Part shown: in pieces, positions 1-64,000 of the stretch | Numbering within the stretch: the stretch's first letter is position 1 | Layout of the letters: every line of letters begins with the position of its first letter | Assembly (NCBI GenBank): GCA_947626145.1 | Contig: CANQRB010000004.1 | Coordinates: 29,250 to 93,249 of the forward strand | Length of the DNA stretch: 64,000 bases | Direction: 5' to 3' | From: an uncultured Clostridia bacterium | Lineage (GTDB): Bacteria; Bacillota; Clostridia; UMGS1883 | The notes under the pieces: model-generated | Told to the model about the DNA's origin: nothing | What the model saw: only the letters and a program-made list of their open reading frames with translations | Database searches by the model: none | Position numbers and translations under genes: made by a program

Positions 1-1929
1 GCCCGTGGTGTTAAGAAGGCCGAGGCCGCCTTTAATATAGAGAACCTTTCCGACCCCGAGAACATGAAGCTCAGCCACCACATCAATCAGGCCATCCGTG
101 CCCACGGCATCATGAAGCGGGACGTTGACTACGTTGTGAAGGACGGCGAAGTACTCATCGTTGACGAGTTCACCGGCCGTATCATGGTGGGACGGCGTTA
201 CAGCGACGGCCTCCATCAGGCCATTGAGGCCAAGGAGGGCGTGGAGGTCGCCCGTGAGAACAAGACCCTTGCCTCCATCACTTTCCAGAATTATTTCCGT
301 CTGTACGAAAAGCTCAGCGGCATGACCGGTACGGCCAAGACCGAGGAAGAGGAATTCCGTGGCATTTACGGCCTTGACGTTGTGGAAATTCCCACAAACA
401 AGCCCATCGCCCGCATAGACCAAAACGATCAGGTGTACAAAAACGTCACCGCCAAGTACAACGCCGTTGTCCGTGAGATCGAGGCGGCTCACTCTACTGG
501 CCAGCCTGTGCTGGTTGGCACCGTGTCCATTGACAAGTCTGAAATACTCAGCCGCATGCTGAAGGCCAAGGGCATAAAGCATCAGGTTCTGAACGCCAAG
601 CAGCACGAAAAAGAGGCTCAGATAATCGCTCAGGCCGGCAAGCTTGGGGCAGTTACCATTGCCACTAACATGGCGGGCCGCGGTACCGATATTTCTCTGG
701 GCGGCAACGCCGAGTATCTTGCCAAGAACGAGATGCTCCGCCGTGGCTATACCGACGAGATAATCGCCGAGGCCACAGGCTACGCCGAAACGGACAATCA
801 GGAAATACTTGACGCCCGCAAGGTCTATAACGATTTGTATAAGGAATATAGGGTGGAGGTCGAAAAGGAAGCCGAGCAGGTTCGGGCTCTCGGCGGCCTG
901 TATATCATAGGCACCGAGCGCCACGAGGCCCGGCGTATCGACAACCAGCTCCGGGGCCGAAGCGGCCGTCAGGGCGACCCGGGCAAGAGCACCTTCTTCA
1001 TCGGTCTGGACGACGACCTGATGAGGCTTTTCGGCGGCGAACGCATTGAAAAAATGGTCAGCTCCATGGGCCTGCCCGACGACGAGCCCATCGAGCAGAA
1101 GATACTCACCTCCGCCATTGAAAACGCCCAGAAAAAGGTGGAGGGCCGCAACTACAGCACCCGTAAATACGTGCTCCAATACGACGACGTTATGAACCAG
1201 CAGCGTGAGATAATCTACGGTCAGCGCCAGAAGGTGCTGGACGGCGAGGATCTGCGCGACACCATTCAGGGCATGATAGACGAGATAATCAAGTCCGCCG
1301 TGGACACCTACTGCAACGCCCCGTACCCGGACGACTGGGATCTCAACGGCTTCTACGACTATGTGGAAAAGCTCTTTGTGCCCCAGGGCGCCCTGCGCTA
1401 TACAAAGGATCAGTTCAACGACCTGACAAAGGAAAAGGTGCTTGAGGACCTTCACGACTTTGCCGACCGGCGGTACGCCGAACAGGAGGCCCTCTTCGGC
1501 CCCAATATGCGGGAGGTGGAGCGTGTCATCGTTCTCCGCGCCGTCGACACCCACTGGATGGATCACATAGATGAGATGGATCAGCTCAAGAACGGTATCA
1601 ATCTTCGGGCCTACGGCCAACACAATCCCGTGGACGAGTATAAGTTCCTTGGCTTCGATATGTTTGAGGAAATGGTGGCCGGCATCCGTGAGGACACCGT
1701 TAGATATGTAATGAACGTAAAGCCCAGAATACAGCAGATCCAGCGGGTACAGGTGGCCAAGCCCACCATGGCCGTCCACGGCGACGGCAGCCAGAGCGTT
1801 AAGCCCCGTCCTGCCCAGCGCAAGGCCGTCAAGGTGGGCCGCAACGACCCCTGTCCCTGCGGCAGCGGCAAAAAGTACAAGAATTGTTGTATGGCGAAGG
1901 ACGAGCAACAGGAGGCGGCAAATAAATGA
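1..1929 (+). CDS. secA: Preprotein translocase SecA, C-terminal portion (5' end lies outside the window; reading frame is open from base 1)
   Basis: Translation shows the SecA IRA/helical scaffold region and the C-terminal zinc-binding motif [13 protein letters not shown]. The frame is open from position 1 ([24 protein letters not shown]...). Confidence 0.9.
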
Positions 1930-3050
1930 TAGTTGAATACGAACAGTTCAAGCAGGAGCTTGCCGGTCAGGAGGGGCCGATAAAAGAGCTGGGTTCGGCC
2001 CTGAACATCGACGGCGCCCGTGAGGAGGCCGCCGCGCTGGAAAAAAAGACCCTCGAGCCCGATTTCTATTCCGATCCGGACAAGAGCCAGAAGGTGCTTC
2101 AAAAAATAAAGCAGCTTGGCGCGAAGATAAAGCGCTACGACGACATGGTTTCCCTCTGGGAGGACACCACAACCCTTCTGGAGCTGGCTATTGCCGAGGA
2201 GGACGCCAGCGTCATGGAGGAAATTTCCTCCGGCTGTCAGCGTCTTCGGGAGACCGTGGAGGCCACCCGTCTTGAAACCCTGCTCTCCGGCCCCTACGAC
2301 AGGAGCAACGCCATCATCACCCTTCACGCCGGAGCGGGCGGCACCGAGGCTCAGGACTGGTGCAGTATGCTTTACCGTATGTACCAGATGTGGGCCGAGC
2401 GCCGTGGCTATGCCGTGTCCACCCTTGACTTCCTTGACGGGGACGAGGCCGGAATAAAAAGCATAACCATTCTTGTGGAGGGGCTCAACGCCTACGGCTA
2501 CGCCAAGTGCGAGAAGGGCGTCCACCGTCTGGTGCGCATTTCTCCCTTCGACGCGGCGGGCCGCCGGCATACCTCCTTCGCCTCGGTCGAGGTCATGCCC
2601 GACATTGAGGACGACATAGAGATAAACATCAACCCCGACGACCTTAAGATAGACACCTACCGCTCCAGCGGAGCCGGCGGCCAGCACGTCAACAAGACCA
2701 GCTCCGCCATCCGCATAACCCACATTCCCACCGGCGTTGTGGTCGCCTGTCAGAACGAGCGCAGCCAGTTCCAGAACAAGGACACCGCCATGAAGATGCT
2801 TAAGGCCAAGCTCATGGAGATTGCCGAGGCCGAGCACAAAGAAAAAATCGAGGACATCAAGGGCGTGCAAAAGGAAATAGCCTGGGGCAGCCAGATACGC
2901 TCCTATGTTTTCCACCCCTACACCATGGTCAAGGATCACCGCACCGGCTACGAGGTGGGCAACATAAGCGCCGTCATGGACGGAGATCTGGACGGCTTCA
3001 TCAACGAGTACCTGCGCAAGGCCAGTCTGGGCCAGCTGGAGCTGAAATAA
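1926..3050 (+). CDS. prfB: Peptide chain release factor 2; contiguous ORF with no programmed +1 frameshift
   Basis: GGQ motif ([23 protein letters not shown]), SPF-like region ([18 protein letters not shown]) and RF2-like N-terminus. ATGA overlap with the secA stop. No CTT TGA C shift site in the N-terminal region. Confidence 0.9.
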
Positions 3051-3069
3051 AACCTTTGCCGACTGTTTT

Positions 3070-3609
3070 ATGAGTGAACTTAAGCGAAAAATCAAAGCAT
3101 GGCTTGACGACTTCCAATTCCGCCACAATTTCAATCTGGCATGGTTCATACGCTACGCCCTCGGCGGCACCGCCACGGTGATTTTGGAGTACACGGTAAT
3201 GTACCTGCTGCTGTGGTGGACCCTGCCATGGGACGTGATAGTGGCCCTCCTGCCGGAAAGGCTGCAGGCCGCCGCCGCAGGCGAGCTCAGCACCTGGGCG
3301 CTGGTTGTCAGCAACGTCATGAGCTATGTTTTCAACTATTTTGTCTCAAAATACTGGGTGTTCCGCAGCCCCGACACCAAACACAGCCGTGACGCGGCGC
3401 TGTTTTTCCTGTCCTGCGTGGTGAATTTGATCCTCGTTTCGGTCACCGGCAGGCTCGCCCTTGCGGGGCTGGAGCTTCTGCCCCTCGCCGGAAAGACGTG
3501 GGAGATGCTGAAGCCCGCCGTGGCCAAGACCGTGTCCAACATAGTAGCCTATATCTCGGTGCTGCTGTTCAAGCGGTTCATAATCTGGAACGATACCAGC
3601 AAATATTGA
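3070..3609 (+). CDS. GtrA-family small membrane protein (polysaccharide synthesis-associated)
   Basis: Four hydrophobic segments and the GtrA-like motif YFVSKYWVFR; about 180 aa. Confidence 0.55.
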   Translation: MSELKRKIKAWLDDFQFRHNFNLAWFIRYALGGTATVILEYTVMYLLLWWTLPWDVIVALLPERLQAAAAGELSTWALVVSNVMSYVFNYFVSKYWVFRSPDTKHSRDAALFFLSCVVNLILVSVTGRLALAGLELLPLAGKTWEMLKPAVAKTVSNIVAYISVLLFKRFIIWNDTSKY

Positions 3610-3613
3610 TATT

Positions 3614-4198
3614 ATGTTAATAGACGAAGCCGCGAATTTGATAATGGAAAAGGCCGCCTCTCTCCGGCGCGGGGAGGGGCCGCTTGTTATTGCTCTGGAC
3701 GGCCGCTGCGCCTCGGGCAAGACCACGCTGGCCGGTAGGCTCGGGGAGCTGATGGGCTGCGCGGTTTTTCACATGGACGACTATTTCCCCCGGCCCGAAC
3801 AGCGGACGGAGCGCCGCCTTTCGGCCCCCGGCGGCAACGTGGATCACGAGCGCTTCCTGTCGGAGGTGCTTATTCCCCTGCGCTCTGGAGCGGAGGAGAT
3901 ATGCTTTCGTCCCTTTGACTGCCATAAAATGGAGCTGGCCCCGCCCGTTAAGGCGCGGGTCACGCCCACCGTGGTGGTGGAGGGCTCATATAGCTGTCAT
4001 CCGGCCCTGTGGGATTGCTATGACTTGCGGGTGTTCCTCACGGTAACTCCGGAGGAACAGCTCCGGCGCATAGCCCTGCGCAACGGCCCCGACGGGCTGA
4101 AAAGCTTCCGTGAGCGGTGGATACCCATGGAGGAGCGGTATTTTTCCGCCTTTCGGATAATGGAGCGATGTGATATTGTGGTCGGAGATCGGGAGTAA
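3614..4198 (+). CDS. P-loop nucleoside/uridine kinase-like protein
   Basis: Walker A LDGRCASGKTTLA followed by a DDYF motif; size and layout resemble the uridine kinase/PRK family. Confidence 0.5.
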   Translation: MLIDEAANLIMEKAASLRRGEGPLVIALDGRCASGKTTLAGRLGELMGCAVFHMDDYFPRPEQRTERRLSAPGGNVDHERFLSEVLIPLRSGAEEICFRPFDCHKMELAPPVKARVTPTVVVEGSYSCHPALWDCYDLRVFLTVTPEEQLRRIALRNGPDGLKSFRERWIPMEERYFSAFRIMERCDIVVGDRE

Positions 4199-4232
4199 TA
4201 GAAAATCGGCAGTAATAACTTTTCACACGACA

Positions 4233-4262
4233 AAAACGGAACCTTTCGGTTCCGTTTTTGTT
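4233..4262. terminator. Intrinsic terminator hairpin (aaaacggaacc-tttc-ggttccgtttt) followed by a T run; A run upstream allows bidirectional use
   Basis: Perfect 11-bp stem with 4-nt loop, then TTTTTG; about 35 nt downstream of the kinase stop. Confidence 0.6.
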
Positions 4263-4532
4263 TGGCTCGGGCCGCCCTGTGGTCGAGGCAGGGCGGCCTT
4301 GTGCCTGTAATTTAAGGAAGAATTATAACCACGCTTTCTTTCAGCTCGGTTTTCCGGGCGGCAGCTTCCTCGCGCGCGCCGCCTTTTTTCTGTCCGGCTC
4401 CGCTGCAGACGGGCGGATCAGGGATGGCCTCGCCTTTGGAAAGCGGCGGTTAACTTGGGTCGGGGTGGCCGGTCTGTTGCGGCCACGGTGTGAGTGGAAT
4501 CAGTTTGCAAAAATCTGTTAACACAAAATAGT

Positions 4533-4706
4533 TTATTGTTTCTGCTTCCAAACCTTATAATCGTCAACAACAGATTTTGTATCTGTGATAACTTTTGCCC
4601 CGGTTATGCCTAAACTGGTCGCTTGGAACAGAACCCCGTCCATAACGGCCTTATCGGGAGACAGGTCTTTAATATCTATTGCGGGATTTTCAAATGCTTT
4701 TCTCAT
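4533..4706 (-). CDS. Small hypothetical protein (57 aa) translationally coupled downstream of the 1034-aa surface protein gene; below the ORF-track size cutoff
   Basis: GGAGG, 9-nt spacer, ATG at 4706, starting 14 nt after the upstream stop. Translation MRKAFENPAIDIKDLSPDKAVMDGVLFQATSLGITGAKVITDTKSVVDDYKVWKQKQ. Confidence 0.4.
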   Translation of the reverse strand: MRKAFENPAIDIKDLSPDKAVMDGVLFQATSLGITGAKVITDTKSVVDDYKVWKQKQ

Positions 4707-4720
4707 TTTAATCTACCTCC

Positions 4721-7700
4721 TTACAGCTCGGGAATGAAGTCGACTTCCGCACCAGCGGAATCAGCTTCGGTCTCGGCGATTTCGGTACTTACAAACTCAA
4801 TCTCAACACTGTCTAGGCTGAAGATCATAGCACCATCAACGCCTTCACAAGTAACATCATTGCCATTGATAGTTATCTTATAGAACAAGCCCTCAGTTTG
4901 AGTTGCTGTTTTATCTGTGCCGTTTACATCAACAATGGTAGATACCTTGAAGCCTATACCATTATCGTAAAGGGCTTTATCCAGTTCTATCGTTGTTCCT
5001 GCTTCACTGCTTGTAACTTTAATGAATTCTTTACGAACATCGTTAATAGCGTTCTTGTCATCAAGAACAACACCGCCGGTGCTGAGAATAGCAATGGCCT
5101 GTTCAAGCTTTTTTGCATCAAATTTTTCACGATTCAAAGTATCTTTGTAGTCGCTAAGGTTGGTTTTGATATCGTTAGCAAGCAACTCATAAAGAGATGC
5201 TTCAGCTTGAGCGATGAGATAACCGCTATTTGTGTCAACAAGCCTTGCCATATAGTAAATATTGCTTCCATTGTCTTTTTTCGGAATAACAAGTACAGAC
5301 GGAGCCCCGTTACTGAGGACAGAAGTGTCTATAGTCGTATTGTCTACTCCTTTACCGCCTTTTTCATTTGTTGTTTCGTGAAGATCAATAGCTGTAACCT
5401 TTAGCGTCTGTCCATCATAAGCACCATCGGCAGTAAAAGTTATGCCCAAAGTATCCGCACTGTCTCCATCAGCAGCAAAGCCAAGTCCAGCGGTGAGTGT
5501 AGCCGTCGCAGGAACGTCCACGCCACCTGCATATACGGCAAACTTGCTGATCTCAAGGTCTCCTTCACTTGAGGGATTGTTTCCAAAGAAGGAAACACCG
5601 TCAATTCCTCCATTGTTACGGAATGGTATGCCCATCAACATTTTACCTTCACCGGATGATTCATTCCGCACGGAAAGATTATATGTGTTATTTGTAACAT
5701 CAACATCTACGATAAAAGCATATGACTGATTAAGCTCCATTGTCATAAATTCTTTCTTGGCGGCGTTGTCTCTGTAGTAAATTTTGTCGCCACCGATAGG
5801 CAAATGAATACGAAGATTTGTGCCATACGCATCTGTCCCTTTTGCGTCGTACTTAAAAAATCCGATAGCGTTGTCGCCGTTTTGTTTGGCAACAAGAGTA
5901 AATGCGACGGTAAATTTGTCTGATATTTCTTTAGGGAAACGATACATTTCACTAAATGTCCTACCCTGATTGTTGATTACTGAGTTAGAACCAACGGTCA
6001 TGCCGGCTGTAGGATCAAATGTCTTTTCATGAGTCACAACATTTGCCGTCAAGGTAAGGCCTGTATCGGCGATAGTGCCGGTAGTATCCTCCCATGTTAC
6101 GGGCAATTCCTCGGCTGTCACTGCATCACTGTCAACAGTGGTCTTAATTGCGGTGGGAAGAACATAGTTATATCCTTCGAGAGTATTAATGTCAATGCTG
6201 TCGGGGCCGGTGATGGTGGCAGTTAACTCGGCCTCAACCTCAATTTCCTTAGTAGTGGTTGCGATAATAGTATCCTGATCAGACGCCTTATTGGTATAAT
6301 ATTTATCTGCTATGCGACGATTAGTAATAATCTTGCCATCACTGGCGGCACGGCCTTGATCAACGACCTGGTTTTCTGCAACTTTTACCGTTTCGCCTAC
6401 CTTGCCGGTCTGTTTCTCGATAGTGGCTACAGTTTGACCCTTGTATTTGGCATTTATGACGTAATCCACATCGTCGTTTTCAAGATTGCTAAGTTTGGTT
6501 ATTTTGAAGTTGTCGATGATGGGCTGAGTATCGTTACCGACCCAAGCGGTCTTAAAGCCCAGTTTTGTCTGCTTGGAACCGGTCCATACAATAAACTGCT
6601 TCGTCTCAAATTGATTGAGAGTGTGCAGGGTCATCTGCTGAAGCTTTTGGCTGGTATTGTCATTTTTGTCGGCATACCAATCAGCGCAGGGGTCGTCGGC
6701 CTCGCCGGTGCCATTGGCATCGGTTACGTAAAGCCACATATACTGATCCTTTGCCTGCTTGGTTGGCATGACGTCAAAGCTCACGAGATAACGGGTATTG
6801 GGGTCAACATTCCAAGTGCCGCCGAAAACAGTTCCGGCCGCACCGGCAACGCCCTTGAGCCAAAGAGCCTGGCTTCCTTCGGTCTTTTGGTTCTCACCCT
6901 TGACTATCTCATATTCTTCATTGGGTATATTAGTCCAACCATTAATACCATTTTCAAAGCCGTCGTTGGTGCCGGTAACAGTTCCCTCGACATTTTTTAC
7001 ATGTTTGGCGGTAATGTCGTAGTTGTTATTACCTTCACTCAAAGTGATCTCTTTGATTTCGGGGAGAGCAAGTTCATAAAGCTTTTCATTTTTAACAAGG
7101 TACTTGTTGCAACTGTTGAGAGAAAACTTATCTCCGGCAAAGTATTCCTTTTTATTTCCGTTTGGATTAGACTCCTCCAAAACATTTCCGCCGTCCATTA
7201 TGCGAACATTGACAGCAGCGTCGGGAGACAAAACCTTAACATCAGCAAGGTAAGCATCCTTAAGAGAAGCTACACCCCCAGTGGCATCTCCGCCGTGGAT
7301 ATTGGAGAGCAGAAAAGCGACCTTACCACCAACTATCTTATCGGCAGGAATACGGAGCTGAGACGTCACCTCAGTCCATGAATTAGATACATTTGATGTA
7401 CTCAGTGTTCCGACAAGAACTCTGCCCTCAACAGCAGTATCGAGCAGAGCGTTGTTCTCAGCTTCAACAGCTGCAGGGTCAACAGCAAAAATGGCAGCTT
7501 TAGATATACGGTCGTTAGCACCATTGTTAGACCATGCCTGAACCTTAAAGGTAGCCCGAAGAATTTGACCGGCAGCAACATTAGTGTCTTCTGGCAGTGT
7601 GAATTCAGCAAAACCCGCACGGTTATTTGAGAAAGACACTATGGCAGACTGAGCGTCTTGAACTTTGTATTCGTCAAATGTTTGCGGACGCTTAGCATCG

Positions 7701-7825
7701 GAATTAAAATTCCAACCATAAAGCTTATCTGCGGCGATATCTCCATCAGCCGCAAAAGCTACGGGCACTACTGTCAATACCATGGCCAAAACCACAGCCA
7801 ATGACAGAACTTTTTTGATTCTCAT
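4721..7825 (-). CDS. Large secreted multidomain surface protein (signal peptide; CBM4/9-like carbohydrate-binding and bacterial Ig-like regions); no SLH or LPXTG anchor seen
   Basis: N-terminal signal peptide MRIKKVLSLAVVLAMVLTVVPVAFA|AD. GFENGINGW...W segment typical of CBM_4_9. Ig-like beta-rich segments. Strong RBS GGAGGTAACAAAAATG. Confidence 0.7.
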   Translation of the reverse strand: MRIKKVLSLAVVLAMVLTVVPVAFAADGDIAADKLYGWNFNSDAKRPQTFDEYKVQDAQSAIVSFSNNRAGFAEFTLPEDTNVAAGQILRATFKVQAWSNNGANDRISKAAIFAVDPAAVEAENNALLDTAVEGRVLVGTLSTSNVSNSWTEVTSQLRIPADKIVGGKVAFLLSNIHGGDATGGVASLKDAYLADVKVLSPDAAVNVRIMDGGNVLEESNPNGNKKEYFAGDKFSLNSCNKYLVKNEKLYELALPEIKEITLSEGNNNYDITAKHVKNVEGTVTGTNDGFENGINGWTNIPNEEYEIVKGENQKTEGSQALWLKGVAGAAGTVFGGTWNVDPNTRYLVSFDVMPTKQAKDQYMWLYVTDANGTGEADDPCADWYADKNDNTSQKLQQMTLHTLNQFETKQFIVWTGSKQTKLGFKTAWVGNDTQPIIDNFKITKLSNLENDDVDYVINAKYKGQTVATIEKQTGKVGETVKVAENQVVDQGRAASDGKIITNRRIADKYYTNKASDQDTIIATTTKEIEVEAELTATITGPDSIDINTLEGYNYVLPTAIKTTVDSDAVTAEELPVTWEDTTGTIADTGLTLTANVVTHEKTFDPTAGMTVGSNSVINNQGRTFSEMYRFPKEISDKFTVAFTLVAKQNGDNAIGFFKYDAKGTDAYGTNLRIHLPIGGDKIYYRDNAAKKEFMTMELNQSYAFIVDVDVTNNTYNLSVRNESSGEGKMLMGIPFRNNGGIDGVSFFGNNPSSEGDLEISKFAVYAGGVDVPATATLTAGLGFAADGDSADTLGITFTADGAYDGQTLKVTAIDLHETTNEKGGKGVDNTTIDTSVLSNGAPSVLVIPKKDNGSNIYYMARLVDTNSGYLIAQAEASLYELLANDIKTNLSDYKDTLNREKFDAKKLEQAIAILSTGGVVLDDKNAINDVRKEFIKVTSSEAGTTIELDKALYDNGIGFKVSTIVDVNGTDKTATQTEGLFYKITINGNDVTCEGVDGAMIFSLDSVEIEFVSTEIAETEADSAGAEVDFIPEL

Positions 7826-7878
7826 TTTTGTTACCTCCTTAAAATTTTGCTAAAAAATAAATCCTCGATTTCATGCGC

Positions 7879-7906
7879 ACTTCCTATAAGAAATGCTATC
7901 GGAAGT
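7879..7906. repeat. Left recombinase-site-like inverted repeat: 10-bp arms around an 8-bp asymmetric core (ACTTCCTATA-AGAAATGC-TATCGGAAGT)
   Basis: 27/28 identical to the reverse complement of the site at 8187-8214. The asymmetric 8-bp core is exactly reverse-complementary between the two sites. Confidence 0.6.
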
Positions 7907-8023
7907 AAATTTATGCCGTTTTACGGCAATATTTACAACATAAAAATGAAAATTAGAAATTATTTGTTGAAATTGCACAATTACTCACAACAATTTTGTA
8001 CATTATGGATAAGGGAAAGATAT

Positions 8024-8052
8024 TGACTTTTTTATGGCAAAAGTAGTATAAT
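8024..8052 (+). promoter_or_regulatory. Consensus sigma-A type promoter TTGACT-17-TATAAT on the plus strand, inside the IR-flanked segment
   Basis: -35 TTGACT at 8024-8029, exact 17-nt spacer, -10 TATAAT at 8047-8052. Confidence 0.6.
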
Positions 8053-8186
8053 TAGATTATAAAATTTCATGTGCCGATCATAGGAAAGCCTCGGAAAAAG
8101 GCCGTGTTAAGCCGGATTTGCCCGGTTGACGGCGCAGAGGTCGACTGCAAAGCCAGCCTTGGAGCGATGAATGGCCGCTCGGTTTT

Positions 8187-8214
8187 ACTTCCGATAGCAT
8201 TTCTTATCGGAAGT
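8187..8214. repeat. Right recombinase-site-like inverted repeat (ACTTCCGATA-GCATTTCT-TATCGGAAGT)
   Basis: Perfect 10-bp inverted arms; core GCATTTCT is the reverse complement of the left-site core AGAAATGC. Confidence 0.6.
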
Positions 8215-8235
8215 TCGATGAAATCATACAAAAAA

Positions 8236-8283
8236 GCACCTGTGACAAGCTCTTTATCGTGAGCTTGCCGCAGGTGTTTTTTT
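8236..8283 (+). terminator. Intrinsic terminator: about 16-bp imperfect stem (gcacctgtgacaagctc...gagcttgccgcaggtg) then T7
   Basis: Hairpin 8236-8276 followed by TTTTTTT at 8277-8283; sits just downstream of the right IR and before the ECF sigma gene. Confidence 0.55.
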
Positions 8284-8318
8284 AATGTGATGCCGTTATT
8301 TTCGATATAACGCAAAAA

Positions 8319-8344
8319 GCAGCCGATTTCGGCCGCTTTTTTTA
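8319..8344 (+). terminator. Second intrinsic terminator (gcagccga-ttt-cggccgc then T8)
   Basis: GC-rich hairpin followed by TTTTTTTT; A run upstream. Confidence 0.45.
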
Positions 8345-8425
8345 TTATACGCCTACGTCGCAATCCGTTCTTTGGTATCATAGTTGTATAGGCTTGTATT
8401 TCGCATAAAAAATTTAAAATTTTCC

Positions 8426-8453
8426 TGCAACTTTTCGATCCTTTGCAACGAAT
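8426..8453 (+). promoter_or_regulatory. Candidate ECF-type autoregulated promoter (-35 TGCAAC, 17 nt, -10 CGAAT) just upstream of the ECF sigma gene
   Basis: The TGCAAC -35 resembles the SigM/SigX/SigW class; a second TGCAAC copy lies nearby; about 15 nt from the RBS. Confidence 0.3.
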
Positions 8454-8471
8454 ATATTAAGTGGAAGGAGG

Positions 8472-9041
8472 TTGAGCGGATTGGCGGCGGAGCACGAGGA
8501 ACTTAAATGGATAAGGAAAATCAAGCTGTTCGGTTCAAAAAAAGACGCCGACAGTCTGGTTCGGTCTTATTACGATGAGATTTACAGATATGTATCCCGA
8601 CAGCTTCCCGACAGCGGGGACGCCTGGGATCTTACTCAGGAAATCTTTATATCCATGCTGCGCTCCATAAAGTCGTACAAAAAAGAACGGTCGTCCTTCC
8701 GCACATGGCTGTACCGCATCGCCACAAACAAAATTATAGACTGCCGCCGGAAAAAGGTTCCGACGACTGCCGCGCCCGACGAAGTCAATACAGCCGACGA
8801 TGCCGATTTTATAAGTCAAATCGCCCAGGCCGAGCTGCTGAAAAAAATCGAGGGCTATGTCAACCGCTTTTCGCCCGCCGTGCAGCAGATATACAGACTG
8901 CACATTTACGGGGATTTTACCTTCGCAAGCATCGCTTCAGCCCTGGACATCCCTGAGGCCACCGTAAAATCCCACTATTACAGATTGCAGAAAAAAATAA
9001 GAGAGGAGTTTGGCGATGAGTACAGAGACGTTGTCGAATGA
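8472..9041 (+). CDS. ECF (sigma-70 region 2/4) RNA polymerase sigma factor; TTG start at 8472 or 8481
   Basis: Sigma-70 region 2 (YYDEIYRYVSRQLPDSGDAWDLTQEIFISM) and region 4 HTH (FASIASALDIPEATVKSHYYRLQKKI). AGGAGG lies 9 nt before the TTG at 8481. Confidence 0.85.
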   Translation: MSGLAAEHEELKWIRKIKLFGSKKDADSLVRSYYDEIYRYVSRQLPDSGDAWDLTQEIFISMLRSIKSYKKERSSFRTWLYRIATNKIIDCRRKKVPTTAAPDEVNTADDADFISQIAQAELLKKIEGYVNRFSPAVQQIYRLHIYGDFTFASIASALDIPEATVKSHYYRLQKKIREEFGDEYRDVVE

Positions 9042-9759
9042 CGAAAAGGATATTGCCATAAAAAAAATTTTGGACGCGGGCGTCGTTACCCCTTGGGACA
9101 GGGTGAAAAAAAACTTGCTGGCGCTCCGTTTCTGCGCGCCGAAGCACATATTTTTCGACATGGGCGACTGCCTGTTTTTGGGACTGCTGGCGGCAGCGGC
9201 AGGTTGGATATTGCTTTTGAATATAAACGGCGGCTTTGTCTGCTGTTCCCTGCTGCTCGCCTCCCCTTTTGCATATATGATAACCTGCCTTCTGACGGCG
9301 TGGAAGGAGCGTCAACGGCGGATGTATGAAATAAAAATGACCTGCTATTTTAATCTGCATCAGGTGACGGCCCTCCGGATGCTGTATTTCAGCGGCCTTA
9401 ATTTAATTGTAAATTTTGTCATGATTCTGCTCGAACGCCGAATTTCTATTTTGGGAGCTTTGTTCTGGCGGCTTTTGGGCATTTCCTTTTCCGGCATATT
9501 TATTTACGGAGTTTTGCTAATAGCTTTCCAAATAAAAGTCCATGGCAGAATGTCCGTTATCTTACCGCCTGTTTTTTGGCTGATGATAAACAGCGTGATA
9601 TTCATTGTATGGAACGAAAGAATAGAATTTATAATATTAAATTTATCCGTTTATATAGTATATCTTGTGACGGCGGGACTGCTCATGCTGTATATTGCGA
9701 TGCTATACACCTATATGACGAATTGGAGAGGAGAAACAGACTATGCTTTCAGTGAATAA
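9016..9759 (+). CDS. Polytopic membrane protein, candidate anti-sigma factor (YxlC-like position), translationally coupled to the sigma gene
   Basis: Overlaps the sigma stop by 26 nt; AGGAG 7 nt before ATG 9016; multiple TM helices after a short cytoplasmic N-terminus. Confidence 0.5.
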   Translation: MSTETLSNDEKDIAIKKILDAGVVTPWDRVKKNLLALRFCAPKHIFFDMGDCLFLGLLAAAAGWILLLNINGGFVCCSLLLASPFAYMITCLLTAWKERQRRMYEIKMTCYFNLHQVTALRMLYFSGLNLIVNFVMILLERRISILGALFWRLLGISFSGIFIYGVLLIAFQIKVHGRMSVILPPVFWLMINSVIFIVWNERIEFIILNLSVYIVYLVTAGLLMLYIAMLYTYMTNWRGETDYAFSE

Positions 9760-10600
9760 CGTCACAAAAAAATACGGTGATTTCACTGCGCTTCAAGACA
9801 TAAACATTGAGTTTGACCGAGGAGTTTACGGACTGCTGGCGCCCAACGGAGCCGGAAAAACCACTCTGATGAAAATGCTGGCCACCCTTTCCTTCCCAAC
9901 AAAGGGGGAGATTTTGTGGAACGGCACGGATATATTTCAACTGGACGAGGAATACCGTGATATTCTGGGCTTTTTGCCGCAGAAGTTCGGCTATTACAGG
10001 AATTATTCCCCGCGCAGGTTCTTGGGCTACATGGCGGCGTTAAAAGGCATAGAAAAAAACGGGGCGGAGGAAAAAATCGACTCACTTCTTAAAAAGGTCT
10101 TTCTCGAAGAATTTGCGGATAAAAAAATGAAGCAGTTTTCAGGGGGTATGCTCCAACGGGTAGGCATCGCTCAGGCTCTGCTCAACGACCCCGAGCTGCT
10201 TATTCTGGACGAGCCCACCGCCGGACTTGACCCAAAGGAGCGGGTTCGCTTTCGCTCCATGCTCCACTCTTTGGCCGGTGAACGCATAGTTATTCTGTCA
10301 ACTCATATCGTTTCCGACATTGAAACAATAGCTGATAAAATAATTTTGCTTAAGGATCATAAACTGCTTTGCTGTGCCGCGCCCACAAGGCTGTGCTCCG
10401 CGTTGCAGGGCAAAATTTTTGAGATACCCGCCGACAGGCATATTGACGCGCCCTGTGAAATTCTGTATGAGCGCCAGACCGGAACAGGGACCGTCCTGCG
10501 TATTTACAGCGAGTCACGCCCTGACGGAGCAACGGAAACGGCCGCGAACCTTGAGGACGTGTTCCTGACGGTTTACCGTGACGAAAGGAGACAAAAATGA
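9743..10600 (+). CDS. ABC transporter ATP-binding protein
   Basis: Walker A GLLAPNGAGKTTL, ABC signature LSGGMLQRVGIAQAL, Walker B LLILDEPTAGLD. Confidence 0.9.
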   Translation: MLSVNNVTKKYGDFTALQDINIEFDRGVYGLLAPNGAGKTTLMKMLATLSFPTKGEILWNGTDIFQLDEEYRDILGFLPQKFGYYRNYSPRRFLGYMAALKGIEKNGAEEKIDSLLKKVFLEEFADKKMKQFSGGMLQRVGIAQALLNDPELLILDEPTAGLDPKERVRFRSMLHSLAGERIVILSTHIVSDIETIADKIILLKDHKLLCCAAPTRLCSALQGKIFEIPADRHIDAPCEILYERQTGTGTVLRIYSESRPDGATETAANLEDVFLTVYRDERRQK

Positions 10601-11751
10601 AACTGATAAAATCGGAAATTAAGAAGCTTGTATTTAACAAAAGCCTGTATTTTTTTCTGGCCATTTGCCTGACGTTAAATCTTGCGCTGATCGCTGTGAC
10701 GGGCGGCGAACGTTCTTATATAAAATATATTGGAGAAATCACGGCGAACGCCGGAGACAGGATCAACCGTTCTTTTCTTAATTATGTCAGCGCTTTGCCG
10801 GACAGCGAGTTCATCGACCGCCTCACAGCCGCCTGTGCCGGTGCGGGAAAAATCTTCGACAGCTTTGACGCGGCGGCATTGGGCAGAAACTGGTATTATG
10901 ATGAATACTATATAAAGTCCTCTTTCCTTCATAGAATGTTATATGAGAAATACGAAAAATTAAACAATTCAGTGAAATTGCTGAATTCCGAAAACGCCGA
11001 TCTGTCCGTTTACGGGGCCGACGCCACGGGGAATTTCCATGAGGCTCTGTTTACATATACACTCAAAGCGCTGATGATAGAGGGATTTATACTTATTTCT
11101 CTCCTTACGATCCACATAATGGGCATTGAACGTCAAAGCCTTACCGAGTCCATAATATATTCCAGCCGAAGAGGTCGGGCCCTTGTCAAAGACAAAATGT
11201 GCGCCGCCTGGATAGTGAATACCGGCTGCATCTTGCTGCTGTACGGGTCAACGCTGGCGTTTTTCTTTTCGGTATGGGATATCGGCGGCCTTTGGGAAGC
11301 CAACGTGTCAAGCTGCTTCCACCTTGTGACGGACGTTGATCTGCCGTTTCTGAAGCCTTTCCTCACTTGGACAAGCTTCACGGTAAGAGAGTATTTCACC
11401 GCGACTCTGCTTTTGGAAGCCGCATTGCTGTTGGTGTGGCAGCTCATATCCTCCTGCATCGGAATTTTGTGCGGCAGTTCCGCCAAAGGATTTCTGACGG
11501 CGGCGGCCTGCCTTACGGGTCCGTATTTTCTGCCGTTTGTTTTTAAATCGCTGAGCTGTGGGTGGTCATTTTATATTAACACCTTTTCCATCTCAATGTT
11601 AACGCTTAATCAGCATTTGTGGTTTACGGACATGGGTGTTTACGAGCTGCTGCCGTGGCAGGAAACCTTGTCGGCCGGAATACATTTATCCGTGTGTGTT
11701 CCGCTCTTTTTTACGGCAATTAAAATATTCAAAAGAAGGGAGCTGATGTAA
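10597..11751 (+). CDS. ABC-2-like permease / membrane protein
   Basis: N-terminal TM helix, large extracytoplasmic loop, then about five TM helices; 4-nt overlap with the ATPase stop. Confidence 0.6.
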   Translation: MKLIKSEIKKLVFNKSLYFFLAICLTLNLALIAVTGGERSYIKYIGEITANAGDRINRSFLNYVSALPDSEFIDRLTAACAGAGKIFDSFDAAALGRNWYYDEYYIKSSFLHRMLYEKYEKLNNSVKLLNSENADLSVYGADATGNFHEALFTYTLKALMIEGFILISLLTIHIMGIERQSLTESIIYSSRRGRALVKDKMCAAWIVNTGCILLLYGSTLAFFFSVWDIGGLWEANVSSCFHLVTDVDLPFLKPFLTWTSFTVREYFTATLLLEAALLLVWQLISSCIGILCGSSAKGFLTAAACLTGPYFLPFVFKSLSCGWSFYINTFSISMLTLNQHLWFTDMGVYELLPWQETLSAGIHLSVCVPLFFTAIKIFKRRELM

Positions 11752-12933
11752 ATGTTTGTCTGGGAGCTCAGAAAAGTTTGGACAAAGGAGCATATCTTAC
11801 TCATCGCCGCGGTCACGCTTCTTTTTTCTCTGACCTTTCTTGTACCGCCAATAAGGTCGGTGACTGTGACAGAAGAGGGCGAGGAAATCTTCTCCGCGAG
11901 GATGGGGATAATCAAGGAGTGGCTCAATAAATATGACACACAAATTACGCCTCAGGAATTTGAAGAGATAAAAAGGATCTATGATGAACGCCTTTCCGAC
12001 GGACAGGCTGTCATTTCAACGCAGCCCTATTTCGCGGAGAATAATGTGTTTACTTATGACGACTATCTTTCTTACGGTAATAACGCCCTGAACGGCGCGG
12101 AAGGCTACTCCTACGACAGCTTCCGCAAAATGCGTGAGTTCATATCCGAAGGCACCGATTATTCCGCCATGTATTATCAGGAGTATGAAGATCTCATACA
12201 TAAATATGTTGACGGCAGCTCGCGAAAAGCTCGTTATATTGAAACGCTCCTGTCCGGCAAAGCCGAAAAGGCCGCAATATCCGAGCTCGACACGCTTCGC
12301 CGAACCAAAGGCGTCGGCAGTCTGCTGCCCGGCGAACTTGTGTACGCCGCAAACCGTTACTATGTCAACCTCTCAATTTTGCTCATTATATTGGCGATGT
12401 TCATTTCCGGGCCTGTCATGGTCAACGATAATGCCAATAACATTCGGCCGGGGCAATACAGCAGCAAAATCGGTCTCAAAATATATCAGCGTCAGTATGC
12501 GGCCATGGCGGTTTCTCTTTCCGCACTTACGGCACTCATGCTCATCGGCAGCTTGACGCTTTGGCTTGCAGTCGGGGCCGGCCGCTTTTTCCAATGCGGC
12601 ATCTTTGCTTTTCAAATGATGGAAACGCCGGTGACGGGCGATCTATCGTTTGGCGTGTATTTGGTTTTGATTTCGGCGCTGATTTTTATTCTTGTAAACG
12701 GTGTTGGCGGGCTTATGTTTTATCTTTCCGGCACGAGCCGCAATTTTATCGAGATGCTGATGAAATCGATACCCGCCGCGGTTTTTGGGATAATGCTGTC
12801 GCTTTCTTTAAATGACCTGTTTCTCAATACAAACTTTCTTTTCCGTATGACAGGGATAAGAGGTGTGGAGATTTTTCCGGTTATTTTGATTTTCATATTT
12901 GGATTATTGATAAATTTAAAAGGGATACGTTAG
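11752..12933 (+). CDS. Second ABC-2-like permease / membrane protein
   Basis: Same architecture as the preceding gene; starts immediately after its stop; RBS AAGGGAG. Confidence 0.55.
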   Translation: MFVWELRKVWTKEHILLIAAVTLLFSLTFLVPPIRSVTVTEEGEEIFSARMGIIKEWLNKYDTQITPQEFEEIKRIYDERLSDGQAVISTQPYFAENNVFTYDDYLSYGNNALNGAEGYSYDSFRKMREFISEGTDYSAMYYQEYEDLIHKYVDGSSRKARYIETLLSGKAEKAAISELDTLRRTKGVGSLLPGELVYAANRYYVNLSILLIILAMFISGPVMVNDNANNIRPGQYSSKIGLKIYQRQYAAMAVSLSALTALMLIGSLTLWLAVGAGRFFQCGIFAFQMMETPVTGDLSFGVYLVLISALIFILVNGVGGLMFYLSGTSRNFIEMLMKSIPAAVFGIMLSLSLNDLFLNTNFLFRMTGIRGVEIFPVILIFIFGLLINLKGIR

Positions 12934-12997
12934 TAATGCGGTATGGAGAAGCTGTCTGTTGGGCTTGGCGAAGTTAGCATGGTATCACCTCAAAACG

Positions 12998-13040
12998 AAA
13001 CGGACGCTCCGCTTGGAACGTCCGTTTGATTATCTTTTTA
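12998..13040. terminator. Hairpin (aaacggacg...cgtccgttt) with a weak T-rich tail between convergent operons
   Basis: 9-bp stem and 12-nt loop, then gattatcttttt. Confidence 0.4.
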
Positions 13041-13092
13041 CTCTACCATTTTAACACATATATAACTCTCATTCAATCACATTTACTCTCAT

Positions 13093-13404
13093 CTATTCTA
13101 ACTTTTTTTGATAATCGCTTTTAGCATAAACGACTCTCGTAACAGTTATCAGCTTCTCGCGCTCATCCACACGATAAAACATAATATAATTCTTAATCAG
13201 CAGTTTACGGTACTCATATTTTAAAGTTTGGAGTGGGCGATAAACAGGCATGGAATACGGAAAAACTCTGATTTTTTCCGCTTCGGTTATAAACTCCTCA
13301 GCTAACCGTCCGGCCGCAATGGGATTTGATAATGTTTTGCCGATATATGTCACAATGTTAATCATATCCTGTTGGGCGATAGGCTGAAACTCCAAATCAT
13401 ACAT
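13093..13404 (-). CDS. RelE/ParE-family type II toxin
   Basis: About 100-aa protein matching the ParE/RelE plasmid-stabilisation toxin pattern; ATG shares an 8-nt overlap (ATGTATGA) with the antitoxin stop. Confidence 0.75.
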   Translation of the reverse strand: MYDLEFQPIAQQDMINIVTYIGKTLSNPIAAGRLAEEFITEAEKIRVFPYSMPVYRPLQTLKYEYRKLLIKNYIMFYRVDEREKLITVTRVVYAKSDYQKKLE

Positions 13405-13675
13405 TTTCGGTTTCTCCAATCGCCTCGCGCATATTTTTCAAGACTTCTTTTGGTGAAAACCGCTTGTTTGTCATTTCCGCCTCATACTCCGCCTCCTTAA
13501 GCTTAAAGTACACTTCGCTTTCAAACTGAAGATTTTCATAAGCTTCCATACTCATAACAACCATGTCGCCAAAACCGTTTTTTGTTAAGAAAACGGGCTG
13601 CTTTGTTTCGTGGACTGTCTTGGAAATATCCGCAAATTTATTTCTTAAGTCCGAAACGGGTCTTATTAAATTCAT
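13397..13675 (-). CDS. Phd/YefM-family antitoxin
   Basis: MNLIRPVSDLRNKFADISKTVHETKQPVFLTKNGFGDMVVMSMEAYENL is a classic Phd/YefM N-terminus; RBS AGGAGG 7 nt before ATG. Confidence 0.75.
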   Translation of the reverse strand: MNLIRPVSDLRNKFADISKTVHETKQPVFLTKNGFGDMVVMSMEAYENLQFESEVYFKLKEAEYEAEMTNKRFSPKEVLKNMREAIGETENV

Positions 13676-13704
13676 AAAAATTCCTCCTATCATATTATGA
13701 TTGT

Positions 13705-13728
13705 ATTTTAGCACAATTATGCTAAAAT
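13705..13728 (-). promoter_or_regulatory. 24-bp near-perfect palindrome (ATTTTAGCACAATTATGCTAAAAT) overlapping the putative TA promoter (TTGCAA-17-TAAAAT); likely antitoxin operator
   Basis: 22/24 palindromic. The -10 TAAAAT and -35 TTGCAA, read on the minus strand, overlap it. Confidence 0.45.
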
Positions 13729-13777
13729 TGCAAGAGGAAATTTTTATTTTTATAAAGTGATTTCCTTGCTAAAGCTA

Positions 13778-13813
13778 CAAAAAATGAGCTATGGAGGGTT
13801 GGCTCCATAGCTC
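13778..13813 (-). terminator. Intrinsic terminator for the SLH-protease gene (11-bp perfect stem gagctatggag/ctccatagctc then ATTTTTTG on the minus strand)
   Basis: Perfect hairpin followed by a T run in the minus-strand reading direction, about 115 nt past the stop. Confidence 0.6.
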
Positions 13814-13927
13814 GATAACTTACGTAGTGCCTATATTGTACAGTCTTGCGCCTGACGCACCGCGGTCGCAAAGCTTCCTATTCGAGGGCAAATGACCTGA
13901 TAAGTGATAGCCTATTGCAAATCTAAA

Positions 13928-16900
13928 TTATAAGGCTATCATACCATCAGTTTCATCATTACCATTAAGTTCTTCGTCCTTTTTGCCTGTGTTTTTATTC
14001 TCAGATATATCTCCTTCGAAAGCTGTTTCGACGGACTCTTCATTTTTAAGTTCTTTGCCTCCAAACTCATTACTGATATCCTTTATTGGCACTTTGTCTG
14101 GCAAGGATTCAATAGAAACTAGTGACTCTTCATCATGATAATTTATTAATATGCCATTAGATATTTTGAATACAGGCCAAGAGTTTCCTGATTGGTTAGA
14201 AGAAACTTTGTACACCTCAACTAAGTTATTTCCATTATATAACTCTACCTGTGCACCCGAAGTCGCCCAAGTACCTTCACCGTAGAACCAGTATACATAA
14301 TATTCATATGTGCTATTTATGTCCACTTCAAATGTAACGGTTTCCGGCCCTTCTCCATCGGTATCATCCACATCCAAATTGGCCACCAAATCTCCTGATG
14401 CATTATATCCGTTTCTGTTAGAAAAATATACATGAAAGTTTCTATGGTCTGAAAGGCTTCCAACCAAATGAGAGTCTAAGTCGCTGGGATTCATGTTCCA
14501 ACGAAGAACTGCCCTATATTGATTGCTAGTCATCGAAGGAGAAATGCTTCCATTTTGATTGGCAACTTCTCTTCCCCCAATTATTGTGACGTTGAAATAT
14601 CCGGTGGTGTATCCGTACTTTTCCATTTCTATTGTATAATACCCAGAGGATGCAGTTAGTGAATATTCACCACTACCGTTAGTTATTGTTGAAGATATTT
14701 CCTCACCTTTACTACTATTCCACCCGTTTCTCAACCTGACTATTACGCCATCAATAGGATATCCGGTTGTTGCGCTTGTAATAACGCCGCTTATTTTTCC
14801 TTCACCAGACTTTACAAGTTTAACAAGTTCTTCTGTTTGGTTGTCTTTTGTTACTGTCGCAAGCCCGTAGAAAGGCATATAACCGTCTTTTTCAATAACA
14901 ACAGAATATGTTCCCACATCAAGAGACAGTTCTTTTGCTCCCTCTGCGCCTATTTGAACTTTCCCAATCAAGAAATCATCATCAAGTATAGATATAGTTG
15001 CATCTTTTATAAATGTTTCATCTTCCGCATCAACAATTTGTATATAAAGAGTACCTCTATCCCCATATATACCAACATCATCAAATGCACGTTTTATAGT
15101 CATTTTTTCCGCTTTAGACAATCCCTGAGTATCAGCTTGAAGCAGTACATTTCTCCTTACGGTTTTAAAGTTAGAATTTGCACTGAAGCCCTTGCCCAAC
15201 GAACCATACCATAGGTCTATAAGCTTAGACATTGAAATGGCCGGAAGACTATAAGAGGGATAGCCTTGTGACATTAAATATGCAGCATGAGAAATTACTG
15301 ATGAATTCGTGTGAGCAAATACTGATTTATTACCAGTATTAGTGCACCAATTAGTTCCACCAACTTTACTGGGCTTATGGCAGGAAGATGGATCCTTAAC
15401 ATTTCTTAATGGTCGCCAGTCCTCCCCTATGGTATAGTTATTATCATCAACGAACCATCCAAAGATATCTGCGTATGCTTCGTTGATTGCATAAGATATA
15501 TGACCATTACTGTGATCGTGACTAAGTCCATTCCCTGTCTTAAACTGAACTACTCCATGAGTGTACTCATGAGCAATAATATCAAGTCCGCTGGCCGTAG
15601 TAGTTTGGAGATTACTGTCGTTATTACTATTATCATAAAAATAGAATTCTTTGTTGCCGCCTGTCCAACACGCATTACTACTGCCTCCAAATTTATGAAC
15701 AGTTACTTTAATAGGATATCCATTCCCGTCCACAGAGCGTCTGCCCAAAGTGTCCGCATACCAATTATATACATCTATCATATTGGTGTATGCAGAAATA
15801 GCCGTTTTATCTCGCCATACATTAAATTCACTGCCAACTCTACTATTAACAAGTCCCCCATCATACATTTTAATGTTTCTCTCTGAATCTTCCATATAGT
15901 AGAATAACCAATCCCATTGTTTAAATTGTACGGGGAATGACACTTCGGTATTTTTTTCATTTTCACCGCTACCAGTTACTCTTTTGTCGCCCCAGTCTAA
16001 AATATTGCTTCCAGAATAAATTACGGAACCAGTATATCCATTTATGATTACAGTTTCGTCAATATTGTCGCCAGACAAACAAATTACATATGCTACAACA
16101 GGACTTTGCTCATATTCATCAAGAGAATATATAACTACCTCTGTTGATACAACATCTACTGATTCTTGCGGGTACTGACTTTTAGCAATATTTATTGCTT
16201 CACTTTCTGATATCACGGGGTCGGTATTTACATCAACTAAGTTTGCAGATGCAACTACATCGGATGTTAATGAAGTAGATGTTCCATTATTATCTACAGA
16301 CACGGTTAAATTTCTATCATAAACGTCAAGCCCATTATATTGTTGACTAAAAGTATAATCAGTTCCGTATTTGCCAGAATTTGTCACAGATATATTTAAT
16401 TCTTTTATTGGATCGTTCATGCCAAGAATTGTTCGAACTCCGTATATTGCATAAAGAGCATCGTCTGGGGAGTTTATATCAATATCACTTATTTTACCAC
16501 TTATCGCTGTTACTTGGGATCCCTCTTCATTGTATTCTATATAAGTATCAAAATCTGCATCCTTATTCATTTGCTCTATATCGACAACTGAATTATTAGG
16601 AGACTCATTAATATTAAAGTTACTTTCTTTTATAACCGTAACTTCAAAAGATTTTGTTAAATTATAGTCTCCTTTCGATATGCTAGCGTTGAGTCTAACA
16701 TTTTTATTCTCATTTATCGGACGTGAGACGGAACCGCTTTCTGAAACTACATTAATATTGTTACTTTCCCATGATATATCTACTGTTTCAATCATTGTTG
16801 GTAAAATCAAATCATGAGTAACAGATTCTTTACAGTCACCTTTACTATATGTAATTTCAAGAGTATCATATGCATATTGAACTATCGCTTTATTAAATTC

Positions 16901-18259
16901 ATTCTCATCATATTCTACCCACCTTGCATACAAAGTTAATTTATTGTTAACGGCCAATTTAAAATCATAGATATTTTCGCAATCCCTATCAGTATACCAG
17001 CCACCAAACAAATAATCTTTACGTTCAGGGTCTTTGGGAATTGTAACATTATTTCCAGCTAAAATCTCTTGACTTTCAGGCGCATCCTCTGCCCCTTCAT
17101 AATTCAAATCAAAGGTGACAGTGTAAACGCCGTCCTCCTCAATTTCTTCTTCCCAACCAGCATACAGAGTCAAGCGCTCGGTAATTTCCGTGTTCTCAAA
17201 ATCAAACTCATAAACGCATTCCTCATCTGTGTACCAGCCCGTGAAGATATAGCCCTCTCTTTCGGGATCATCGGGACGCTCTGCATAATCGTTCTTCTTT
17301 ACTTTCTGGGTAGCCGGAGGATTTTTCGCTCCTGAATAATTCAGGTCAAATTTTACATTGTATCTCGTGGTGCCGCCGGAGCTTCCGCCACCACCGCCAC
17401 CACCGGTGGAACGACTTATCGTATATTCAACGCTCATCACATCGCTGACAAGAACATCATCTTTTACCGCGATTGCCTTCAGTGTCGCGGTAGACAGTAT
17501 ATTTATATTGCCACCTGTGTATTCCTCGCTGTCAACTGTGGGCTCTGTTCCATCGGTCGTATAGTAAATCTTAACGCCCTCGGTGTCGCTCTTAAGCGTT
17601 ACAAGCTGATTTACATAATATGTGCCCGCCTCAACGGACGCGACAGGGGCGGCTACCGTTGTGCGGAGACCGTTATAAACCATTACGGCAATGTCCCCAC
17701 GGGTAGAGGCTGATCCCTTTCTGCCCTTGAGGTTATCCGTTATACCGTTATCCTCAGCCGCTTTAATATAGCCGGCAGACCAATCATCAGGGTCGGATTC
17801 AACATCGTCGCCAAGACCGACGCCGCAAACCACCATCTTTATGGCCTCTTCATATTTGACGTCGTCATCCGGCATAAATCCGCCGCTACCGTTGCCGTTT
17901 ATTATCTCCTCTTTCGCGGCGACATTGATGTAGCCGCTGGCCCAGTGGTCGGCGGGAACATCGTCAAACTTTGTGGCGCCCTTGGAATTGCGGGCATCGT
18001 TCTCCTTGCCTATCATGCGGCATACTACCGCCGCCATTTCGGACCTTGTGATAGATTTATCCGCCCCAAATGTACCGTCGGCGTAGCCGGTGAAAATGTC
18101 GAGCTTTTCCAGAGCGAGAGCCGCCTCGGCGTAATACTCATTCCCCGTAACATCGGAAAAGACCGTGCCTGCGGCAAAAGCACCGATCGGCGCAAGCGAC
18201 AGTGTCATTGCCAAAACTAAAATGATGCTTAAAAATTTTTTCACGATTGTAACCTCCAA
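13928..18259 (-). CDS. SLH-domain-anchored thermolysin-like (M4) zinc metalloprotease. Order: signal peptide, 3 SLH, Ig-like, Listeria-Bacteroides-type repeats, PepSY/FTP propeptide, M4 catalytic domain, C-terminal beta-sandwich domains. Likely GTG start at 18244
   Basis: SLH repeats (FSDVTGNEYYAEAALALEKLDIFTGYADGTFGADKSITRSEMAAV...). GWYTD repeats. HEXXH as IIAHEYTHGVVQ plus downstream NEAYADIFG (thermolysin-type zinc ligands). Poly-Gly linker. GGAGGT lies 7 nt before the GTG. Confidence 0.85.
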   Translation of the reverse strand: MEVTIVKKFLSIILVLAMTLSLAPIGAFAAGTVFSDVTGNEYYAEAALALEKLDIFTGYADGTFGADKSITRSEMAAVVCRMIGKENDARNSKGATKFDDVPADHWASGYINVAAKEEIINGNGSGGFMPDDDVKYEEAIKMVVCGVGLGDDVESDPDDWSAGYIKAAEDNGITDNLKGRKGSASTRGDIAVMVYNGLRTTVAAPVASVEAGTYYVNQLVTLKSDTEGVKIYYTTDGTEPTVDSEEYTGGNINILSTATLKAIAVKDDVLVSDVMSVEYTISRSTGGGGGGGSSGGTTRYNVKFDLNYSGAKNPPATQKVKKNDYAERPDDPEREGYIFTGWYTDEECVYEFDFENTEITERLTLYAGWEEEIEEDGVYTVTFDLNYEGAEDAPESQEILAGNNVTIPKDPERKDYLFGGWYTDRDCENIYDFKLAVNNKLTLYARWVEYDENEFNKAIVQYAYDTLEITYSKGDCKESVTHDLILPTMIETVDISWESNNINVVSESGSVSRPINENKNVRLNASISKGDYNLTKSFEVTVIKESNFNINESPNNSVVDIEQMNKDADFDTYIEYNEEGSQVTAISGKISDIDINSPDDALYAIYGVRTILGMNDPIKELNISVTNSGKYGTDYTFSQQYNGLDVYDRNLTVSVDNNGTSTSLTSDVVASANLVDVNTDPVISESEAINIAKSQYPQESVDVVSTEVVIYSLDEYEQSPVVAYVICLSGDNIDETVIINGYTGSVIYSGSNILDWGDKRVTGSGENEKNTEVSFPVQFKQWDWLFYYMEDSERNIKMYDGGLVNSRVGSEFNVWRDKTAISAYTNMIDVYNWYADTLGRRSVDGNGYPIKVTVHKFGGSSNACWTGGNKEFYFYDNSNNDSNLQTTTASGLDIIAHEYTHGVVQFKTGNGLSHDHSNGHISYAINEAYADIFGWFVDDNNYTIGEDWRPLRNVKDPSSCHKPSKVGGTNWCTNTGNKSVFAHTNSSVISHAAYLMSQGYPSYSLPAISMSKLIDLWYGSLGKGFSANSNFKTVRRNVLLQADTQGLSKAEKMTIKRAFDDVGIYGDRGTLYIQIVDAEDETFIKDATISILDDDFLIGKVQIGAEGAKELSLDVGTYSVVIEKDGYMPFYGLATVTKDNQTEELVKLVKSGEGKISGVITSATTGYPIDGVIVRLRNGWNSSKGEEISSTITNGSGEYSLTASSGYYTIEMEKYGYTTGYFNVTIIGGREVANQNGSISPSMTSNQYRAVLRWNMNPSDLDSHLVGSLSDHRNFHVYFSNRNGYNASGDLVANLDVDDTDGEGPETVTFEVDINSTYEYYVYWFYGEGTWATSGAQVELYNGNNLVEVYKVSSNQSGNSWPVFKISNGILINYHDEESLVSIESLPDKVPIKDISNEFGGKELKNEESVETAFEGDISENKNTGKKDEELNGNDETDGMIAL

Positions 18260-19069
18260 TTTTATTTATTCACTTTCTAATTGCAGGAAAACACCGCCAC
18301 TGTATGTCACGCCCCCTTTTGGGCGAATTTGTCCTCCGTACAATAAAAAATGCGCAGCTCATCGGAGCCGCGCACGAAAAATGCTTAGCTCCGAATTTAC
18401 TGCGACATAAATTAATATAACACAAAAGAAACGCATTTTTGGCACTCGCTCATTAAAAATGCAACCAGAGCGTTACAGGAGCAGCATTTTTACCAATGCT
18501 AATGTTGCTCCGGTTAGCACTTTTATACGTTAGAATGTTAAAACAATGATAGAAAATATAGGTACTCAAAAAAGAGCGCAAAAAGCGAACTTAATAAGCG
18601 TTTCTATATTAATCTATGTCGCAAATAAAGTATACCACACATTTTTCCGGTTGTAAAGTGTTTTTTTTTCGTAAATGAATAATTTTTTATAACATATTCG
18701 CCGCGAAACCCATCTAGGCGCTTATCTTGCTGCTGAACGGCTCCCCGACTGTTTTACAAAAGAGTCGAACATTGCACAAATTCGTTCTTCGTAGGAAGGA
18801 GCTGCCACAACATTTCCCTCCTTTTGCTAAAAATTGTTCTTGGTCGGTTTTCCCCCCCTTTGTAATACCGGAACAATTTAAGTTATACAAAATCGGAAAT
18901 TTTTTTAAATTATCTGAAAAAGTCAAAATAAAAAGGACAGATTAATATCTATCATTCTCAGTATTCAATTACATCGCCTTTAAAAATCCCCTCCGGCGCA
19001 TGAGGGGGTTTACGCCGGAGAAAATTTTATATATCAAAGAGGCCCGTGCCTCTTAATTTTTGCGGCCGG

Positions 19070-19744
19070 TTATGCCTGAGTCGCGGCGTCCGTCTTGACT
19101 CTGCGGAAGCGCACCAGACCCGTACGGTGAAGGGCAACCATTATTGCCGGGATAAGCACAAGTTGAAGTATTATTCCGGGGATGGCGTTAAGCACCGCAG
19201 TCTGCGCAGGACAAAAAACCTGAAAAGATGTCGATTTCGCCTGACTTTGTTGGTCTATGTTGCATGGCGATCCGCTTCTGTGCAAGCTCAAAGATTTCTT
19301 CGTCAATTAACGGCTCATGCGTATTAGGTAAGAAATAGCGTTGTTCTGCCTCTTTTTCGACTTATACGAAACCTTGTGTGTTTTCTCAGTGATGATATGC
19401 CCTAAATACTTTTACCGTGTCAGGATGTCAAACAGCGTTTTCTCCGGCCATGTGTAAGGAGCGATCAAGGCTTTCTGATGTCGCGCATTCCTCGTCCGCT
19501 CATAACGTAATGCACCGATTGTCAAAACCTTGTTGTCGTCAAGCCATCGCTGAATATCGCACATCTGAGTATCCTTCACATACATGACGAAAATCTGCTT
19601 GACTATGAGATGTATCCGTATGGATATTCCCCGTTGACGTGCTCGCCCTTTTGAGTCCGCGCCTGCTTTGCGGCTCGGTGGTTGTCGCTCGGCATATTCT
19701 CTCGGATATGTGTCATGGCACACCCGCCGTATGGCTCGGCGCAA
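19070..19744 (-). pseudogene. Low-confidence gene fragments: a C-terminal membrane-protein remnant at 19070-19306 and an unidentified remnant at 19412-19744, inside a 2.4-kb region with no intact long ORF
   Basis: Only short, mutually overlapping ORFs on both strands; mixed GC; no RBS-supported starts. Confidence 0.2.
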
Positions 19745-20366
19745 AAGGGATGTGTCCTTTGTTGCTGTTATGATGCCTCGCTGTTATCTTGCGGGCAAAT
19801 TTGTCGAGGTTCGTACAGATGGGGAGTATCGGAAAGGGGGATTTATGCGCCGCTCCAGGTCGTCGGGTCAGTTCACCTGAAAAGTCAGAATTTTTGTAAT
19901 GAGCTTCGTTTCCAGTCTGCTGATCTTCGTCTACGCACAAATGAGGATTGCCATACTCGTCGTTTTCGATGTACACTGTATGATCCAGAATACCGAAAGC
20001 CCTGTCCTCTTTGAAATAACTGTCTCAGACTGAAAGCTGATTCATTACTTCAACAGGAAATTCGACAAAGAAAATCGCCTGCCTGCACATGGCAGGCGGG
20101 CGAAACGGAACTAACAGAAGTATTTACGTGATTTATGTGTTCATCTTCCTCGGCAGGGTATCCCGCTTGCTGGGTCAGACTTCTTTTGAGCGAAGAACCA
20201 TTGCCGGAATTTGTCGATATGGAATAGGCTTCATGGCGGCTACCTCCTGTTAGCCGCCATACCTGTTAGCCTGCAGTTTCTTCCCTTGTATCAAGAGAAA
20301 TGGCAGCCTATGAAAAACAAGCATATAACCAAGAGCAGCAGTATATAGGCTCTGCGTCTATGCGTC

Positions 20367-20513
20367 TTACTCTTTTACAACCTCGATCCGTAGGTGTTCC
20401 TCGTTAATCAGCGTTTTGCGTTTGCATTTGGGACAATACAACGGAAAGTTCTCCAGAATGGTATCTTCCAGTATTTTAATTCGTGTTTTGCTTTTACAAA
20501 CAGGACACAACAC
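20367..20513 (-). CDS. Cys-rich KTR-type small zinc-ribbon protein (about 48 aa, non-ATG start GTG/TTG)
   Basis: Translation (M)LCPVCKSKTRIKILEDTILENFPLYCPKCKRKTLINEEHLRIEVVKE: two CPxCK motifs with the typical KTRxK spacing. Confidence 0.5.
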   Translation of the reverse strand: MLCPVCKSKTRIKILEDTILENFPLYCPKCKRKTLINEEHLRIEVVKE

Positions 20514-20716
20514 CAAAACGCTTTTATTTACTCCGATTCGAACTACTCCCTGCGAATTGCAATAAGTGTTTTAAACTATTACCCTCAACAAAGCACAACA
20601 ACCAGATATTTCCTGACGGCAATTTTTTGCGAAATGATTCCCGTAATTATCGTCGATGCATTGCTGTGAGCAGGTATTTATTTTGTAAAAAGTCGTTGCT
20701 GCCCGTATTTTAATTT

Positions 20717-21340
20717 TTACGATTTTTTGAACTTCGTTTTAAGCGCCTCAAAGTTTGCTTTCAGCTTGGCACGCTCAGCTTCCATTTTCTGCTTGCGTTC
20801 TGCGCTACGCTCAGCGTGCATCTTACGGCGAGCTTCGTCGGCAAGTTCTTTTTCTACGCGCATTGCTTCTTCTACCTCGTCCTGTACCAATGTAGCATCG
20901 CGTCGAAGAATCGTCGTTTGAAACTTATCGAACCGAAAATCCAGTGCATGATCTGTTTCCTCCTGCGCAAGGAGAAGAATCGCGACCTCACCGTCCTCCA
21001 GCTTTGATCCAACCGTTTCCAGCATTGTGTTGTTCCGATCCACATCATCAATGTCTTTGGCGCTTCCAATCAGATGACCTGTCATACCACCCAAAAGGAT
21101 GCCGAGAGGACCACCGAGAATTCCGATCAGACCGCCAATCAGACCGCCCGCGAGGGCGTCATCGCTGCTGTCCATGCCGCTTGTGAATGAGTCTATGGTG
21201 GAAATTATATTACCGTTTTTCTTTACAAGCGCCCCTTGCAATACGGTATATTGCGGCATAATTGGCTGCTTTTTGATTCCCATGTAGGCTTGATAGCCCT
21301 CGCTTTCCACATTGAACAAAATAGTTAAGACATTTTCCAT
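20717..21340 (-). CDS. Hypothetical protein with a glycine-zipper segment and a C-terminal charged coiled coil
   Basis: GGLIGGLIGILGGPLGILLGGMTGHLIG, then ERSAERKQKMEAERAKLKANFEALK. Confidence 0.5.
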   Translation of the reverse strand: MENVLTILFNVESEGYQAYMGIKKQPIMPQYTVLQGALVKKNGNIISTIDSFTSGMDSSDDALAGGLIGGLIGILGGPLGILLGGMTGHLIGSAKDIDDVDRNNTMLETVGSKLEDGEVAILLLAQEETDHALDFRFDKFQTTILRRDATLVQDEVEEAMRVEKELADEARRKMHAERSAERKQKMEAERAKLKANFEALKTKFKKS

Positions 21341-21538
21341 TCGTGAAACTTCCTTTCTTTTGTTGTTATTTTAATCACTAAATTGCTTTTGCCAATCTAT
21401 ACACGAAATCAATTATATTGCGCCTAAAAACTTTGTATATCGGTGTTTCGGGCAATAGGGGTAACCATTAACGGACGCCGCGTCATCTCGTATTTAATCG
21501 CAAGTTTTCCTCGATCAAAGAGAAACGTAATTGCCTTT

Positions 21539-21988
21539 TTATCTCCTGTTTGCTTTTTTCAGTTCCTTTTGGGCGGCTTTGATTTCCCGTTGCAGTTCGT
21601 CAAGTTCCTGTTCCAGTGCGTCGGCAATATAATCTCCGGTAATCACAGCGGCACGAATCATACAGGCGGTGCTTACAATGGCATCCTCCACCTCTTTTCC
21701 GAGTCCGAGGAGTTCCAGAGAACCTGTGCCGTTTTCATCGTACAGCACCACGTCCGGAATCCCGTTTTTATCCGTGTCTCCGAAGTACAGATTGAATTCT
21801 CCGTCGCCGGTGAGATCCACCGCCAGCGTGTCAATATCTCCGTCGCCGGTGGTATCAAGCAAAGCCAAATCCGCTTCTTTATCTCCGTCAATATCGATCA
21901 AAATCTCGTCTTTTCCACTGCGAAGCAGTGTCTTGTGCCAGTCGCGGTCAAATTTCATTTTAGTTTTCAATTTTCTGAGGGTTCCCAT
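21539..21988 (-). CDS. Hypothetical protein with Asp/Gly-rich calcium-binding-like repeats (DxDGD) and a C-terminal coiled coil
   Basis: DIDGDKEADLALLDTTGDGDIDTLAVDLTGDGEF...DTDKNGIPD resembles EF-hand/dockerin-like loops. Confidence 0.45.
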   Translation of the reverse strand: MGTLRKLKTKMKFDRDWHKTLLRSGKDEILIDIDGDKEADLALLDTTGDGDIDTLAVDLTGDGEFNLYFGDTDKNGIPDVVLYDENGTGSLELLGLGKEVEDAIVSTACMIRAAVITGDYIADALEQELDELQREIKAAQKELKKANRR

Positions 21989-22089
21989 AGGTCATTGCTC
22001 CTTTTCTTTTATTTTGGGCTTTTTCAGCCTTTTTTATAGGGTTATTCTGTCCGCAACACAAACAGGGGCTCTCTTTGCGGCATTTCTGG

Positions 22090-22401
22090 AGGGGATGATG
22101 CCGGCAATTTCTGACGCAACAAGCACCCCACCCCTGTGGTGGCCGGGTAGTGTTTAACTTCGAAATAAATCAATGAAATCATTAGTAATCTTATAACTTC
22201 TCCCTTGATTTATTCCGTTTCATCCGATCCCATTTTTGCAGCAGCCTCTTTATAGAAACATCCAAATATCCAATATAATTTTGCCACCGTAAAATCCGCT
22301 TATGATAGGGGCCTTCCTTTCCAAAAAACTTGTTGGATTGATACCGTCTCTGCCGCTTCTCACAAATCATGATAGCAGAGAAATCTAAACTGAAACGAAA
22401 C
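22090..22401 (-). pseudogene. Degenerate partial duplication scar: copies of the relQ-operon promoter motif, the GT8 3' end and the pgsA-like 5' end, fused and decayed
   Basis: 22300-22401 aligns to 24640-24725 (promoter/leader of the SAS gene). 22105-22290 aligns to 22830-23100 with indels. No intact ORF. Confidence 0.55.
22369..22401 (-). promoter_or_regulatory. Copy (a) of the shared promoter motif, in the degenerate duplicate: GTTTCGTTTCAGTTTAGATTTCTCTGC-TATCAT on the minus strand
   Basis: Matches the motif at 24693-24725, 28689-28721 and 31643-31676. Confidence 0.4.
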
Positions 22402-22414
22402 TGTCTTTTTTCTT

Positions 22415-22987
22415 TTATTTGTGCGGAACAGGATTGTTTTTACTCAAAATATGCTTATAGTATCGGATATAAAGGATGAGAGACATAATCATCAAACATC
22501 CGCTTATTAGAATTAGACCATTTGCTATTTTCAATGGGATATCGGGGAAAAGGATAAGCACAGATATAACAATATACAAAAAAACTGTGTTCAACTTTCC
22601 ATACCATTTTGCGCTGTTGACAGTATCTTTTCGTTTCAAAGCAAGATATCCAAGCGTGGCCATGCAGATTTCTTTTCCGATAAACAATACGATCAGAACA
22701 GACATCCACTTATACCGACTCGAAAGGCAGACAATAAGTACACATTGCGTCAATTTATCCGCTATGGGGTCTAATATCTTGCCAAGATCGGATACCATAT
22801 GGAACTTCCGTGCAATGATACCATCAGCAATGTCCGTAATTGCTGACGCGACAAGCACTCCTGTGGCTGCTTGGTAGTGTTTGACCCCGATATAAAGCCA
22901 TACGATCAGCGGGATCATCAGTAATCTTATAACGCTAAGCAAATTCGGTATGGTCAGGATTTGGTCTTTTTTGAATATCCTGTGCAT
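22415..22987 (-). CDS. CDP-alcohol phosphatidyltransferase family protein (PgsA-like)
   Basis: DIADGIIARK...GKILDPIADKL motif (D-G-x2-A-R...G-x3-D-x3-D) and multiple TM helices; RBS AGGGAGG. Confidence 0.8.
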   Translation of the reverse strand: MHRIFKKDQILTIPNLLSVIRLLMIPLIVWLYIGVKHYQAATGVLVASAITDIADGIIARKFHMVSDLGKILDPIADKLTQCVLIVCLSSRYKWMSVLIVLFIGKEICMATLGYLALKRKDTVNSAKWYGKLNTVFLYIVISVLILFPDIPLKIANGLILISGCLMIMSLILYIRYYKHILSKNNPVPHK

Positions 22988-23005
22988 TGAATATCCTCCC
23001 TTAAT

Positions 23006-23851
23006 CTATTCCGTTTCATCTGATCTCATTTTTGCAACAGCCTCTTTATAGAACACATCCAAATCTCCGATATAATTTTCTTTCCACGGTTTATTCCTTC
23101 CGCAGTAGTGAATTATAATGGAGTGCTTTCGTACCCAATTCAAATCAAGACTTTTTTCAAATGGACTGTGCACCCGATAAAGCCACTCTGTCATGTTATA
23201 TCGAAATGGGTCCAGCGTATAGATTTTGCTGCCATACAGGCTGCTGATAATGTCCTGATCCGGAAAGACAAGATGAGATTTTCTCTTTTCGATGAAGTGA
23301 AACACATCCGCATAGTCCTGCTCTTTCCGTAAAAGCGAGAGGTTCATGAGCAACACGCCGGAATTAATATATGGGCTGTTGTCATCCATATCCAGACGCA
23401 GTTCATTGAACTTATGGAGAAACCCAAGACTGTCAATGTGTGACGCTGCCGCATAATAGTATTCTTCCATCGAGGTCTGATACAGTGGAAGAATCGAACC
23501 ATTGAGAACAAGATCGGGGTCAAGATAGAGCACGCGGTCGAGAGTCTCCGGCAGATAGCGTGCAGCAAAAATACGGTAATAAATCTCTTGTGGATAGCGC
23601 GAAGTTGTTGGGGCCTCGTCAAGCGCCAAATAATCAGCCTTTATTGGGATCAGACATCCTCCTGCCTTAAAAAGCATTTTTTCGGTTGCTTTAAGCGCCT
23701 GCTTTGAAATTGAGGAATGAAGAAGATACACATGGAATACGCAGCCTGGGTTGGAGCGAATCAAGGTTGAAAGCATCACATTCAAATAGGGGATGTAGTT
23801 TTCATCCAAAGTAACAAGAATATTAATCGGATTTATCAATCCAGGATTCAT
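23006..23851 (-). CDS. Glycosyltransferase family 8 (GspA / LPS-galactosyltransferase-like)
   Basis: GT8 pattern NILVTLDENYIPYLNVMLSTL, DxD-like LDPDLV, YINSGVLLMNL. Strong RBS AGGGAGG before the internal ATG at 23851; the ORF-track start at 23899 lacks an SD. Confidence 0.8.
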   Translation of the reverse strand: MNPGLINPINILVTLDENYIPYLNVMLSTLIRSNPGCVFHVYLLHSSISKQALKATEKMLFKAGGCLIPIKADYLALDEAPTTSRYPQEIYYRIFAARYLPETLDRVLYLDPDLVLNGSILPLYQTSMEEYYYAAASHIDSLGFLHKFNELRLDMDDNSPYINSGVLLMNLSLLRKEQDYADVFHFIEKRKSHLVFPDQDIISSLYGSKIYTLDPFRYNMTEWLYRVHSPFEKSLDLNWVRKHSIIIHYCGRNKPWKENYIGDLDVFYKEAVAKMRSDETE

Positions 23852-23917
23852 TTTAATCCCTCCCTGTTTCTTATGTTGTATATAGTCTTCTTCACCCATT
23901 CACAAATCCTACCATTT

Positions 23918-24625
23918 CTATCGTGGTTTCAGAGTATTTTTATTTTGTTGGGTCTTTTTTAAGAGGTTATCCATTCTCCGATCAAGTTCCGCGCTGAGGT
24001 TTGCGCACTGATAAAGTTCCTCAGCCATTTCCGGGGTAAATGCAGAATCCTTTTTATAACGAAGCTGATGTTCAAGGCTGGCCCAGAAATCCATCGCTAT
24101 CGTGCGCAGCTGAATTTCTACTTTCATCATCCGTTTTTCATGTGCCAAAAAGATCGGAATTGCTACAATCAGATGCAGACTTCTATATCCGTTGGGTTTC
24201 GGGTTTTTTATGTAGTCCTTTTTTTCAATCAGGGTAATGTCATCCTGTATGAGCAATGCCTCTGACAGCGCATAAACATCGTCCGGAAATGAGCAGATTA
24301 CTCGAACACCGGCAATATCGTTTAGATTTTCTTCTATAGAGGAAAGTGTGGGCGGGATGCCCCGCCGCTCCAATTTTTCTTTTATGCTGCGGGGATTTTT
24401 CAGTCTGGTTTTGATACTGCTTATCGGATTACGGTCGAATTCCAAAGAATATTCTTCATTCAACACATTGAATTTTGTTTCAATCTCCATCATGGCACAT
24501 TTGTAATAGGACATCAGGCGGATAAAAGGTACAGATTTTCTCTGCATCCAGTCGATTGTCTGATCGTCCACAATAGAGAGCATTCGTGTTTTTATATTTT
24601 CATCCTCTTGATTCCATTCAGACAT
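23918..24625 (-). CDS. Small alarmone synthetase (RelA/SpoT-domain GTP pyrophosphokinase, RelQ/RelP/YwaC-like)
   Basis: Single-domain RelA_SpoT synthetase motifs (GVRVICSFPDDVY...YRSLHLIV...EIQLRT). The track start is TTG; the likely start is ATG 24625 with AAGGAAG RBS. Confidence 0.8.
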   Translation of the reverse strand: MSEWNQEDENIKTRMLSIVDDQTIDWMQRKSVPFIRLMSYYKCAMMEIETKFNVLNEEYSLEFDRNPISSIKTRLKNPRSIKEKLERRGIPPTLSSIEENLNDIAGVRVICSFPDDVYALSEALLIQDDITLIEKKDYIKNPKPNGYRSLHLIVAIPIFLAHEKRMMKVEIQLRTIAMDFWASLEHQLRYKKDSAFTPEMAEELYQCANLSAELDRRMDNLLKKTQQNKNTLKPR

Positions 24626-24692
24626 TCTGATCTTCCTTTCCAAAAAACAAAGCTTGTTGGATCAATACCGGCTCTGCCGCTTTTCGCAGGTA

Positions 24693-24725
24693 ATGATAGC
24701 AGAGAAAACTAAACTGAAACAAAAC
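24693..24725 (-). promoter_or_regulatory. Copy (b) of the shared promoter motif upstream of the SAS-GT8-PgsA operon: GTTTTGTTTCAGTTTAGTTTTCTCTGC-TATCAT on the minus strand
   Basis: Conserved TTTCnTTTCAGTTTAG block, then 8 nt, then a -10-like hexamer, at fixed spacing; 65-100 nt upstream of the start codon. Confidence 0.55.
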
Positions 24726-24726
24726 A

Positions 24727-24758
24727 ACGACGGACCCTTCGAAAAAGAAGAATCCGTC
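24727..24758 (-). terminator. Candidate terminator of the Hsp70 operon (gacggattcttctttttcgaagggtccgtc then TTGTTTTGTTT on the minus strand), abutting promoter motif (b)
   Basis: Nested hairpin followed by a T-rich tract in the minus-strand direction. Confidence 0.35.
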
Positions 24759-24818
24759 TGACCGCTTTACGGCGGAAGTAATAAACTAATTTTATAACCA
24801 TTTCGCAAGTTGACTGTA

Positions 24819-26588
24819 TCAAGCTGCAAGGCAGCGAGCGTTGGCGCTGGATTGCTCCAGCCGGTCAGATGCTGCTTTGATTGCAGCCATCTCACTTTCA
24901 GTTACGGTTTCCGGTTTATATTTGCCAAGCAACTTTCGTAATGCAGAACAGTCTTCTTTAATCTGCTTTTTTTCTTCTTTTTCAAGCTGCTTCCCAACTT
25001 TGTGCAATGCCTGTTCAGCTTCTGATAATACCTTCCCTGCGCGATTAACCATTTCTAAAGAGTTACGGCGAACACCATCCTGTGCCGCATACTGTTCCGC
25101 ATCGCGAATCGCCTGTTCAATCTCCGCATCGGACATTTTATCATTGTTCGAAATGGTAATAGACTGTGCTTTCCCCGTATCCAAATCTCTTGCGGACACT
25201 TTTAAAATTCCATTGGCATCAATGTCGAAAGTAACTTCAATCTGCGGCACTCCTGCGGGGGCTTTCTTAATTCCGTTAAGTTTGAATTTGCCGATGGTCT
25301 TATTATCGCGTGCCATTGGCCGTTCTCCTTGTAGAACATGAATTTCCACACTGCTTTGAAACGGTGCCGCGGTTGAAAAAATCTGTGAATAGTGAATGGG
25401 CAAAGTGGAATTTCTCTCCACAAGACGTGTTGCGACACCGCCTACTGTTTCAATAGAAAGGCTGAGAGGGGTAACATCCAAAAGAAGGATACCGTTTTCC
25501 GAACCGGCAATCTGCAGCGAACCGCCAGAAAGCGTGTCTCCCTGAATGGCGGCGCCCTGAGCAACACACTCATCCGGATTGATATTCTTTGACGGTATAA
25601 TACCGGTCAATTGACGCACTTTTTCCTGAACAGCGGGAATACGGGTTGCGCCTCCGACAAGGATGACCTTGCCAAGTTCGGATGGCGCAATACCAGCATC
25701 ATTCAAGGCGTTCTGTACCGGAATTGCTGTTCGATCCACAAGATCGCGGGTCAGCTCGTTGAATTTGGCACGGGTGAGGATAGTATCAAAGTGTATTATG
25801 CCGTCCTTTTCCTGGGCCAGGTACGGCAGGCTTATCATAGCGTTCTCTGAGCCGGACAGTTCCTTTTTTGCCTGTTCAGCCGCTTCACGCACACGCTGCA
25901 ATGCTACATAATCTTTTTTTACATCTGTATGATACTGCCTCTGAATTTCCGAAATCAAATACTCAGTGATACGCTCATCAAAGTCATCGCCGCCCAAATG
26001 GTTATCACCATTTGTTGCCAGAACTTCTATAACGCCGTCTCCAATCTCAATGATGGAAACATCAAAAGTACCGCCGCCAAGGTCATATACCATGACCTTT
26101 TGCTGTGTTCCGTTATCCAGCCCGTAAGCAAGCGCGGCGCTGGTTGGCTCATTAATAATCCGTTTTACATTTAAGCCTGCAATTCGCCCGGCATCTTTTG
26201 TGGCCTGTCGCTGAATATCGTTAAAATAAGCGGGTACAGTGATGACCGCGTCCGTCACTTCCTCTCCAAGAAAGGCTTCTGCATCCTTGCGCAGTTTTCG
26301 TAGAATCATTGCACTGATCTCCTGCGGCGTAAATCTTTTACCGTCAATATTGATAGTCCAATCCGTCCCCATGTGACGTTTCACAGACGAAACGGTTCGG
26401 GACGCATTAGTAACCGCCTGTCGTCTTGCCGTTTCACCCACTAACCGTTCACCGGATGCGGTAAAAGCAACAATGCTGGGAGTGGTTCTTCCGCCTTGTT
26501 CGCTTGGAATGATAACGGGTTTGCCGCCCTCTACAAAAGCGACGCAGCTATTCGTTGTTCCAAGATCAATACCGATTGTTTTTCCCAC
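24819..26588 (-). CDS. Hsp70-family chaperone, atypical (not in an hrcA-grpE-dnaK-dnaJ context); probable GTG start giving [12 protein letters not shown]
   Basis: Actin-like NBD motifs [13 protein letters not shown] and [12 protein letters not shown], an SBD and a C-terminal lid; RBS AAAGGATGG before GTG 26588. Confidence 0.85.
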
Positions 26589-26605
26589 AGTAATTCCATC
26601 CTTTC

Positions 26606-27406
26606 CTACATACATCTAAGGCAGCCAAATGGGCCGCATAGGAATTGCATGGCTAAAAAGCCAAAACATATTTTTTGTATATTAGTGGCTTCCATATCGA
26701 AGCCTTTTGCATTTTGTTCATAGGTTTGCTCTGAACGGCGAAATTTTTGCAAAAGCAGATGATAGGTGCGATTATTCGGCTCCATTTGTGATGCTCTCTG
26801 CATATGGTCGATTGCCTGAACGGTGTTACCAAGACCATGATTGGCAAGAGCGCTTAAATAATACCACCTTGCACCTCGTCCTACGCTCGGTATACGGGTC
26901 AAAATCCAAATTGCCTCTTGATAGCGATGGTTATTGATTTCAGTAATGGCCTGCCTGATTTCCATATTGTCGCCCGGCTCAGGCTGCGGATTCATAAAAA
27001 CGGCATCATCATTGCCGTTCCGTTCAAATCCAAATCCAAAAATATTCCCAAAGTCAAAGCCGCCAAAATCGCTCGACCAGCCACCCGGACCTCGATAACC
27101 GCCAGAGCCGCCCTGCCTTTCATATCCGGTTCCACTATAACCGCCGTTTTGATTTTCCGTATATCCCCCATATTGCCTACTCTGTCCGTAAGATTGGCGC
27201 TGCTGTGCTCGCCTTGCCTCATACTTCTGCGGATTCATCAACATATCGTAGGCTTCATTCACCGCATTCATTTTTTGGCTCGCGGTCGGATCATCGGGAT
27301 GCAAGTCAGGATGATATTGCTTTGCCTTTTGACGATATGCTTTTTTTATTTCTTCTTTAGTCGCTCCTTTAGGAACGCCCAGAGTTTGATAAGGGTCATT
27401 GACCAT
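26606..27406 (-). CDS. J-domain protein (DnaJ-like N-terminus, Gly/Tyr-rich linker, TPR-like C-terminus)
   Basis: J-domain with HPD ([34 protein letters not shown]); lacks the DnaJ zinc-finger/CTD architecture. Confidence 0.8.
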
Positions 27407-27409
27407 GGC

Positions 27410-28228
27410 TCACTTTTTCCTTTCCGTCTGCATTTGCCGGTTATATTTGATCCAAACGCCAGAATAAAGAATGTTCCTTAAAATGTGGGCGTCCTGGACA
27501 AGCGGCAGCGATTCAAAGGCTTCAGCAGCTTCTCCGAGAATGGTCTTCAGCATGGAGCGGATTTCTTCCTGACTCAGAGTGACAGAAGAAAAAGGATTAT
27601 AACTTCCTTTTTTCTGGTCATGCCTTAAATCAATCGCGGCATCGGCAAGATAGATATACTTTCCGATATGATAACCAAACTTCTGCAAACGCGGCATCCA
27701 GTGATCCGGCTCAACCACAAAAATCGTTGACATCAATCTGCCAAAGCTGTTGGCTGCCGCATCTGGAGAGGCGAAGCAGGATTTCTCAATTTCAGAGATT
27801 TCATTTATTTCCTTTTCGATGATCGAACACTGATCTTTTCTTGCTGCTCTGACTTCTTCATAAGCCTTTTTAAGCAGAGTGGCATAGCACTTGTGGGAGA
27901 TATTTCGATCATCGTTCCAGTCGTCAAGACATTTGAAGTATGTCAAGGCTATTGTCATATCGGCGGCATAGTCTATATATTTACCGGACAGATAATTATG
28001 TTTCTTGCATGGATGCACGGCACATCGCACCGCTTTGCTGGTTTCCTCCGGTTCATACAAGGATGATAAAAACATAGCCAAGAATGTCAGATCGTATGTC
28101 AGTCCCAATCGCGACCTAAATCCATACCTTTCCCCCAACGCATGACACAATCCGCAATAAAAGGCACGATACCGTTCTTTTTCTTCATCAGTAAGACCGG
28201 ATAAATTGGCCTGTATGATTCCAAACAT
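27410..28228 (-). CDS. Conserved hypothetical protein (Cys-containing; in my recollection the kind of DUF found next to non-canonical dnaJ/hsp70 genes in Clostridia)
   Basis: No recognisable catalytic motifs; tightly packed between the J-protein and Zn-ribbon genes (3-nt and 9-nt gaps). Confidence 0.55.
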   Translation of the reverse strand: MFGIIQANLSGLTDEEKERYRAFYCGLCHALGERYGFRSRLGLTYDLTFLAMFLSSLYEPEETSKAVRCAVHPCKKHNYLSGKYIDYAADMTIALTYFKCLDDWNDDRNISHKCYATLLKKAYEEVRAARKDQCSIIEKEINEISEIEKSCFASPDAAANSFGRLMSTIFVVEPDHWMPRLQKFGYHIGKYIYLADAAIDLRHDQKKGSYNPFSSVTLSQEEIRSMLKTILGEAAEAFESLPLVQDAHILRNILYSGVWIKYNRQMQTERKK

Positions 28229-28237
28229 AGTGCCACC

Positions 28238-28648
28238 TCATGTTTTGCGGGTTATTTTGCCTTTACATACCGGACAAGTGATTTCAATTTGCCCTTTTCC
28301 TTTCGGAACTCGTAGCCAACTTTTGCAGTTCGGACATTTATAATACCGATGCGTCTTTCGATCTCGCCACATATTTTTCCGACGTTTGAAACTCTGCTTC
28401 ACTTTGTCTGTATATTTCAAGAAAGTTTCCCGCTCCTTCTGTCGTTTTTCAAGATTGCGGGAAAAGCTGCGAAACATCGACCAAATCAACAGAATCATCG
28501 CAATCGGATATAGCAGAGGGACGAGCGGGGAAATGAGTACGAAAACCAGCACCGCAATCAATAGAAATTTGGAAAGCTCGTCATAGCCGTATCTTCCGTA
28601 CATCCATGCCTGCATTTTTTCTCCGAGCCTTTGCAACCATCGTTTCAT
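28238..28648 (-). CDS. Membrane-anchored zinc-ribbon protein
   Basis: One TM helix followed by CPNCKSW...CPVCKGK (two CxxC pairs). Confidence 0.6.
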   Translation of the reverse strand: MKRWLQRLGEKMQAWMYGRYGYDELSKFLLIAVLVFVLISPLVPLLYPIAMILLIWSMFRSFSRNLEKRQKERETFLKYTDKVKQSFKRRKNMWRDRKTHRYYKCPNCKSWLRVPKGKGQIEITCPVCKGKITRKT

Positions 28649-28688
28649 TTTCCGTTTCTCCTTTATCGGCTTACTCTTTTTACACCAA

Positions 28689-28721
28689 ATTTTACAGCAA
28701 GAATCTAAACTGAAACGAAAC
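28689..28721 (-). promoter_or_regulatory. Copy (c) of the shared promoter motif upstream of the ZnR-DUF-DnaJ-Hsp70 operon: GTTTCGTTTCAGTTTAGATTCTTGCTG-TAAAAT on the minus strand
   Basis: Same block and spacing as copies (b) and (d); the extended -10 TGTAAAAT lies about 40 nt upstream of the ATG. Confidence 0.55.
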
Positions 28722-28928
28722 TAAGGAAGAGCTTTCTTCCAGACTATTTTTTCGGTAAGTTCAGTTCTGATAGATTTACTGAATAGCCGCAGAAGTCATA
28801 GACCTACATAAAAAAGAACCTCCACAACGAAGGCTCTCACGGTAAATCTCATATTGGAAGCGGCAGTATGCCTCACAGCACACTGCCACTTTACGCTTCT
28901 CATGCTTAATTAAATGTCCCGCACTATT

Positions 28929-29714
28929 TTATCCAATGCCTCTGAAAGCATTAACGGAAAGAATCGCCACGCCTAAAACCGTCAGCACCACACCAACAGC
29001 CCTGTTGAGCGTTTTGGCGCTGGCCTTGTTTGCGAACAATGCGGCGATCCTTGCCCACAACAGAGTAAACGCCACGCAGAGAGCGAGACACCATAGGTCG
29101 GGCATATCGCCAATGGCAAAATGACTGACGGCGCCGGTCAGCGCGGTAAAGGTCATAATAAAGACACTGGTACCCACAGCGGTTTTTAATTCATATCCCA
29201 AAATGCTGGTCAACAGAAGCAGCATCATCATTCCACCGCCTGCGCCCACAAAACCACAAATGAAGCCGACGACCATTCCGCAGACAATCGACTGAATCGT
29301 CCGCTTTTTTGCGCTTACGACAGCCATCGCCTCCTTTGTGGTCATGACAGGTTTTACAATAAATTTGATGCCCAAAAGCATCGTCATGAAGACGGAGAAG
29401 CTGCCCATAGTGGCGTTGGAGACCAGACTGGCTACCCAACTGCCTACTAAGGTGAAAAGCAAGACGGCCACCATCATAACAAGCCCGTTGCGAATGTCGA
29501 TGTTTTTGTTTTTTCCATAGGTATAGGCGCTGACCGCACTTGCCAGCACGTCACTTGCCAGAGCGATGCCTACCGCTTCATAAGCCGGCATACCCATAAA
29601 TGTGATCAGCATTGGGCTGATGACTGCGGCGGCGCTCATTCCGGCAAAACCGGTTCCCAAACCCGCTCCGATACCTGCTATAAAACAAACTAAAACTTTT
29701 ACCCACAGATTCAT
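28929..29714 (-). CDS. TSUP/TauE-SafE family membrane transporter (likely start MNLWVK at 29714)
   Basis: Gly-rich TM helices (GIGAGLGTGFAGMSAAAV...GGGMMMLLLL) typical of TauE/SafE; the internal ATG gives the typical about 260-aa length. Confidence 0.7.
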   Translation of the reverse strand: MNLWVKVLVCFIAGIGAGLGTGFAGMSAAAVISPMLITFMGMPAYEAVGIALASDVLASAVSAYTYGKNKNIDIRNGLVMMVAVLLFTLVGSWVASLVSNATMGSFSVFMTMLLGIKFIVKPVMTTKEAMAVVSAKKRTIQSIVCGMVVGFICGFVGAGGGMMMLLLLTSILGYELKTAVGTSVFIMTFTALTGAVSHFAIGDMPDLWCLALCVAFTLLWARIAALFANKASAKTLNRAVGVVLTVLGVAILSVNAFRGIG

Positions 29715-29845
29715 TTTGCGTTTTTCTCCATATATTTTTTTATATTCTTTTCCACCCGCGTTATGTAGGACTGAAACTGCCGCTGACCTCTTTGTCAAGA
29801 TCGTCTGCGATGATATCCGCAAAATCGAAGCACTCTGATAAAAAA

Positions 29846-30940
29846 TCAGTTTTTCTGGCTTTCTTCTTCTGCATTTAGCTTTGATTTCGGCAATGTAACC
29901 GTAAACATGGTAAGATTGTTTTCGCTTTGAACCGAAACCGTTCCGTTGTGCAATTCCACCACTTTTTTGACAATTGCAAGCCCGATTCCGTTTCCCTCAC
30001 CGGAGTGTGAACTGTCAGCCTGATAAAATTTCTGAAAGATTCGTGATATACTTTCCGCAGGAATTTCCTCTCCCGAATTGATGATATCCACGGACAGGGA
30101 AGACGGTTGATTTTTAATATTGACTTCAATGACTCCTCCAGCGGGAGAAAATTTGATCGCGTTATCCAGCAGATTGATCCACACCTGTTTCAAAAGCTCC
30201 TCATTGGCAGAAATCCTGTATTCACCGAAATCCACTTTAAAGTCCAGTTGCTTTTTTTCCCACTTGTCGGCAAGCAACAGGATGGAAGACCGGATTTGTT
30301 CTGAAAGGTTAAACTTTACAACATCCGTTAAAATCGTTTGATTTTCTACCCGCGTCAGATTCAACACGTTTGTCGCCATATCAGAAAGCCGCAGAGATTC
30401 TTCTTCGATAACCGCCAAATATTCCCCTTTTTGTTCTTCTGTCAGGTTGCCTCGGCGAAGCAGCTTTGCAAAGCCGGCAATAGATACGATGGGCGTTTTG
30501 AATTCATGCGAAAAATTATTTACAAAATCCCCACGAAGCATCTCTGTATTTTTGAGTTCAGAAGCCATTCGATTGAAGCTGTGCGAAAGCTGCGAAAAAG
30601 TAGGATGTTTGGATATGGGCCATCCGAAATCCAATCGGGCACTGAAATCACCGGATGCCAGCCGATCGATTTGATAAATTACATTCCGCAGGGGGCGGGC
30701 GGATATTTTACTGGATAAATAGGCAACAATGACACCGACAATATTACTGATGACGATCATGTAGAGGATGATAATACCGATGTTTGATCGGATATCGGTA
30801 TCAAGCGTGACAACTTGAAAATGTACCAGCATATAAATAATAGAAGCGGTTATTGAAGTAATAATAAATTGAATGAAAAAAATAAGTGTCGATATTAAAA
30901 ACGTGAGCGCAAAATAATGTTTTCGATTTTGTTTGTTCAT
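29846..30940 (-). CDS. Intramembrane-sensing sensor histidine kinase (two N-terminal TM helices with a short loop, HisKA, HATPase_c)
   Basis: H-box SHEFKTPIVSIAGFAKLL; N/G1/G2 boxes (LLDNAIKF, GEGNGIGLAIVKK); the extracellular loop is only about 14 aa. Confidence 0.85.
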   Translation of the reverse strand: MNKQNRKHYFALTFLISTLIFFIQFIITSITASIIYMLVHFQVVTLDTDIRSNIGIIILYMIVISNIVGVIVAYLSSKISARPLRNVIYQIDRLASGDFSARLDFGWPISKHPTFSQLSHSFNRMASELKNTEMLRGDFVNNFSHEFKTPIVSIAGFAKLLRRGNLTEEQKGEYLAVIEEESLRLSDMATNVLNLTRVENQTILTDVVKFNLSEQIRSSILLLADKWEKKQLDFKVDFGEYRISANEELLKQVWINLLDNAIKFSPAGGVIEVNIKNQPSSLSVDIINSGEEIPAESISRIFQKFYQADSSHSGEGNGIGLAIVKKVVELHNGTVSVQSENNLTMFTVTLPKSKLNAEEESQKN

Positions 30941-31611
30941 ACTTTTTTCACCGCCTTATATCCGAGCCCGCGCACGGATTCGATATCAAATTCTTCCCAA
31001 CCCTCGAACCGTTTGCGGAGCCTGCCGATGTGAACCGTCACAGTTTCCCACCCGGTATCGCTCTCAGCGCCCCAGATTTCATCCATCAGTTGAATCCGTG
31101 TAAAAATCTTTCCGGGGTATGACAGCAATTTATAAAGTAACAAAAATTCCTTTTGCGGGAGTTCTTGTGTCTCGCCGTTTTTGGTCACGGTAAAGGAATC
31201 GTAATCCAAAATTACATTTCCAATCGTCATTTTACGTTCGTTGGCAATTTGAGCGCGGCGTAGAAGTGCTTTGATTCGCCAGAGCATTTCTTCCTCATCA
31301 ATCGGTTTTGTCATGTAGTCGTCAATCCCTAATGAAAAACCTTTATGTTTATCTTCGGGGAGCTGTTTTGCCGAAACCATAAGAATGGGAAGATTGTTCT
31401 TGCTTTCGCGGAGGATTTTTGTAAATTCATATCCGTCCATTTTCGGCATCATTATGTCGAGAATCACAAGGTCAATATACTCTTTATCCATTACATCGAG
31501 GGCGTCTTCACCGTTTTCCGCAGTAAATACAGAATAGTGCTCCGTTTCAAGCACGGCTTTGAGCAGCCGGCGTGTATTTTTATCGTCGTCTACAACAAGA
31601 ATTTGGAACAT
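30937..31611 (-). CDS. OmpR-family response regulator (REC plus winged-helix), 4-nt overlap with the kinase gene
   Basis: Receiver motifs DDD/D55-like (LVILDIMMPKMDG) and T/K; C-terminal trans_reg_C (TVHIGRLRKRF...LGYKAV). Confidence 0.9.
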   Translation of the reverse strand: MFQILVVDDDKNTRRLLKAVLETEHYSVFTAENGEDALDVMDKEYIDLVILDIMMPKMDGYEFTKILRESKNNLPILMVSAKQLPEDKHKGFSLGIDDYMTKPIDEEEMLWRIKALLRRAQIANERKMTIGNVILDYDSFTVTKNGETQELPQKEFLLLYKLLSYPGKIFTRIQLMDEIWGAESDTGWETVTVHIGRLRKRFEGWEEFDIESVRGLGYKAVKKV

Positions 31612-31642
31612 TGTTTACACCTCCTAATAATCAATATAAGAT

Positions 31643-31676
31643 AAGATAACATACAAATCTAAACTGAAAAGAAAGT
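31643..31676 (-). promoter_or_regulatory. Copy (d) of the shared promoter motif upstream of the RR-HK-TauE operon: ACTTTCTTTTCAGTTTAGATTTGTATGT-TATCTT on the minus strand
   Basis: Same block and spacing; sits 32-65 nt upstream of the RR start codon. Confidence 0.55.
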
Positions 31677-32096
31677 GTGCGAGTTTAATCCCCAAAATTT
31701 ATTATTTCGTTCAGCAGGCTTTTTCGCGTCTTTGAGCAACAGCCACATCTTTCCCATTTTATCGACTCCTGCAATACGTCCGGCAAAACAGTAATAATTT
31801 AATCATGCGGGGAGAGATACCCCATTTTTCGCTGCCTATTTGAACGTCATGTAATTAAAATATCGCACCTCCACATATAAAATTATATTTCGTTATCTTG
31901 AAGAAAGCAAGTGCATTTGATGAACATTAGATGAATTATTTACCCTCGCTACTGAAACTGTAAAGACATATCCAAATAAAGAAAGGGACTGTAAAATGGA
32001 TCAATTTCAATAAAGCGGACAGAAAAACATAAGATGGCAGGAAATTATGTAAAATATTCAATATCCATATTTCTCATAAAGTATATCACATAAAAA

Positions 32097-32318
32097 TCAT
32101 AAAAGATATTTGTCTTGATTTTCGATTACATATTGAAGCCATTCCTCTGGAGTAGGAATGTCGTTTGAAGATGGTATTTTTTTCCACTGTGCTCTAATTT
32201 CAGGATTTGAACTGGTCATTCCAAATTTTATTCGCTCTGAAATTATAACTTTAATTTCGTCAACCGTCATATTCCTTTTCTCAGCTATTTCGGCTAATGT
32301 TATTTTTATCTGTTTCAT
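32097..32318 (-). CDS. Small hypothetical protein (73 aa) divergent from the XRE regulator, in AT-rich DNA
   Basis: Strong RBS AGGAGG 6 nt before ATG; no recognisable motif. Confidence 0.5.
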   Translation of the reverse strand: MKQIKITLAEIAEKRNMTVDEIKVIISERIKFGMTSSNPEIRAQWKKIPSSNDIPTPEEWLQYVIENQDKYLL

Positions 32319-32472
32319 GGACCGCCTCCTATTAATTTATTGTTTGTATTATTCCATAATATAACCGTATGCCCTTTGCGGGGCGTATATAATCTACTGA
32401 TTATGACTATTATATCACATTTTTGTGATTTAGAATAGTATTAATAGAAATTATTTTTAGAAGGTTATCTTT

Positions 32473-32787
32473 ATGGATGTACAAAAGCGCATCAGGTAGT
32501 TGATGGCGGAAAGAGGCTGGTCAGACTATAGGCTTGCAAAGGAGTCCAACCTCTCTCACTCAACTATAACGAATATATTCAACAGAAATAACGCCCCAAC
32601 GCTGCCAACATTGGAGTCCGTATGTTCCGCTTTGGGGGTAACCATGTCACAGTTTTTCACTGAAGGCGACGAACCCGTTGTGTTGAGCAGCGAACAAAAA
32701 ATAATACTTGATAGGTTCAACACGTTATCACCGACTCAGAGAAAAGTCATTATTGAACTGCCTGGCAATATGAACAAAGGCACATGA
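32473..32787 (+). pseudogene. XRE-family (Cro/C1 HTH) transcriptional regulator interrupted by an in-frame TAG at codon 9 (32497-32499); an N-truncated product could initiate at ATG 32503
   Basis: ATG 32473 with GAAGG RBS encodes MDVQKRIR-TAG-LMAERGWSDYRLAKESNLSHSTITNIF. The canonical HTH N-terminus spans the stop. Confidence 0.55.
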
Positions 32788-32841
32788 TGTCATAACAAGA
32801 CAGAGACCGGTCGATGAGCTTTTTTCGACATTGCTAAAAAA

Positions 32842-32870
32842 CCTGCATACATTTCTGTGTGCAGGTTTTT
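32842..32870 (+). terminator. Intrinsic terminator after the XRE gene (cctgca-12 nt-tgcagg then TTTTT)
   Basis: 6-bp stem plus T5; A run upstream. Confidence 0.5.
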
Positions 32871-32880
32871 CAAATATAAA

Positions 32881-32994
32881 AATCTAACGATTACTCAATA
32901 ATCCAACGATTACCCCAAAAAACTAACGATTTCCCATAAAACCAACGATTTCCCATAAATCCAACGATTTCCCATAAATCCAACGATTACACGG
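32881..32994. repeat. Iteron-like array: about six contiguous direct repeats of a 19-20-bp unit (consensus CCAACGATTTCCCATAAAT)
   Basis: Units at 32881, 32900, 32922, 32941, 32961 and 32980; the core AACGATT recurs every 19-21 bp. Confidence 0.7.
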
Positions 32995-33079
32995 CGGCGA
33001 GTTAGGATGGATAATTTCCGAAAAGCAAAAACTGCATTTATTGCCTCCGTAAGGTGCGGAAAAATTATGCCGACCATAC

Positions 33080-33107
33080 AAAAAAGCCGATAATATCGGC
33101 TTTTTTG
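33080..33107. terminator. Bidirectional intrinsic terminator (aaaaaagccgat-AAT-atcggcttttttg)
   Basis: Perfect 7-bp GC-containing stem flanked by A6 and T6. Confidence 0.5.
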
Positions 33108-33153
33108 CACAAAGAAAGAACCTTGACTTTGTATCAAAATCAAGGTTCTTATT

Positions 33154-33246
33154 TGGCGGAGAGAAAGGGATTCGAACCCTTGATCGGGGTTAACCGATAC
33201 ACGATTTCCAGTCGTGCGCCTTAGACCAGCTCAGCCATCTCTCCGC
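33154..33246 (-). tRNA. tRNA-Ser (anticodon GGA), class II with long variable arm, CCA encoded
   Basis: Minus-strand read GCGGAGAGATGGCTGAGCTGGTCTAAGGCGCACGACTGGAAATCGTG...GGTTCGAATCCCTTTCTCTCCGCCA: acceptor, D, anticodon (CU-GGA-AA), long extra arm, TΨC GGTTCGAATCC. Confidence 0.85.
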
Positions 33247-33259
33247 GCTGACAAACGGT

Positions 33260-33288
33260 ATTATAGCACATATTTTGCCGTTTGTCAA
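33260..33288 (-). promoter_or_regulatory. Consensus promoter for tRNA-Ser (TTGACA-17-TATAAT on the minus strand), with 8-bp inverted repeats (acaaacgg/ccgtttgt) flanking the -10
   Basis: -35 tgtcaa at 33283-33288 and -10 attata at 33260-33265 in plus-strand coordinates; TSS a few nt before the tRNA 5' end. Confidence 0.55.
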
Positions 33289-33302
33289 GGACTTTTTTCA
33301 AT

Positions 33303-33339
33303 TCTTATATCAAAAATTTATATCTTATATCAAAAATTT
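33303..33339. repeat. 17-bp direct repeat x2 (CTTATATCAAAAATTTA) upstream of the tRNA promoter
   Basis: Two exact copies separated by 3 bp. Confidence 0.6.
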
Positions 33340-33368
33340 AAACAAAATTTAGAAAAGAATTAGGAAAA

Positions 33369-34067
33369 TCATTTACAGGCCTCAACGAAGCTGAGAAGGA
33401 TCTTAAACTGATCCTCATCACCGCGCCAGGAAAATTCCGGGTGCCACTGTACCGCCTGAACAAAGCGTTTCTCCGGACAGTATACGGCTTCGATCAGGCC
33501 GTCGGGAGCGGCGGCCATCGCCTTCAGCCCCGGCGCAAGAGCCTTTATGCCCTGATGATGATAGCTGTTCACACTCAGGATATCCTTCTGCAAAAGATGC
33601 CGCAGCGGTGAACCGGGCACGAGACAGACCTCGTGCCAGCCGCGGTCATAGGGCGGCACCATTTTATGACAGACGGCATCCTCCTTTTGAGACGGGATAT
33701 CCTGATACAGCGTACCGCCCAAGACCGCGTTGATAAACTGTATTCCACGGCATATGCCGAAAACAGGCCTGTCCAGCTCAAAGGCCTGACGGAACAGCTC
33801 CGTTTCCAACCGGTCACGGGGCGGATAGGGAGCGCCGCAGGAGCGCAGCCTTTTCTCACCGTAAAGCGCCGGATCCACGTCCTGACCTCCGGTAAACAGG
33901 AAGCCGGAGCACAGCTCCGCCATCTCCCCCACGCTGTCGGGGTCAAAGGGCAGGATCACGGGCAGCGCTCCGCAGGCCGTCAAGGCGTCCACATACCCCG
34001 GCAGCATCCAGATACTGTCTTTTTCCGTATCAAAAAGGGGCACAACGCCGATAACAGGTTTTTTCAC
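33369..34067 (-). CDS. Class I glutamine amidotransferase-like / gamma-glutamyl hydrolase (peptidase C26, PuuD-like)
   Basis: GICRGIQ catalytic Cys motif and HH near the C-terminus (WHPEF). Confidence 0.8.
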   Translation of the reverse strand: MKKPVIGVVPLFDTEKDSIWMLPGYVDALTACGALPVILPFDPDSVGEMAELCSGFLFTGGQDVDPALYGEKRLRSCGAPYPPRDRLETELFRQAFELDRPVFGICRGIQFINAVLGGTLYQDIPSQKEDAVCHKMVPPYDRGWHEVCLVPGSPLRHLLQKDILSVNSYHHQGIKALAPGLKAMAAAPDGLIEAVYCPEKRFVQAVQWHPEFSWRGDEDQFKILLSFVEACK

Positions 34068-34146
34068 ATAAATTACCTCGTTTCGTCGCCGCCCCTTTGC
34101 GGTCGGTATTCAGAAATTTGTATTAAATATCCATAGCGCCGGCAGG

Positions 34147-35244
34147 TCAGCCCAGCTTCTTATAGTTGCCCAGGAACCGATAGCTGGGGGCGTAGGCCTT
34201 GAGCTTGTCCAGCGTGGCGCTGACATCCATCTTGCCCACGTTGCCCTCAAGGTCCACAAAGAACAGGTACTCGCCCAGCTTGTCGGGAATGGGGCGGCTC
34301 TCTATCTTAGCCAGATTCAGGCCGGACTCCTTGAAAAAGCCCAGAGCCTCGAAAAGGGCTCCGCTGACGTGCGGCGTGGAAAACATGATGGAAATTTTGT
34401 TGTTTTGCTCATCTGTGATTGGATTTTTACTTATTATGATGAAGCGGGTGCGGTTGTTGTCGGCAAAATTGATATTTGTCTGAAGTATCTTCAGGCCGTA
34501 TATCTCGGCGGCCCGGGCGGAGCATATCGCCGCCTTGGAGGGGTCGTTCATCTCGGCCACCATGTTGGCGGCCACGGCGGTGTTCACCACCTTGGTCTGT
34601 ATCCACTCCTTGTCGGAGAGGTATTCCTTGCTCTGATAAAAGCCCTGCTCGTGGGAGTAAACCTGCTCAATGCCGTCTATTTCCGCGTCCTGAGTGCCCG
34701 CCAGACAGTGGCGCACCTCCACGTAGGTCTCGCCGGCGATATAGACCTCGTACTTTTTCAGCAGGTCAAAGACCTCCATAATGGAGCCGGTGGAGTAATT
34801 TTCCACCGGAAGCACGCCGTAGTCGGCCCGGCCGCTCTCCACCTCGCGGAACACATCTTCAAATGTAAGGACGTTGTAAATGCTGTCGCCGAACACCGCC
34901 GCCGCAGCCTCGCTGCCATAGCTGCCGTTAAGGCCCTGATAAGCCGCCGTGCCGCTGAGACGGCCCTTTTCGTAGGTGCGCATTATGCTCCGCTGGAGCT
35001 TGCGGCTCTGGGATAATATGCACTTGAATATTTCCTCAATGTGCCTGTGGTAAGCGGGGTTTTCGGCACGGGAAACACGGTCGGCCAGGATGAGCCGCTC
35101 CCGCTCGGGGTCAAGGATTTTCATGCCGTTGAGCATTTTAATGTTGCCGACCTCCTCGCTGGCGGCCATACGCTTCTCAAAAAGAGCCACCAGCTGGGTG
35201 TCCACCTCGTCGATTATTTTGCGCTGTTGTTCCAGTTCAGTCAT
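34147..35244 (-). CDS. pheA: Bifunctional chorismate mutase / prephenate dehydratase
   Basis: N-terminal CM domain (LRKIIDEVDTQLVALFEKRMAASEEVGNIK), PDT domain and C-terminal ACT domain. Confidence 0.85.
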   Translation of the reverse strand: MTELEQQRKIIDEVDTQLVALFEKRMAASEEVGNIKMLNGMKILDPERERLILADRVSRAENPAYHRHIEEIFKCILSQSRKLQRSIMRTYEKGRLSGTAAYQGLNGSYGSEAAAAVFGDSIYNVLTFEDVFREVESGRADYGVLPVENYSTGSIMEVFDLLKKYEVYIAGETYVEVRHCLAGTQDAEIDGIEQVYSHEQGFYQSKEYLSDKEWIQTKVVNTAVAANMVAEMNDPSKAAICSARAAEIYGLKILQTNINFADNNRTRFIIISKNPITDEQNNKISIMFSTPHVSGALFEALGFFKESGLNLAKIESRPIPDKLGEYLFFVDLEGNVGKMDVSATLDKLKAYAPSYRFLGNYKKLG

Positions 35245-36331
35245 TTATCTTCTTTCCTCCCAGTAAAAAATCCATGGCGCACAGAGCGGCGCAGCTCTCG
35301 ATGACCGGCACGGCCCGGGGCACGATGCAGGCGTCGTGACGGCCCTTTATCACCAATTCGGTATCTGTGGCGGTTTTAAAATTGACGGTGCTCTGGGGCC
35401 TTGAAATGGACGGAGTGGGCTTGACGGCCACACGGAAAACAACGGGCATGCCGTTGGTTATGCCGCCGTTTATACCGCCGTTATTGTTGGTTTTGGTTCT
35501 CACTCTGCCGCCGTCCATGTAAAACTCATCGTTGGCGGCGCTGCCGGTCATTTTCGTTATGCCGAAGCCCGCGCCGAACTCCACGCCCTTTACCGCCGGA
35601 ACGGCGTACAAAAGCTCCGCGAGGCGGCTTTCAAAGGCGCCGAAGATCGGATCACCCAGACCGGCTGGCAGACCGGCAATACTGCATTCGATCACTCCGC
35701 CAACGCTGTCGAGGCTGTTTTTTGCCTCCATGGCACGGTCGTACATCAGCCTGCCTTTTTCGTCGCTGAAGGTGGGAAAGAGCTTGTCCTTGACGGCCTT
35801 CGCCTGTTCATAGGTCAGGGTTTCGATGTCCGGCCCCTCGTCCTCTATATCCATTATGCTTTTGATGTGTACGGCACAGTAAATGCCCCGCCCCTCCAAA
35901 AAGCCCGTGGCAAGCCCGCCGGCGAACACAATCGGAGCCGTGAGCCGTCCGGAGAAGTGGCCGCCGCCCCGATAATCGTTATTGCCGCCGTAGCGCACAA
36001 AGCCCGAATAGTCGGCGTGACCGGGACGGGCGTTCTCGGCAAGATTGGAATAGTCGGCGCTGTGCTGATCGCTGTTGTATATGACAAAGGCCAGCGGCGT
36101 ACCGGTGGTTTTGCCGTTAAAAACTCCGCTGAGTATCTCGGGCCTGTCCGGCTCCTTCCGGGCGGTGGTGATGGCGCTCATACCGGTGGCGCGGCGGGCC
36201 AGCATACGTTCTATCCCTTCCGTATCCACGGGGATGCCGGCGGGCAGGTCGTCAATGACGCCGCCGATGCCGCGGCTGTGGGACTCGCCGAAAACCGTCA
36301 GCTTAAAGTTCTTTCCCCAATACGAGCTCAT
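35237..36331 (-). CDS. aroC: Chorismate synthase
   Basis: FGESHSRGIGGVIDDLPAGI...GRHDACIVPRAV signature. Confidence 0.9.
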   Translation of the reverse strand: MSSYWGKNFKLTVFGESHSRGIGGVIDDLPAGIPVDTEGIERMLARRATGMSAITTARKEPDRPEILSGVFNGKTTGTPLAFVIYNSDQHSADYSNLAENARPGHADYSGFVRYGGNNDYRGGGHFSGRLTAPIVFAGGLATGFLEGRGIYCAVHIKSIMDIEDEGPDIETLTYEQAKAVKDKLFPTFSDEKGRLMYDRAMEAKNSLDSVGGVIECSIAGLPAGLGDPIFGAFESRLAELLYAVPAVKGVEFGAGFGITKMTGSAANDEFYMDGGRVRTKTNNNGGINGGITNGMPVVFRVAVKPTPSISRPQSTVNFKTATDTELVIKGRHDACIVPRAVPVIESCAALCAMDFLLGGKKIND

Positions 36332-37500
36332 CTTATTTTACCTCCAAGCCTTTCAAATCTTTCCCAGAAATCGGGCATACTCTTGTTCACGCACTCGGCC
36401 CCGTCTATGACCAATTCGCCCTCCACATGGGGCGAAAGCGCGGCCAGAGCCATGGCGATGCGGTGGTCGTTGTGGGAGCCGCACACCGCTCCGCGCAGAG
36501 GTCTGCCGCCGCGAATGACAAGGCAGTCCTCCCCCTCTTCCACGTCCGCCCCAAGGCGGCGCAGCTCCTGAGTTATGGCGGCGAGGCGGTCGCTTTCCTT
36601 GATGCGCAGGCGGCCGGCGTTGACTATTCGGCTTTCGCCGGGGACGGTCGCCATTACGCAGGCCAGAACCGGCACAAAGTCGGGTATCTGGCCCACATCG
36701 ACCACGGCGGGAACAGCGGCGGTACCGTTTGTTGAATATCCGCCGTCAATCTCGTTTATCTCCATGCCCATCCGGCGGTATACCTCCACCGTGGCTCTGT
36801 CCCCCTGAATTGAGGCGGAGTTCAGGCCAAGGCAGTTTATCCGGCCCATAGCCATAAAAAAGCCCGCCTGAGAAAAGTCGCCCTCAACAGTGTATTCGGC
36901 GGGGCGATATTTTTGCCCCCCGCTTACGTAATATCCGTATTCCGTATTTTCTATTTTTATCCCGAATTTCTCAAGGACCTCTATCGTCATATCCACATAG
37001 CCTTTGGACTGGAGTCCGGTGGTAAGGATTATGCGGCTGTCCCCCTCAAGCAGCGGCAGGGCCAGCAACAGGCCGGTGATAAACTGGCTGCTTACGTCCC
37101 CCCGAAGCCTGTAATCCCCGGGCCTGAGCCTACCCTCGGCCCTGAGGACGGAATTTTCCGTTTTGTATTTTATGTTCTGTTCCTCAAAAATGCGGAAATA
37201 GTCGTCCAGCGGCCGCTCCATGAGCCGCCGGGAGCCCTTTATCTCCAGCCTGCCGTTGAGGGCCAGAGCGAGAGGTATCATAAAGCGCAGGGTGGAGCCG
37301 GACTCGTTCGCGTCCATGACGGCCCCTGTTTTTAGGGCTTCCATGCACTGCTTTGTTGCCCTGATGTCATCGCTGTCGCCAAGGTTCAGAGCCTGTCCGC
37401 CGCCCAGCCCGGCGCAGATAAGCGCCCGATGACTGTAGCTCTTCGACGGAGGCATGACCATCGTGCCGGACAGGGGCGAGGGGGTTATTGTGACCTTCAT
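36328..37500 (-). CDS. aroA: 3-phosphoshikimate 1-carboxyvinyltransferase (EPSP synthase)
   Basis: PPSKSYSHRALICAGL N-terminus and two-domain EPSPS fold motifs; 4-nt overlaps with aroB and aroC. Confidence 0.85.
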   Translation of the reverse strand: MKVTITPSPLSGTMVMPPSKSYSHRALICAGLGGGQALNLGDSDDIRATKQCMEALKTGAVMDANESGSTLRFMIPLALALNGRLEIKGSRRLMERPLDDYFRIFEEQNIKYKTENSVLRAEGRLRPGDYRLRGDVSSQFITGLLLALPLLEGDSRIILTTGLQSKGYVDMTIEVLEKFGIKIENTEYGYYVSGGQKYRPAEYTVEGDFSQAGFFMAMGRINCLGLNSASIQGDRATVEVYRRMGMEINEIDGGYSTNGTAAVPAVVDVGQIPDFVPVLACVMATVPGESRIVNAGRLRIKESDRLAAITQELRRLGADVEEGEDCLVIRGGRPLRGAVCGSHNDHRIAMALAALSPHVEGELVIDGAECVNKSMPDFWERFERLGGKIR

Positions 37501-38549
37501 GCCCCATCCCCCCTGACTATGTCATTAAGAACGGATTTGTGTACCTTCATGTAATAGCCCTCTCCCATCTCGTGAACCAGCACGATGCTCAGACTGTCGC
37601 CCTTGCGCTTTTTGTCGTGAACGGCAGCGGAGGCCAGCTCGGCCCGGTGTTCGCAGTCGGTGGGAAGGCCGTATTTTTTGTTAAGGGCTTTTATGATGTC
37701 GAGGGTTCCGGCCTTGGTGTACCCCATCTTTTCGGCGTACTCGGTCATGATGCACATACCGATGGCCACGGCGGCCCCGTGGCTAAGGGTTCCGTAACCG
37801 TAGTAATTTTCCACGGCGTGGCCTATCGTGTGTCCGAAATTGAGGAGCATACGTTCGCCGGTGTCCCGCTCGTCATTCATCACTATTTCGGCCTTTATCT
37901 CGCAGCACCGGGCCACGACATCGGCCAGATCATAATCGCCGGAAAGGAGGGCCTCGCCCATCTTCTTATCCCTGATGGCGGCGTATTTGATTATTTCCGC
38001 CATGCCGCAGGCCACCTCGCGTTCGGGCAGGGTTTTGAGGGTGTCCATATCAATTATGACCGCGGAGGGCTGATAAAACGTGCCCACAAGGTTCTTGCCT
38101 ACAGGGAGATTGACGGCGGTCTTGCCGCCGACGGAGCTGTCCACCTGACTCAGCAGCGTTGTAGGCACCTGCACAAGGGTCACGCCCCGGAGCACCGTGG
38201 AAGCCACGAAGCCCGCCAAGTCCCCCACAACTCCGCCGCCAAGGGCGATAACGCAGTCCGTGCGGGAAAAGTCGTTTTCCAGTATCTCGCCGCAGACCCG
38301 CTCAAAGACGGAGATGCTCTTGCTGTTCTCCCCAGCCTCCACCACTACCTTAAACGGATTTGCTCCGGCGGCGGTGAGCTGGGCCTCCAGCGCGGAATAA
38401 TAAAGGGGCTCCACATTGGTGTCGGTTATCACGGCGGCTTTTCTGCCCTTTACTATCGGCTCGAGGATTGAGGCGCAGCCCTTCAGCAGCCCGCTCTCAA
38501 TATAGATTTTATATTCCCTGCCGGGAATGTTAACGTCAATGGTACGCAT
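37497..38549 (-). CDS. aroB: 3-dehydroquinate synthase
   Basis: NAD-binding GGGVVGDLAGFVAS and metal-binding HGHAVAIGM motifs. Confidence 0.9.
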   Translation of the reverse strand: MRTIDVNIPGREYKIYIESGLLKGCASILEPIVKGRKAAVITDTNVEPLYYSALEAQLTAAGANPFKVVVEAGENSKSISVFERVCGEILENDFSRTDCVIALGGGVVGDLAGFVASTVLRGVTLVQVPTTLLSQVDSSVGGKTAVNLPVGKNLVGTFYQPSAVIIDMDTLKTLPEREVACGMAEIIKYAAIRDKKMGEALLSGDYDLADVVARCCEIKAEIVMNDERDTGERMLLNFGHTIGHAVENYYGYGTLSHGAAVAIGMCIMTEYAEKMGYTKAGTLDIIKALNKKYGLPTDCEHRAELASAAVHDKKRKGDSLSIVLVHEMGEGYYMKVHKSVLNDIVRGDGA

Positions 38550-38650
38550 TACATCAGATCCTTACAGTATGATATACTATTTTACTATAATTTTGGTTTT
38601 TTGTCAATAGAAAAAGGGGCCGCAATTCTGCGACAAAAAAATCTATTGCA

Positions 38651-38679
38651 TTTTTCGGAAATATGTGATAGAATGTTAA
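38651..38679 (+). promoter_or_regulatory. Candidate promoter TTGCAT-17-TAGAAT for the yihY-like gene
   Basis: Hexamers with 17-nt spacing about 30 nt upstream of the GTG start. Confidence 0.4.
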
Positions 38680-38709
38680 TGTACTGATTTTTCCAAAGGT
38701 GGCGGATGC

Positions 38710-39612
38710 GTGAAAACTCTGAGAGCTTTAAGAGATATAATACTCAGCGGGGCCAACAAGCTGGCCCACGACAGCATAGGGGCCTACTCGGCGCAGGCGG
38801 CCTTCTTTCTGCTTACCTCTCTTTTCCCGTTCATAATGCTGCTGCTGTCCCTTTTGCAGTTCTTCCCCTTCGAAATGGAGGATCTGATAAGCGCCGCCAC
38901 CGGCGTCATGCCCGACGCCATAAAGGGCTTTCTTGTGCCGGTAATAACCGAAATATACGAAAAGGGCACTCCCGCCCTCATTTCAGTGGCCGCCATTACC
39001 ACCCTGTGGTCCGCGTCCACGGGGGTAAACGCTGTCGTCCGCGGCCTGAGCCGTATCTTCGACACCGACAAAACCGAAACATGGATAAGGCTGAGGCTGG
39101 AATCCATAGTCTATATGCTCTGCCTCATCATAGTTATCATTCTGTCCCTGGGCCTGTCGGTGTTCGGCAGCTCCTTCATGGGGAAAATACTGGAGTTTTT
39201 CCCCGCCCTGAACAAGCTCGGCTTTCTCTCCCAGGGGGTGCGGCTGGTGTGCAGCTTTTCACTGCTTACGCTGATTTTTGACCTTGTGTACATCTTCGCC
39301 CCGCTGCGCAAGAGCCGGTTCACGGCCCAGCTCCCCGGAGCCATCGTGGCCGCCGTGGGCTGGATGGGATTTTCCTTTCTTTACTCCTTCTATGTTGACA
39401 ATCTGGCCAACTTCAGCGTTTACGGCAGCCTTGCGGCGGTAGTTTTCTTTATGCTGTGGATGTACGTATGCTTCTACATACTCTTTATCGGGGCGGAGAT
39501 CAACGTGTTCATCAACGTCCTGCTAAACCGGCTCAAAGCCCTGCGCCGCCCCGAATCCGAAAGCAAAAATTCCGTCAAAAAGAAAGCAGAAGAGTCTGAA
39601 GCTCGTCCATAG
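38710..39612 (+). CDS. YihY/BrkB family inner-membrane protein
   Basis: Six TM helices; YihY-like N-terminal motif (AYSAQAAFFLLTSLFPFIMLL); GTG start with AAGGTGG RBS. Confidence 0.75.
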   Translation: MKTLRALRDIILSGANKLAHDSIGAYSAQAAFFLLTSLFPFIMLLLSLLQFFPFEMEDLISAATGVMPDAIKGFLVPVITEIYEKGTPALISVAAITTLWSASTGVNAVVRGLSRIFDTDKTETWIRLRLESIVYMLCLIIVIILSLGLSVFGSSFMGKILEFFPALNKLGFLSQGVRLVCSFSLLTLIFDLVYIFAPLRKSRFTAQLPGAIVAAVGWMGFSFLYSFYVDNLANFSVYGSLAAVVFFMLWMYVCFYILFIGAEINVFINVLLNRLKALRRPESESKNSVKKKAEESEARP

Positions 39613-40219
39613 TGCCGACCGTCCACCGGGCGCCGGCGGCCTCCAGCTCGCCCTCGGCGGCGTAGCCGAAGCCCACGCCCACGGCGCTCACTCCGTTGGC
39701 GGCCGCGCCCAGCACGTCGTGCTCCCGATCTCCTATCATGACGGCCTGCTCCGGAGCGGCCCCCAGCCTTTTCAGAACCTCGGCCACCACCTGAGCCTTG
39801 TCGGTCAGCCGGCCGTCCAGCTCGCTGCCCACTATCAAATCAAGGTACGGCGCAAGGCCGTACTTTTTTACTATCCGCTCGGCGAAGACCTGGGGCTTGC
39901 TGGTGGCGAGGGCAAGGGTTTTTCCGACGGCCTTCAGCTCCCTCAGCAGCTCAACGGCCCCGTCGTAGACCCGATTTTCGAATATGCCGACAGGCGCGAA
40001 GCGCTCCCGGTAGACCGTCACCGCCTCCTCCGCCTGCTCAGGGGTGAAGCCGCAGTAACGCATGAACTGCTCCTTGAGCGGCGGGCCGATAAAGCACACC
40101 AGCTCACCGCAGTCCCGTTCGATGCCGAAGCGGCGCAGGGCGTACTGAACGCATTTGGTTATGCCTTCTTTCGGGTCGGTGAGGGTGCCGTCAAGGTCGA
40201 AAAGAAAATATTTTATCAT
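39575..40219 (-). CDS. HAD-superfamily hydrolase (phosphoglycolate phosphatase-like)
   Basis: Motif I FDLDGTLTD, motif II TSK, motif IV GDREHDV. Confidence 0.75.
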   Translation of the reverse strand: MIKYFLFDLDGTLTDPKEGITKCVQYALRRFGIERDCGELVCFIGPPLKEQFMRYCGFTPEQAEEAVTVYRERFAPVGIFENRVYDGAVELLRELKAVGKTLALATSKPQVFAERIVKKYGLAPYLDLIVGSELDGRLTDKAQVVAEVLKRLGAAPEQAVMIGDREHDVLGAAANGVSAVGVGFGYAAEGELEAAGARWTVGTMDELQTLLLSF

Positions 40220-40554
40220 TTGCAGCCACCGCAGGGCTTAAAAAACTCTTTAATGTTGACCGCAAGCCCGTTTTCTCCGTCCTTAAAGCCCAGCAGATAA
40301 AGGGCGGGGAACATGGTCTCATTTTTGCAGAAGCCGGTCTCAACGCCATTCAGATCAAGATGGTTCAGAGCCGCGCGGATCAAAAGCTCAAAAACGCCGT
40401 CCCTGTCCACAACGTACAGCAGCTCGCCGGTCTCCTTAAAGGCGCACCAACCCTTACAGTCCGGCCCCTCCTGAGCCCAGGCCACGCGCATATCCTCATC
40501 CGGATCGGGGTGAATGGACGCTATTACCTGTTTATTGTCAAAAATTACTACCTT
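40216..40554 (-). CDS. Hypothetical Cys-containing protein (probable GTG start; the ORF-track N-terminus overlaps rluB)
   Basis: ORF continues past the rluB stop; no recognisable motif. Confidence 0.35.
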   Translation of the reverse strand, partial: KVVIFDNKQVIASIHPDPDEDMRVAWAQEGPDCKGWCAFKETGELLYVVDRDGVFELLIRAALNHLDLNGVETGFCKNETMFPALYLLGFKDGENGLAVNIKEFFKPCGGCK

Positions 40555-40556
40555 TA

Positions 40557-41264
40557 TCACTTTTTCCGCCGTCCCTTCAGCTTGTTTATCTCGGCGTCGT
40601 TGAGGTGCCGCCACTTGCCCTCGGGCAGATTGCCGAGGGTCACGCCGCCCACGGCTATGCGCTTAAGGCTCAGAACCTCAGCGCCCACGGCCTCCAGCAT
40701 CTTGCGAACCTGACGGTTGCGGCCCTCGTGAATGGTTATTTTTACCTCGGGGAGCCTGCCGTGGAGCTGTTCCACTCCGGCCGGCGCGGTAAGGCGGCCG
40801 TCGATTTCCACTCCCTTGCGGAGCGCGGCCTCCTCGCTCTTGTCCAAAGGACGGTTGACACGGGCGATATAGACCTTGTCCACCGAATGGCTGGGGTGTG
40901 TGACCTGATTGGCAAAGGCCCCGTCGTTTGTCATGATCAGCAGACCCGAGGTGTCGAAGTCCAGCCGTCCCACCGGGTAAATGCGGGCGTCAATGTCCCC
41001 GACCAGCTCCATCACGGTGGGGCGGCCAAGGTCGTCGCTGACCGTGGTGACGTAATTTTTTGGCTTATTCAGGGCTATATAGTACAGCTTTTTCTCGGGG
41101 GTTATGACCTTGCCGTCAACGCTGACCTCGTCTCCCTCCCCCACCTCGCAGCCCATATAGTCCACCAGACTGCCGTTGACCTGCACCCGTCCGCTTTCGA
41201 TGAGCCGTTCCGCCGCTCTGCGGGAGGCCACGCCGCACATGGCGATATATTTTTGCAAACGCAT
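40557..41264 (-). CDS. rluB: Pseudouridine synthase (RsuA/RluB family) with S4 domain
   Basis: S4 motif (RLQKYIAMCGVASRRAAERLIESGRVQVNG) and catalytic GRLDFDTSGLLIMTNDG. Confidence 0.85.
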   Translation of the reverse strand: MRLQKYIAMCGVASRRAAERLIESGRVQVNGSLVDYMGCEVGEGDEVSVDGKVITPEKKLYYIALNKPKNYVTTVSDDLGRPTVMELVGDIDARIYPVGRLDFDTSGLLIMTNDGAFANQVTHPSHSVDKVYIARVNRPLDKSEEAALRKGVEIDGRLTAPAGVEQLHGRLPEVKITIHEGRNRQVRKMLEAVGAEVLSLKRIAVGGVTLGNLPEGKWRHLNDAEINKLKGRRKK

Positions 41265-42365
41265 TTACATCAGTTCCTTCGCTATTTTTATCAGATTGTC
41301 CAGGAAGCCCTCTTCCTCCTCAATGTCACGGTCGGCCAGCAGATCCACCCCGCCCAGGAACTCTCCCTCGCAGAACATATAGAGCCGGGCCAGCTTTTGG
41401 CCTTTTTTTATGGGCAGTGTCATGTCGCCGGCCTCGGTGCGGTACTCCACGGCCCAAAGCTCGGCTCCGGTCAGTGAGGTGACAAAATCCCCGGCGCATA
41501 CCAGCCCCAGCTCGGAGCTGTCGAGGGTCACCGTCTCCCAAAGCTGGCCCGCCTTGGTGAGGGCGGCCGTTTCATAGTCGCCGAAGCCGTAATCCAGCAG
41601 CCGGGCATGATCCTGCCAGTCGTCGGGGGCGTTGAGAGTCACGGCCACAAGCTCGCGTCCGTCCCGAAGGGCCGAGGAAACAAGGCATCGGCCCGCCTTT
41701 TTGGTGAAGCCGGTCTTGACGCCGGTGCAGCCCTCGTACTGCCAAAGCAGCTTGTTATGATTTTTCAGGCTCCTGTCCCACTCGTGGCCGCTCCAAGGTA
41801 TATTTTTCTGCTTTGTGCCCGCTATTTCTCTGAATTTCGGCAACGTCATGGCATGGCGGGCCAGAACCGCCATATCATAGGCGGTGGTGTAATGGCCGTC
41901 GCCGTCCAGACCGTTCGGCGTCTCGAAGCCGGTGTTATACATTCCCAGCTCCTTCGCCTGGGCGTTCATCAAAGCGACAAAGGCGTCGACGCTTCCGGCG
42001 GTGTGCTCGGCAAGGGCAACGGCGGCGTCGTTGCCGCTGTTCAGCATAAGGCCGTACAGCAGCTGCTCCACCGTGAGCTGCTCACCGGCGGCAAGCCATA
42101 TCGACGAGCCCTCAACTCCCGAGGCCACGGGACTGACCGTGACAACGTCGGCCATGGAGCAGTTTTCTATGGCGAGGACGGCCGTCATGATTTTTGTGGT
42201 GCTGGCCATAGGCAGACGCTCGAAGCCGTTTTTCTCGTACAACAGCCGGCCCGAGGCGGCGTCCATGAGCACGGCACTGCGGGCGGAAAGGCCCTCCGGC
42301 GCCTGAGCGTGAGCCGCGGCCGTAAGAAATATTACCGTAAAGATAATTGCCGTCAGTTTTTTCAT
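41265..42365 (-). CDS. dacB: D-alanyl-D-alanine carboxypeptidase (S11, PBP5-like) with signal peptide
   Basis: SxxK (ASTTKIMT), SxN (SGND) and KTG motifs; signal peptide MKKLTAIIFTVIFLTAAAHA. Confidence 0.85.
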   Translation of the reverse strand: MKKLTAIIFTVIFLTAAAHAQAPEGLSARSAVLMDAASGRLLYEKNGFERLPMASTTKIMTAVLAIENCSMADVVTVSPVASGVEGSSIWLAAGEQLTVEQLLYGLMLNSGNDAAVALAEHTAGSVDAFVALMNAQAKELGMYNTGFETPNGLDGDGHYTTAYDMAVLARHAMTLPKFREIAGTKQKNIPWSGHEWDRSLKNHNKLLWQYEGCTGVKTGFTKKAGRCLVSSALRDGRELVAVTLNAPDDWQDHARLLDYGFGDYETAALTKAGQLWETVTLDSSELGLVCAGDFVTSLTGAELWAVEYRTEAGDMTLPIKKGQKLARLYMFCEGEFLGGVDLLADRDIEEEEGFLDNLIKIAKELM

Positions 42366-42419
42366 ACCCTTATCCCCTTCACAAAATGCTACTATCATTT
42401 TATGAGGGCTTGTTCGGTT

Positions 42420-43799
42420 TTATTTAAGATTTTCCAGAGTCTCCTTCGCCGCCGCGATGGATTTTGCCACAGCCGACGGAGCCGGCCCGCCGGTGACGGT
42501 GCGGCCGTTCACACAGGTCTCAAGGCTTATTTCCCCGTAAATGTCCTCGCCGATGAGGGGGCTGCACTCCCTCAGCTCCTCAAGGCTCAGCTCATCGATG
42601 CCGACGCCCTTCTTTTCGGCGACAAGCACCATATGTCCCACCACGGCGTGGGCCTCACGGAAGGGCAGGCCGTGCTTCACAAGGTAGTCGGCCACATCGG
42701 TGGCGTTGGTAAAGCCGCCGTTGGCGCCCCTGTACATATTTTCGCCGTTTATCTTCATTGTCGCCACCATGCGGGTGAACACCGGCAGGCAGAGCTTAAC
42801 CGTGTCTATGGCGTCGAACAGAGCTTCCTTGTCCTCCTGCATATCCTTGTTATAAGCCAGAGGCAGACCCTTCATCACCGTGAGCAGGGCCGTCAGATCC
42901 CCGTAGACCCGTCCGGTCTTGCCACGTATCAGCTCGGCAAAATCCGGATTTTTCTTCTGGGGCATGATGGAGCTGCCGGTGCTGTAGGCGTCGTCCATGG
43001 TGACGAAGCGGAACTCGTTGCTGCTCCAAAGTATAAGCTCCTCGCAGAACCGTGAAAGGTGCATCATTATCACCGAGCAGTCAAACATGGTCTCCAGAGC
43101 AAAGTCCCTGTCGGACACTCCGTCCAGAGAGTTCATGGTTATCGCCGAAAAGCCCAGCTTCTCCGCCACAAATTCCCTGTCAAGGGGGTAAGTAGTGCCG
43201 GCCAGAGCCCCGCTGCCAAGAGGCATAACGTCGGTGCGTTCATAGCAGTCGCCCAGCCTGTCCATATCCCGCAGGAACATATTCACATAGGCCATGAGGT
43301 GGTGGGCCAGGGTGATGGGCTGAGCCTTTTGAAGGTGGGTATAGCCGGGCATAATAGTGCTGAGGTTTTCCCCGGCCAACTTGATAAGCGTTTCGACAAG
43401 CTCCGCCAGCATGGCTTTGATTTCGTTTATAGCGTCCTTGGTGTACATTCTCACGTCCAGCGCCACCTGATCGTTACGGCTGCGGCCGGTGTGGAGGCGT
43501 TTGCCCGCCTCGCCTATACGGTCGGTGAGGATTTTCTCTATATTCATATGGATGTCCTCGGCGTCAACGAGGAACTCCACCTTTCCGGCCTCGATGTCCT
43601 CAAGTATACCGCCGAGGGCCTCGACTATCCGGCGGCTGTCCTCCCCGGGGATTATACCCTGACGGCCCAGCATCTCGGCGTGGGCCATGGAACCCATTAT
43701 ATCCTGACGGTACATCCTTTGGTCAAAGCGTATTGACGACTGAAAGTCGTTGGCCTGAGCGTCGGTGGCCTTTTCAAAGCGTCCGCCCCAAAGCTTCAT
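42420..43799 (-). CDS. argH: Argininosuccinate lyase
   Basis: MKLWGGRF N-terminus; fumarate lyase signature [12 protein letters not shown]. Confidence 0.9.
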
Positions 43800-43864
43800 A
43801 AAAATTTCCCCTTTGCTGCAACTCCCCGGCACGTGTGCGCCGGGGAGTGATGATATTTATTTGT

Positions 43865-45082
43865 TTATTTGTTTTCCTGATTTTGCTTCATGAGCGCGCG
43901 AACCTTGAGGGGCAGGCCGAACAGGTTGATGAAGCCCTCGGAATCCTTATGGCTGTAAAGCTCGTGGCTGTCGCCGAAGCTGGCGATGGTCTCGTTATAA
44001 AGAGAATAGGGGCTCCTGGCGCCGGCGGAGGAAATGCCGCCCTTATAAAGCTTGAGGCGCACCTCGCCGGTGACGGTCTCCTGAGTGCTGTCCACAAAGG
44101 CGGAAATAGCCTCACGGAGAGGGGTGTACCATTTGCCGTCGTAAACCAGCTCGGCAAGCTTGATGGCCACATGACGCTTGAAGGCCTGAGTGTCACGGTC
44201 AAGGCAGAGGTACTCCAGCTCGTTGTGAGCGTAGTAAAGTATCGTGCCGCCGGGGGTCTCGTAGACGCCGCGGCTCTTCATGCCCACAAGACGGTCCTCA
44301 ACTATGTCGGCTATGCCGATGCCGTAGGCGCCGCCTATCTCGTTGAGCTTTTCCACAAGAGCTCTGGGGGCCATTTTTTCACCGTCAAGGGAAACGGCCT
44401 CGCCCTTTTCAAAGCCTATGGTGATATACTTGGGCTCGTCAGGGGTCTTCTCCGGCGGAACGGTGAGCTTGAGCAGATTGTCAAGCTGAGGCTCGTTGGC
44501 GGGATCCTCAAGATCCATGCCCTCGTGGCTGATGTGCCAGATGTTGCGGTCGCGGGAGTAGAGATCCTTCTTGGTAACGGGAACCTGAATGTGATGGGCC
44601 TCGGCGTAGTCCACCGCGTCCTCACGGGACTTGATGTCCCAAATTCTCCAGGGAGCGATTATCTTCAGCTGAGGAGCGAGGGCCTTGATGGTCAGCTCAA
44701 AGCGAACCTGATCGTTGCCCTTTCCGGTGGCGCCATGGCAGATAGCCGTGGCTCCCTCCGCCAGAGCTATCTCAACAAGTCTCTTGGCGATGATGGGGCG
44801 GGCGTGGCTGGTGCCAAGCAGGTACTTGCCCTCATAAACGGCCCCGGCCTTGACCACGGGATAAATGAAGTCCTCAACGTATTCGTCTCTCAGATCCTCA
44901 AGGTAGAGCTTGGAAGCGCCGGCCGCCTTGGCCCGCTGTTCAAGGCCCTCGGTCTCCTTGCCCTGTCCCACGTCGCCGCAGACGGCAATAACCTCGCAGC
45001 CCTCATAGTTCTCCTTGAGCCAGCTTATAATGATGGAGGTGTCAAGACCGCCGGAATAAGCCAGTACGATTTTTTCTGCCAT
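43865..45082 (-). CDS. argG: Argininosuccinate synthase
   Basis: [11 protein letters not shown]-loop and argG signatures. Confidence 0.9.
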
Positions 45083-45169
45083 TGAAATTCCTCCTAAACA
45101 GTTTTTACGATGTAGTAATTATACATCAAAATGCAAAATTATGCAATACCTTTTTATAAAATTTTTCGG

Positions 45170-45766
45170 CTATTTTAACAGCCCTTTTTGTATACCCTGA
45201 CATATTATCCAGTCGGCAAGGGCAGCGGTCTCGTCGTCCATGGCCGCCTTTACGGGTTCCATGCGCCTGTACACCTGCTCGGCACGGACGTTTCCCTTCT
45301 TCCATGTGTGGTAGTTGGTGAGGTGGTTGTTTATCAGGGGCTGGAGCCGGTCGATGGCGGCGGCGTAGGCCGCGTCGGGAGTGGCTTTTTCGTCAAATTC
45401 CTCCCACAGCAGGCGGTACTCCCGTCCCTGCTCCTCGGGCAAAAGGCCAAAGAGCCGGTCGGCGGCGGCCTTTTCACGGGCGACCTTGTCCCTGCCGGCC
45501 TCCTCGTCGTAGCAGAAGGTATCGCCGGCGTAGACCTCCACAAGGTCGTGTACAAGGGCCATTCTTATCACCATGTCAAGATCGATCTTATCCTTGTCCC
45601 GGGCGTGGTCAAAGAGGGTCAGGGCCATGAGGGCGAAATGCCAGGAATGCTCGGCGTCGGTCTCCTGACGGGAACCGTCGGCAATCAGGGTCTGACGCAG
45701 GACGTTTTTCATTTTGTCCGCCTCGACGAGGAAGCGGAGCTGCTTTTCATAATCCCCGCTTATCAC
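45170..45766 (-). CDS. HD-domain phosphohydrolase (YfbR-like); GTG start overlapping the pepP stop (GTGA)
   Basis: H...HD...D motif (EHSWHFALM...LVHDLVEVYAGD); GGGAGG 6 nt before GTG 45766. Confidence 0.7.
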   Translation of the reverse strand: MISGDYEKQLRFLVEADKMKNVLRQTLIADGSRQETDAEHSWHFALMALTLFDHARDKDKIDLDMVIRMALVHDLVEVYAGDTFCYDEEAGRDKVAREKAAADRLFGLLPEEQGREYRLLWEEFDEKATPDAAYAAAIDRLQPLINNHLTNYHTWKKGNVRAEQVYRRMEPVKAAMDDETAALADWIICQGIQKGLLK

Positions 45767-47544
45767 CGGCACACCTCCCGGGTATACCGTGTCAGCCAGT
45801 CCTGCTCCTCCTGAGAGAGCCGGGGCATGAGGCGCTTGCGGCACTCAAGGTGATAGCGGTTTATCCATTCTATCTCCTCGTCGGTGAGCAGAGAGGGATC
45901 AATGCCGTTTACGTCAATAGGCACGAAGGACAGCAGTCCGAAGCCGTAAAACTCGCCGTGCCCGGTGGTCTTCCACGGCACGACGACAACGTCGTTCTCG
46001 GTGCGGATGCCGTATTTGCCCTCTATGTAAACGCCTGGCTCGATAGTGATGTTCATGCCCGGCTCAAAGGGGATGGAGCGCAGGTTCTGGCTCATGTTCT
46101 GGGGACCTTCGTGTACGTTGAGATAGAAGCCCACACCGTGACCGGTGCCGCACTTGTAGTCGATGCCCTCCCTCCACAGGGGCTCACGGGCCAGAATATC
46201 CAGATTTGCGCCCGCGGCGCCCTTAAGGAAGCGGGCGGAGATAAGGGCTATGCTGGACTTGAGCACAAGGGTGAAATTGCGGCGCTCCTCCTCGGTTATG
46301 GGGCCAAGAACCAAAGTTCTTGTTATATCGGTGCTTCCGTTCAGGTAGTGGCCGCCGGAGTCGATGAGGAGCATACCCTCGGCCTTAAGAACGGCGTTGT
46401 TTTCGGGAGTGGGACTGTAGTGCATCATGGCCGCGTTGCCCCTGTAAGCGGCAATGGTCTCAAAGCTGGGCCCCATGTTGTAGGGCTGCTGAGCCCGAAG
46501 CTCCAGCAGCTTTTCGCACACGTCAAGCTCGGTAATTGGACGGCCGCCGCTGAGGCAGTCATAAATATAGTAAAAGCCCTTGACCAGCGCCACGGCGTCG
46601 TTTTCGTAGCACTCCACAAGATTTTGATTTTCGGTCTTGTTTTTCACGGCCTTGAAGGGCGTCACTATGTCCCAGATGTACTTAAGGCTGCACTTTTGGG
46701 CGGCGGCCGCGAGAGCGCTGTTGTTTATGTCGAAATCCATGCCAAGGGTGCAGTCCTCGCCCAGGGCGGCAATATCGCCGTAAATACCGCCGTATTCATA
46801 CAGGCTGATGCCCTGCTGCTCAAGAGCGTAGCGCTCGTTCTCGCCCACCTTGGCGGGGTCGATATAGAGACGGACGCCGCCGGGGCCGACGAGCAGATAG
46901 CTGAGAGCGAAGGGGCAGCAGTGGATGTCGGAGCCGCGTATATTGCAGAGCCACATGATGCAGTCCAGCTTGCCAACGGCGTAATGGGTGAGGCCGAGCT
47001 TGCTCATCTCCTCGCGGACACGGGCGATCTTGCTCGAGGCGCTCTCCCCGCACCACTTTTCGTCGTGGAGGATTATTTTTCCGTCGGGAATGGGAGGCCG
47101 GTCCTGCCAGATGACTGACAAATCCACGGAGCTGTCCAAAACCAGCTTTTTCTCCCCGAATTTTTTCTTCATATCATTTATCGACGACTGGGAAAACAGC
47201 TTTCCGTTTACGCCTATTTTCGCGCCCTCGGGCAGCTCGTCGCAAAGGAACTGAACGTAGCTCTTCACGCCGGGGTCATAGGCCCGGAACAGCGCTATCT
47301 CGCTGCCGGAGAGCTGGTTTTCCGCCTGAATGTAGTAGCGTCCGTCTGTCCAAAGGCCGCTCCTGTCCTTTGTGACGGCCACGGTTCCGGCGCTGCCGGT
47401 GAAGCCCGAAAGCCAGCGGCGGAACTGATAGTGCTCCGGCACATACTCGCTCAGGTGCGGATCCGCCGAGGGCACAATGCAGGCGTCAAGGCCGTTTTTC
47501 TCCATTTCCTGCCGCAGGAGGGCAAGCTTTTCGTTAACTGTCAT
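45763..47544 (-). CDS. pepP: Xaa-Pro aminopeptidase (M24B, aminopeptidase P family)
   Basis: Creatinase N-terminal domains plus the M24 catalytic domain (HGVGFYLNVHE...IEPGVYIEGKYGIRTEN). Confidence 0.85.
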   Translation of the reverse strand: MTVNEKLALLRQEMEKNGLDACIVPSADPHLSEYVPEHYQFRRWLSGFTGSAGTVAVTKDRSGLWTDGRYYIQAENQLSGSEIALFRAYDPGVKSYVQFLCDELPEGAKIGVNGKLFSQSSINDMKKKFGEKKLVLDSSVDLSVIWQDRPPIPDGKIILHDEKWCGESASSKIARVREEMSKLGLTHYAVGKLDCIMWLCNIRGSDIHCCPFALSYLLVGPGGVRLYIDPAKVGENERYALEQQGISLYEYGGIYGDIAALGEDCTLGMDFDINNSALAAAAQKCSLKYIWDIVTPFKAVKNKTENQNLVECYENDAVALVKGFYYIYDCLSGGRPITELDVCEKLLELRAQQPYNMGPSFETIAAYRGNAAMMHYSPTPENNAVLKAEGMLLIDSGGHYLNGSTDITRTLVLGPITEEERRNFTLVLKSSIALISARFLKGAAGANLDILAREPLWREGIDYKCGTGHGVGFYLNVHEGPQNMSQNLRSIPFEPGMNITIEPGVYIEGKYGIRTENDVVVVPWKTTGHGEFYGFGLLSFVPIDVNGIDPSLLTDEEIEWINRYHLECRKRLMPRLSQEEQDWLTRYTREVCR

Positions 47545-47578
47545 ATTAAATTACCCCTTTCCTCTGTCTAATCTTTAT

Positions 47579-48577
47579 TTATTCCAGTCTCAGCTGAGGC
47601 TCGGCGTTCAGTGTCAGGTCGGCCCGCATACCGGCGGCGTAGTTCAGGTACCCGGCGCAGGAGATCATGGCTCCGTTGTCGGTACACAGGTCTATGGGCG
47701 GGCAGTACATTTTCATGCCCGCGGCCCTGGCGGCGGCTTCAAGGGCCGAGCGCAGGGCGGTGTTGGCGGCCACTCCGCCGGCAAGGCAAACGGTTTTGCA
47801 GCCCGCCTGCTTTGCGGCGCCTACGGTGTTCTCCACCAGCACGTCCACGACCGCCTGCTGGAAGGAGGCGGCAATATCCGCCCGATTGAATTCCTCCCCC
47901 TTCTGTTCGGCGGTGTGAACATAGTTTATCACCGCCGTCTTCAGGCCGCTGAAGCTGAAGTCAAAGCCGTGATGGGGCCGGGGGAAGGCTATGGCGTTGG
48001 GGTCACCCTCCTTCGCCAGAGCGTTGACCTTCGGCCCGCCGGGATAGCCAAGTCCCAGCACACGGGCCACCTTGTCAAAAGCCTCGCCGGCGGCGTCGTC
48101 GGTGGTGGCGCCCAGCACCTCAAACTCGTGATAGTCCTTCACATGGAGGATGTGGCTGTGCCCGCCGGAGGCCACAAGGCAGACAAAGGGCGGTTCAAGC
48201 TCCGGATGGGCGATGTAGTTGGCGGCGATATGGCCCTGAATGTGGTTCACGGGCACGAGGGGCCTGTTTATGCCGTAGGCGAAGGCCTTTGCCACGCTTA
48301 CCCCAACCAGCAGGGCCCCCACAAGGCCGGGATTGTAGGTCACGGCCACGGCGTCCAGCTCTTTTTTGTCTATGCCGGCCTCCTTCAGAGCGGCGTCAAT
48401 TACGTATATAATCTTGTCGATATGCCTGCGGGAGGCTATCTCCGGCACAACGCCGCCGTAGACCTCGTGCAGGGCTATCTGAGTATATATAACGTTGGAG
48501 AGGACCTCCCGCCCGTCACGGGTGACGGAGGCCGCGGTCTCGTCGCAGGAAGTTTCGATGCCTAAAACCAATGCCAT
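47579..48577 (-). CDS. tsaD: tRNA N6-adenosine threonylcarbamoyltransferase
   Basis: [18 protein letters not shown] and HxxGH metal motif ([10 protein letters not shown]). Confidence 0.9.
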
Positions 48578-48578
48578 A

Positions 48579-48989
48579 CTATCTTCTCCATTTCATAACT
48601 ACCGCGTCCTCGCCGCCGCCATAGTAGTTTTTTCTTATGCCGATCTTTTCAAAGCCCAGCTCCGTATAAAGGGCCATGGCGGGCAGATTGCTGACGCGCA
48701 CGTCCAGAAAGGCCTCGTCGGCGTCCTTTAACGCCTCGCAAACGAGGGCGCGGCCGATCCCCCTGCGGCGCCCGTCGGGAGCGACGGCGATGTTGTATAT
48801 CTCCGCCTCGCCGCAGATACAGGAAAAAATCACGTAGCCGCCGACCTTTCCCCCGTCCCACACAAGAAAGCTCACCCCCGGATGCTCCAGAAAGCTCCGG
48901 AAATCCTCCTCGATCCATGGGTCGTCAAAGGATGCGGCTTCAATACGTACTATTTCGTCCAAGTCGCTGTCATTTGCGGCACGTATCAT
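48579..48989 (-). CDS. rimI: Ribosomal-protein-alanine N-acetyltransferase (GNAT)
   Basis: GNAT motif A ([10 protein letters not shown]), small size, located between tsaC and tsaD. Confidence 0.8.
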
Positions 48990-49960
48990 ATAACCTTACC
49001 TCCGGCGGATTTCAAAAGCCTGTTGCGCACCGCGACTCCGATGCCCTTATTTTCCGGCAGACGTGCATAAAGGGTATCTATCCCGTCCTCGTCGGCCTTG
49101 CGGAGGAAGTAAAAGAGCTTGGCGGCATAGTCCTCCACCGTCCCGCCGGCGTCGTACACCGGACGGTCGAAGCTGCCCCCGCCGTAAGTGAGTATGGCGG
49201 AATTTTCCGCAAAGGGTATCTTTGTCATGTCGCTGACGGCCCAGACCTTGGCTTTTGGACTGTAATGGGTGTACTTCATGCCGGGGCACTTGGGGGCGTT
49301 GGCGTAATCCCCGCCGTAAACGCAGTCCCCGGCCACGGCGGCAATATCCTCGGCGGTTATTGCGCCGGGCCGCAGCACCGTTGGCACGTCAAGGGTCATA
49401 TCCACCACAGTGGACTCCACCCCTATGAAGCTGTCGCCCCCGTCGATTATCATATCCACCCTGCCGTCCATGTCGTCTATGGCGTGGCGGGCGGCGGTGG
49501 GACTGGGACTGCCGCTGAGGTTGGCGCTGGGGGCGGCGATGGGCACGCCGGCGCGCCGTATCAGCTCATAGGCCACGGCGTGGCTGGGGAAACGTATGCT
49601 CACCGTGTCCAGTCCGGCGGAAACTATGTCCGGCACCTCGGGCCGGCGCTTAAGTATCACCGTCAGCGGCCCGCCCCAGAAGTGCTCCATGAGCCTCCGT
49701 GCCCGGTCGGGTATCTCCGAGGCCAGTTCCTCCGCCTGCTCAAGAGAGCAGATGTGGGAAATCAGGGGGTTGTCGGCGGGGCGGCCCTTGGCGGCGTAAA
49801 TTTTCGCCACAGCCGCCGGGTCAAAGGTGTTTGCCCCAAGCCCGTAAACCGTCTCGGTGGGGAAAACCACCAGTCCGCCCCGCAAAATAACCTCCGCCGC
49901 CCTGTCCATGAGCGCCGCGTCAATATTTTTCGGGTCTGTTTTTATGATCTCGGTGTTCAA
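48986..49960 (-). CDS. tsaC: L-threonylcarbamoyladenylate synthase (YrdC plus Sua5 domains)
   Basis: YrdC motif VVFPTETVYGLGANTFDP; the C-terminal Sua5 extension gives 324 aa. Confidence 0.85.
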   Translation of the reverse strand: MNTEIIKTDPKNIDAALMDRAAEVILRGGLVVFPTETVYGLGANTFDPAAVAKIYAAKGRPADNPLISHICSLEQAEELASEIPDRARRLMEHFWGGPLTVILKRRPEVPDIVSAGLDTVSIRFPSHAVAYELIRRAGVPIAAPSANLSGSPSPTAARHAIDDMDGRVDMIIDGGDSFIGVESTVVDMTLDVPTVLRPGAITAEDIAAVAGDCVYGGDYANAPKCPGMKYTHYSPKAKVWAVSDMTKIPFAENSAILTYGGGSFDRPVYDAGGTVEDYAAKLFYFLRKADEDGIDTLYARLPENKGIGVAVRNRLLKSAGGKVI

Positions 49961-49972
49961 GCTATCACTCTC

Positions 49973-51571
49973 TCAGATGACAAAATAAAATTCCACTCCG
50001 CCGTCCCGGTTCTCGAAGCCGCAGCTGCCCCCGTGGAGCTCCACGCACTTCTTCACTATAGTGAGGCCCAGACCGCTGCCGCCGTAGGCCCTTGTCCGGG
50101 CCTTGTCCAGCTTGCCGAAGCTCTCCCAGATCTGATCCGCCCCGCTGTCCGGTATGGGCGCGCCGCTGTTGTACACACCAAAACGCGCCCTCTCCCCTTC
50201 ACGGCGAAGGCTGACCCTGATAAGGCCCCTTTCGTCCACGTGATGGAGGGCGTTGGTTATGTAATTGTCTATCGCCTGGGTCACGGCGTTCTCATCGGCG
50301 GTTATTTCGATTTTTTCCGGGCAGTCCAGCTCAACGGAAGCACCCTGGCGCCTGGCAAGAATGTCAAAGCCCCGAACCTCTCTTTCCACCAGAGCGGAAA
50401 GGTCGAGAGCCGTCCTCTCGGGCTCGCCGCCCTCGGCGGCCTCCAGCTCGGCGACTGTCAGCATCTGCCGTATTATCTTATCCATACGCCCGGCCTCGTC
50501 GATGATAACGTCGCAGTAATAGTTTCTGTCCTCGGCGCTGGCGGCTATATTTTCCTTCAGGCCCTCGGCGTAACCGCCGATTAGGGCTACCGGCGTCTTA
50601 AGCTCGTGGGAGGCGGCGGCGATGAACTCCTTGCGCATACGGTCGATGGAGTTCTTGAGCTCGATGTCCTTTTCCAGACGGGCGTTTTTCTCCCGCAGCT
50701 CGTTGATGTTTTCCTCAAGGCGGGCGCTCATTATGTTGACGCTGCGGCCAAGATCGCCCACCTCGTCACCGGACTTGCCCTCGTATTTTCGGCTGAAATC
50801 CAGAGCGGACACGGCACCGGCTATTTCCGTAAGCTGACGGATGGGACGGGTGGCGGCGCCGGAGGCCGCAAAAACAATGGCGATGCCAAGCACAAGGGCC
50901 ACAACGCCGATAAACATCAGCAGTTCGTTGGCGGTACGCGCCGCCTCGTCCACCGGAGCCATGGCTGTCTGTAAAAACAGATAGTTTCCGTTGTCAAGAC
51001 GTGCGGTAAGACTGAGTACGGCGCCGCCCAGCCGCTCGTCATGGCGGGGGCTGAGGACGTATTTTTCATCGCCGAGGATCCTTCCGGCAATTTCGGCAAC
51101 GGGGATTTTTTTCTCCCAGCCGTGCCGGTCGCCCTCGGGAGGCGGGCCGCCGCCGCTTTCGTCCTCTCCGTCAGCCGGAGCCGGAGGCTCCGGAGGGCGG
51201 CGCCAGTCTTCGCCGCCCTCCTCCCAGGGATTTATGCCCTCACGGTCAAAAAGGCCCTCACGCAGCATGAAGAAAATATTCTGGGCGTTACGGACGGAGG
51301 CGAAGATCTCCTCGCCGTTCCCGTCACAGATAAATATGTCTATCCCCTCAACGGAGGAAATTTTGTCCAGCTCCAGCTCGTTCTCGACGGAGGACAGGGA
51401 GTTGACGGTGTTGTAGGCGTCCGTCAGGGCCACGCGCTTGTCCCGCTCGTAAAGCCGGGACAGCAGGATACGGTTGGCCACCGCTATCCCGCCGATGGTG
51501 ATAAGCAGTATCGCCGCAAAAATCAGCACAAATTTGGCCCTGAGGGTAACGCGGAATTTTTTATTTTTCAA
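49973..51571 (-). CDS. Sensor histidine kinase (2 TM helices, extracytoplasmic domain with a Pro/Gly/Glu-rich segment, HAMP, HisKA, HATPase_c)
   Basis: H-box ASHELKTPVALIGGYAEGL; G-boxes (GGSGLGLTIVKK). Confidence 0.85.
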   Translation of the reverse strand: MKNKKFRVTLRAKFVLIFAAILLITIGGIAVANRILLSRLYERDKRVALTDAYNTVNSLSSVENELELDKISSVEGIDIFICDGNGEEIFASVRNAQNIFFMLREGLFDREGINPWEEGGEDWRRPPEPPAPADGEDESGGGPPPEGDRHGWEKKIPVAEIAGRILGDEKYVLSPRHDERLGGAVLSLTARLDNGNYLFLQTAMAPVDEAARTANELLMFIGVVALVLGIAIVFAASGAATRPIRQLTEIAGAVSALDFSRKYEGKSGDEVGDLGRSVNIMSARLEENINELREKNARLEKDIELKNSIDRMRKEFIAAASHELKTPVALIGGYAEGLKENIAASAEDRNYYCDVIIDEAGRMDKIIRQMLTVAELEAAEGGEPERTALDLSALVEREVRGFDILARRQGASVELDCPEKIEITADENAVTQAIDNYITNALHHVDERGLIRVSLRREGERARFGVYNSGAPIPDSGADQIWESFGKLDKARTRAYGGSGLGLTIVKKCVELHGGSCGFENRDGGVEFYFVI

Positions 51572-52241
51572 ACCTGTATCCCACTCCCCTCACCGTTTGC
51601 AGCATATCCCCCCACTGACCCAGCTTTTTCCTCAGCTTGGTCACATGGGTGTCAATGGTGCGGGCGTCGCCGAAGTAGTCATAGTTCCAAACGTTGTCAA
51701 GAATTTTCTCACGGGTCAGGGTGGAGCCCCGATTCTCCATGAGGTACAGGAGCAGGTCATACTCCTTCAGGCTCATATATATCTCCTCGCCGTCCACATA
51801 GACGGTGTGGGCCTCCCTGTCCACCCTTATCCCGCCGACGGTAAGCTCGCTGCCCCCGTCGGAAGAGGCCGTGCGCCGGAGCATGGCCTCGACCCGGGCC
51901 ACAAAGACCTTGGGCGAAAAGGGCTTGGTCACATAATCGTCCGCCCCGGCCTCGAAGCCCTCCACCTCGTCGCTCTCCTGCGAAAGGGCGGTGAGCATGA
52001 TAACGGGTACGTCCGAGGTTTTGCGCACCTCGCGGCAGACCTCCCAGCCGCTCAGCCCGGGCATCATCACGTCAAGGATCAGCAGCTTTATTTCCTTTGG
52101 CTGGGCGTTGTACAGCTCCAGCGCCCGGCTGCCGTTCTCCGCCTCGACAACGCTGTAGCCCGCCGCCTCAAGGAAGTCCCTGATAAGCCGCCGCATCCTG
52201 TCCTCGTCGTCGGCGACGAGAATTTTGATTTTAGAGCTCAT
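51561..52241 (-). CDS. OmpR-family response regulator
   Basis: REC (ILVADDE...LILDVMMPGLSG) and winged-helix (TIDTHVTKLRKKL...VRGVGYRF). Confidence 0.9.
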   Translation of the reverse strand: MSSKIKILVADDEDRMRRLIRDFLEAAGYSVVEAENGSRALELYNAQPKEIKLLILDVMMPGLSGWEVCREVRKTSDVPVIMLTALSQESDEVEGFEAGADDYVTKPFSPKVFVARVEAMLRRTASSDGGSELTVGGIRVDREAHTVYVDGEEIYMSLKEYDLLLYLMENRGSTLTREKILDNVWNYDYFGDARTIDTHVTKLRKKLGQWGDMLQTVRGVGYRFEK

Positions 52242-52253
52242 GCTTTACCTCCC

Positions 52254-53000
52254 TCAGTCCAGATCACCCGAAGCCTTGGCGGCGTTGTAGCTGTTGGCGG
52301 TCTCGTTGACCGTTTCGTTTATTTCATTGGCGGCGTTCTGAATATCGCCCAGCATGGCGTTGAGCAGCTCGGGAGTCAGGGCCGGACGAAGGACGCCGTC
52401 GCTGCCGGTATCCAGCCGAATATACACGTCCGTGGAAGTGTTGTTTATCTCGCCCGACTCCAGCACCTCCACAAGAGCCCGGTCGTTGAACTCGGCGGCC
52501 TCCTCGCTGGTGGCAACCTCTCCGTTCATCATGGCGTCGTTCATGCGTATGAACACCTGACCGTAGACCTCGCGCATGGAAGGGGCCGATATTTTGGCGC
52601 TGATATAATTGACGCCGTTTTCGGTAAGGCTCTCGCCCAGCTCGTAGCTCATACGGGGCAGCAGAGCGGCATAGGCCACATTGTTACGCGCGCTTTCCAC
52701 GTCCATCAACTGACGGTCCTCCTCACGGGCGTTGGCAAGAGCGCCCTCATAGTCCAGCTTTTGGAAGCAGTCCAGCATAGCCGAGGCGGCGGCGCGGTTG
52801 GCGGCGATAACCTCCTCGTCCGTCACCGGCTGAAATTCGTGTTCCTCCTCTTCCGGCAGGGCGTCCTCAGTCCCGGTCTGCTGTGCCGCACTGCCGTTAT
52901 AGCTGTTGCTGATTTGTTCGTCGGGCTTGTCGGCCTGCTTCCTCCCGCATCCGGCGAGGGCAAGGACGAGCACAAGGGCGATGATCACATTCTTTTTCAT
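52254..53000 (-). CDS. Lipoprotein of unknown function (lipobox LAGC), first gene of a lipoprotein-RR-HK operon
   Basis: MKKNVIIALVLVLALAGC signal/lipobox. Confidence 0.6.
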   Translation of the reverse strand: MKKNVIIALVLVLALAGCGRKQADKPDEQISNSYNGSAAQQTGTEDALPEEEEHEFQPVTDEEVIAANRAAASAMLDCFQKLDYEGALANAREEDRQLMDVESARNNVAYAALLPRMSYELGESLTENGVNYISAKISAPSMREVYGQVFIRMNDAMMNGEVATSEEAAEFNDRALVEVLESGEINNTSTDVYIRLDTGSDGVLRPALTPELLNAMLGDIQNAANEINETVNETANSYNAAKASGDLD

Positions 53001-53153
53001 AAAAATCCTTCCTTTTACTGTTCAACATTACACACAAAAAGCCCTGAATGGGCTTTTCGGAGCGGGGCCGCGCTCCCGTAACAGACGGCCGGCCCCGCCT
53101 CACATTATCCCCGCAGGAGCCTTGTAATTTTCAAATACTGACATATGACAAAT

Positions 53154-53423
53154 TTAACCCTTATTTTCTCCGTGTACATCCTCAAACGGTTTGGGGCAGT
53201 CAGGGTCAAGGTCACAACAGAACAGAAGAAATTCCGAAGAACTGGGTGAGTTTTCTTTTATAAACTCTATCATTTTTTGTGCCGTGCCAAGCCTTTTTGC
53301 GTCTATGCACGCACCTATTTCAAGGCCCTCATAACATCTCGGTATTGTCCTGACCCATTTTAACAGCTCCTGAAATTCTTCCCGCTCAAGCAGCGGGACT
53401 TTTTTCGTTTCTTTATTTTTCAT
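53154..53423 (-). CDS. Small hypothetical protein, paralog B (89 aa, start MKNKETKKVPLLERE at 53423)
   Basis: About 70% identical to paralog A; its ATG overlaps the stop of A (ATGAAAAATAA). Confidence 0.45.
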   Translation of the reverse strand: MKNKETKKVPLLEREEFQELLKWVRTIPRCYEGLEIGACIDAKRLGTAQKMIEFIKENSPSSSEFLLFCCDLDPDCPKPFEDVHGENKG

Positions 53424-53676
53424 TTTGTATATCCTCGAACGGTTTGGGGCGTTTGGGGTCAAGGCCATAACAGAACAAAACGAGTTCTGAAGAGCTGGGG
53501 GAGTTTTCCTTGATGTAGTCAACGATTTCCTTCGTCTTGCCAAATTTTTTTGCTTCTATGCAAGTACCTATTTCAAGATCCACGTAACAGTCCGGTATCG
53601 TTCTGACCCACTTTAACAGCTCCTGAAATTCTTCCTGCTCAAGCAGCGGTATTTTTTTCGTTTCTTTATTTTTCAT
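53413..53676 (-). CDS. Small hypothetical protein, paralog A (87 aa)
   Basis: MKNKETKKIPLLEQEEFQELLKWVRTIPDCY...; sits 55 nt downstream of the S8 peptidase stop. Confidence 0.5.
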   Translation of the reverse strand: MKNKETKKIPLLEQEEFQELLKWVRTIPDCYVDLEIGTCIEAKKFGKTKEIVDYIKENSPSSSELVLFCYGLDPKRPKPFEDIQNEK

Positions 53677-53730
53677 TATTTATCATCCATTCTTAAACAT
53701 TTTCAATGCGGCAAATCGGGCCTTACCGGC

Positions 53731-55209
53731 CTATTCCGTAACGGGCTCATACCTGTCCGCCGGGCAAAGAGGTTCGAGTTTGTCCATCATCCAGACCATG
53801 TGAGTCACCGGATCAAGGGACATATAATCCTTCGTGGTGACCGAGCTGCGCGGGGCAAGGGTTACGGCGGAGGTTTTCTGATTATACTGAACGCCGTTAT
53901 TGCTCGCCGCCCATATATCCGTCACGGTATAGCTGTCAAAGCCGCTGTTGGTTATGGTCGCGGATGCGGTGAAGCTGTCGCTGTCAAAGCTTATGCCGCT
54001 GACGGTTATTTTCCTGCCCAGAAGGGTATCCATCATCCTGCCGACGTCCACGATGCCGAAGCCGTAAAAGGTGTCCCAGCCGGGAGCCCCCATATCACGG
54101 GACGTGGCCTGAATAAGGGAGCGGAACCGGTTCACGTCCGCCTCGGGCTCGATCTGCTTGACAAGAGCCGCCACGGAGGCTATGTATGGCGAGGAAAACG
54201 ACGTGCCGCTGTTTTGCCCGAAGCCCATATTCGACAGGTCTTTGAAATTGAGGACGGAGACGCTTCCGCCGCAGGCGGCCACATCCACCTGACTGTTATG
54301 GTACGAAAAGCTGGAATAGTTGCCGTTGCTGTCCACCGAGGCCACGCTTATCACGTTGTTAAAAGCGCCGGGGTACATAAAGGGGCTGTCCTTATTCAGA
54401 TCGTTTTTGTTGTTGGTCGTACTGTCGTGATTGCCCGCGGCGGCCACCACTATGATGCCCCTGTTGGCGGCGTTGTCAATAATTTCCTTCATGGACTTTA
54501 TGGCGGCGGCATTGTTGGCGTCTTCCTTCGCGCCAACACTCATATTTATAACGTCGCAGCCCTGCCTTACGGCGTAGTCCAAGCCGAGGATGAGGTTGCT
54601 GACGGCGGTGGTGTTTGAGTTGCCGGGGAAGGCCTTTATCACCACGAGATCAACGCCGTCGGCCAGGCTGGAAAGTCCCCTGCTGTTGTTGGTCGCGGCG
54701 CATATCATCCCGGCCACAGAGGTGCCGTGGCCCTGATAATCGGTGACATCCTCCGCCTTGGGGTCAGTCTCCTTGACGGTCACATCCCGCCGTCCGACGA
54801 CCTTGGCGTAGTTGATATCCGGATGGCCGTTGGCGATGCCCGTATCAATGATACCCACCTTGACGCCGGAGCCGTTATACGTTCCGTTGTTAACCACGCC
54901 GATAGCGTTTGTGAGCCGGAACTCATAGCTCCGCTGGCGCTCGTAGCCCGTGTCGTCGGCGGCATCCATGAGCTCCACCGAGGCGTCGGGGCCGTAATAT
55001 TCAATTATGCCCGCCTCATACAGGCGCTGAAGCTCCTCAAGGTCGTCGCTGAGATAGATGGCCCCGCTTAGGTGGTTCTGCTCCATCTCAAGGCTCATTG
55101 GCATAACAAGGCCGTCCCTGTACCGGAATATGTAGTCCTGGGCATACGCGGCAGAGCAGAACAGCAGCGCCATCAGCCCGGTCAGAAAAAAACTTTTGAC
55201 AAATTTCAT
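53731..55209 (-). CDS. Subtilisin-like serine peptidase (S8) with signal peptide
   Basis: D/H/S triad motifs VGIIDTGI, HGTSVAGM, GTSFSSPYIASVAAL; signal peptide MKFVKSFFLTGLMALLFCSAAYA. Confidence 0.85.
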   Translation of the reverse strand: MKFVKSFFLTGLMALLFCSAAYAQDYIFRYRDGLVMPMSLEMEQNHLSGAIYLSDDLEELQRLYEAGIIEYYGPDASVELMDAADDTGYERQRSYEFRLTNAIGVVNNGTYNGSGVKVGIIDTGIANGHPDINYAKVVGRRDVTVKETDPKAEDVTDYQGHGTSVAGMICAATNNSRGLSSLADGVDLVVIKAFPGNSNTTAVSNLILGLDYAVRQGCDVINMSVGAKEDANNAAAIKSMKEIIDNAANRGIIVVAAAGNHDSTTNNKNDLNKDSPFMYPGAFNNVISVASVDSNGNYSSFSYHNSQVDVAACGGSVSVLNFKDLSNMGFGQNSGTSFSSPYIASVAALVKQIEPEADVNRFRSLIQATSRDMGAPGWDTFYGFGIVDVGRMMDTLLGRKITVSGISFDSDSFTASATITNSGFDSYTVTDIWAASNNGVQYNQKTSAVTLAPRSSVTTKDYMSLDPVTHMVWMMDKLEPLCPADRYEPVTE

Positions 55210-55369
55210 AGCTTTATCCCCTGAAATCAACAATCAATAATATTACATTTTCTATTGTACAATAAAAAAGGAAATTTGTCAAATGAATTTTTTGTTATTT
55301 TTATTTTAAACTAATCCCAAATTAAAATCATAAATATGTGAGTTCATTATGGTAACAATGACAGATTAA

Positions 55370-55525
55370 AAAGGCTTCCCCTCGAGGGGAAGCTGTCAGC
55401 GACAGCTGACTGATGAGGTGTAGCCGCTGTGCGGCGTTAGCATAGCCGTAAACGTATAACGGATGCTTCGCATCCTACACCTCATCCGGCACTTCGTGCC
55501 ACCTTCCCCTCAAAGGGGAAGGCTT
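55370..55525. repeat. About 155-bp highly structured palindromic element (terminal hairpins gcttcccctcgaggggaagc and ccttcccctcaaaggggaagg; internal 12-bp long-range stem gatgaggtgtag/ctacacctcatc plus three small hairpins); MITE-like or a structured 3'UTR/ncRNA
   Basis: Perfect 20-bp palindrome at 55374-55393; 12-bp stem 55412-55423 with 55475-55486; hairpins ggatgcttcgcatcc and ggcacttcgtgcc; AT-rich flanks. Confidence 0.4.
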
Positions 55526-55708
55526 TATTATCTGCTATATTTAATACTACTTTCTAATTAAAATCATCAATTCACGGCAGTCTTTTTGGTCTCTTCCTTG
55601 TCTGACACGAAAAATCCTCGCCACTCGGTGTCTGCTTTTAATAGATTAGTATTAAATAAATAAGGGGACAGGCTTTCAGATCAAACCGAAAACCCGTCCC
55701 CGCTCCGC

Positions 55709-56059
55709 TCACCTTCCGCTCAGCCCGAAGCTGACGGATATGGCGTCGTTGACCTTTACCATCTGCAATTCATCCAAACGGCCTATCTTTTCACGAAGGC
55801 GCTTTTTATCTATGGTCCGTATCTGCTCCAGAAGGACGACGCTGTCCTTTTGGAGGCCGTACTGGGCCGCCTCTATCTCAATGTGCGTGGGGAGCTTGGC
55901 CTTGTTGATGCGGCTGGTTATGGCGGCGGCTATGACCGTGGGGCTGTACTTGTTGCCCACGTCGTTCTGCACCACCAGCACCGGCCTGACGCCGCCCTGC
56001 TCTGAACCCACCACCGGACTAAGATCCGCGTAAAAAATGTCGCCTCGCTTGACAATCAC
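55709..56059 (-). CDS. ndoA: MazF/PemK-family endoribonuclease toxin (EndoA-like)
   Basis: [33 protein letters not shown]...ITSR matches the MazF/EndoA pattern. Confidence 0.85.
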
Positions 56060-56065
56060 TAAACT

Positions 56066-56341
56066 TCACTCTCCGATAAAATTTTCGTAGGCGTACAACG
56101 CGATTTCATCAGTTGGAAGGGCTTCATTAGCGATTTTCAGATTTATCTCGGCCATCTCGAGATACCCCGACCGCATAAGGGACTTAAGCTCCAGCCGCCG
56201 CTTTTCCCTCAGGTAAGAGCGGACGATCTGGACGATAAAGTCGCTGCGGCTGTTGCGTCCGGGACCGGCGAGAAGGTCTATCTCGGACAGCATGGAATCG
56301 GGTATACTCAGTGAGATCTCCTTTTCACAGCGCTGTGGCAT
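56066..56341 (-). CDS. ndoAI: EndoAI/MazE-type antitoxin
   Basis: ISLSIPDSMLSEID...RSGYLEMAEINLKIANEA resembles B. subtilis EndoAI (YdcD); located between alr and mazF as in Bacillus. Confidence 0.8.
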   Translation of the reverse strand: MPQRCEKEISLSIPDSMLSEIDLLAGPGRNSRSDFIVQIVRSYLREKRRLELKSLMRSGYLEMAEINLKIANEALPTDEIALYAYENFIGE

Positions 56342-56443
56342 ATCTGTTCCTCCTTCACATACGGGAGCTGACCCCTATTATATATGAATATTATACAACA
56401 AATATGCCCGGGCGTCAAACCACAAACTCCGGAAAACGTGCCG

Positions 56444-57580
56444 CTATATGTAAATTCGGGGAACGCGCTTTCCGACGGTACAGATGACCTCATAGTTTAT
56501 TGTGCCCATAATTTCCGCAAGCTCTTCCACCGGCACGGTCTGTCCTCCGTCGCTGCCGAACAGAACCACACTGTCGCCTACAGAAATATTTTGGACATTT
56601 CTCAGGTCAATCATACATTGATCCATACAAATTCTGCCCAGGACGGCCTTTTTTTCTCCGCCGACAATGACCCGGGCTCTGCCGCTGAGGGCGCGGGAGT
56701 AGCCGTCGGCGTAGCCGGCGCTGACCGTGCCGATTTTCATATCCTCGGGAGTGGTGTAAGCTCCGCCGTAGCTGACGAGGCTGCCCTCTGGCACGGTCTT
56801 TATTTCGGAAATGCGGGCCCTCATGCTCATGACGGGCCTCAGCGGCAGGCGGCTCCTGTCCACCTCATCCGAGGGATACAGGCCGTAAAGCACTATCCCC
56901 GCCCGCACCATGTCAAGGTGCATCTCCGGAGCGTTCATTATGGCCGCGCTGTTGCAGCAGTGCCGAACCTTTATATGCACTCCGGCGGCCTCTATCCTGT
57001 CCAGACAGTCCATGAAGCGCCGGAACTGCAGCTTTTGATACGTGTTGTCCCGCTCGTCCGCCTTGGAAAAATGGGTGAAGGCTCCCTCCACCTCTATGCC
57101 GGGCAGATCGGCTATTTCCCTGACCCTGGCGGCAAGCTCCGGATCGGAATAGTACAGGCCCAGCCGGTTCATGCCGGTGTCCAGCTTGATATGCACCTTC
57201 ACGCTCTTATCCTGTGCGGCGGCCTCACGGCTCAGCACCCGGGCAAGGGCGAGGTCAAATACCGCCGGTATCACATCCAGCCGCACAATGTCGGCGGCGT
57301 TTTCCTCGTCGGCCCCGCTGAGCATGTGTATCGGGGTCTCGGGGAAGCGCGCCCGCAGCTGAGCGGCCTCGTCCACGGTGGCCACCGCAAGCCGGTCGGC
57401 CCCGTTTTTAAGCAGCACCTTTGACACCTCAACCGCGCCGTGGCCGTAGCCGTCGGCCTTGACCACGCCCATGACCATGGCCCGGGGGTCGGTTATGCTC
57501 CGCACGTTCCTCATATTTTCGGCAAGGGCGCCCAAATCTATCTCAGTCCAGACTCTTCCGTGACCGCTCACTGTTATCAA
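56444..57580 (-). CDS. alr: Alanine racemase
   Basis: PLP-binding VVKADGYGHG and the C-terminal beta domain. Confidence 0.9.
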   Translation of the reverse strand: MITVSGHGRVWTEIDLGALAENMRNVRSITDPRAMVMGVVKADGYGHGAVEVSKVLLKNGADRLAVATVDEAAQLRARFPETPIHMLSGADEENAADIVRLDVIPAVFDLALARVLSREAAAQDKSVKVHIKLDTGMNRLGLYYSDPELAARVREIADLPGIEVEGAFTHFSKADERDNTYQKLQFRRFMDCLDRIEAAGVHIKVRHCCNSAAIMNAPEMHLDMVRAGIVLYGLYPSDEVDRSRLPLRPVMSMRARISEIKTVPEGSLVSYGGAYTTPEDMKIGTVSAGYADGYSRALSGRARVIVGGEKKAVLGRICMDQCMIDLRNVQNISVGDSVVLFGSDGGQTVPVEELAEIMGTINYEVICTVGKRVPRIYI

Positions 57581-59054
57581 CCTCCATAAATGCGTATTTA
57601 AGATTATCTATGATGTCGTCGGCGGTGACGGAATACGCACCGATGCTTTTCTCGCAGAACATTCCGCTCCGTCCGTGGAGCCAGACCGCGAGAACAGCCG
57701 CCCGGTCAGCCGGTATGCCCTGGGCGCAGAGGGAGCCTACAAGCCCCGCCAGAATGTCGCCGCTGCCGCCCCGTGCCAGAGCCGAGGTGGCCGACAGCGA
57801 GACCCAGGCCTCCCCATCGGGCCGGGCGACAACCGTCCTCGCCCCCTTCAGCAGCACCGTGACGCCGTATTCGGAGGCAAAGCTCCGGGCGGCGCCCAGC
57901 CGGTCGGCCTCTATATCCTCAACACTATGCCCCGTAAGGCGGGAAAATTCCATTGGGTGGGGCGTTATCAGCACTTTCCCTCCGCGCAGAAGCTCCGGAC
58001 GCCCCTTCAGTGCGTTGAGGGCGTCGGCGTCCAGTATCACCGGCCCGCCGGCGGCCTTTATCACACCGGAAATAAAGCCCGGCGCCAGGGTACCGCCGCT
58101 GCCGCAGCCCATTACCGCGGCGGAGGCCGACCTCACGGCCTTTTCCAGCCTTTCGTCGCTAAAATCGTATTTTTTCACCGGCAGCGCCACGGCCTGGGGG
58201 GCCATGAGGTTCATAAAATTCTCCGTTCCGTCGGGGCAGGCCGCCGTCACCAGTCCGCAGCCGCCGCGGAGCGCGGCCCGTGCCGCCATGGACGCGGCTC
58301 CCATCATGCCGTGACTGCCTGTGACCAGCAGCAGACGCCCGAAGGTTCCCTTGTGGGAAAACCGGGGACGCCGCGGGAGTATCTCCGCAGCAAGGCCGGG
58401 AGTTATGGGTATGGGCTGCTCCGCCGGAACCTCGCCCCAGTCCACCGGTATGCCGGCGTCACGGACAACCGTTTCGCCGCAGGGCTCCACGCTTTCACTG
58501 TTTAAAAATCCGGTCTTCGGCGCCGTAAAGGTGACGGTCTTATCCGCCATGACGCAGACCCCGCAGGGCCGTCCGCCGTCGGCGTCCAGTCCGCTGGGTA
58601 TATCCGCCGACAGGACGTAAGCGTCCATGGAATTTATGTAGTCGATGGCCTCCCGTGCCGGGCCGACCACCCCTCCCCTGATGCCGATGCCGAAAATGGC
58701 GTCAACGACAGCGTCACAGATGGGCTTTTCCATATTTTTGTCAAATGACTTTATGGCAATGCCGGCTCTGCGGCACTCCTCCGCCAGCGTCCTGCACTCC
58801 GGAGTGAAGGGCTCGGCCACGCTGACGACGCCCACTCTTTTTCCCATGTCCGCCAACAGCTTCGCCGTCCTGTAGCCGTCGGCGCCGTTGTTGCCCTTGC
58901 CGCAAAAAACGCAAACCGCGTCAAAGAGCCTCAGCTCCCTGACGCAGGCGCGGGCGGCGTTGTCTATGAGCTCAAGGGAGGCCTCGGGGCCGGTTATGAC
59001 CCGGCTCTCGAAATCCCTTATCTGACCTGAAGTCAAAAAACGCATAACAAACAC
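57543..59054 (-). CDS. nnr: Bifunctional NAD(P)H-hydrate epimerase / ADP-dependent dehydratase (YjeF N- and C-terminal domains)
   Basis: YjeF-N (VFCGKGNNGADG) and YjeF-C carbohydrate-kinase-like (GSGGTLAPG...GGSGD) motifs. Confidence 0.85.
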   Translation of the reverse strand: MFVMRFLTSGQIRDFESRVITGPEASLELIDNAARACVRELRLFDAVCVFCGKGNNGADGYRTAKLLADMGKRVGVVSVAEPFTPECRTLAEECRRAGIAIKSFDKNMEKPICDAVVDAIFGIGIRGGVVGPAREAIDYINSMDAYVLSADIPSGLDADGGRPCGVCVMADKTVTFTAPKTGFLNSESVEPCGETVVRDAGIPVDWGEVPAEQPIPITPGLAAEILPRRPRFSHKGTFGRLLLVTGSHGMMGAASMAARAALRGGCGLVTAACPDGTENFMNLMAPQAVALPVKKYDFSDERLEKAVRSASAAVMGCGSGGTLAPGFISGVIKAAGGPVILDADALNALKGRPELLRGGKVLITPHPMEFSRLTGHSVEDIEADRLGAARSFASEYGVTVLLKGARTVVARPDGEAWVSLSATSALARGGSGDILAGLVGSLCAQGIPADRAAVLAVWLHGRSGMFCEKSIGAYSVTADDIIDNLKYAFMEVDNSERSRKSLD

Positions 59055-59059
59055 CTTAT

Positions 59060-59566
59060 TTATCTGAAAATTCTGCTCCTCACATAAACCGACATTCCGT
59101 CCAGTATTTTGTCGTTGGGCTCGAACACCAGCATACAGCTGCCGCCCTCGCCGGCAAACACGGCGAACATAGCGCCGGAAGCATCGGGAGCGGACGCCGC
59201 CTGTATCACCTTGGCGAAGCTCCGCTTCATCTCCCCCTTTTTGTCCGGATCGTCAACCCGGGCGCAGAGCTCCATGGCCTCCATATCGAAGCCGCAGAGC
59301 CGCCGGCGGTTCCTGCCGCCGATTATCACGTCCACGTCCAGATGGTCGTTGGTGAGGATATATTCAAATTCTCTTTTTATGCCGGAGGCCAGCCACCAGG
59401 CCCCATAGCCTCCCAGCACCAGAAGCACCAAAGCGCTGGCAAAGCCCAGCCACAGTCCGGCTCCGCCGCATATCACGAACAGAGCCAGGATTATGAGACA
59501 GTATTTGAGCATATCGCTTCGGTCGAATTTTTTCTTTACAAGATATTCAGTATAGTTTTCCATCAA
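59060..59566 (-). CDS. Hypothetical membrane protein (two TM helices)
   Basis: Hydrophobic segments IILALFVICGGAGLWLGFASALVLLVLGGYGAWWL; 4-nt overlap with the PBP stop. Confidence 0.5.
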   Translation of the reverse strand: MMENYTEYLVKKKFDRSDMLKYCLIILALFVICGGAGLWLGFASALVLLVLGGYGAWWLASGIKREFEYILTNDHLDVDVIIGGRNRRRLCGFDMEAMELCARVDDPDKKGEMKRSFAKVIQAASAPDASGAMFAVFAGEGGSCMLVFEPNDKILDGMSVYVRSRIFR

Positions 59567-62235
59567 AAGCCTCCGTCGCTTACGACCTCGCCGCCGGAAG
59601 GAGCGGTTCCGCCGCCGTCACCGCCGCCGGAGGGAGCCACGCTGCCGCCGCCACCGCCGGAGGGCGTTACACTGCCGCCGCCCGAAGGCGTTACGCTGCC
59701 GCCACCGCCGCCGGAAGGTGTTACGCTGCCGCTGTCGCCGCCGCCGGAAGGCGTTACGCTGCCGCTGTCACCACCGCCGGAAGGCGTTACGCTGCCGCTG
59801 TCGCCGCCGCCCGAAGGCGTTACGCTGCCGCCACCGCCGGAGGGTGTTGTGCTGCCGCTGTCGCTGCCGCCGGAGGGCGTTGTGCTGCCGCTGCCGTCGC
59901 CGCCGCCGGAGCCATCACCGCCCGCGGGCTCGGCGGAAACCGTTTCGCCGCCTTCGCCCGAGGTCGTTTCGCCTGAGCCGGAGCCGGAGCTTCCGGAATC
60001 GTCATCATCGTCGGAGCTGCTGCCGGAACTCGTATTACGCCTTGACGACGAGCCGCTGCTGCTTGTCGCCTTGCCCTCGCTGAGGACATTCTTGCTGCCG
60101 GTCACAAGGGGATGGAGCTTGCAGCGCGTAGTGGGGATGCTGCCGCTCTTGAAAATCTGACTCTCCACACGGTCACAGCCCGGATTGGCCCGCTGTCCGC
60201 TGTCGGAGCAGATCATCACCGAGACCTCCTTGCCGGGTCTCTCGAAATCCTTATATTTCAGATCCTCGTGAATGGGCATCATCACCTTGCGCCAGGTGAG
60301 GGCCGCCGGGTTGGAAGAAAATCCGCTGAGGTTCCGGGGCTGGTCATAGCCGAACCACACCGCGCCCACATAATAGGGTGTCATACCCACGAACCAGCGG
60401 TCATTGCTGGTGGTGGTGCCGGTGGTGCCGGTCTTGCCGGCTATTTCCATTCCGCTGAAGTTGGCCATCTTGCCGCTGCCGTAGCTGACAACGTCCTTAA
60501 GCATCGAGATCATGTCGGCGGCGGTCTTTTCGCTCATGGCTATCTCATGGGTGGGCTCGCCGCTGAGGATAACGCCGCCGTTGGCGTCCAGCACCCTGGT
60601 GTAAAGGGTGGGCTTGTTGTAAAAGCCGTCGTTGACAAAGGAGCAGTAGGCCGCCGTGAGCTCAAGCACGCTGACGCCGTCGGTAAGGCCGCCGAGGGCC
60701 AGAGGCGCCAGATCCTTATCGGAGAAGGTCTTGCCGTTGCGCTCCTCAAAATCCACAAGGGTGGAAATGTGCATACGCTCGGTCATATAGTCGAAGGAAT
60801 TGTCCACGCCGAGGTAACGGCACACCTTGACGGCGGGCACGTTACGGGAATTGGCAAGGGCGCTGCGAACCGAAACGTTGCCCACAAAGCGGTTGTCCAC
60901 GTTTTTCGGGGACCAGCCGTTATAGGTGACGGGGGCGTCCTTTACCGTGGAGGTGGGCGTTATGAGGCCGTATTCCATGGCCGGACCGTAAACGCCGATG
61001 GGCTTGATCGTGGAACCCGGCTGGCGCAGGGACTGAGTGGCACGGTTAAGTGTGAGGTTGCCCTCCTTATCTCCGCGTCCGCCCACAAGGGCCTTTACCT
61101 GGCCGGTATAGGGATCCATTATGACCATGGCGGACTCGGGCTGTACCTCGCCCCTGCCCTTGGGGAACGCCGACTCGTCGGCGTACACGTCGTCCATGAT
61201 CTGCTGGAGGTTCATATCCTGAGCCAGATATATCTTGAGGCCGCCGTTAAATAGAACGCGCTGGGCTATATCCTTTGTATAGTTATACTGGGTCATAAGA
61301 TCGTCAATGATCTGGTTTATGGCCGCGTCAACATAGTAGCTCTGATAAACTATCTCATCCTGAGTCTTAAGGGGCACAAAATGGAGCTCCTGCGCCACGG
61401 CATCCTCATACTGAGCCTGAGTGATGTGGCCCAGCTCAAGCATTTTTCCAAGGACTACCTCCTGCCGCTCCTTATTGTTTTGGGGATTTGCGTAGGGGTC
61501 GTACTTGGAAGGGGACTGGGTTATGCCGGCTATGCAGGCGCACTCGGCCAGAGACAGCTCCGATACGGGCTTGCCGAAATATACGTTGGCCGCCGAGGAA
61601 ACGCCGTTGCACTGCTGACTCAGGAAAATGGTATTAAGGTAATATTCGAGGATTTCTTCCTTGGACAGCTCATCCTCCAGCTTGAAGGCCCGGTATATCT
61701 CCTGAATTTTTCTTTCAACGCTGTAGCCCTTTTCGCCGGTAATGTTCTTTATGAGCTGCTGTGTCAAGGTGCTTCCGCCGAAGGTACGGTCGCTGGTGCC
61801 CCTGATCTTGCCGTAGACATAGGTTACCGTCGCGCCTATGGTACGCTTGATGTCAACGCCCTTATGGCTCCAGAAGCGCTCGTCCTCAATGTCAATGAAG
61901 GCGTTCTGAAGGTCCTTGGGTATATCGTCAAGGTCCACCCAGATGCGGTTTTCGTTGTCATAGAGCCGCTGCACCTCAACGGTGTTGCCGTCGGGGTCGG
62001 TGCCGTAAACAAAGGACGTCATGTTCAGCTTTATGTTGTTCACGTCGATGGTGTCCACGGTCTCAACATAGCCGAACAGGGCTCCCGCCACTATACCGGC
62101 GCCGATAATGCCGATGAGCAGCACAATGAGCAGCAGCGCCAGAAAGACGTTCCTGAACGACAGGAGAATCGCCATTCCGACGCTTCTCTTCTTTTTGCCG
62201 GAAGAGGTTCCCCTCCGAGTTCTGTCATTTGCCAT
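59563..62235 (-). CDS. Class A penicillin-binding protein (PBP1A: glycosyltransferase GT51 plus transpeptidase) with a low-complexity Gly/Ser/Thr/Pro C-terminal tail; start MANDRT at 62235
   Basis: GT51 motifs (EDERFWSHKGVD, GGSTLTQQLIKN) and TP motifs (STIKP, SRN, KTGT); GGAGGTG RBS 9 nt before ATG 62235. Confidence 0.9.
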   Translation of the reverse strand: MANDRTRRGTSSGKKKRSVGMAILLSFRNVFLALLLIVLLIGIIGAGIVAGALFGYVETVDTIDVNNIKLNMTSFVYGTDPDGNTVEVQRLYDNENRIWVDLDDIPKDLQNAFIDIEDERFWSHKGVDIKRTIGATVTYVYGKIRGTSDRTFGGSTLTQQLIKNITGEKGYSVERKIQEIYRAFKLEDELSKEEILEYYLNTIFLSQQCNGVSSAANVYFGKPVSELSLAECACIAGITQSPSKYDPYANPQNNKERQEVVLGKMLELGHITQAQYEDAVAQELHFVPLKTQDEIVYQSYYVDAAINQIIDDLMTQYNYTKDIAQRVLFNGGLKIYLAQDMNLQQIMDDVYADESAFPKGRGEVQPESAMVIMDPYTGQVKALVGGRGDKEGNLTLNRATQSLRQPGSTIKPIGVYGPAMEYGLITPTSTVKDAPVTYNGWSPKNVDNRFVGNVSVRSALANSRNVPAVKVCRYLGVDNSFDYMTERMHISTLVDFEERNGKTFSDKDLAPLALGGLTDGVSVLELTAAYCSFVNDGFYNKPTLYTRVLDANGGVILSGEPTHEIAMSEKTAADMISMLKDVVSYGSGKMANFSGMEIAGKTGTTGTTTSNDRWFVGMTPYYVGAVWFGYDQPRNLSGFSSNPAALTWRKVMMPIHEDLKYKDFERPGKEVSVMICSDSGQRANPGCDRVESQIFKSGSIPTTRCKLHPLVTGSKNVLSEGKATSSSGSSSRRNTSSGSSSDDDDDSGSSGSGSGETTSGEGGETVSAEPAGGDGSGGGDGSGSTTPSGGSDSGSTTPSGGGGSVTPSGGGDSGSVTPSGGGDSGSVTPSGGGDSGSVTPSGGGGGSVTPSGGGSVTPSGGGGGSVAPSGGGDGGGTAPSGGEVVSDGGF
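59600..59900 (-). repeat. In-frame 33-bp tandem repeat (about 9 units, encodes DSGSVTPSGGG) within the PBP1A 3' end
   Basis: Repeated unit ccgccgccggaaggcgttacgctgccgctgtcg with minor variants, visible directly in the DNA. Confidence 0.7.
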
Positions 62236-62443
62236 AAAAAGCGCACCTCCGAAGTTATTTGAGGAGTAGTAATTATAGAAAGACATAATTAACTTATTAT
62301 ATTTTACATCAAAACCGTTAAAAAAGTATTACAAAATCCCCTTTTTCCACTTTTATTTTGCGGGAAATTGCATTTTGAATTTTTACTGCGCATATTGCAC
62401 AAAAACATTGTAAAATTATTGTATAATTCTGACAAAATGCTTC

Positions 62444-62472
62444 TTGCAAAACCTGAAACCCTGTGGTAAGAT
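62444..62472 (+). promoter_or_regulatory. Promoter P1 (TTGCAA-17-TAAGAT) driving leader copy 1
   Basis: Hexamers with 17-nt spacing about 15 nt upstream of the conserved leader. Confidence 0.4.
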
Positions 62473-62488
62473 ATATACGTACTCGATG

Positions 62489-62560
62489 AGAGTGCAAAAA
62501 CTTTTTTCATTTTCCCTCCTTTTTTAGTGGCAGATACACAGTGTCTGTCATTTTTTTTGC
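62489..62560 (+). promoter_or_regulatory. Leader/attenuator copy 1: conserved about 72-nt element ending in a hairpin (ggcagatacACAgtgtctgtc) plus T8 intrinsic terminator
   Basis: Near-identical to 62679-62749; 9-bp stem with one G-U pair followed by TTTTTTTT. Confidence 0.5.
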
Positions 62561-62632
62561 GCTCTGCCGCCGTTATTATAAGTTTTGCACAAAACCTCGC
62601 CGCTTTCTTTATAAAAATTGAATAAAATTACC

Positions 62633-62663
62633 GTTGATATGGCGCTTTAAAAGCTGATATAAT
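62633..62663 (+). promoter_or_regulatory. Promoter P2 (TTGATA-17-TATAAT) driving leader copy 2 and the DUF815 ATPase gene
   Basis: -35 at 62635-62640 and -10 at 62658-62663, exact 17-nt spacer. Confidence 0.5.
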
Positions 62664-62678
62664 AACAGTGCGCCAGTA

Positions 62679-62749
62679 GAGTGCATAAGTTTTTTTCATT
62701 TTCCCTCCTTTTTTAGTGGCAGATACAACGTGTCTGTCATTTTTTTTGC
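62679..62749 (+). promoter_or_regulatory. Leader/attenuator copy 2: same conserved element plus terminator hairpin/T7, 30 nt upstream of the ATPase start codon
   Basis: GAGTGCAtAAgTTTTTTTCATTTTCCCTCCTTTTTTAGTGGCAGATACAACGTGTCTGTCATTTTTTTTGC. Confidence 0.5.
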
Positions 62750-62778
62750 AATAATACTACCTTAAAAGAGGTGCCGTC

Positions 62779-63975
62779 ATGAACAGATACGCTTATTTAA
62801 ACTCCCGTCTGGGTACGCTGACCGTATTCCGCAATATCCTCGGCGAGCCCGTGATAGCAAGGCTAAGGGAGCTTCTCTCCTGCGAGGACTGGGACAAGCT
62901 CCGTCTGGCCGAGCTGTACTGCGGCTTTGTACACGAGCTGTACCTCACCGGAGACAGCCTTACCGACTGGGTGCTGCGGTACATATCCGGCGACGAAAAC
63001 CCATACGTGGGCCGCATTATTTCCGGCGGGGTTCCGGGTAAGTTAATGGAAGAGAGCCTGACAAACGAGCTGAAAATTCTTGAAGAGCTGGCCGCGCTGG
63101 ACTGCGGAGAGGTTGCGGAGGCCATTAACTGCGGGCTTGAGCTGCCCCGCTGGGAGAGCCGCCGCGAGGATCTGACCGCCGCCTGCCGCCGGAGAATTGC
63201 CGAGATACCCACCAGGGGCTACGGTATATTTGCCAAATATCATATGTTCACCCTGGACGGCGACGGAAATCTCGTGCCCGTCCGCCATCCCGACCCACAG
63301 ACTCTTGACAGCCTCTACGGCTATCAGCGGGAGAGGGAGACCGTAATGCGCAACACCCTCGCCCTTATCGAGGGCCGGGGCGCCAACAACGTCCTCCTCT
63401 ACGGGGACGCCGGCACCGGTAAGAGCTCCACGGTCAAGGCCATCGCCAACGCCCTTAAGGACAGGGGTCTGCGCCTTATCGAGGTCAGGAAAAACCAGCT
63501 CTACCTGCTGCCGGGGCTGATGGACAGCCTTGAGGGCAGCCCGCTGAAATACATCATATTTATTGACGATCTGAGCTTCGGCGGCGGGGACGCCGACTTT
63601 GCCGCCCTGAAGGCCATACTGGAGGGCAGCGTCAGCAGCCGCGGCACAAACGTGGCCGTTTACGCCACCAGCAACCGCCGCCATCTGCTTAAGGAGAGCA
63701 TGAGCGACCGTGACGGGGACGACATTCACGCCTCCGACACCCGTCAGGAGCAGCTGAGCCTTTCCGCCCGCTTCGGCCTGACGGTGACCTTCCTCCGGCC
63801 GGAGCATGAGCTTTACTGCGAAATAGTGGAAAAGCTGGCCCGTGAGCACGGCATAACCATGGACAGGGATCGGCTTCTGGTCAAGGCTGAGGCCCACGCC
63901 ATCAGGAACGGCGGCCGCAGCCCCCGCACCGCCAAGCAGTTTGTGGAAATGCTCAGTCAGGGAGTTATAGAATAA
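62779..63975 (+). CDS. AAA-type ATPase of the DUF815/COG2607 family
   Basis: Walker A GDAGTGKSSTVKA, Walker B YIIFIDDLSF; RBS AAAGAGGTG. Confidence 0.75.
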   Translation: MNRYAYLNSRLGTLTVFRNILGEPVIARLRELLSCEDWDKLRLAELYCGFVHELYLTGDSLTDWVLRYISGDENPYVGRIISGGVPGKLMEESLTNELKILEELAALDCGEVAEAINCGLELPRWESRREDLTAACRRRIAEIPTRGYGIFAKYHMFTLDGDGNLVPVRHPDPQTLDSLYGYQRERETVMRNTLALIEGRGANNVLLYGDAGTGKSSTVKAIANALKDRGLRLIEVRKNQLYLLPGLMDSLEGSPLKYIIFIDDLSFGGGDADFAALKAILEGSVSSRGTNVAVYATSNRRHLLKESMSDRDGDDIHASDTRQEQLSLSARFGLTVTFLRPEHELYCEIVEKLAREHGITMDRDRLLVKAEAHAIRNGGRSPRTAKQFVEMLSQGVIE

Positions 63976-64000
63976 AAAAAGAATAATTTGCGAAAAAGCG

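Follow-up and report, generated by a model that had tools for sequence, protein, structure and literature searches.

A candidate invertible promoter, probably sequenced in the OFF orientation, upstream of a large secreted-protein gene in an uncultured Clostridia bacterium

Two copies of a 28-bp sequence lie in inverted orientation upstream of a gene for a large secreted protein in a 64,000-nucleotide stretch of contig CANQRB010000004.1 from an uncultured Clostridia bacterium (the whole stretch is referred to here as the window), and the 280 bp between them carry a promoter that faces away from that gene. The locus thereby raises the question of whether this segment is inverted to switch the gene on and off, as had been proposed in a preliminary description. 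From sequence comparison, we put at about 0.7 the probability that positions 7907 to 8186 form an invertible promoter cassette (inverton) subject to site-specific inversion by a tyrosine recombinase; the locus was probably sequenced in the OFF state of such an inverton. It would add a further example to a known kind of flip-flop (phase-variation) switch. The features of the locus are listed in Table 1.

Table 1. Positions of the observed and predicted features of the locus within the window
Feature	Position	Strand	Remarks
Putatively controlled gene for a surface protein	4721..7825	-	1034-aa secreted protein; signal peptide; weak carbohydrate-binding-module-like matches
5' untranslated region of surface-protein gene	7826..7878	-	Ribosome-binding site GGAGG at 7834-7838; conserved in alignment A1
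Extended left arm of inverted repeat	7866..7909	.	GATTTCAT + 4 nt + site + AAA
Left recombination site (candidate)	7879..7906	.	ACTTCCTATAA-GAAATG-CTATCGGAAGT; outer arm degenerate, inner arm perfect
Predicted invertible segment, 280 bp	7907..8186	.	Bounded by both sites; homologous segments in L002/L131, L134, L086, and L069
Conserved element CAATTTTGTACATTAT	7991..8006	+	Upstream of −35 hexamer; invariant in alignment A1
Sigma-70-type promoter TTGACT-18-TATAAT	8023..8052	+	Directed away from surface-protein gene; 11/12 positions
Leader or short RNA from switch promoter (predicted)	8059..8186	+	Block at ~8095-8175 nearly invariant between modules
Small hairpin GCAG[AGGUCGA]CUGC in leader	8134..8148	+	Predicted fold
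Extended right arm of inverted repeat	8184..8226	.	TTT + site + 3 nt + ATGAAATC
Right recombination site (candidate)	8187..8214	.	ACTTCCGATAG-CATTTC-TTATCGGAAGT; inverted relative to left site; spacer is exact reverse complement
Intrinsic terminator 1	8230..8283	+	−32.7 kcal/mol, then U7; would halt switch transcripts in sequenced (OFF) orientation
Intrinsic terminator 2	8306..8349	+	−14.9 kcal/mol, then U7

A check of the sequence placed both 28-bp sites where they had been described (308 bp apart) and confirmed that their 8-bp cores are exact reverse complements. When split as 10-8-10, the right site reads ACTTCCGATA GCATTTCT TATCGGAAGT and the left site ACTTCCTATA AGAAATGC TATCGGAAGT; the 10-bp arms ascribed to both sites are perfect in the right site, but the left outer arm (ACTTCCTATA) contains one mismatch (T for G). 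The inverted repeat was also present but proved to extend further than the 28 bp first stated, covering 34 nt (94%) and about 43 nt at 93% identity with one indel (7866-7909 / 8184-8226), with AAA added on the inner side of the sites and GATTTCAT on the outer side. These two sites were the only ones in the 64-kb window in a search allowing three mismatches, and none was found in 100 shuffles. In each site, an asymmetric crossover region of 6 to 8 bp separates two inverted arms; across the copies found (more than 118), positions 11 and 18 were mostly A and T, which gives an 11-6-11 layout. The original lox/FRT-like reading is supported, but Xer/dif-like (11-6-11) or SloxP-like describes the site better than FRT-like. 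The inverted geometry, which had been offered as an argument for recombination, is real but insufficient alone; relative to the two divergent transcription units both sites share one orientation, so that operators or RNA hairpins have to be dismissed on comparative data rather than on geometry.

The promoter inside the segment had been reported as a perfect TTGACT-17-TATAAT sequence at 8024-8052. Its presence and rightward direction held, but its spacer is 18 nt long, it starts one position earlier (TTGACT at 8023-8028, TATAAT at 8047-8052), and its match is not perfect (Table 1). Both hexamers were invariant across paralogous modules (alignment A1). A promoter scan of the minus strand revealed no promoter-like site that could serve the surface-protein gene in the sequenced state, and the internal promoter, facing away from the gene, runs in its OFF direction into two intrinsic terminators to the right of the segment, both of which were borne out as predicted folds followed by U7. 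The conserved element that precedes the −35 hexamer is possibly an UP element or a site for an activator; a similar sequence, AATTTGT(A/G)CAT, was found upstream of the fixed promoters of homologous genes (L135-L138), and the AGGUCGA loop of the leader hairpin also occurs in the leaders of these homologues, there with a CGG/CCG stem. In a search of 8060-8186, Rfam gave no family at E <= 1 and nothing credible at E <= 10 (a lone chance-level match to a miRNA model on the opposite strand), and a c-di-GMP or other riboswitch in the transcribed interior was dropped for lack of an Rfam family. The initial folding z-score of −6 stemmed mostly from the terminator; z-scores were −2.0 for the leader without the terminator and −0.6 for its conserved core, and a single compensatory pair was present among four sequences, so a structured RNA is not claimed. 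Small leader peptides were also considered and rejected, as both outer flanks carry ATGAAATC (MKS...) but no ORF was conserved across the modules.

The 1034-aa ORF to the left of the segment was confirmed, and an identical protein is on record. A protein search with its N-terminal 199 aa yielded one match, on a contig too short to be informative. The ECF sigma operon on the other side, named in the original description of the locus, is an incidental neighbor: paralogous modules have other right-hand neighbors, and homologous sigma/anti-sigma/ABC cassettes (59-72% identity) occur without the module. Roles of the sites as ECF promoter elements or in control of the sigma operon were rejected, since the ECF homologues lack the module. 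As had been noted, the 64-kb window holds no recombinase gene (tyrosine-recombinase HMM on all ORFs of >=100 aa and Pfam on 29 ORFs), and none was found in related loci.

Further copies of the arm-N8-arm motif, for which a search had been recommended earlier, were sought in GTDB species genomes with the pattern ACTTCCNATA-N8-TATNGGAAGT; the counts obtained are lower bounds. At least 118 stretches matched, compared to about 9 expected by chance (an estimate from 5.96e11 positions x 4^-18). Tyrosine recombinases were encoded in 30 of the 118 loci listed, and in about 23 of these 118 the recombinase gene was located within 200 bp of a site. The site adjoined Xer-like tyrosine recombinase genes in many phyla, and in many genomes it was positioned directly upstream of such a gene. 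The site-adjacent recombinases matched XerC/XerD/XerA models, but below the model cut-offs, and had archaeal XerA as their nearest solved structure; those in Firmicutes were XerA-like and 266-290 aa long. Inverted pairs of sites, 146-390 bp apart, were found in at least 11 unrelated loci. Spacers within a pair matched at 7-8 of 8 positions (8/8 in 12 of the 14 pairs counted) versus a mean of 3.7/8 between loci; partner sites thus share a spacer and unrelated sites differ, as is characteristic of a crossover sequence. Two contigs of one MAG (L097 and L028) displayed, in another member of the site family, an opposite junction of the kind described below for L134. A literature search by site sequence returned primers only, and scans of JGI metagenomes with a conserved RNA 22-mer and with the right-junction pattern gave 0 matches each. 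Viral contigs contained 5 matches to the site only.

Three paralogous copies of the module were identified, each beside a paralogous surface-protein gene. In these the arms were kept, and the spacers were module-specific and co-varied between partner sites (AGTATTAC/GTAATACT in L086, AGGAATGT/ATATTCCT in L069, and AGAAATGC/GCATTTCT in the window). Within the species, both spacers had changed together in L134 (AGAAATAC/GTATTTCT) and one only in L002; L002 and L069 contain one spacer mismatch each. Across modules, the inner arms were perfect and the left outer arm was consistently degenerate (1-2 mismatches), a pattern expected of a crossover that exchanges inner arms only. The sequenced orientation was found in every assembly that spans a junction of the locus (the window, L002/L131, L001, and L004) and in the paralogous modules L086 and L069. 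In L134, a paralogous terminator-type flank is joined through a site to the segment at its left end. Inversion, or recombination between modules, would be expected to produce such a junction; this left flank is 89% identical to the right flank of L134 itself, and the junction may stem from an old rearrangement or from paralogues joined during assembly rather than from ongoing switching. The sites are missing from homologues that share 36-38% identity with the surface protein; these carry a strong promoter that lies on the strand of the gene, 140-190 nt upstream of it. Their leader has GAGGTCGAC in common with the segment. The similarity between a virtual ON leader and the fixed-promoter homologues does not go beyond this 9-mer and its surroundings, falls short of significance in BLAST, and is suggestive only. 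The idea of an invertible promoter switch is supported by the position of the site beside Xer-like genes, the matched spacers of paired sites, the co-variation among paralogous modules, the L134 junction, and the fixed-promoter homologues, although no flipped copy of the locus was present among the assemblies.

For inversion at this locus, the recombinase involved, and the effect on expression, we infer the following. Each 28-bp site would offer two inverted 11-bp arms to a Xer/Cre-type recombinase around a crossover region of 6 to 8 bp, and because the two crossover regions are reverse complements, synapsis and strand exchange would invert the segment rather than delete it. In the sequenced (OFF) state, the strong promoter would fire rightward to give an RNA of ~170-225 nt that ends at the two terminators, likewise strong, leaving the surface-protein gene without a promoter of its own. 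In the flipped (ON) state, transcription from the promoter and through the leader would cross the left site and run on to the start codon at 7825 and its ribosome-binding site, which would restore the promoter-leader-gene order of the switch-free homologues; the predicted flipped junctions are ...CATGCGC-site joined with AAAACCGAGCGGCC... and ...CGGCATAAATTT-site joined with TCGATGAAATC.... The recombinase would be encoded elsewhere in the genome and act in trans, and would probably belong to the small XerA/XerC-like enzymes whose genes adjoin the site in other Clostridia and Lachnospiraceae. Each paralogous surface-protein gene would have its own switch with its own spacer, such that the switches would not recombine with each other. 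If the switches are active, phase variation in this uncultured Clostridia lineage of the gut would extend to a family of very large secreted surface proteins with one private switch apiece, which would be relevant to adhesion in the gut and to the evasion of immunity and of phages there.

ON/OFF inversion by tyrosine recombinases is known from the RecV-dependent switches of C. difficile (cwpV, flgB, and cmrRST) and from fimS of E. coli with FimB/FimE, where a single recombinase, whose gene may lie at a distance, can operate several switches. In these systems, as at the present locus, a short stretch of DNA (150-350 bp) bounded by inverted repeats precedes a gene for a surface structure. The present locus differs in that each repeat is a full two-arm palindromic 28-bp site with a locus-specific spacer, in that the segment holds a promoter together with a conserved leader, and in that two terminators are dedicated to the OFF direction; recombinase and flipping are predictions here. 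In systems of the Cre/loxP type, such as SCre/SloxP, two inverted arms flank an asymmetric 8-bp spacer (PMC3082901), the orientation of which sets inversion versus excision, and only matching spacers recombine (PMC10250229). The inner 7 bp of the arms of SloxM1 (13-8-13 layout), TCCGATA / TATCGGA, are identical to those of the window site (PMC3082901), whereas the outer arm positions differ from those of SloxP. Cre-like proteins are also larger (~340 aa) than the XerA-like recombinases beside the site in Firmicutes, and we propose that the sites naturally serve to switch a gene rather than to resolve plasmids.

With 28 bp and an 11-6-11 layout, the site is also similar to Xer/dif sites, including those of the single-recombinase systems XerS/difSL, XerH/difH, and archaeal XerA/dif (PMC3025954), and its location upstream of Xer-like genes recalls that of difSL relative to xerS. 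The left outer arm ACTTCCTATAA agrees at 11/11 positions with the XerC-side arm that PMC11040001 gives for S. aureus dif, and at 10/11 with that of B. subtilis dif; together with SloxM1, these relate the arm to experimentally defined sites. In contrast to dif, both arms here are of the XerC type with no XerD arm (TTATGTAAACT), and the sites form inverted pairs that flank promoters, several per genome, rather than a single copy at the replication terminus. A chromosomal dif site for dimer resolution is not what these features describe, given the lack of a TTATGTAAACT-type arm and the presence of two copies 308 bp apart and of more at paralogous loci. PhaseFinder-type catalogues of invertible promoters in gut Bacteroidota and Firmicutes report inverted-repeat families common to strains and, as proposed here, promoter-bearing invertons beside surface-structure genes, often with tyrosine recombinases nearby (PMC11892184, PMC11602134); the site motif was not found in the text of these two papers, in which motifs appear as figures only.

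We considered it unlikely that the locus is a fossil or locked switch, i.e., a once-active inverton that has lost its recombinase or whose sites have decayed, from which only a short terminated RNA would be made while the gene is silent or driven from elsewhere. Such a state would agree with the single orientation seen in all spanning assemblies and both paralogous modules, with the degenerate left outer arm of all modules, with the lack of a recombinase nearby (in the 64-kb window and in related loci), and with the spacer mismatches of L002 and L069, which could lower activity or mark decay. An assembly, however, shows whichever state predominates, and with several paralogous switches in a genome this is expected to be OFF. 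Moreover, while the rest of the segment differs by ~18% between paralogues, their arms, spacers, promoter, and leader have stayed strongly conserved. The long ORFs were intact, and the concerted spacer change that separates L134 from the window, two sequences of within-species divergence, points to recent homogenization or selection.

Conservation of the arms across phyla without compensatory change, with a spacer (or loop) that is free to vary, is the pattern of a DNA site that is bound by protein and contains a crossover region, and not that of an RNA stem. We therefore regard as quite improbable that the sites work without recombination, either as paired operators of a dimeric regulator (by roadblock or by looping over 308 bp) or as RNA hairpins in divergent transcripts, even though they are co-oriented relative to the divergent transcription units, can each fold into a hairpin (−13.0 kcal/mol for the right and −7.0 kcal/mol for the left site), and occur as direct arrays in 5' leader regions of some Clostridia MAGs. 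Co-variation of the central 8 bp between partner sites is required by neither operators nor independent hairpins, the flanks in L134 were exchanged exactly at the site, and the site is adjacent to tyrosine recombinase genes in ~23 of the 118 loci listed. Next to the modules of L086, L069, and L134 there is no gene for a regulator. Least probable of all, and very much so, is a miniature mobile element or small-RNA gene with terminal inverted repeats that was inserted between the two genes and is unrelated to control of the surface protein. The dimensions of the unit (342 bp with terminal inverted repeats of ~43 nt), its internal promoter and terminated RNA, and the several copies in one related MAG would be compatible with such an element, but the copies were not dispersed: each was found at the equivalent place next to a paralogous surface-protein gene whose 5' UTR and signal-peptide region are conserved, which means that the duplicated unit includes the gene. 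Furthermore, no target-site duplication flanked the unit, a BLAST search of the module gave no match in plasmid or phage collections, and no other copy was present in the 64-kb window.

Beyond the promoter inverton at this locus, a wider reading is possible but doubtful, in which the ACTTCCGATAA-N6-TTATCGGAAGT palindrome would mark a cross-phylum, horizontally spread family of spacer-addressed inversion modules. One small XerA/XerC-like recombinase might then serve many switches per genome, and the identity of the arm with the XerC side of dif makes the housekeeping XerC/CodV itself conceivable as this enzyme. The spacer of 6 to 8 bp would act as a private address that keeps switches independent, modules sharing a spacer would recombine and so re-deal the promoter-leader cassette among surface-protein genes, as the double-terminator variant L134 suggests, and the conserved leader with its AGGUCGA loop would be a further layer of control inside the switch. 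The site motif itself (dif-like arms with a free spacer, often near a small Xer-like gene) provides a handle by which tyrosine-recombinase switches can be sought across many phyla from genome sequence alone, and it may yield compact pairs of recombinase and site with natural spacer orthogonality. In two of the loci carrying the site (L019 and L128), the gene order was recombinase, inverton, and csrA.

We put at about 70% the probability that the 280-bp segment at 7907-8186 of the window is an invertible promoter switch, operated in trans by a tyrosine recombinase, which serves a family of large secreted proteins and was sequenced in the OFF state; a switch of this sort belongs to a well-known kind. 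The phase-variable switch of the preliminary description, OFF as sequenced, is thus probable on the evidence of recombinase-linked sites, paired private spacers, homologous modules and opposite junctions. Re-examination of the sequence placed both 28-bp elements where they had been described, with cores that were indeed exact reverse complements; the 10-bp inverted arms were perfect at the right site, but a mismatch in the left outer arm had been overlooked. No further copies (≤3 mismatches) were present in the 64-kb window, and none occurred in 100 shuffles. The inverted repeat exceeded 28 bp, extending over 34 nt at 94% identity and, with one indel, over ~43 nt (7866-7909 versus 8184-8226). 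Because the sites are co-oriented when followed along the two divergent transcription units, geometry alone cannot separate recombination sites from symmetrically placed operators or RNA hairpins, a point absent from the preliminary description.

The promoter between the sites was recovered, with a spacer of 18 rather than 17 nt, a start one nucleotide before 8024 and 11/12 matching positions instead of a perfect match. The two intrinsic terminators downstream of it and the secreted protein starting at 7825, with its ribosome-binding site and signal peptide, were confirmed. A promoter search gave no promoter-like site facing the 1034-aa open reading frame (ORF). The segment is followed on its right by an ECF sigma gene and then by genes for an anti-sigma-like protein and an ABC transporter; the true start of the sigma gene is probably the TTG at 8481, since the 186-aa product has an exact record and the 189-aa product has none.

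Coordinates and sequences of the switch module and of related elements in the window and in compared loci (L-numbers)
Feature	Locus	Position	Strand	Sequence	Remark
Surface-protein ORF	window	4721-7825	-		1034 aa; GGAGG ribosome-binding site, signal peptide; left of segment
Left site	window	7879-7906		ACTTCCTATA AGAAATGC TATCGGAAGT	outer arm with one mismatch
Promoter	window	8023-8052	+	TTGACT-18-TATAAT	11/12 positions match; between the sites
Leader hairpin	window	8134-8148	+	loop AGGUCGA	common to switch and fixed-promoter leaders
Leader hairpin	L136	~480-495		loop AGGUCGA	as above
Leader hairpin	L137	~520-536		loop AGGUCGA	as above
Leader hairpin	L138	~2402-2418		loop AGGUCGA	as above
Right site	window	8187-8214		ACTTCCGATA GCATTTCT TATCGGAAGT	both 10-bp arms perfect
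Intrinsic terminator 1	window	8230-8283	+		-32.7 kcal/mol, then U7; strong
Intrinsic terminator 2	window	8306-8349	+		-14.9 kcal/mol, then U7; strong
Spacers	window			AGAAATGC / GCATTTCT	matched
Spacers	L086			AGTATTAC / GTAATACT	module-specific, matched
Spacers	L069			AGGAATGT / ATATTCCT	module-specific, matched bar one mismatch
Direct site array	L078	3447-4030			
Direct site array	L049	92-417			
Direct site array	L056	4461-4788			
Direct site array	L083	7195-7404			
Direct site array	L021	1274-1491			

A species-genome scan (one genome per species) with the pattern ACTTCCNATA-N8-TATNGGAAGT gave matches in at least 118 stretches, against a chance expectation of ~9 by our own estimate (5.96e11 positions x 4^-18, even base composition assumed). 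The matches listed came from Clostridia, Lachnospiraceae, Bacteroidota, Lentisphaeria, Rhodothermales, Acetobacteraceae, Gammaproteobacteria, Acidobacteriota, Actinomycetota and others. Among the copies listed, A predominated at position 11 and T at position 18, which puts the true layout at 11-6-11 over 28 bp, as in dif; loxP, too, presumably resembles the site. The XerC-side arm of Staphylococcus aureus dif (ACTTCCTATAA TATATA TTATGTAAACT; PMC11040001) is the arm of the site, Bacillus subtilis dif (PMC3025954) matches this arm at 10/11 positions, and the SloxM1 arms (CTCGTGTCCGATA ACTGTAAT TATCGGACACGAG; PMC3082901) are identical to its inner 7 bp. When all ORFs of these loci were clustered into families, tyrosine recombinases formed the commonest neighbour family among the 118 matches listed. 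A profile built from this family detected a member in 30 of the 118 loci listed and none in the window, in agreement with the earlier statement that no recombinase gene lies there. The gene was within 200 bp of a site in ~23 of the 118 loci listed, often at 10-60 bp, and since simple tyrosine recombinases typically have their target sites immediately beside the gene (PMC10250229), this association is what one expects of a recombinase lying beside its own site. These recombinases matched XerC, XerD and XerA models with scores below the family cut-offs, and archaeal XerA was closest among solved structures to the Firmicutes-type protein (266-290 aa). A limited literature search found no description of such a cross-phylum dif/lox-like site family, which, with its private spacers beside small Xer-like recombinases, is a more interesting by-product than the switch.

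When each site's own locus was screened for further copies, at least 11 unrelated loci proved to have an inverted partner at a distance of 146-390 bp (L017, L019, L024, L028, L029, L038, L069, L086, L114 and L128; in L075 the distance was 2.3 kb). Spacers agreed at 7-8 of 8 positions inside a pair (at all 8 for 12 of 14 counted pairs) and at a mean of 3.7/8 (maximum, 6) between loci, as predicted by the Cre/lox rule that only sites of the same spacer recombine (PMC10250229, PMC3082901). In the Lachnospiraceae loci L019 (3644-4100) and L128 (6811-7250), the order was Xer-like recombinase gene, inverted pair, csrA; in L028 (1400-1710), csrA was followed by an inverted pair with a promoter-like element facing two terminators and then by those terminators, which reproduces the design of the window. 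The position of csrA-like genes directly beside inverted pairs suggests that csrA expression is phase-variable in Lachnospiraceae.

The metagenome-assembled genome (MAG) Lapin-021__bin62 (uncultured Clostridia) contained two modules, L086 and L069, homologous to that of the window over the 5' UTR, left site, promoter, leader, right site and terminator. Both stand next to paralogues of the surface-protein gene that encode the same signal peptide, and their right-hand neighbours differ; the module thus belongs with the surface-protein gene family. The ECF-cassette homologues examined (59-72% identity) lacked it, and the ECF sigma operon is an incidental neighbour. The modules showed no variation in the arms, the two promoter hexamers or an 80-nt stretch of the leader. 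Inner arms were perfect throughout and the left outer arm was always degenerate (ACTTCCTATA or ACTTCATATA), as expected if crossover in the spacer swaps inner arms while outer arms stay put. One spacer position was polymorphic within the species, differing from the window at both sites in the related contig L134 (AGAAATAC / GTATTTCT) and at the left site only in L002, the same locus elsewhere; such concerted change at low divergence fits exchange between, or selection on, both sites together.

At this locus, all contigs that span a junction (those of the window, of L002/L131, of L001 and of L004) were in the sequenced orientation, as were the L086 and L069 modules, which counts against frequent flipping, although assemblies give the majority state only. 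Two results argue in the opposite sense. L134 (1-870) has a 99% identical sigma factor and the same interior in the same orientation, and to the left of its left site it carries, in place of the surface-protein gene, an inverted paralogous two-terminator flank, with 89% identity to the right flank of L134 itself (269-428 versus 703-863) and 86% to that of L086. This junction of terminator flank, site and left end of the interior is the one expected after inversion, and the double-terminator arrangement is what recombination would be predicted to yield if one module's left site crossed with the right site of a second module having the same spacer. An assembly join between paralogues could give it too, but even then the left junction must be present in the reads. 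An opposite junction of this kind was also shown by L097 and L028, two contigs of one MAG, in a different member of the site family.

Surface-protein homologues of 36-38% identity (L135/L136, L137 and L138) had no 28-bp sites; on the gene strand of each, 140-190 nt 5' of the start codon, was a strong promoter of the form TTGACA-17-TAxxxT (extended -10), and each leader had a CGG[AGGUCGA]CCG hairpin ~80 nt before that codon. The hairpin of the window, on the promoter strand, reads GCAG[AGGUCGA]CUGC, with a different stem (GCAG/CUGC versus CGG/CCG) and 16/22 surrounding bases as in L137; GGTCGACC is itself a palindrome. An AATTTGT(A/G)CAT element 5' of the -35 hexamer was also common to the window and these homologues. 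The similarity, short and not significant by BLAST, is suggestive only. Overall, the segment resembles the promoter-leader unit that is normal for the family, but faces away from its gene and is bracketed by recombination sites. A flip would restore the ancestral promoter-leader-gene order, with ~28 nt added to the leader by the left site. The interior is a conserved leader or short RNA; it matched no Rfam family, its predicted folding was not exceptional without the terminator, and one compensatory pair only was found among four sequences.

The single orientation throughout, the degeneracy of the outer arm and the lack of a nearby recombinase agree with a locked or fossil switch; the strong conservation of the module and the concerted spacer change agree poorly with one. 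The co-orientation of the sites along divergent units is what operators or RNA hairpins would also give; this reading is disfavoured by arms kept across phyla without compensatory change, by the association with recombinases, by spacers that co-vary and by flanks exchanged at the site. The shared gene context of all copies, the absence of a target-site duplication and the lack of any match in plasmid and phage collections likewise disfavour a miniature transposable element.

Other site copies lay in different settings. In Lentisphaeria/Victivallaceae loci (L022, L029, L041, L064, L084, L088, L113 and L129), they abut the 5' ends of genes with a prepilin-type N-terminus (FTLIEL), with an inverted pair 190 bp apart just 5' of such a gene in L029. 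Several Clostridia and Lachnospiraceae MAGs carry direct tandem copies every 95-182 bp, which may reflect leader copy-number variation by excision or integration; the L078 array, with half-sites at both ends, has a promoter-like region on one side and a secreted-protein gene on the other.

Just 5' of the ECF sigma gene, TGCAAC-N17-CGAATA (8419-8447) resembles an ECF-type autoregulated promoter and is the sole intergenic part aligning with sequence upstream of the sigma homologues of L006-L008, at ~72% identity over 46-68 nt and with weak BLAST E-values. The five-gene sigma/anti-sigma/ABC cassette (8481-12933; L006-L011) is kept at 59-72% identity in other genomes, where its neighbours are Mob relaxases, a primase or a large serine recombinase, which suggests carriage on mobilisable elements. 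Directly 3' of every surface-protein homologue examined is an ORF of 57-59 aa (window 4533-4706, minus strand; L001 3288-3461; L135 3449-3628; L137 3772-3951; L138 5726-5905), which looks like a conserved partner gene. A 30-kb stretch at ~44% G+C (4000-34000), inside a genome of ~57%, contains both giant surface proteins, the ECF cassette, a toxin-antitoxin-like region, dnaK/dnaJ-like genes and a two-component system. The 1443-aa protein of the window has S-layer-homology domains and an M4 peptidase, and the ~2.4 kb 5' of it (18260-20720), with no ORF above 110 aa, resembles decayed coding sequence.

Follow-up and report, generated by a model that had tools for sequence, protein, structure and literature searches.

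What do two tandem transcription terminators act on when the number of coding genes ending near them is zero? This question is raised by a 655-nt divergent intergenic region in the genome of an uncultured Clostridia bacterium, analysed here within a 64,000-nucleotide stretch of one contig that we refer to as the window. Two hairpins followed by T tracts, T1 and T2, are placed in this region between a gene for a 1034-aa secreted protein and an ECF sigma factor gene. The original prediction held that they stop transcription from a strong, switchable promoter after 230-290 nt and in this way insulate the ECF operon, or alternatively that the short transcript is itself a regulatory RNA.

T1 (8230-8283, + strand) consists of an A6 tract (8230-8235), a 16-bp stem whose 5′ arm CACCTGTGACAAGCTC occupies 8237-8252 and whose 3′ arm GAGCTTGCCGCAGGTG occupies 8261-8276, an 8-nt loop (8253-8260), and a T7 tract directly after the stem (8277-8283). 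Its 16 pairs include one A.C mismatch and one G.U pair. T2 (8314-8343, + strand) is built in the same order, with an A5 tract (8314-8318), a 7-bp stem formed by GCAGCCG and CGGCCGC (8319-8325 and 8330-8336, one A.C mismatch) around a 4-nt loop, and a T7 tract directly after the stem (8337-8343). Both elements thus have the makeup of an intrinsic terminator, that is, a G+C-containing hairpin with a U run directly after it. The folding energy of T1 with its A/U extension is -32.6 kcal/mol (z = -9.6) and that of T2 on the + strand is -13.7 kcal/mol (z = -3.7), and in neither case was any of 200 shuffled sequences as stable. With a core stem of -24.8 kcal/mol, T1 ranked among the six strongest hairpin-plus-T-tract sites in our own scan of both strands of the whole 64-kb window (128 kb of strand). 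A consensus scan had missed both hairpins because it requires unbroken stems and each carries an A.C mismatch. Given that an A tract lies upstream of each hairpin and that each also folds stably on the minus strand (T1, -28.2 kcal/mol; T2, -18.4 kcal/mol), both T1 and T2 could terminate bidirectionally. A further small hairpin, CGTTAT-TTTCGAT-ATAACG, lies between the two (window 8294-8312) and is conserved, being kept in two other loci, L076 and L143.

The strand that enters T1 and T2 carries a near-consensus sigma-70 promoter, TTGACT-18-TATAAT, at 8023-8052 (+ strand), which matches the consensus at 11 of 12 positions, was the top promoter match within the 5-kb region scanned, and is conserved at all four loci where the cassette described below was found. 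T1 is placed 185 nt 3′ of its -10 element on the same strand. The promoter sits between two inverted repeats and faces away from the 1034-aa gene, toward T1 and T2. The left repeat occupies 7876-7909, with a core (7879-7906) that reads ACTTCCTATA-AGAAATGC-TATCGGAAGT, and the right repeat occupies 8184-8217, with a core (8187-8214) that reads ACTTCCGATA-GCATTTCT-TATCGGAAGT. The arms are 34 nt long, 94% complementary and 274 nt apart, with zero such matches expected by chance, and the window holds no further copy of the repeat core. The core is laid out as 10-8-10 with an asymmetric 8-nt spacer, a layout typical of tyrosine-recombinase core sites. The placement of the promoter between 34-nt repeats with such a core supports the earlier view of it as switchable. 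T1 begins 16 nt outside the right repeat, which as RNA forms a hairpin of its own (-13.5 kcal/mol).

Between the promoter and the right repeat lies a conserved 125-nt leader (8059-8183, + strand), which would be part of the transcript in either orientation of the segment. A start near 8059 would give, by sequence, RNAs of ~225 nt ending at T1 and ~285 nt ending at T2, in agreement with the transcript lengths first proposed. The leader block CGGCGCAGAGGTCGACTGC is invariant in 4/4 loci; when extended to ...AAAGCCAGCCTTGGAGC, it stays invariant in just three of them (the window, L076 and L059). The leader contains no conserved ORF. Two overlapping reading frames were rejected as genes: a 63-aa GTG ORF (8071-8262), which crosses the repeat and whose frame and start are lost at the other loci in the alignment, and a 104-aa minus-strand ORF (8067-8381), which overlaps both terminators. 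In a search of Rfam with 7700-8600, the best matches were miRNA and leader models at less than half the gathering score, arising from the terminator hairpins, and a search with the whole window returned no relevant family. An nhmmer profile of the leader run against all fetched loci recovered the four known loci and nothing further. Among JGI metagenomes, a 22-mer from the leader gave 0 matches and a 19-mer gave 16, all of them chance matches in G+C-rich soil contigs.

On the other side of the switch, the 1034-aa gene (4721-7825, - strand) is an ORF with a strong ribosome-binding site and a signal peptide, MRIKKVLSLAVVLAMVLTVVPVAFA. Pfam gave weak carbohydrate-binding-like matches only for this protein; its paralogues carry Laminin_G_3 and Big_4 domains. 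A protein search with the N-terminal 56 residues yielded no candidates. The left repeat is separated from the ATG by 50 nt that contain little beyond the ribosome-binding site, and since so little room is left, the gene would depend on the switch. We therefore presume that the 1034-aa gene is the target of the invertible promoter once the segment is flipped.

Several other features of the window were noted. A conserved ORF that encodes 56-59 aa and has a ribosome-binding site to itself follows every large paralogue after 12-20 nt, with or without a switch (window 4533-4706, - strand; L120-L126). In the window this ORF, of 57 aa, follows the 1034-aa gene, and 3′ of it lies a G+C-rich structured block of ~300 nt (4228-4532, - strand; -119.6 kcal/mol, z = -5.5) that is 88-94% identical at L059, L076 and L124, ends in a bidirectional terminator (4235-4262) and has no match in Rfam. 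Farther away, at 13928-18259 (- strand), the window encodes a surface protein of 1443 aa in which SLH domains and Listeria-Bacteroides repeats are combined with a peptidase domain of the M4 (thermolysin) type.

We modelled the flipped state in silico by inverting 7910-8183. In the resulting sequence the leader continues through the left repeat to the ribosome-binding site, and there is no terminator before the gene. RNAalifold detected 10 bp between the 5′ end of the leader, AAUUUCAUGYGC, and the gene-side flank, GCRCAUGAAAU, in the flipped RNA; in the window this flank lies at 7866-7878 (- strand) and reads GCGCAUGAAAUC in the flipped-state RNA. One position of this closing helix reads U.G, G-C, U-A and C-G across the four loci and is thus a fully covarying pair. 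In the assembled orientation, the leader 5′ end and the gene-side flank are direct repeats and cannot pair. As the helix is possible only after a flip, the covariation is indirect evidence that the flipped RNA exists and matters. The closing helix could possibly be a 5′ stabiliser of a highly expressed surface-protein mRNA. The flank on the opposite, OFF side also pairs with the leader 5′ end, by 7 bp and in three of the four loci.

All clean assemblies (the window, L148, L059, L076, L124 and L125) hold the segment in one orientation, with the promoter toward the terminators. Contigs break within the inverton in three samples, at 7993 in two and at 8174 in the third. An unusual arrangement is found on L143, a 1.65-kb contig from a close strain, in which the region to the left of the left repeat is a second, inverted version of the right flank (89% identical), complete with T1 and T2 and followed by unique sequence (copies of the repeat flank at 269-428 and 703-863). 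At its left junction, L143 has the terminator side adjoining the promoter-distal end of the segment body, as in the flipped state; this junction is possibly a chimera or a rearrangement. This contig may represent an ON-state cassette merged by the assembler with the ECF-side copy, or a real switch with terminators on both sides.

To determine which parts of the locus travel together, we turned to related loci elsewhere. A scan of GTDB genomes with the repeat core returned at least 118 loci, where chance alone would give roughly 9, and among these only L059 and L076, both from one uncultured Clostridia MAG from rabbit gut, are homologous to the window cassette. A protein search added L124/L125, a paralogous locus from the window's own samples, and the paralogues L120-L123 and L126, which have no switch. 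The window, L059 and L076 share a module that comprises ~60 nt of coding start plus the ribosome-binding site, the left repeat, the promoter, the leader, the right repeat and T1, and their alignment ends just past the terminators. The sequence beyond is different in each: the window has the ECF operon, L059 an HD-domain gene preceded by a promoter of its own (TTGACA-17-TATAAT), and L076 a terminase fragment in convergent orientation. On the gene side, L059 and the window are syntenic (prfB, GtrA), so the difference of L059 on the right-hand side represents a real change of neighbour. At L124/L125, the same inverton is accompanied by a non-homologous bidirectional terminator, AAAAAATCCGCTC-acac-GAGCGGATTTTT, ~110 nt beyond the far repeat, from which it follows that a terminator in this position arose or was kept at least twice. 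Seven of the eight invertons with the same core examined in other genomes have no outward terminator, the exception being one weak hairpin beyond L104 (-11.7 kcal/mol). Outward terminators therefore appear to be specific to this cassette family rather than general to invertons with this core.

The hairpins themselves were compared base pair by base pair. In the five copies of T1 (window, L076, L059 and the two sides of L143), standard pairs make up 88% of cells, as opposed to 25-41% once the partner is shifted by 1-3 columns. Compensatory changes on both sides are seen at five T1 pairs, and the covariation score was reached by 0 of 500 shuffles, in a sample that is small (four independent loci from two related species) and limits the statistics accordingly. 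Every T1 copy folds into the hairpin and keeps a T tract of T6-T8. The four copies of T2 (window, L076 and both sides of L143) likewise all fold and keep T6-T8; T2 is absent from L059. These patterns provide good support, rather than proof, for selection on T1 as a hairpin. That two tandem hairpin-plus-U-tract terminators occupy this site, as first proposed, is thus upheld by their sequence, their stable folds and their conservation.

The ECF sigma gene (8481-9041, + strand; Pfam Sigma70_r2 and r4_2) starts with TTG at 8481, 9 nt after GGAGG, and is followed on its 3′ side by a probable anti-sigma factor gene (247-249 aa) and ABC transporter genes. Upstream of it, TGCAAC-N17-CGAAT at 8426-8453 (+ strand) is the single match to an ECF-type promoter in the window. 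The motif TGCAACTTTT-N13-CGAATAT is found at a fixed distance from the ribosome-binding site in the window, in L143 and in the orthologous loci L144-L147. The orthologous sigma factors have 186 aa and ~70% identity, with the same genes downstream, and the genes upstream of them are unrelated (serine recombinase, histidine kinase, MgsA). No T1/T2 homologue, inverton or leader was detected upstream of these orthologues, which shows that the ECF unit does not include the terminators. Bacillus subtilis ECF promoters take forms such as TGAAAC-N16-CGTA. The arrangement here, with an AAC-type -35 and a CG-type -10 directly 5′ of the sigma gene and with sigma, anti-sigma and ABC transporter genes in a conserved order, resembles that of autoregulated ECF operons. 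The retention of the motif where the upstream genes are unrelated thus supports the earlier assignment of TGCAAC-17-CGAAT as a probable promoter of the ECF operon's own. In L143 (~905-960, compared with window 8360-8395), TTGACA-17-TATCAT has arisen between T2 and the ECF promoter through an insertion of 9 nt, the window reading TCGCAA there, and this may serve as an additional housekeeping promoter for the ECF operon in that strain.

We conclude, with a probability of about 0.78, that an invertible-promoter cassette carries T1 and T2 on its far side as Rho-independent terminators, where they insulate whatever lies beyond. In the assembled orientation, RNA polymerase would transcribe the leader and the right repeat and be released at T1 after ~225 nt, with T2 at ~285 nt as a back-up. 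By stopping the OFF transcript in this manner, the terminators would, we propose, prevent the strong promoter from reading into the neighbouring operon, and the ECF sigma operon would be driven instead by its own promoter at 8426-8453. A site-specific recombinase encoded elsewhere would flip the segment; neither the ten window ORFs tested nor the surroundings of the paralogous loci included a recombinase gene. After inversion, this promoter and its leader would be directed at the 1034-aa gene without an intervening terminator, and the gene-side flank would pair with the leader 5′ end. We infer from the anatomy and comparisons described above that the segment does invert, that T1 and T2 terminate efficiently and that the short RNA is a by-product. 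The proposed insulation of the ECF operon fits the finding that homology stops right after the terminators and that the neighbours differ from locus to locus. It is refined in one respect: the ECF operon is the neighbour of the terminators, with no functional tie at the other cassette loci, and the comparative sequence evidence supports terminators that belong to the inverton cassette and would protect whatever lies beyond, rather than an ECF-specific device.

Three other readings of the same elements deserve consideration. The ~225-nt OFF RNA, made up of the leader, the repeat hairpin and T1, could be a functional sRNA made only in OFF cells, such that the switch would toggle between a protein and an RNA. 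Its promoter is near consensus, the leader core is highly conserved, every clean assembly is in the OFF orientation, and the whole OFF RNA folds far better than shuffled sequences (z = -6.7). In addition, the pairing of the OFF flank with the leader 5′ end in three of the four loci would produce a closed and probably stable RNA, and a 7-bp pairing that stabilises a short RNA is unexpected for a pure waste product. However, leader conservation is equally explained if the leader is the 5′ UTR of the ON-state mRNA, and the covarying closing helix forms in the ON state only. At L124, moreover, the OFF side has an unrelated flank and an unrelated terminator, which would lengthen the RNA by ~100 nt. 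The RNA has neither an Rfam family nor homologues outside these cassettes, and antisense targets in the window are at chance level, with no complementarity longer than 13 nt. We thus consider a functional OFF sRNA unlikely; such a role would not conflict with insulation. Riboswitch-like conditional attenuation, in which the leader and T1/T2 would let the strong promoter drive the ECF operon in response to a signal, would account for a structured, conserved leader ahead of a terminator. It is extremely improbable, as the same leader and terminator face unrelated or convergent genes elsewhere, and the ECF orthologues lack a T1/T2 homologue, the inverton and the leader while retaining their own promoter. 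No antiterminator pairing with the T1 5′ arm was seen, no Rfam riboswitch matched, and two terminators in tandem also speak against this reading.

The remaining reading concerns direction. T1 and T2 might act mainly on transcription from the opposite side, or as boundaries, blocking antisense transcription that enters the switch and the gene from the right. Both hairpins have an A tract as well as a T tract and fold on the minus strand (-28.2 and -18.4 kcal/mol), and the end of a convergent, opposite-strand gene lies ~120 nt beyond T2 in L076. In the window and L059, by contrast, the next genes run away from the terminators, leaving nothing obvious to stop, and the sole constant at the four loci is a consensus promoter that fires toward them. 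A boundary role as the main function is therefore quite unlikely; it is compatible with, rather than opposed to, insulation of the region beyond the invertible promoter, which we continue to favour.

Phase-variable promoters and terminators have been described together in other bacteria. In the E. coli type 1 fimbriae switch fimS, a segment of ~300 bp between short inverted repeats carries the promoter for a surface structure, inversion connects or disconnects that promoter, and the switch logic includes a transcription terminator (PMC9993118). The fimS terminator is Rho-dependent, resides inside the invertible segment and acts on the recombinase gene fimE, not on the OFF-direction transcript of the switch promoter (PMC9993118), whereas the terminators described here are intrinsic, are fixed outside the repeats and face the switch promoter in the OFF orientation, and no recombinase gene is adjacent. 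In Clostridioides difficile, an intrinsic terminator ends a short OFF transcript of cwpV, which encodes a phase-variable cell-surface protein (PMC2784873). The cwpV promoter, however, is located outside the invertible region, and its terminator forms at the repeat junction in the OFF state only, ~60-70 nt after the transcription start (PMC2784873). Here, the promoter lies inside the repeats, and the terminators are permanent, outside, independent of orientation and placed to stop transcription that leaves the gene. This anatomy, with the promoter inside and the terminators outside, rules out a cwpV-type mechanism.

In general layout the cassette resembles gut invertons such as those at Bacteroides capsule loci and those predicted by PhaseFinder-type methods, which also place a promoter between inverted repeats near surface-protein genes (Jiang et al. 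2019 as cited in PMC10994844). The repeat core, the conserved leader and the conserved outward terminators set this cassette apart from them. A limited full-text literature search turned up no account of natural invertons in which conserved OFF-side terminators are a standard component; the design principle itself is an obvious one. The core ACTTCCGATA-N8-TATCGGAAGT is found widely, and individual MAGs of Clostridia, Lentisphaeria/Victivallaceae and Bacteroidales have several copies (genome loci L007, L009, L011, L014, L018, L019, L028, L039, L068, L073, L104 and L118). Some copies form inverted pairs with a distance of 120-390 bp, others identical direct pairs with a distance of 95-182 bp, and a recombinase of broad distribution appears to target this core. 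Given that several inverton copies per genome share one repeat type, such a recombinase would act in trans.

The gene attached to the switch also varies. In sample ERZ27249462, the ECF-adjacent cassette is joined to a different, 1188-aa gene (L148 1-782, compared with window 6980-7762): the cassette is 99.6% identical from window 7763 on, and the 1188-aa gene shares only the first ~20 codons with the 1034-aa gene. The 1034-aa gene is present on short contigs broken inside the inverton (L001 and L151, which end at window 7993). These observations suggest either an exchange of large surface-protein genes between 5′ and 3′ flanks that stay conserved or a difference between strains. A broader scheme can be imagined in which the leader is a new cis-acting RNA element with a closing helix that forms only upon inversion, the OFF transcript, abundant and capped by a terminator, is a functional sRNA, and the conserved 5′ cassette and 3′ structured block let surface-protein genes swap; as a whole, we regard this combination as doubtful.

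Both the mechanism and its parts are ordinary, and the locus is a new example whose value lies mainly in clean comparative evidence, a conserved leader and hints of gene exchange. It shows how a phase-variation switch with a very strong promoter could avoid collateral activation of its neighbours, by means of fixed tandem terminators on the OFF side that travel with the cassette upon duplication to new loci. It also accounts for terminators that apparently have no gene to terminate, and it carries the caution that a short promoter-to-terminator unit should not be taken for an sRNA gene until a switch has been checked for. Our findings should thus help the annotation of invertons in uncultured gut Clostridia, in which this cassette points to a small family of large secreted proteins that are phase-variable and possibly exchangeable.

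Follow-up and report, generated by a model that had tools for sequence, protein, structure and literature searches.

A probable ECF230-type sigma factor and ABC-2 exporter cassette beside a candidate invertible promoter in an uncultured Clostridia bacterium

What does an ECF sigma factor control, and what controls it, when its operon lies between genes for giant secreted proteins and beside a candidate invertible promoter? The question is raised by a 64,000-nucleotide stretch of DNA from an uncultured Clostridia bacterium (the whole stretch analysed, hereafter the window), in which five tightly coupled genes, all on the + strand, encode an ECF sigma factor, a six-TM membrane protein, an ABC ATPase and two permeases. 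The first-pass annotation had likened this operon to sigY-yxlCDEFG of B. subtilis and proposed a part in surface remodelling. In our analysis the best explanation, with a probability of about 0.55, is that the operon is a self-induced cassette of the ECF230 type, made up of a sigma factor and an ABC-2 exporter, which would have moved horizontally as a unit. The features of the locus are as follows.

8230–8345, no strand assigned: two strong A-tract/stem/T-tract hairpins (8230–8284 and 8314–8345), from RNA folding
8426–8456, + strand: putative ECF-type autoregulatory promoter, with −35 TGCAAC (8426–8431), a 17-nt spacer and −10 CGAATATA (8449–8456)
8481–9041, + strand: ECF (group 4) sigma factor, 186 aa, TTG start, Sigma70_r2 and Sigma70_r4_2 domains
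9016–9759, + strand: +1 protein, 247 aa, ATG start, six TM helices, predicted ABC-2-like (type V) permease fold, candidate membrane anti-sigma factor or sensor
9743–10600, + strand: ABC transporter ATPase, 285 aa, ABC_tran E 3e-28
10597–11751, + strand: permease 1, 384 aa, predicted ABC-2 (type V) fold
11752–12933, + strand: permease 2, 393 aa, paralogue of permease 1 (hhalign)
12998–13039, + strand: probable operon terminator, stem AAACGGACG/CGTCCGTTT followed by a T-rich tail

All five ORFs were found where first annotated and in the same order, i.e. ECF sigma, overlapping polytopic membrane protein, ABC ATPase and two ABC-2-type permeases. The sigma gene overlaps the +1 gene by 26 nt, the ATG of the partner lying at 9016 as had been noted; the +1 gene overlaps the ATPase gene by 17 nt, the ATPase and permease 1 genes share an ATGA overlap, permease 2 starts directly behind the stop of permease 1, and no small membrane ORFs are present between the +1 and ATPase genes. 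The TTG start given earlier for the sigma gene also held, as both in-frame start candidates (8472 and 8481) are TTG. The start at 8481 is favoured because AGGAGG ends at 8471, giving a 9-nt spacer; it aligned with the TTG starts of homologues, and gene calling on a near-identical contig (L007) also yields a 186-aa sigma. The probable operon terminator, common to the convergent ParE gene, was read straight from the sequence; its hairpin is present in the MFE fold and absent from the list of a simple terminator scan.

The sigma factor matched Sigma70_r2 (E 4e-20), Sigma70_r4_2 (E 1e-7) and TIGR02937 (93 bits), and its nearest solved structure is SigW (5wuq). In the ECF classification 2.0 of Casas-Pastor et al. 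(bioRxiv 10.1101/2019.12.11.873521 and its supplement; published in NAR 2021, PMC7826278), group ECF230 is defined by a Firmicutes origin, a six-TM protein at +1 and an ABC transporter, is described as ‘self-induced’, and has a promoter with −35 AAAC(T/A)..TTT and −10 TACGAATATA. Four features of the cassette fit this group. The sigma is 40% identical to the ECF230s2 member WP_021623889.1 over 173 aa (125 bits, E 1e-41), versus 25% identity and 37 bits for an ECF30 control from the same organism; the 9016–9759 product has six TM helices and is encoded in overlap with the sigma gene; an ABC_tran ATPase occupies +2 and permeases of predicted ABC-2 fold occupy +3 and +4; and the −10 corresponds to TACGAATATA. 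The window and 29 related loci fit the group definition, ECF230 membership being assessed here with a single member sequence and the motif as published rather than with the official group HMM. In the literature searched ECF230 receives no mention in main text, and the group is known from bioinformatics alone. With ECF230 the cassette shares the six-TM +1 protein, the ABC transporter and the self-inducing promoter, and the hosts of related cassettes suggest a mostly Firmicutes-type range. Our analysis extends the group by ABC-2 folds predicted for both permease 1 and the +1 protein, by a paralogous permease pair, and by a spread on mobile DNA to gut Clostridia and one Eggerthellaceae genome.

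The alternative implied by the comparison with B. subtilis, namely an orthologue of SigY-YxlCDEFG (ECF31) in which a YxlC-type anti-sigma with small membrane partners restrains the sigma and a YxlFG-type transporter modulates it, appears scarcely credible. The general logic is indeed alike: both systems carry an autoregulated ECF sigma, membrane regulator(s) and an ABC ATPase with ABC-2 permease, in that overall order and in one operon, the SigY regulon being essentially the operon itself, and the −35 TG(A/C)AAC resembles TGAAC. SigY kinship of the sigma itself is not supported, as the SigY equivalog model (NF007216) scored 69.4 bits, where its cutoff is 194, and fell below the SigW model (80.8 bits), and both its sequence and the −10 CGAATATA fit ECF230 instead. 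Moreover, ECF31 belongs to another sigma group and has a −10 CGT, a two-TM anti-sigma YxlC at +1 and a required YxlD at +2, whereas the cassette has one 247-aa six-TM protein at +1 that is not YxlC-like, the ATPase in place of YxlD at +2, and two large permeases. SigY orthology was rejected on these grounds, and ‘SigY-like’ stands as analogy only. Of what the first-pass annotation had named as counting against its proposal, half was found: the partner carries no anti-sigma signature and the sigma falls in a different group, yet transporter partners do occur in that group.

The proposed promoter TGCAAC-17-CGAAT was recovered as TGCAAC (8426–8431), 17 nt and CGAAT (8449–8453), and the strict motif matched once in the 64-kb window versus 0.1 matches expected. 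Each of 26 related loci contained exactly one strict match, invariably a short distance 5′ of the sigma gene, while three more distant loci carry AAAACTATTT...TACGAATA, and no motif occurred elsewhere in the flanks of the related loci (up to 20 kb). The window promoter, TGCAAC-N17-(A)ACGAATATA, and those of its relatives, TGAAAC.../TACGAATATA or AAAACTATTT.../TACGAATA, all fit the published ECF230 motif AAAC(T/A)..TTT / TACGAATATA. All 29 related loci sampled have the same promoter and five-gene order, and the order is kept in every locus long enough to be assessed, even at 22–30% identity of the +1 protein. The neighbours of these cassettes are heterogeneous and unrelated, with tyrosine and serine recombinases among them and often adjoining, and the hosts range over Lachnospiraceae, Oscillospiraceae and one Eggerthellaceae (Actinobacteria); the window cassette itself lies within a low-GC island ending at a tRNA-Ser. 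A single motif in 64 kb, together with the same genes and promoter among unrelated neighbours, argues on sequence grounds for a promoter of autoregulatory type and for an autoregulated, mobile unit.

As regards the transporter, the ATPase has intact motifs (Walker A APNGAGKT, signature FSGGM, Walker B LLILDE and H-loop) and is 60–81% identical across all related cassettes. It is related to the DrrA, GldA and lantibiotic-protection ATPases, with best NCBIfam scores, all below the family cutoffs, of 181 bits (drrA), 180 (GldA) and 160 (lantibiotic protection ATPase). The structure predicted for permease 1 is of the ABC-2 (type V) exporter fold, with TM1, a helical extracytoplasmic insert of ~110 aa and five more TM helices; among type V exporters (PmtCD, NosFY and LanFEG-type immunity pumps) the best structural match is PmtD, from which known class the cassette permeases differ by this insert. 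Sequence-level family membership is lacking, since no Pfam ABC2_membrane match was obtained for permease 1, permease 2 or 30 relatives; a distant match, P0217 (E 3.5e-4, covering 18% of the query), contains PF12698, and a profile search for a deeper permease alignment gained just three new proteins. The permease 1 and permease 2 families matched each other in the C-terminal TM region (hhalign probability 96.9%, E 1.6e-10), and every complete related locus keeps permease 2 at the same position. In having a single ATPase gene beside genes for two different permeases, the cassette resembles LanFEG. The exported substrate would most likely be a membrane-active peptide or another envelope-directed toxic molecule, an idea built on weak structural and ATPase-family resemblance and one resistance-island context (L005).

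Readings of the cassette diverge on the role of the +1 protein. Both the AF2 model, which is confident, and a hydropathy scan gave six TM helices, preceded by N-terminal helices (approximately residues 8–45), and joined outside by loops of 2–7 residues each. The conserved first 45 residues, ahead of TM1, hold 8 K/R and 7 D/E, so charge does not bear on their placement; it is the short loops and the type V fold that point to a cytoplasmic position. The near-invariant residues E10, I18, F46, E98 and R121 would then all lie on the cytoplasmic side. The model suggests an ABC-2 (type V) exporter fold, less secure than that of permease 1. The +1 protein and 72 relatives gave no Pfam ABC2_membrane match, the +1 and permease 1 families were not significantly similar in profile comparison, and neither family profile matched PDB sequences. 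The anti-sigma signature expected by the first-pass annotation was not borne out, as no anti-sigma domain (zf-HC2/ZAS, RskA, DUF4179, NrsF/DUF1109 and similar; Pfam/NCBIfam, E <= 0.01) was detected in the +1 protein or in any of 72 family members, and the +1 protein looks ABC-2 permease-like instead. No +1 homologue was found in the plasmid collection.

These observations leave room for the reading that the +1 protein is only a membrane subunit of the transporter (a homodimeric third TMD or an accessory TMD on the same ATPase), the sigma being controlled otherwise, by transcription alone, proteolysis or an unlinked regulator; we hold this to be possible, though rather doubtful. The predicted permease fold and the lack of a detectable anti-sigma domain agree with it, as does WKE...E (residues 96–105), the best-conserved stretch behind TM2, which lies where ABC-2 permeases carry the ATPase-coupling helix, and a third transporter subunit would give the same conservation and synteny. 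Against a purely transporter role, a sigma gene lies directly upstream of the +1 family gene at all 29 loci, the two genes overlap in every locus examined (by 8–38 nt in related loci with called genes), the family-specific N-terminal motif is strongly conserved and has no counterpart in permease 1, and the cassette already contains a full permease pair. The authors of the classification voiced the same doubt, anti-sigma or transporter subunit, and reported two +1 proteins fused to ABC_tran (10.1101/2019.12.11.873521); no sigma or ABC_tran fusions were found among the ten longer +1 family members tested here. The universal coupling to sigma and the conserved cytoplasmic N-terminus are as expected of an anti-sigma factor. 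Furthermore, a positive-feedback promoter calls for a negative regulator, the +1 protein is the sole candidate within the cassette, and a self-activating ECF promoter lacking a linked one would be unusual.

Polytopic anti-sigma factors have precedents. NrsF/OsrA (ECF16, DUF1109) is a genuine six-TM anti-sigma at +1 that senses via periplasmic cysteines, unlike the +1 protein, which has no DUF1109 match and almost no external loops. The actinobacterial ECF118/ECF211 systems (e.g. Sig(PspX), planosporicin cluster) likewise combine a six-TM anti-sigma at +1 with ABC2_membrane_3 and ABC_tran proteins nearby, but their anti-sigma domain can be recognised at the N-terminus and, in ECF118, binds zinc, whereas none is detectable in our cassette; their promoters also differ. 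In BceS/BceAB a sensor without an external domain is encoded beside a transporter, much as the candidate sensor is in the cassette, although the regulator here is a sigma factor and not a two-component system.

Taking the +1 protein as the anti-sigma factor of an ECF230-type cassette, the following course may be envisaged. A low basal level of sigma would transcribe the five-gene operon from TG(A/C)AAC-N17-CGAATATA, a step for which the promoter and operon structure are apparent from sequence and conservation. The +1 protein, translationally coupled and hence made in step with sigma, would hold it at the membrane via the N-terminal helices. Because it has no external domain and a predicted permease fold, with its most conserved residues on the cytoplasmic face at the place where such permeases touch the ATPase, the +1 protein probably perceives its signal inside the membrane or by way of the ATPase/permease complex, not as an external ligand, and by analogy with Bce-type transporter-dependent sensing, substrate load on the transporter could free sigma. 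Free sigma would then raise the ATPase and the heterodimeric permease pair, so that the inducing compound is expelled or removed and the loop is closed. A tentative extension, which we consider possible but short of probable, is a dual-purpose +1 protein, i.e. an ABC-2-fold subunit that docks on the ATPase and sequesters sigma via its N-terminal helices, with release coupled to the transport cycle; if true, a subunit of the transporter would double as the anti-sigma factor, making the system a ‘flux-sensing’ ECF pathway. ECF sigma factors form one of the major classes of signalling protein, yet many catalogued groups, including ECF230, are experimentally unstudied. Should both the fold and the anti-sigma role be true, the compact mobile cassette would offer a tractable model for transport-coupled sigma activation and could be a module for resistance or immunity that has spread horizontally among gut Clostridia, whereas if neither is true it would be an ordinary inducible ABC exporter operon.

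The cassette would act on itself locally, with no regulatory connection to either the giant surface proteins or the invertible promoter. The opposite possibility, that it belongs to a phase-variable surface-remodelling unit in which the invertible promoter controls the operon and sigma controls the flanking giants, arises from its position and is very improbable. An inverted repeat (7876–7909/8184–8217, 34 nt, 94% complementary) does lie close by and encloses a near-consensus rightward sigma-70 promoter, TTGACT-18-TATAAT (8023–8052, 11/12 positions matching). The placement of the operon immediately after this switch is roughly right, yet the repeat is 209 nt upstream of the −35 and the two strong hairpins intervene (8230–8345; MFE −55 kcal/mol, z = −8.1, with 0/200 shuffles folding as well), predicted terminators that would insulate the operon and its own promoter from the neighbouring switch. 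Inversion, besides, would aim the promoter at the left giant gene and not at the operon. The flanking giants are likewise roughly as described, with a 1034-aa secreted protein gene to the left (4721–7825, − strand) and a 1443-aa SLH/M4-peptidase gene to the right (13928–18259, − strand), but a ParE/Phd toxin-antitoxin pair (13093–13714) separates the operon from the latter. Neither giant gene has the sigma motif upstream of it, nor does the motif recur elsewhere in the window, and among the mutually unrelated neighbours of the sampled cassettes no conserved adjacent or surface-protein gene was seen. Nothing links the cassette to the giant surface proteins; the surface-remodelling proposal is not upheld, and control by the switch was rejected. 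Among known RNA families only a tRNA passed the gathering threshold in the window, and between switch and operon (7800–8500) no credible riboswitch or leader was found. No recombinase gene for the switch was identified within the window. The left junction of the switch, inverted and forward, had 0 matches each in JGI metagenome contigs, so the locus itself is absent there; in the near-identical contig L007 the switch has the same orientation as in the window.

All five open reading frames of the cassette lie in the same direction in the window and are tightly packed, bearing out the anatomy of the first-pass annotation down to the exact 26-nt overlap of the first two genes:

8472 or 8481 to 9041, +, ECF sigma factor, both candidate starts TTG
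9016-9759, +, membrane protein at position +1, ATG start, 26-nt overlap with the sigma gene
9743-10600, +, ABC ATPase, 17-nt overlap with the +1 gene
10597-11751, +, permease 1, ATGA overlap with the ATPase gene
11752-12933, +, permease 2, start immediately after the permease 1 stop
12998-13039, hairpin plus T-rich tail read from the sequence and its fold, probably the operon terminator

The TTG start previously given to the sigma gene holds for either candidate, and 8481 is preferred over 8472 because an AGGAGG box ends at 8471, the gene caller yields a 186-aa sigma on the near-identical contig L007, and this TTG aligns with the TTG starts of homologous sigmas. The sigma carries Sigma70_r2 and r4_2 domains and the ATPase an ABC_tran domain with complete catalytic motifs, while an AGGAG box lies 7 nt 5′ of the +1 gene ATG.

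A word-indexed search with the 247-aa +1 protein returned just 29 relatives, all unnamed and lacking Pfam domains; an exhaustive profile search yielded a family of 448 clusters at 50% identity, nearly all of 240-260 aa. The order sigma, +1 protein, ATPase, permease, permease was found in every readable related locus (n = 29, spanning about 60% identity for close relatives down to 22-30% for distant ones), with sigma/+1 overlaps of 8-38 nt where genes were called. Among species-representative genomes, the patterns used detected the cassette in 16 of 185,579 species, in Lachnospiraceae, Oscillospiraceae/Oscillibacter and one Eggerthellaceae. The flanking genes differ between loci and are mutually unrelated; among them are housekeeping genes, a large serine recombinase, a tyrosine integrase accompanied by DUF6809, and a Bce-like pump together with VanY and a two-component system. 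In the window the cassette is embedded in a low-GC stretch (about 0.44 versus 0.57) running from ~4.4 kb to tRNA-Ser(GGA) at 33154-33244. Conserved order, heterogeneous flanks, host spread and low-GC setting thus point to a self-contained, horizontally moving module. At the related loci L001-L003, the cassette has the tyrosine integrase, DUF6809 and small Sigma70_r4-like ORFs as neighbours (L001 5227-6683 and 12582-13057), and in L009 the large serine recombinase (7446-9317) adjoins it, which suggests carriage on integrative elements.

The proposed promoter, TGCAAC-17-CGAAT, was located in front of the sigma gene at 8426-8453, and TG(A/C)AAC-N17-CG(A/T)ATA was the sole motif common to the upstream regions, which otherwise differ wholly from clade to clade. 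In 26 loci this strict motif occurred exactly once per locus, always just 5′ of the sigma gene and nowhere else in flanks of up to 20 kb; three more distant loci have AAAACTATTT...TACGAATA(T)A in its place. The 64-kb window has a single strict match versus 0.1 expected. A looser motif gave six window matches versus 5.6 expected, i.e. chance level, and none of the six lies upstream of the start codons of the giant secreted-protein genes. Confinement of the motif to the sigma upstream region indicates that the predicted local regulon is the operon itself.

NCBIfam assigned the sigma to the general ECF superfamily only. On the SigY equivalog model, whose cutoff is 194 bits, it scored 69, less than on the SigW model. 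In the definition of ECF31/SigY the +1 anti-sigma has two TM helices, a YxlD homologue follows at +2 and the promoter is TGAAC...CGT (supplement, bioRxiv 10.1101/2019.12.11.873521; PMC7826278), whereas the window operon has neither the two-TM +1 protein nor YxlD at +2, so the SigY label attached earlier describes an analogy, not membership. The window sigma was 40% identical over 173 residues (125 bits) to an ECF230s2 member from Aneurinibacillus, as against 25% and 37 bits for a control ECF30 sigma of the same organism. Based on this similarity, the failure of the SigY model and the group definitions of the supplement, the operon was filed under ECF230, as judged by one reference sequence and published group features rather than the official group HMM. 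We hold with high confidence that it is an ECF230-type autoregulated exporter cassette. It adds a member to a catalogued but unstudied group, for which no main-text treatment was found in the literature searched; the re-classification supplement leaves it to future work to decide whether ECF230 +1 proteins are anti-sigma factors (bioRxiv 10.1101/2019.12.11.873521).

The +1 protein was modelled confidently (pLDDT 89, pTM 0.84): residues 8-45 form two to three N-terminal helices, six TM helices come next, and the loops on the outside measure just 3, 7 and 2 residues. Foldseek ranked the type V (ABC-2) permease class first, not significantly (best E 0.39, TM 0.36-0.44), and domain and profile searches gave no sequence-level link of the family to ABC-2 permeases; a type V fold is rated probable, not settled. 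Permease 1 gave a weaker model (pLDDT 75.6), and permease 2 is its paralogue (hhalign 96.9%). Neither has a Pfam match, and their description as ABC-2-like is backed by structure prediction.

The main point of interest is that a permease-fold protein possibly serves as the anti-sigma factor. The anti-sigma signature expected of the +1 protein was absent, as no known anti-sigma domain was found in any of 72 family members examined. The same data would fit a plain transporter subunit, which would be expected to show equal conservation and synteny. In favour of the anti-sigma reading, the protein is encoded at +1 and coupled to the sigma in 29/29 loci; the 45 residues preceding TM1, which the predicted type V topology would place in the cytoplasm, carry a family-wide motif, P-x3-E-K-x3-I-x3-I-L-x2-G (E10 and I18 at least 90% conserved in 72 diverse members), which permease 1 lacks, and a self-activating promoter needs a brake, for which the +1 protein is the only candidate inside the cassette. 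We put the odds that it is the anti-sigma/sensor at about even. The protein lacks an external domain, and the residues that hardly vary across its family are intramembrane or on the cytoplasmic side; it must hence do any sensing inside the membrane or via the ATPase and permeases.

A part in surface remodelling had also been suggested, from the position next to the candidate invertible promoter and between two giant secreted proteins:

7876-7909/8184-8217, 34-nt inverted repeat, 94% complementary, enclosing a promoter; candidate invertible segment 7866-8227

The enclosed promoter (TTGACT-18-TATAAT, 8023-8052) is near-consensus sigma-70 and now reads rightward; inversion would turn it towards the gene on the left for a 1034-aa secreted protein (4721-7825, −). 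On the way to the ECF promoter its transcripts would run into two strong hairpins bearing A- and T-tracts (8230-8284 and 8314-8345; z = −8.1). These insulating hairpins, the lack of the ECF motif in front of the giant genes and the mutually unrelated flanks of the other loci speak against the suggestion and make the juxtaposition look incidental. No recombinase gene for the switch was identified in the window, L007 has the switch in the same orientation, and metagenome contigs yielded junctions of neither orientation, the locus being absent from that collection. Inside the segment, 3′ of its promoter, a GC-rich, strongly structured stretch at 8055-8185 (fold z = −5.6 for 8055-8290) had no Rfam match; as the segment is now oriented, its transcription would yield a short RNA that stops at the terminator at 8230-8284. 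L007 is 99.8% identical over window 7746-14751 and wholly divergent left of 7746 (window 4721-7825 compared with L007 1-229); its left-hand gene encodes 1188 aa versus 1034 aa, with only the N-terminal ~26 residues in common, suggesting a variable surface protein.

About 29 kb (~4400-33150) is of low GC (0.38-0.48 versus 0.53-0.63 outside), ends at tRNA-Ser(GGA) (33154-33244, −) and looks like an acquired island; within it lie the cassette, the genes for the two giant proteins, one toxin-antitoxin pair and a two-component system. About 2.4 kb at 18260-20700 has no ORF above 110 aa and is possibly decayed mobile-element DNA; the fragment 19412-19744 (−) had no Pfam match. Further features are:

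13093-13714, −, ParE toxin/Phd-YefM antitoxin pair separating the operon, towards which it is transcribed, from the right-hand giant gene
13928-18259, −, right-hand giant gene, 1443 aa: SLH, Listeria-Bacteroides repeats, thermolysin-type M4 peptidase, CarboxypepD_reg/PEGA
24819-28228, −, non-canonical chaperone cluster: Hsp70 (598 aa), DnaJ-domain protein (266 aa), DUF5685 (272 aa)
23918-24643, RelA/SpoT-domain small alarmone synthetase gene near the chaperone cluster

Follow-up and report, generated by a model that had tools for sequence, protein, structure and literature searches.

A tandem-repeat promoter box and its adjacent OmpR-type response regulator as a candidate autoregulated regulon for the homeostasis of membrane lipids and proteins in Clostridia

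Four promoters on the minus strand of the window (the whole 64-kb stretch of DNA analysed here) carry GTTTCGTTTCAGTTTAG-like boxes. Going by sequence, it seems likely that the box is the DNA-binding site of the response regulator (RR) encoded at 30937–31611, which would act at all four promoters as an activator. The resulting autoregulated two-component regulon may be read, with a label taken from target annotation, as one for membrane lipid and protein homeostasis. The cluster with its four box promoters spans 9 kb and sits within a low-GC island of about 29 kb adjoining a tRNA-Ser; the same island holds an ECF sigma gene (8472–9041) 13 kb from the cluster, and the next gene upstream of the two-component system (TCS) is of the Xre-type HTH kind (32500–32787).

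The boxes lie at 31643–31675 (P1), 28689–28721 (P2), 24693–24725 (P3) and 22369–22401 (P4), and these four copies, listed in a first-pass annotation, were all found again by pattern scan and by weight matrix. Their 19-mers are TTTCTTTTCAGTTTAGATT (31656–31674), TTTCGTTTCAGTTTAGATT (28702–28720), TTTTGTTTCAGTTTAGTTT (24706–24724) and again TTTCGTTTCAGTTTAGATT (22382–22400), and form a direct repeat of 11-bp period, GTTTMK-N5-GTTTAG, which reads CTTTCT-TTTCA-GTTTAG at P1, GTTTCG-TTTCA-GTTTAG at P2 and P4, and GTTTTG-TTTCA-GTTTAG at P3. With up to three mismatches to the 19-mer pattern the 64 kb yields these four matches and no further copy, against 0.14 expected from shuffles. A weight matrix from 52 sites, all of other species, gives P1 to P4 32.1, 40.2, 35.0 and 40.3 bits respectively; every other position in the 64-kb window stays below 12 bits, and in Markov shuffles there are 0–1 matches. 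Exactly 10 nt past the 16-mer (8 nt past ...ATT as first described) there is in four of four sites a −10-like hexamer, TATCTT at P1 (31648–31643), TAAAAT at P2 and TATCAT at P3 and P4, confirming the identical spacing claimed earlier. Across species TAnnnT is held at this offset in 52 of 67 sites, and the half-site G is conserved at −1 in 58 and at +10 in 61 of 67. A consensus scan called no sigma-70 −35 at the box promoters, so they are expected to be weak without an activator, and they belong to the PhoB/CiaR class of promoter. The earlier suggestion of a shared activator site in the −35 place gains support from the 11-bp direct repeat lying 10 nt from a sigma-A-type −10.

The gene content first described agrees with Pfam throughout, from the RR, histidine kinase (HK) and TauE through Zn-ribbon, DnaJ and Hsp70 to the small alarmone synthetase (SAS), GT8 and CDP-OH_P_transf. 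Terminator-like hairpins on the minus strand, at 28814–28838 (3' of TauE) and 24729–24758 (3' of Hsp70), set three minus-strand units apart, the presumed operons. P1 lies 32 nt upstream of the start codon of the RR gene, whose OmpR/PhoB-family product of 224 aa (Pfam Response_reg and Trans_reg_C; orthologue alignment) has D52 in its receiver domain and the recognition helix GWETVTVHIGRLRKRF. It scores under every NCBIfam equivalog cut-off, with PhoB as best match at 179 bits against a cut-off of 296. The HK gene (29846–30940) overlaps the RR gene by 4 nt and encodes 364 aa with HAMP, HisKA and HATPase_c domains and two TM helices separated by an outer loop of about 12 aa. The TauE/SafE-family permease (28929–29714), with its ATG at 29714 as on public contigs, is probably co-transcribed with the TCS; the 131-nt HK-TauE gap has neither box nor terminator, and an alternative TTG start at 29822 is also open.

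Behind P2 come a 136-aa membrane protein (28238–28648) that has two TM helices and, at its C-terminus, a CPxC...CPxC zinc ribbon (Pfam), a 272-aa DUF5685 protein (27410–28228), a J-domain protein (26606–27406) in which a G/F-rich linker and a TPR-like region are accompanied by a hydrophobic C-terminus rich in Cys, and an Hsp70/DnaK paralogue (24819–26615) of 589–598 aa by start codon. The Zn-ribbon protein and DUF5685 are found together in independent loci, and DUF5685, with invariant residues DDWxD (102–106), D196/D200 and C25/C28/C69/H72, is predicted to have a class I isoprenoid-synthase-like fold. P3, with a leader of 68 nt after its −10, precedes a YjbM/RelQ-like SAS of 235 aa (23918–24625; RelA_SpoT domain), a GT8 glycosyltransferase (23006–23899) and a CDP-alcohol phosphatidyltransferase (22415–22987) that is PgsA/ClsA-like and under both cut-offs.

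Evidence as to which protein reads the box comes from 80 loci of other species, gathered and compared on the basis of their RR and HK. Where the RR orthologue has at least 65% identity, 32 of 41 loci carry at least one box, against 8 of 39 below 65% (Fisher p = 4e-7), a test that shares loci with the weight matrix and so is not fully independent of it, although the seed pattern was derived from the window and not from RR identity. Below 65% identity, 7 of the 8 sites directly adjoin RR/HK genes, and site densities counted for the association are 8.4–9.6 versus 0.6–1.7 per 100 kb. A site of at least 18 bits is absent from 9 of the 41 orthologous loci, some of which are short contigs, and the site in L029 is half-degenerate. 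Among the 80 loci about 24 boxes lie upstream of the RR gene and about 42 ahead of other, neighbouring genes. Between loci the flanks and target genes vary and the HKs are just ~50–58% identical, so that conservation of the box is not neutral descent. The helix GWETVTVHIGRLRKRF is invariant among the box-carrying RR group in the orthologue alignment. RRs of 50–57% identity have TDTHTVDVHIGRLRERF, and GTTGA(A/G)-type repeats of the same architecture occur in loci of that group (L045, L052, L053, L058) and with the L090/L092 TCS. The correlation of helix and box is imperfect, since L067, L068 and L072 combine distant RRs (44–47% identity) and a different recognition helix with a similar box. RR co-occurrence in other families of Clostridia, the boxes upstream of RR genes and the recognition helix together favour the adjacent OmpR-type RR as the autoregulated regulator, as the first-pass annotation had proposed.

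The box-linked neighbours in the 80 loci (Pfam) are FakA, DegV, PlsX, PlsC-like acyltransferases, PgsA, DAGK, FtsH and the Hsp70/J-protein module, and further ZnR, SAS and ABC transporters, with lipid-synthesis, FtsH or Hsp70 genes making up the majority of targets. In L006, L007 and L086/L087, whose RRs are 82–89% identical, a box 3' of the HK precedes a fused ABC_tran-FtsX (MacB-like) transporter of ~1000 aa, and ABC exporters are targets in three additional loci. Since lipid, ftsH, hsp70 and ABC exporter genes are the targets in other Clostridia, the regulon is described as one of membrane lipid and membrane-protein homeostasis. The envelope-stress-like character first given to the gene set broadly stands, sharpened by the target genes to membrane lipid synthesis and membrane proteostasis. 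The regulon seen in the window is a local form of a widespread one and is not confined to its source genome, related gut Clostridia having the same regulator and box ahead of membrane-lipid, FtsH and Hsp70 genes.

In the mechanism proposed, the kinase would phosphorylate the RR upon membrane perturbation, the presumed signal, and an RR~P dimer would bind head-to-tail to the tandem half-sites GTTT(C/A)(G/T) and GTTTAG, the starts of which are 11 bp apart, in the −35 place and with 10 nt between the end of the box and a sigma-A-type −10. Bound RR~P would then recruit RNA polymerase by class II activation, as do PhoB and CiaR, rather than repress. Its targets would be its own operon with the TauE permease; the membrane-linked J-protein/Hsp70 module with the Zn-ribbon membrane protein and the isoprenoid-synthase-fold DUF5685; the SAS with the GT8 glycosyltransferase and PgsA-like phosphatidyltransferase; and an intact promoter surviving from a tandem duplicate of this third operon. 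The same pair of RR and box would drive fakA, degV, plsX, plsC-like, pgsA, DAG-kinase-like, ftsH, hsp70 and ABC exporter genes in other Clostridia.

It could be held that the boxes are alike by common descent, through local duplication within the island and with no shared regulator. P3 and P4 are indeed clear duplicates, 84–86% identical over ~90 nt with the leader included, and so the window holds three independent box instances and not four. As an account of all the boxes this is very improbable, because P1 and P2 share with P3/P4 just the 17–19-nt box and the −10 position, in unrelated flanks, and because box and spacing recur before non-homologous genes in many bacterial families. Very little credence can likewise be given to the box as the −35/spacer of an alternative sigma such as the ECF sigma 13 kb away, an option the first-pass annotation had allowed. 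A conserved block and a hexamer at fixed distance downstream do formally amount to a sigma-specific promoter, but the hexamer is the canonical sigma-A TAnnnT/TATAAT and not an ECF-type −10, the 11-bp-period repeat, extended at some loci (e.g. L022, L023) to three or four half-sites, is a trait of RRs and not of sigma region 4, and the box tracks RR orthologues through loci of very different gene content.

A site overlapping the −35 may also serve repression, and an Xre-family gene stands immediately upstream of the TCS, but that the RR represses via the box, or that another protein such as this Xre-type one reads it, is improbable given the want of a recognisable −35 and the same geometry as for PhoB and CiaR, both activators. 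Xre dimers as a rule bind inverted repeats, and the 11-bp direct repeat suits winged-helix RR dimers better. Lastly, RR and box may be real and yet belong to a BceRS/ABC-type detoxification module sensing drugs or peptides, to which the lipid and chaperone genes would have been added in particular lineages. The box-driven MacB-like transporter of the closest relatives and the ABC exporters elsewhere speak for such a module, which is unlikely rather than implausible: no ABC transporter gene lies behind any box in the window, targets across loci are mainly lipid-synthesis, FtsH or Hsp70 genes, and the window HK has a HAMP domain where BceS-type kinases do not. The reading of an RR-activated homeostasis regulon is thus the one preferred.

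Among known systems CiaRH is autoregulated, has the protein-quality-control gene htrA in its regulon and shows envelope and beta-lactam phenotypes. The CiaR box of Streptococcus pneumoniae is TTTAAG-N5-TTTAAG with 10 nt to the −10 (PMC3091779). That layout is identical to the GTTTMK-N5-GTTTAG, 10 nt, TAnnnT arrangement here, both RRs are of the OmpR family and the half-sites have 4 of 6 bases in common. In contrast, the recognition helices differ, VVEVYVSKVRKKL in CiaR and TVTVHIGRLRKRF in the window RR, the window kinase has its outer loop of just ~12 aa, and csRNA-like genes did not turn up among the targets, which comprise lipid synthesis, FtsH, Hsp70 and SAS genes. At the pho-box promoters of E. 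coli PhoB/PhoR, 11-bp direct repeats replace the −35 at 10 bp from the −10 and a winged-helix dimer effects class II activation. The tandem repeats of the same period in the same place and the NCBIfam match recall PhoB, but the window RR falls well short of the PhoB equivalog cut-off, the kinase architecture is unlike and no pst/pho genes are among the targets of the box.

The SaeR box is a direct repeat, GTTAAN6GTTAA, differing from that here. In Staphylococcus aureus the activity of SaeRS is linked to fatty-acid kinase and to the lipid state of the membrane (PMC5539427). Both systems combine a kinase of the intramembrane-sensing type, its outer linker very short, with an OmpR-type RR and a direct-repeat box, but Sae controls virulence factors with accessory SaeP/Q, whereas here fakA, degV and plsX are themselves targets. 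The Firmicute cell-envelope stress systems LiaFSR/VraSR, BceRS-AB and sigma-M/sigma-W are similar in intramembrane sensing and in inducing membrane-protective genes; some related loci have ABC transporters as targets, and small alarmone synthetases are induced by envelope stress in B. subtilis and S. aureus. However LiaR and VraR are of the NarL type and depend on LiaF, BceS is without HAMP and needs BceAB, and sigma-M and sigma-W belong to the ECF sigmas and use AAC/CGT promoters, and none of these traits is present in the window system. HexRK of Clostridioides difficile controls an operon for glycolipid synthesis and influences resistance to daptomycin and bacitracin (PMC10128005). By its description it too is a clostridial TCS over membrane-lipid synthesis, but its target operon is hexSDF; no C. 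difficile locus is among the 80 RR-related loci kept.

P4, which begins 13 nt past the stop codon of the PgsA-like gene, had been taken for a decayed copy, wrongly so, as it is intact and the best-scoring of the four window sites; it is the operon behind it that has decayed. Its remnant (22098–22368, minus strand) matches the intact SAS-GT8-PgsA operon over the leader and promoter (22313–22401 versus 24632–24725, 84%), the GT8 3' end (22200–22282 versus 22996–23079, 90%) and PgsA codons ~19–52 (22098–22197 versus 22830–22933, 70%), the SAS and most of GT8 being deleted. The first intact gene 3' of P4 is a minus-strand ORF (21539–21988) encoding 149 aa with D-x-D-x-D repeats; it has a good RBS and is a possible target of read-through from P4.

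All four copies of the promoter element that the first-pass annotation had placed in the window are present on its minus strand, box and -10 being read directly in each case: CTTTCTTTTCAGTTTAGATTTGTATGTTATCTT at 31675-31643 (P1, before the response regulator, histidine kinase and TauE genes), GTTTCGTTTCAGTTTAGATTCTTGCTGTAAAAT at 28721-28689 (P2, before ZnR, DUF5685, DnaJ and Hsp70), GTTTTGTTTCAGTTTAGTTTTCTCTGCTATCAT at 24725-24693 (P3, before a small alarmone synthetase (SAS), GT8 and a PgsA-like gene) and GTTTCGTTTCAGTTTAGATTTCTCTGCTATCAT at 22401-22369 (P4). A degenerate 19-mer with up to three mismatches finds these four matches (two of them duplicates) and no other in the 64-kb window, as against 0.14 expected from shuffles; allowing one mismatch in the 11-mer core brings in one further match, an unrelated one on the plus strand. 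With a position weight matrix (PWM) made from the sites of other species exactly four window sites are found at 32-40 bits, all else in the window scoring 12 bits or less. The gene content read from the sequence is borne out by Pfam (RR, HK with HAMP/HisKA/HATPase_c, TauE, Zn-ribbon, DUF5685, J-domain, Hsp70, RelA_SpoT, GT8 and CDP-alcohol phosphatidyltransferase), and the division into three operons by terminator-like hairpins at 28838-28814 (after TauE) and 24758-24729 (after Hsp70), which separate the units.

The box itself is a 16-mer tandem repeat, G-TTT-C/A-G/T, N5, G-TTT-A-G, with half-site starts 11 bp apart. Among 67 sites gathered from other species with a loose consensus, the G before TTT is kept in 58 at the first half-site and 61 at the second, and TAnnnT lies exactly 10 nt past the second half-site in 52, a spacing that the four window sites also fit. 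The -10 hexamers of the other-species sites have the A/T preferences typical of a sigma-A -10. Direct repeats that replace the -35, one helical turn apart and 10 bp from the -10, are a signature of OmpR/PhoB-type activators, and the window promoters have just this class II layout, the repeats standing ~10 bp before a sigma-70-type -10. Three to four in-phase half-sites occur at some target promoters in other species (L022:12300-12337, L023:3336-3362; for example GTTTTG-N5-GTTTCG-N5-GTTTAG), which would imply higher-order binding of the regulator there.

The alternatives to an activator site fare less well. Were these ordinary sigma-70 promoters a -35 should be seen, but a consensus promoter scan calls none at P1-P4, none of the four is called as such a promoter and the best -35 alignment by eye reaches 3/6. 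An ECF-sigma promoter is hinted at by TGAAAC in the reverse complement, but on inspection this comes without a CGTA-type -10 and in an orientation that points away from the genes. Thus from the earlier choice between an activator site over the -35 and an alternative-sigma element, the first stands with its direct-repeat OmpR/PhoB layout, and the second is disfavoured by the sigma-A-like -10 and the lack of a CGTA-type one. A riboswitch or other structured leader finds no backing either, since the leaders give no Rfam match at E <= 1, the only real match being the tRNA, and their folding does not surpass that of shuffled sequences (z = +0.3 to +0.6).

The response regulator (RR, 30937-31611) has a receiver and a winged-helix domain (Response_reg 1.1e-32 and Trans_reg_C 7.4e-18 in Pfam), with acidic residues DDD at 8-10 and D52 read from the sequence. 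Against the NCBIfam equivalogs its best match is PhoB at 179 bits, the cut-off being 296, and it falls below the cut-off of each of the best 25 families listed (PhoB, VanR, YycF/WalR, CseB, CpxR, BaeR and others). The system is a very common one: a search with the RR gives over 8000 database proteins at E <= 1e-40, the best 120, from metagenomes, being 83-96% identical. For a cross-species set one genome per species was scanned, giving 80 loci; orthologues that are 65-82% identical to the window RR come from MAGs with labels such as Oscillospiraceae, Acutalibacteraceae, Ruminococcus, Lachnospiraceae, Christensenella and Erysipelotrichaceae. One recurring position of the box in these loci is 50-90 nt before the RR start codon, which points to autoregulation; the other is right after the kinase stop codon or a few kb off, before other genes.

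The adjacent RR had been put forward as the autoregulated regulator, and the co-occurrence of box and regulator speaks for it. A site of at least 18 bits is present in 32 of the 41 loci whose RR is at least 65% identical, as against 8 of the 39 below that (Fisher p = 4e-7; PWM and enrichment statistics draw on one set of loci), and seven of those eight sites are directly beside RR/HK genes of more distant relatives. Box density is likewise 8.4-9.6 versus 0.6-1.7 per 100 kb, higher with the closer RR orthologues. Since box flanks are not conserved between loci, kinases are ~50-58% identical and downstream genes differ, the persistence of the box is put down to selection rather than to recent shared ancestry. 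RRs of the box-carrying group have a practically invariant winged-helix recognition region, GWETVTVHIGRLRKRF; in RRs at 50-57% identity it is TDTHTVDVHIGRLRERF, and four loci with such RRs (L045, L052, L053 and L058) have a different repeat, of the GTTGAA/GTTGAG type, with the same architecture. Judged from sequence, the adjacent RR is by a wide margin the best candidate for reading the box, and the predicted mechanism is that of a standard autoregulated OmpR/PhoB-type system with promoters like those of CiaR and PhoB.

The histidine kinase (HK, 29846-30940) overlaps the RR stop codon and has HAMP, HisKA and HATPase_c domains with the H-box SHEFKTP; it too lies below every NCBIfam equivalog cut-off among its best 25 matches listed. 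Its topology, read by eye, has hydrophobic residues at 10-41 and 55-78 with a loop of ~12-13 aa between, and so it has the form of an intramembrane-sensing kinase (two TM, loop under ~25 aa). Over 33 orthologues and the window kinase, identity is 0.29 in TM1, 0.12 in the loop, 0.31 in TM2 and 0.77 in the DHp; so poorly conserved a membrane part speaks against recognition of a particular extracellular ligand and would suit a kinase that senses within the membrane.

This two-component system (TCS) can be compared with several named ones. The CiaR box of streptococci, TTTAAG-N5-TTTAAG with 10 to TATAAT (PMC3091779), has exactly the layout of the window box, but its half-sites differ and so does the CiaR helix (VVEVYVSKVRKKL against TVTVHIGRLRKRF in the window RR), so that the two share an architecture and not the marks that identify CiaRH. 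BceRS-BceAB systems have HAMP-less kinases, whereas the window HK has a HAMP (29.3 bits, cut-off 25), and no ABC transporter is in the window cluster, MacB-like fused transporters being found in relatives (L006, L007, L086). For LiaFSR/VraSR a NarL/FixJ regulator and a HisKA_3 kinase are expected; the window RR has Trans_reg_C, its HK has HisKA, and no LiaF-like gene is in the cluster. In content the regulon is like HexRK, a lipid circuit of C. difficile (PMC10128005), and like envelope-stress regulons, so the resemblance to envelope-stress stimulons suggested by the first-pass annotation holds at that level, with no membership in LiaFSR, BceRS or ECF systems. Full-text literature searches on the TCS, the box and the ZnR-DUF5685-J module found nothing, and the literal string TTTCAGTTTAG was matched only in papers on unrelated topics. 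It is apparently an undescribed but well-defined regulon of a very widespread clostridial TCS.

What the box controls elsewhere was surveyed by taking the first ORF past each box-plus-TAnnnT site in other species, annotating it with Pfam and tallying by BLAST, a simple first-ORF rule in which the functional label rests on Pfam names. The RR gene itself is the commonest target, with 21 cases. FtsH has four sites plus one weaker, FakA four, PlsC-like acyltransferases three, ABC exporters three loci and ABC_trans_CmpB two; MacB-like fused ABC-FtsX genes are targets in L006, L007 and L086, counted apart from the ABC exporters; Hsp70 or its ZnR-led operon follows the box in L010 and L020, with a degenerate site in L029. 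Single targets include DegV, PlsX, a YegS/DAG-kinase-like lipid kinase, an ACP-like and an Lgt-like protein, Zn_peptidase_2, an SAS (L019) and a 1407-aa BcrAD_BadFG+DUF2229 protein, an architecture which we take to be that described for clostridial plasmalogen synthase. Directly after the HK there are also PlsY-like and PgsA-like genes in L008, L025 and L011, the PgsA-like gene identified by tblastn and the PlsY-like ones only from N-terminal translation. The common denominator is the supply of membrane phospholipids together with quality control of membrane proteins, exporters being added in some lineages, and the window set (PgsA-like, GT8, SAS, J-protein/Hsp70 with Zn-ribbon, and TauE) fits this membrane theme.

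At several box promoters TTTGTCGAAAA stands immediately downstream of the -10 (L014:4808-4818, L017:6748-6758, L032:11884-11894 and 6125-6135, L035, L038 and L027), and the genes served are lipid genes: fakA, plsX, plsC-like and Zn_peptidase_2. It matches the 0A box of Spo0A, TGTCGAA (PMC3485338), and so suggests that sporulation control may be superimposed on the box regulon in several other species; none of the four window promoters has an exact 0A box.

A search with DUF5685 alone indicates that ZnR, DUF5685 and the J-protein travel together in metagenomes. Loci that lack a following Hsp70 gene, L098 for one, still have the triad, and so the triad is the core and the DnaK paralogue optional. 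The J-protein has a hydrophobic, Cys-rich C-terminus in the window (26606-27406), and its counterpart in L098 (6557-8916) ends ...ACCLANLCCNACCAGCGGG. DUF5685, a family with 5089 or more members and no annotated function, for which the literature search found only one in-silico survey of C. difficile hypothetical proteins, is predicted to adopt the all-alpha fold of class I isoprenoid synthases. This comes from fold search, the sole informative approach, as at the sequence level there is no match to solved structures, including any PDB prenyltransferase. Invariant residues D102, D103, W104 and D106 (DDWxD) with D196 and D200, and the nearly invariant D204, sit where long helices end and are candidates for the two Asp-rich metal-binding motifs (FARM and SARM) of such synthases.

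Distant DUF5685 modules (36-54% identity) have no box upstream except in L089, and in those without it a different regulator is used, or else a paralogous TCS whose box is of the TTGAG type. In L090 (6646-7000) and L092 (2526-2880) a TCS whose RR is 51% identical to that of the window is divergent from a DUF5685-DnaJ-Hsp70-ZnR operon, and it too has a repeat of the GTTGAA/GTTGAG type: towards DUF5685 ATTGAGG-N4-GTTGAGA-N4-TTTGAGG, 10 nt and TTAATA, and towards the RR GTTGAGC-N4-ATTGAGC, 9 nt and TATAAT. The RR genes of L045, L053 and L058 have similar GTTGAA repeats in front of them. The TTGAG-type repeats in both directions indicate that control of the module by the wider TCS family is older than the divergence of the boxes.

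A more far-reaching and, as we see it, rather unlikely reading is that the TCS acts as a 'membrane homeostat', conserved among gut and rumen Clostridia and able to move horizontally. The intramembrane kinase would respond not to a ligand but to the state of the bilayer as a whole (for example lipid packing, free fatty acids, or damage by bile or solvents), and the response would have three parts. Phospholipid supply would be co-induced through genes of the Fak/PlsX/PlsC/PgsA type; membrane-protein quality control would be raised through FtsH and a J-protein/Hsp70 machine that is tethered to the membrane and has the Zn-ribbon protein and the isoprenoid-synthase-fold protein at its centre; and the small alarmone synthetase would slow growth. 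In the window the whole circuit would travel as a self-contained, island-borne regulon. If true, this would bear on the tolerance of gut commensals to bile, detergents and lipopeptides.

We know of no box, regulon or signal for most two-component systems of anaerobic gut Firmicutes, and here a box with fixed promoter geometry provides an immediately usable regulon predictor, together with the hypothesis that the system controls how fatty acids are incorporated and phospholipid head groups made, along with FtsH and a dedicated Hsp70 system. DUF5685 gains a first structural lead, the predicted isoprenoid-synthase fold, and a genetic tie to a J-protein.

The fourth copy had been described as decayed, but at 40.3 bits P4 outscores the other three window sites, and what is gutted is the operon behind it, a second copy of SAS-GT8-PgsA. 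There the stretch 22313-22401 corresponds to promoter, leader and RBS of P3 at 84%, 22200-22282 to the last GT8 codons and intergenic region at 90% (FYKEAAAKMGSDETE against FYKEAVAKMRSDETE, each up to the stop) and 22098-22197 to the PgsA codons ~19-52 at 70%, while SAS and most of GT8 are deleted. These remnants and the deletion point to a tandem operon duplication followed by internal deletion. The next intact gene, an ORF of 149 aa, has Asp-rich repeats and is preceded by a good RBS (21988); no convincing terminator is seen between P4 and this ORF, and P4, together with read-through from P3, may now drive it.

The whole regulon is held in a low-GC segment of ~29 kb, from ~4.5 to ~33.5 kb, with GC of 0.38-0.48 as against 0.52-0.63 outside. 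It is set off from its flanks by composition, and a tRNA gene, tRNA-Ser(gga) at 33154-33244, stands at its right border; the left flank has SecA, RF2 and GtrA-like genes and the right flank aromatic amino-acid biosynthesis genes. A chimeric assembly could produce such a break, but the right junction is spanned by an independent 9.3-kb contig of another sample (L118) carrying aro genes, Peptidase_C26, Xre, RR and HK, and the RR is joined to the flanking chorismate synthase on one 191-kb contig. Plasmid origin of the cluster is not favoured, megablast of 22000-32000 against PLSDB giving no match. No integrase is present among the 22 window ORFs compared with Pfam (12 of them in the island; 19412-19744, 19682-20014 and smaller ORFs left out) and the tRNA 3' end is not repeated at the left border, so the segment is best called a compositional island and not demonstrably a mobile element. 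The closest RR relative with long context (89% identity, L086:5068-14845) has its TCS adjoining relaxase-like, type I restriction and SIR2 genes, and the box after its HK precedes a 1007-aa fused ABC_tran-FtsX (MacB-like) gene and not the genes of the window. Such a setting would fit a TCS cassette that often moves horizontally, and suggests that the cassette swaps cargo as it does so.

Other island genes are an ECF sigma with an ABC ATPase, a 1443-aa SLH/thermolysin-like protein, DUF1269 and an Xre-type gene. The ECF module (8472-12933) has no box, and comprises the sigma gene (8472-9041), a 249-aa ORF without Pfam match that is possibly an anti-sigma, the ABC ATPase and two ~390-aa ORFs without Pfam match. 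At 32875-32988, between the tRNA-Ser terminator and the Xre-family HTH gene (32500-32787, plus strand), there are five to six tandem iteron-like repeats of 19-20 nt (AATCGTTGGATTTATGGGA-like), which might serve the Xre protein as an operator array or be what is left of an old replication or integration site. Two public contigs from the same organism, L001 and L002, stop at 32935 and 32552 respectively, within or just short of these repeats.
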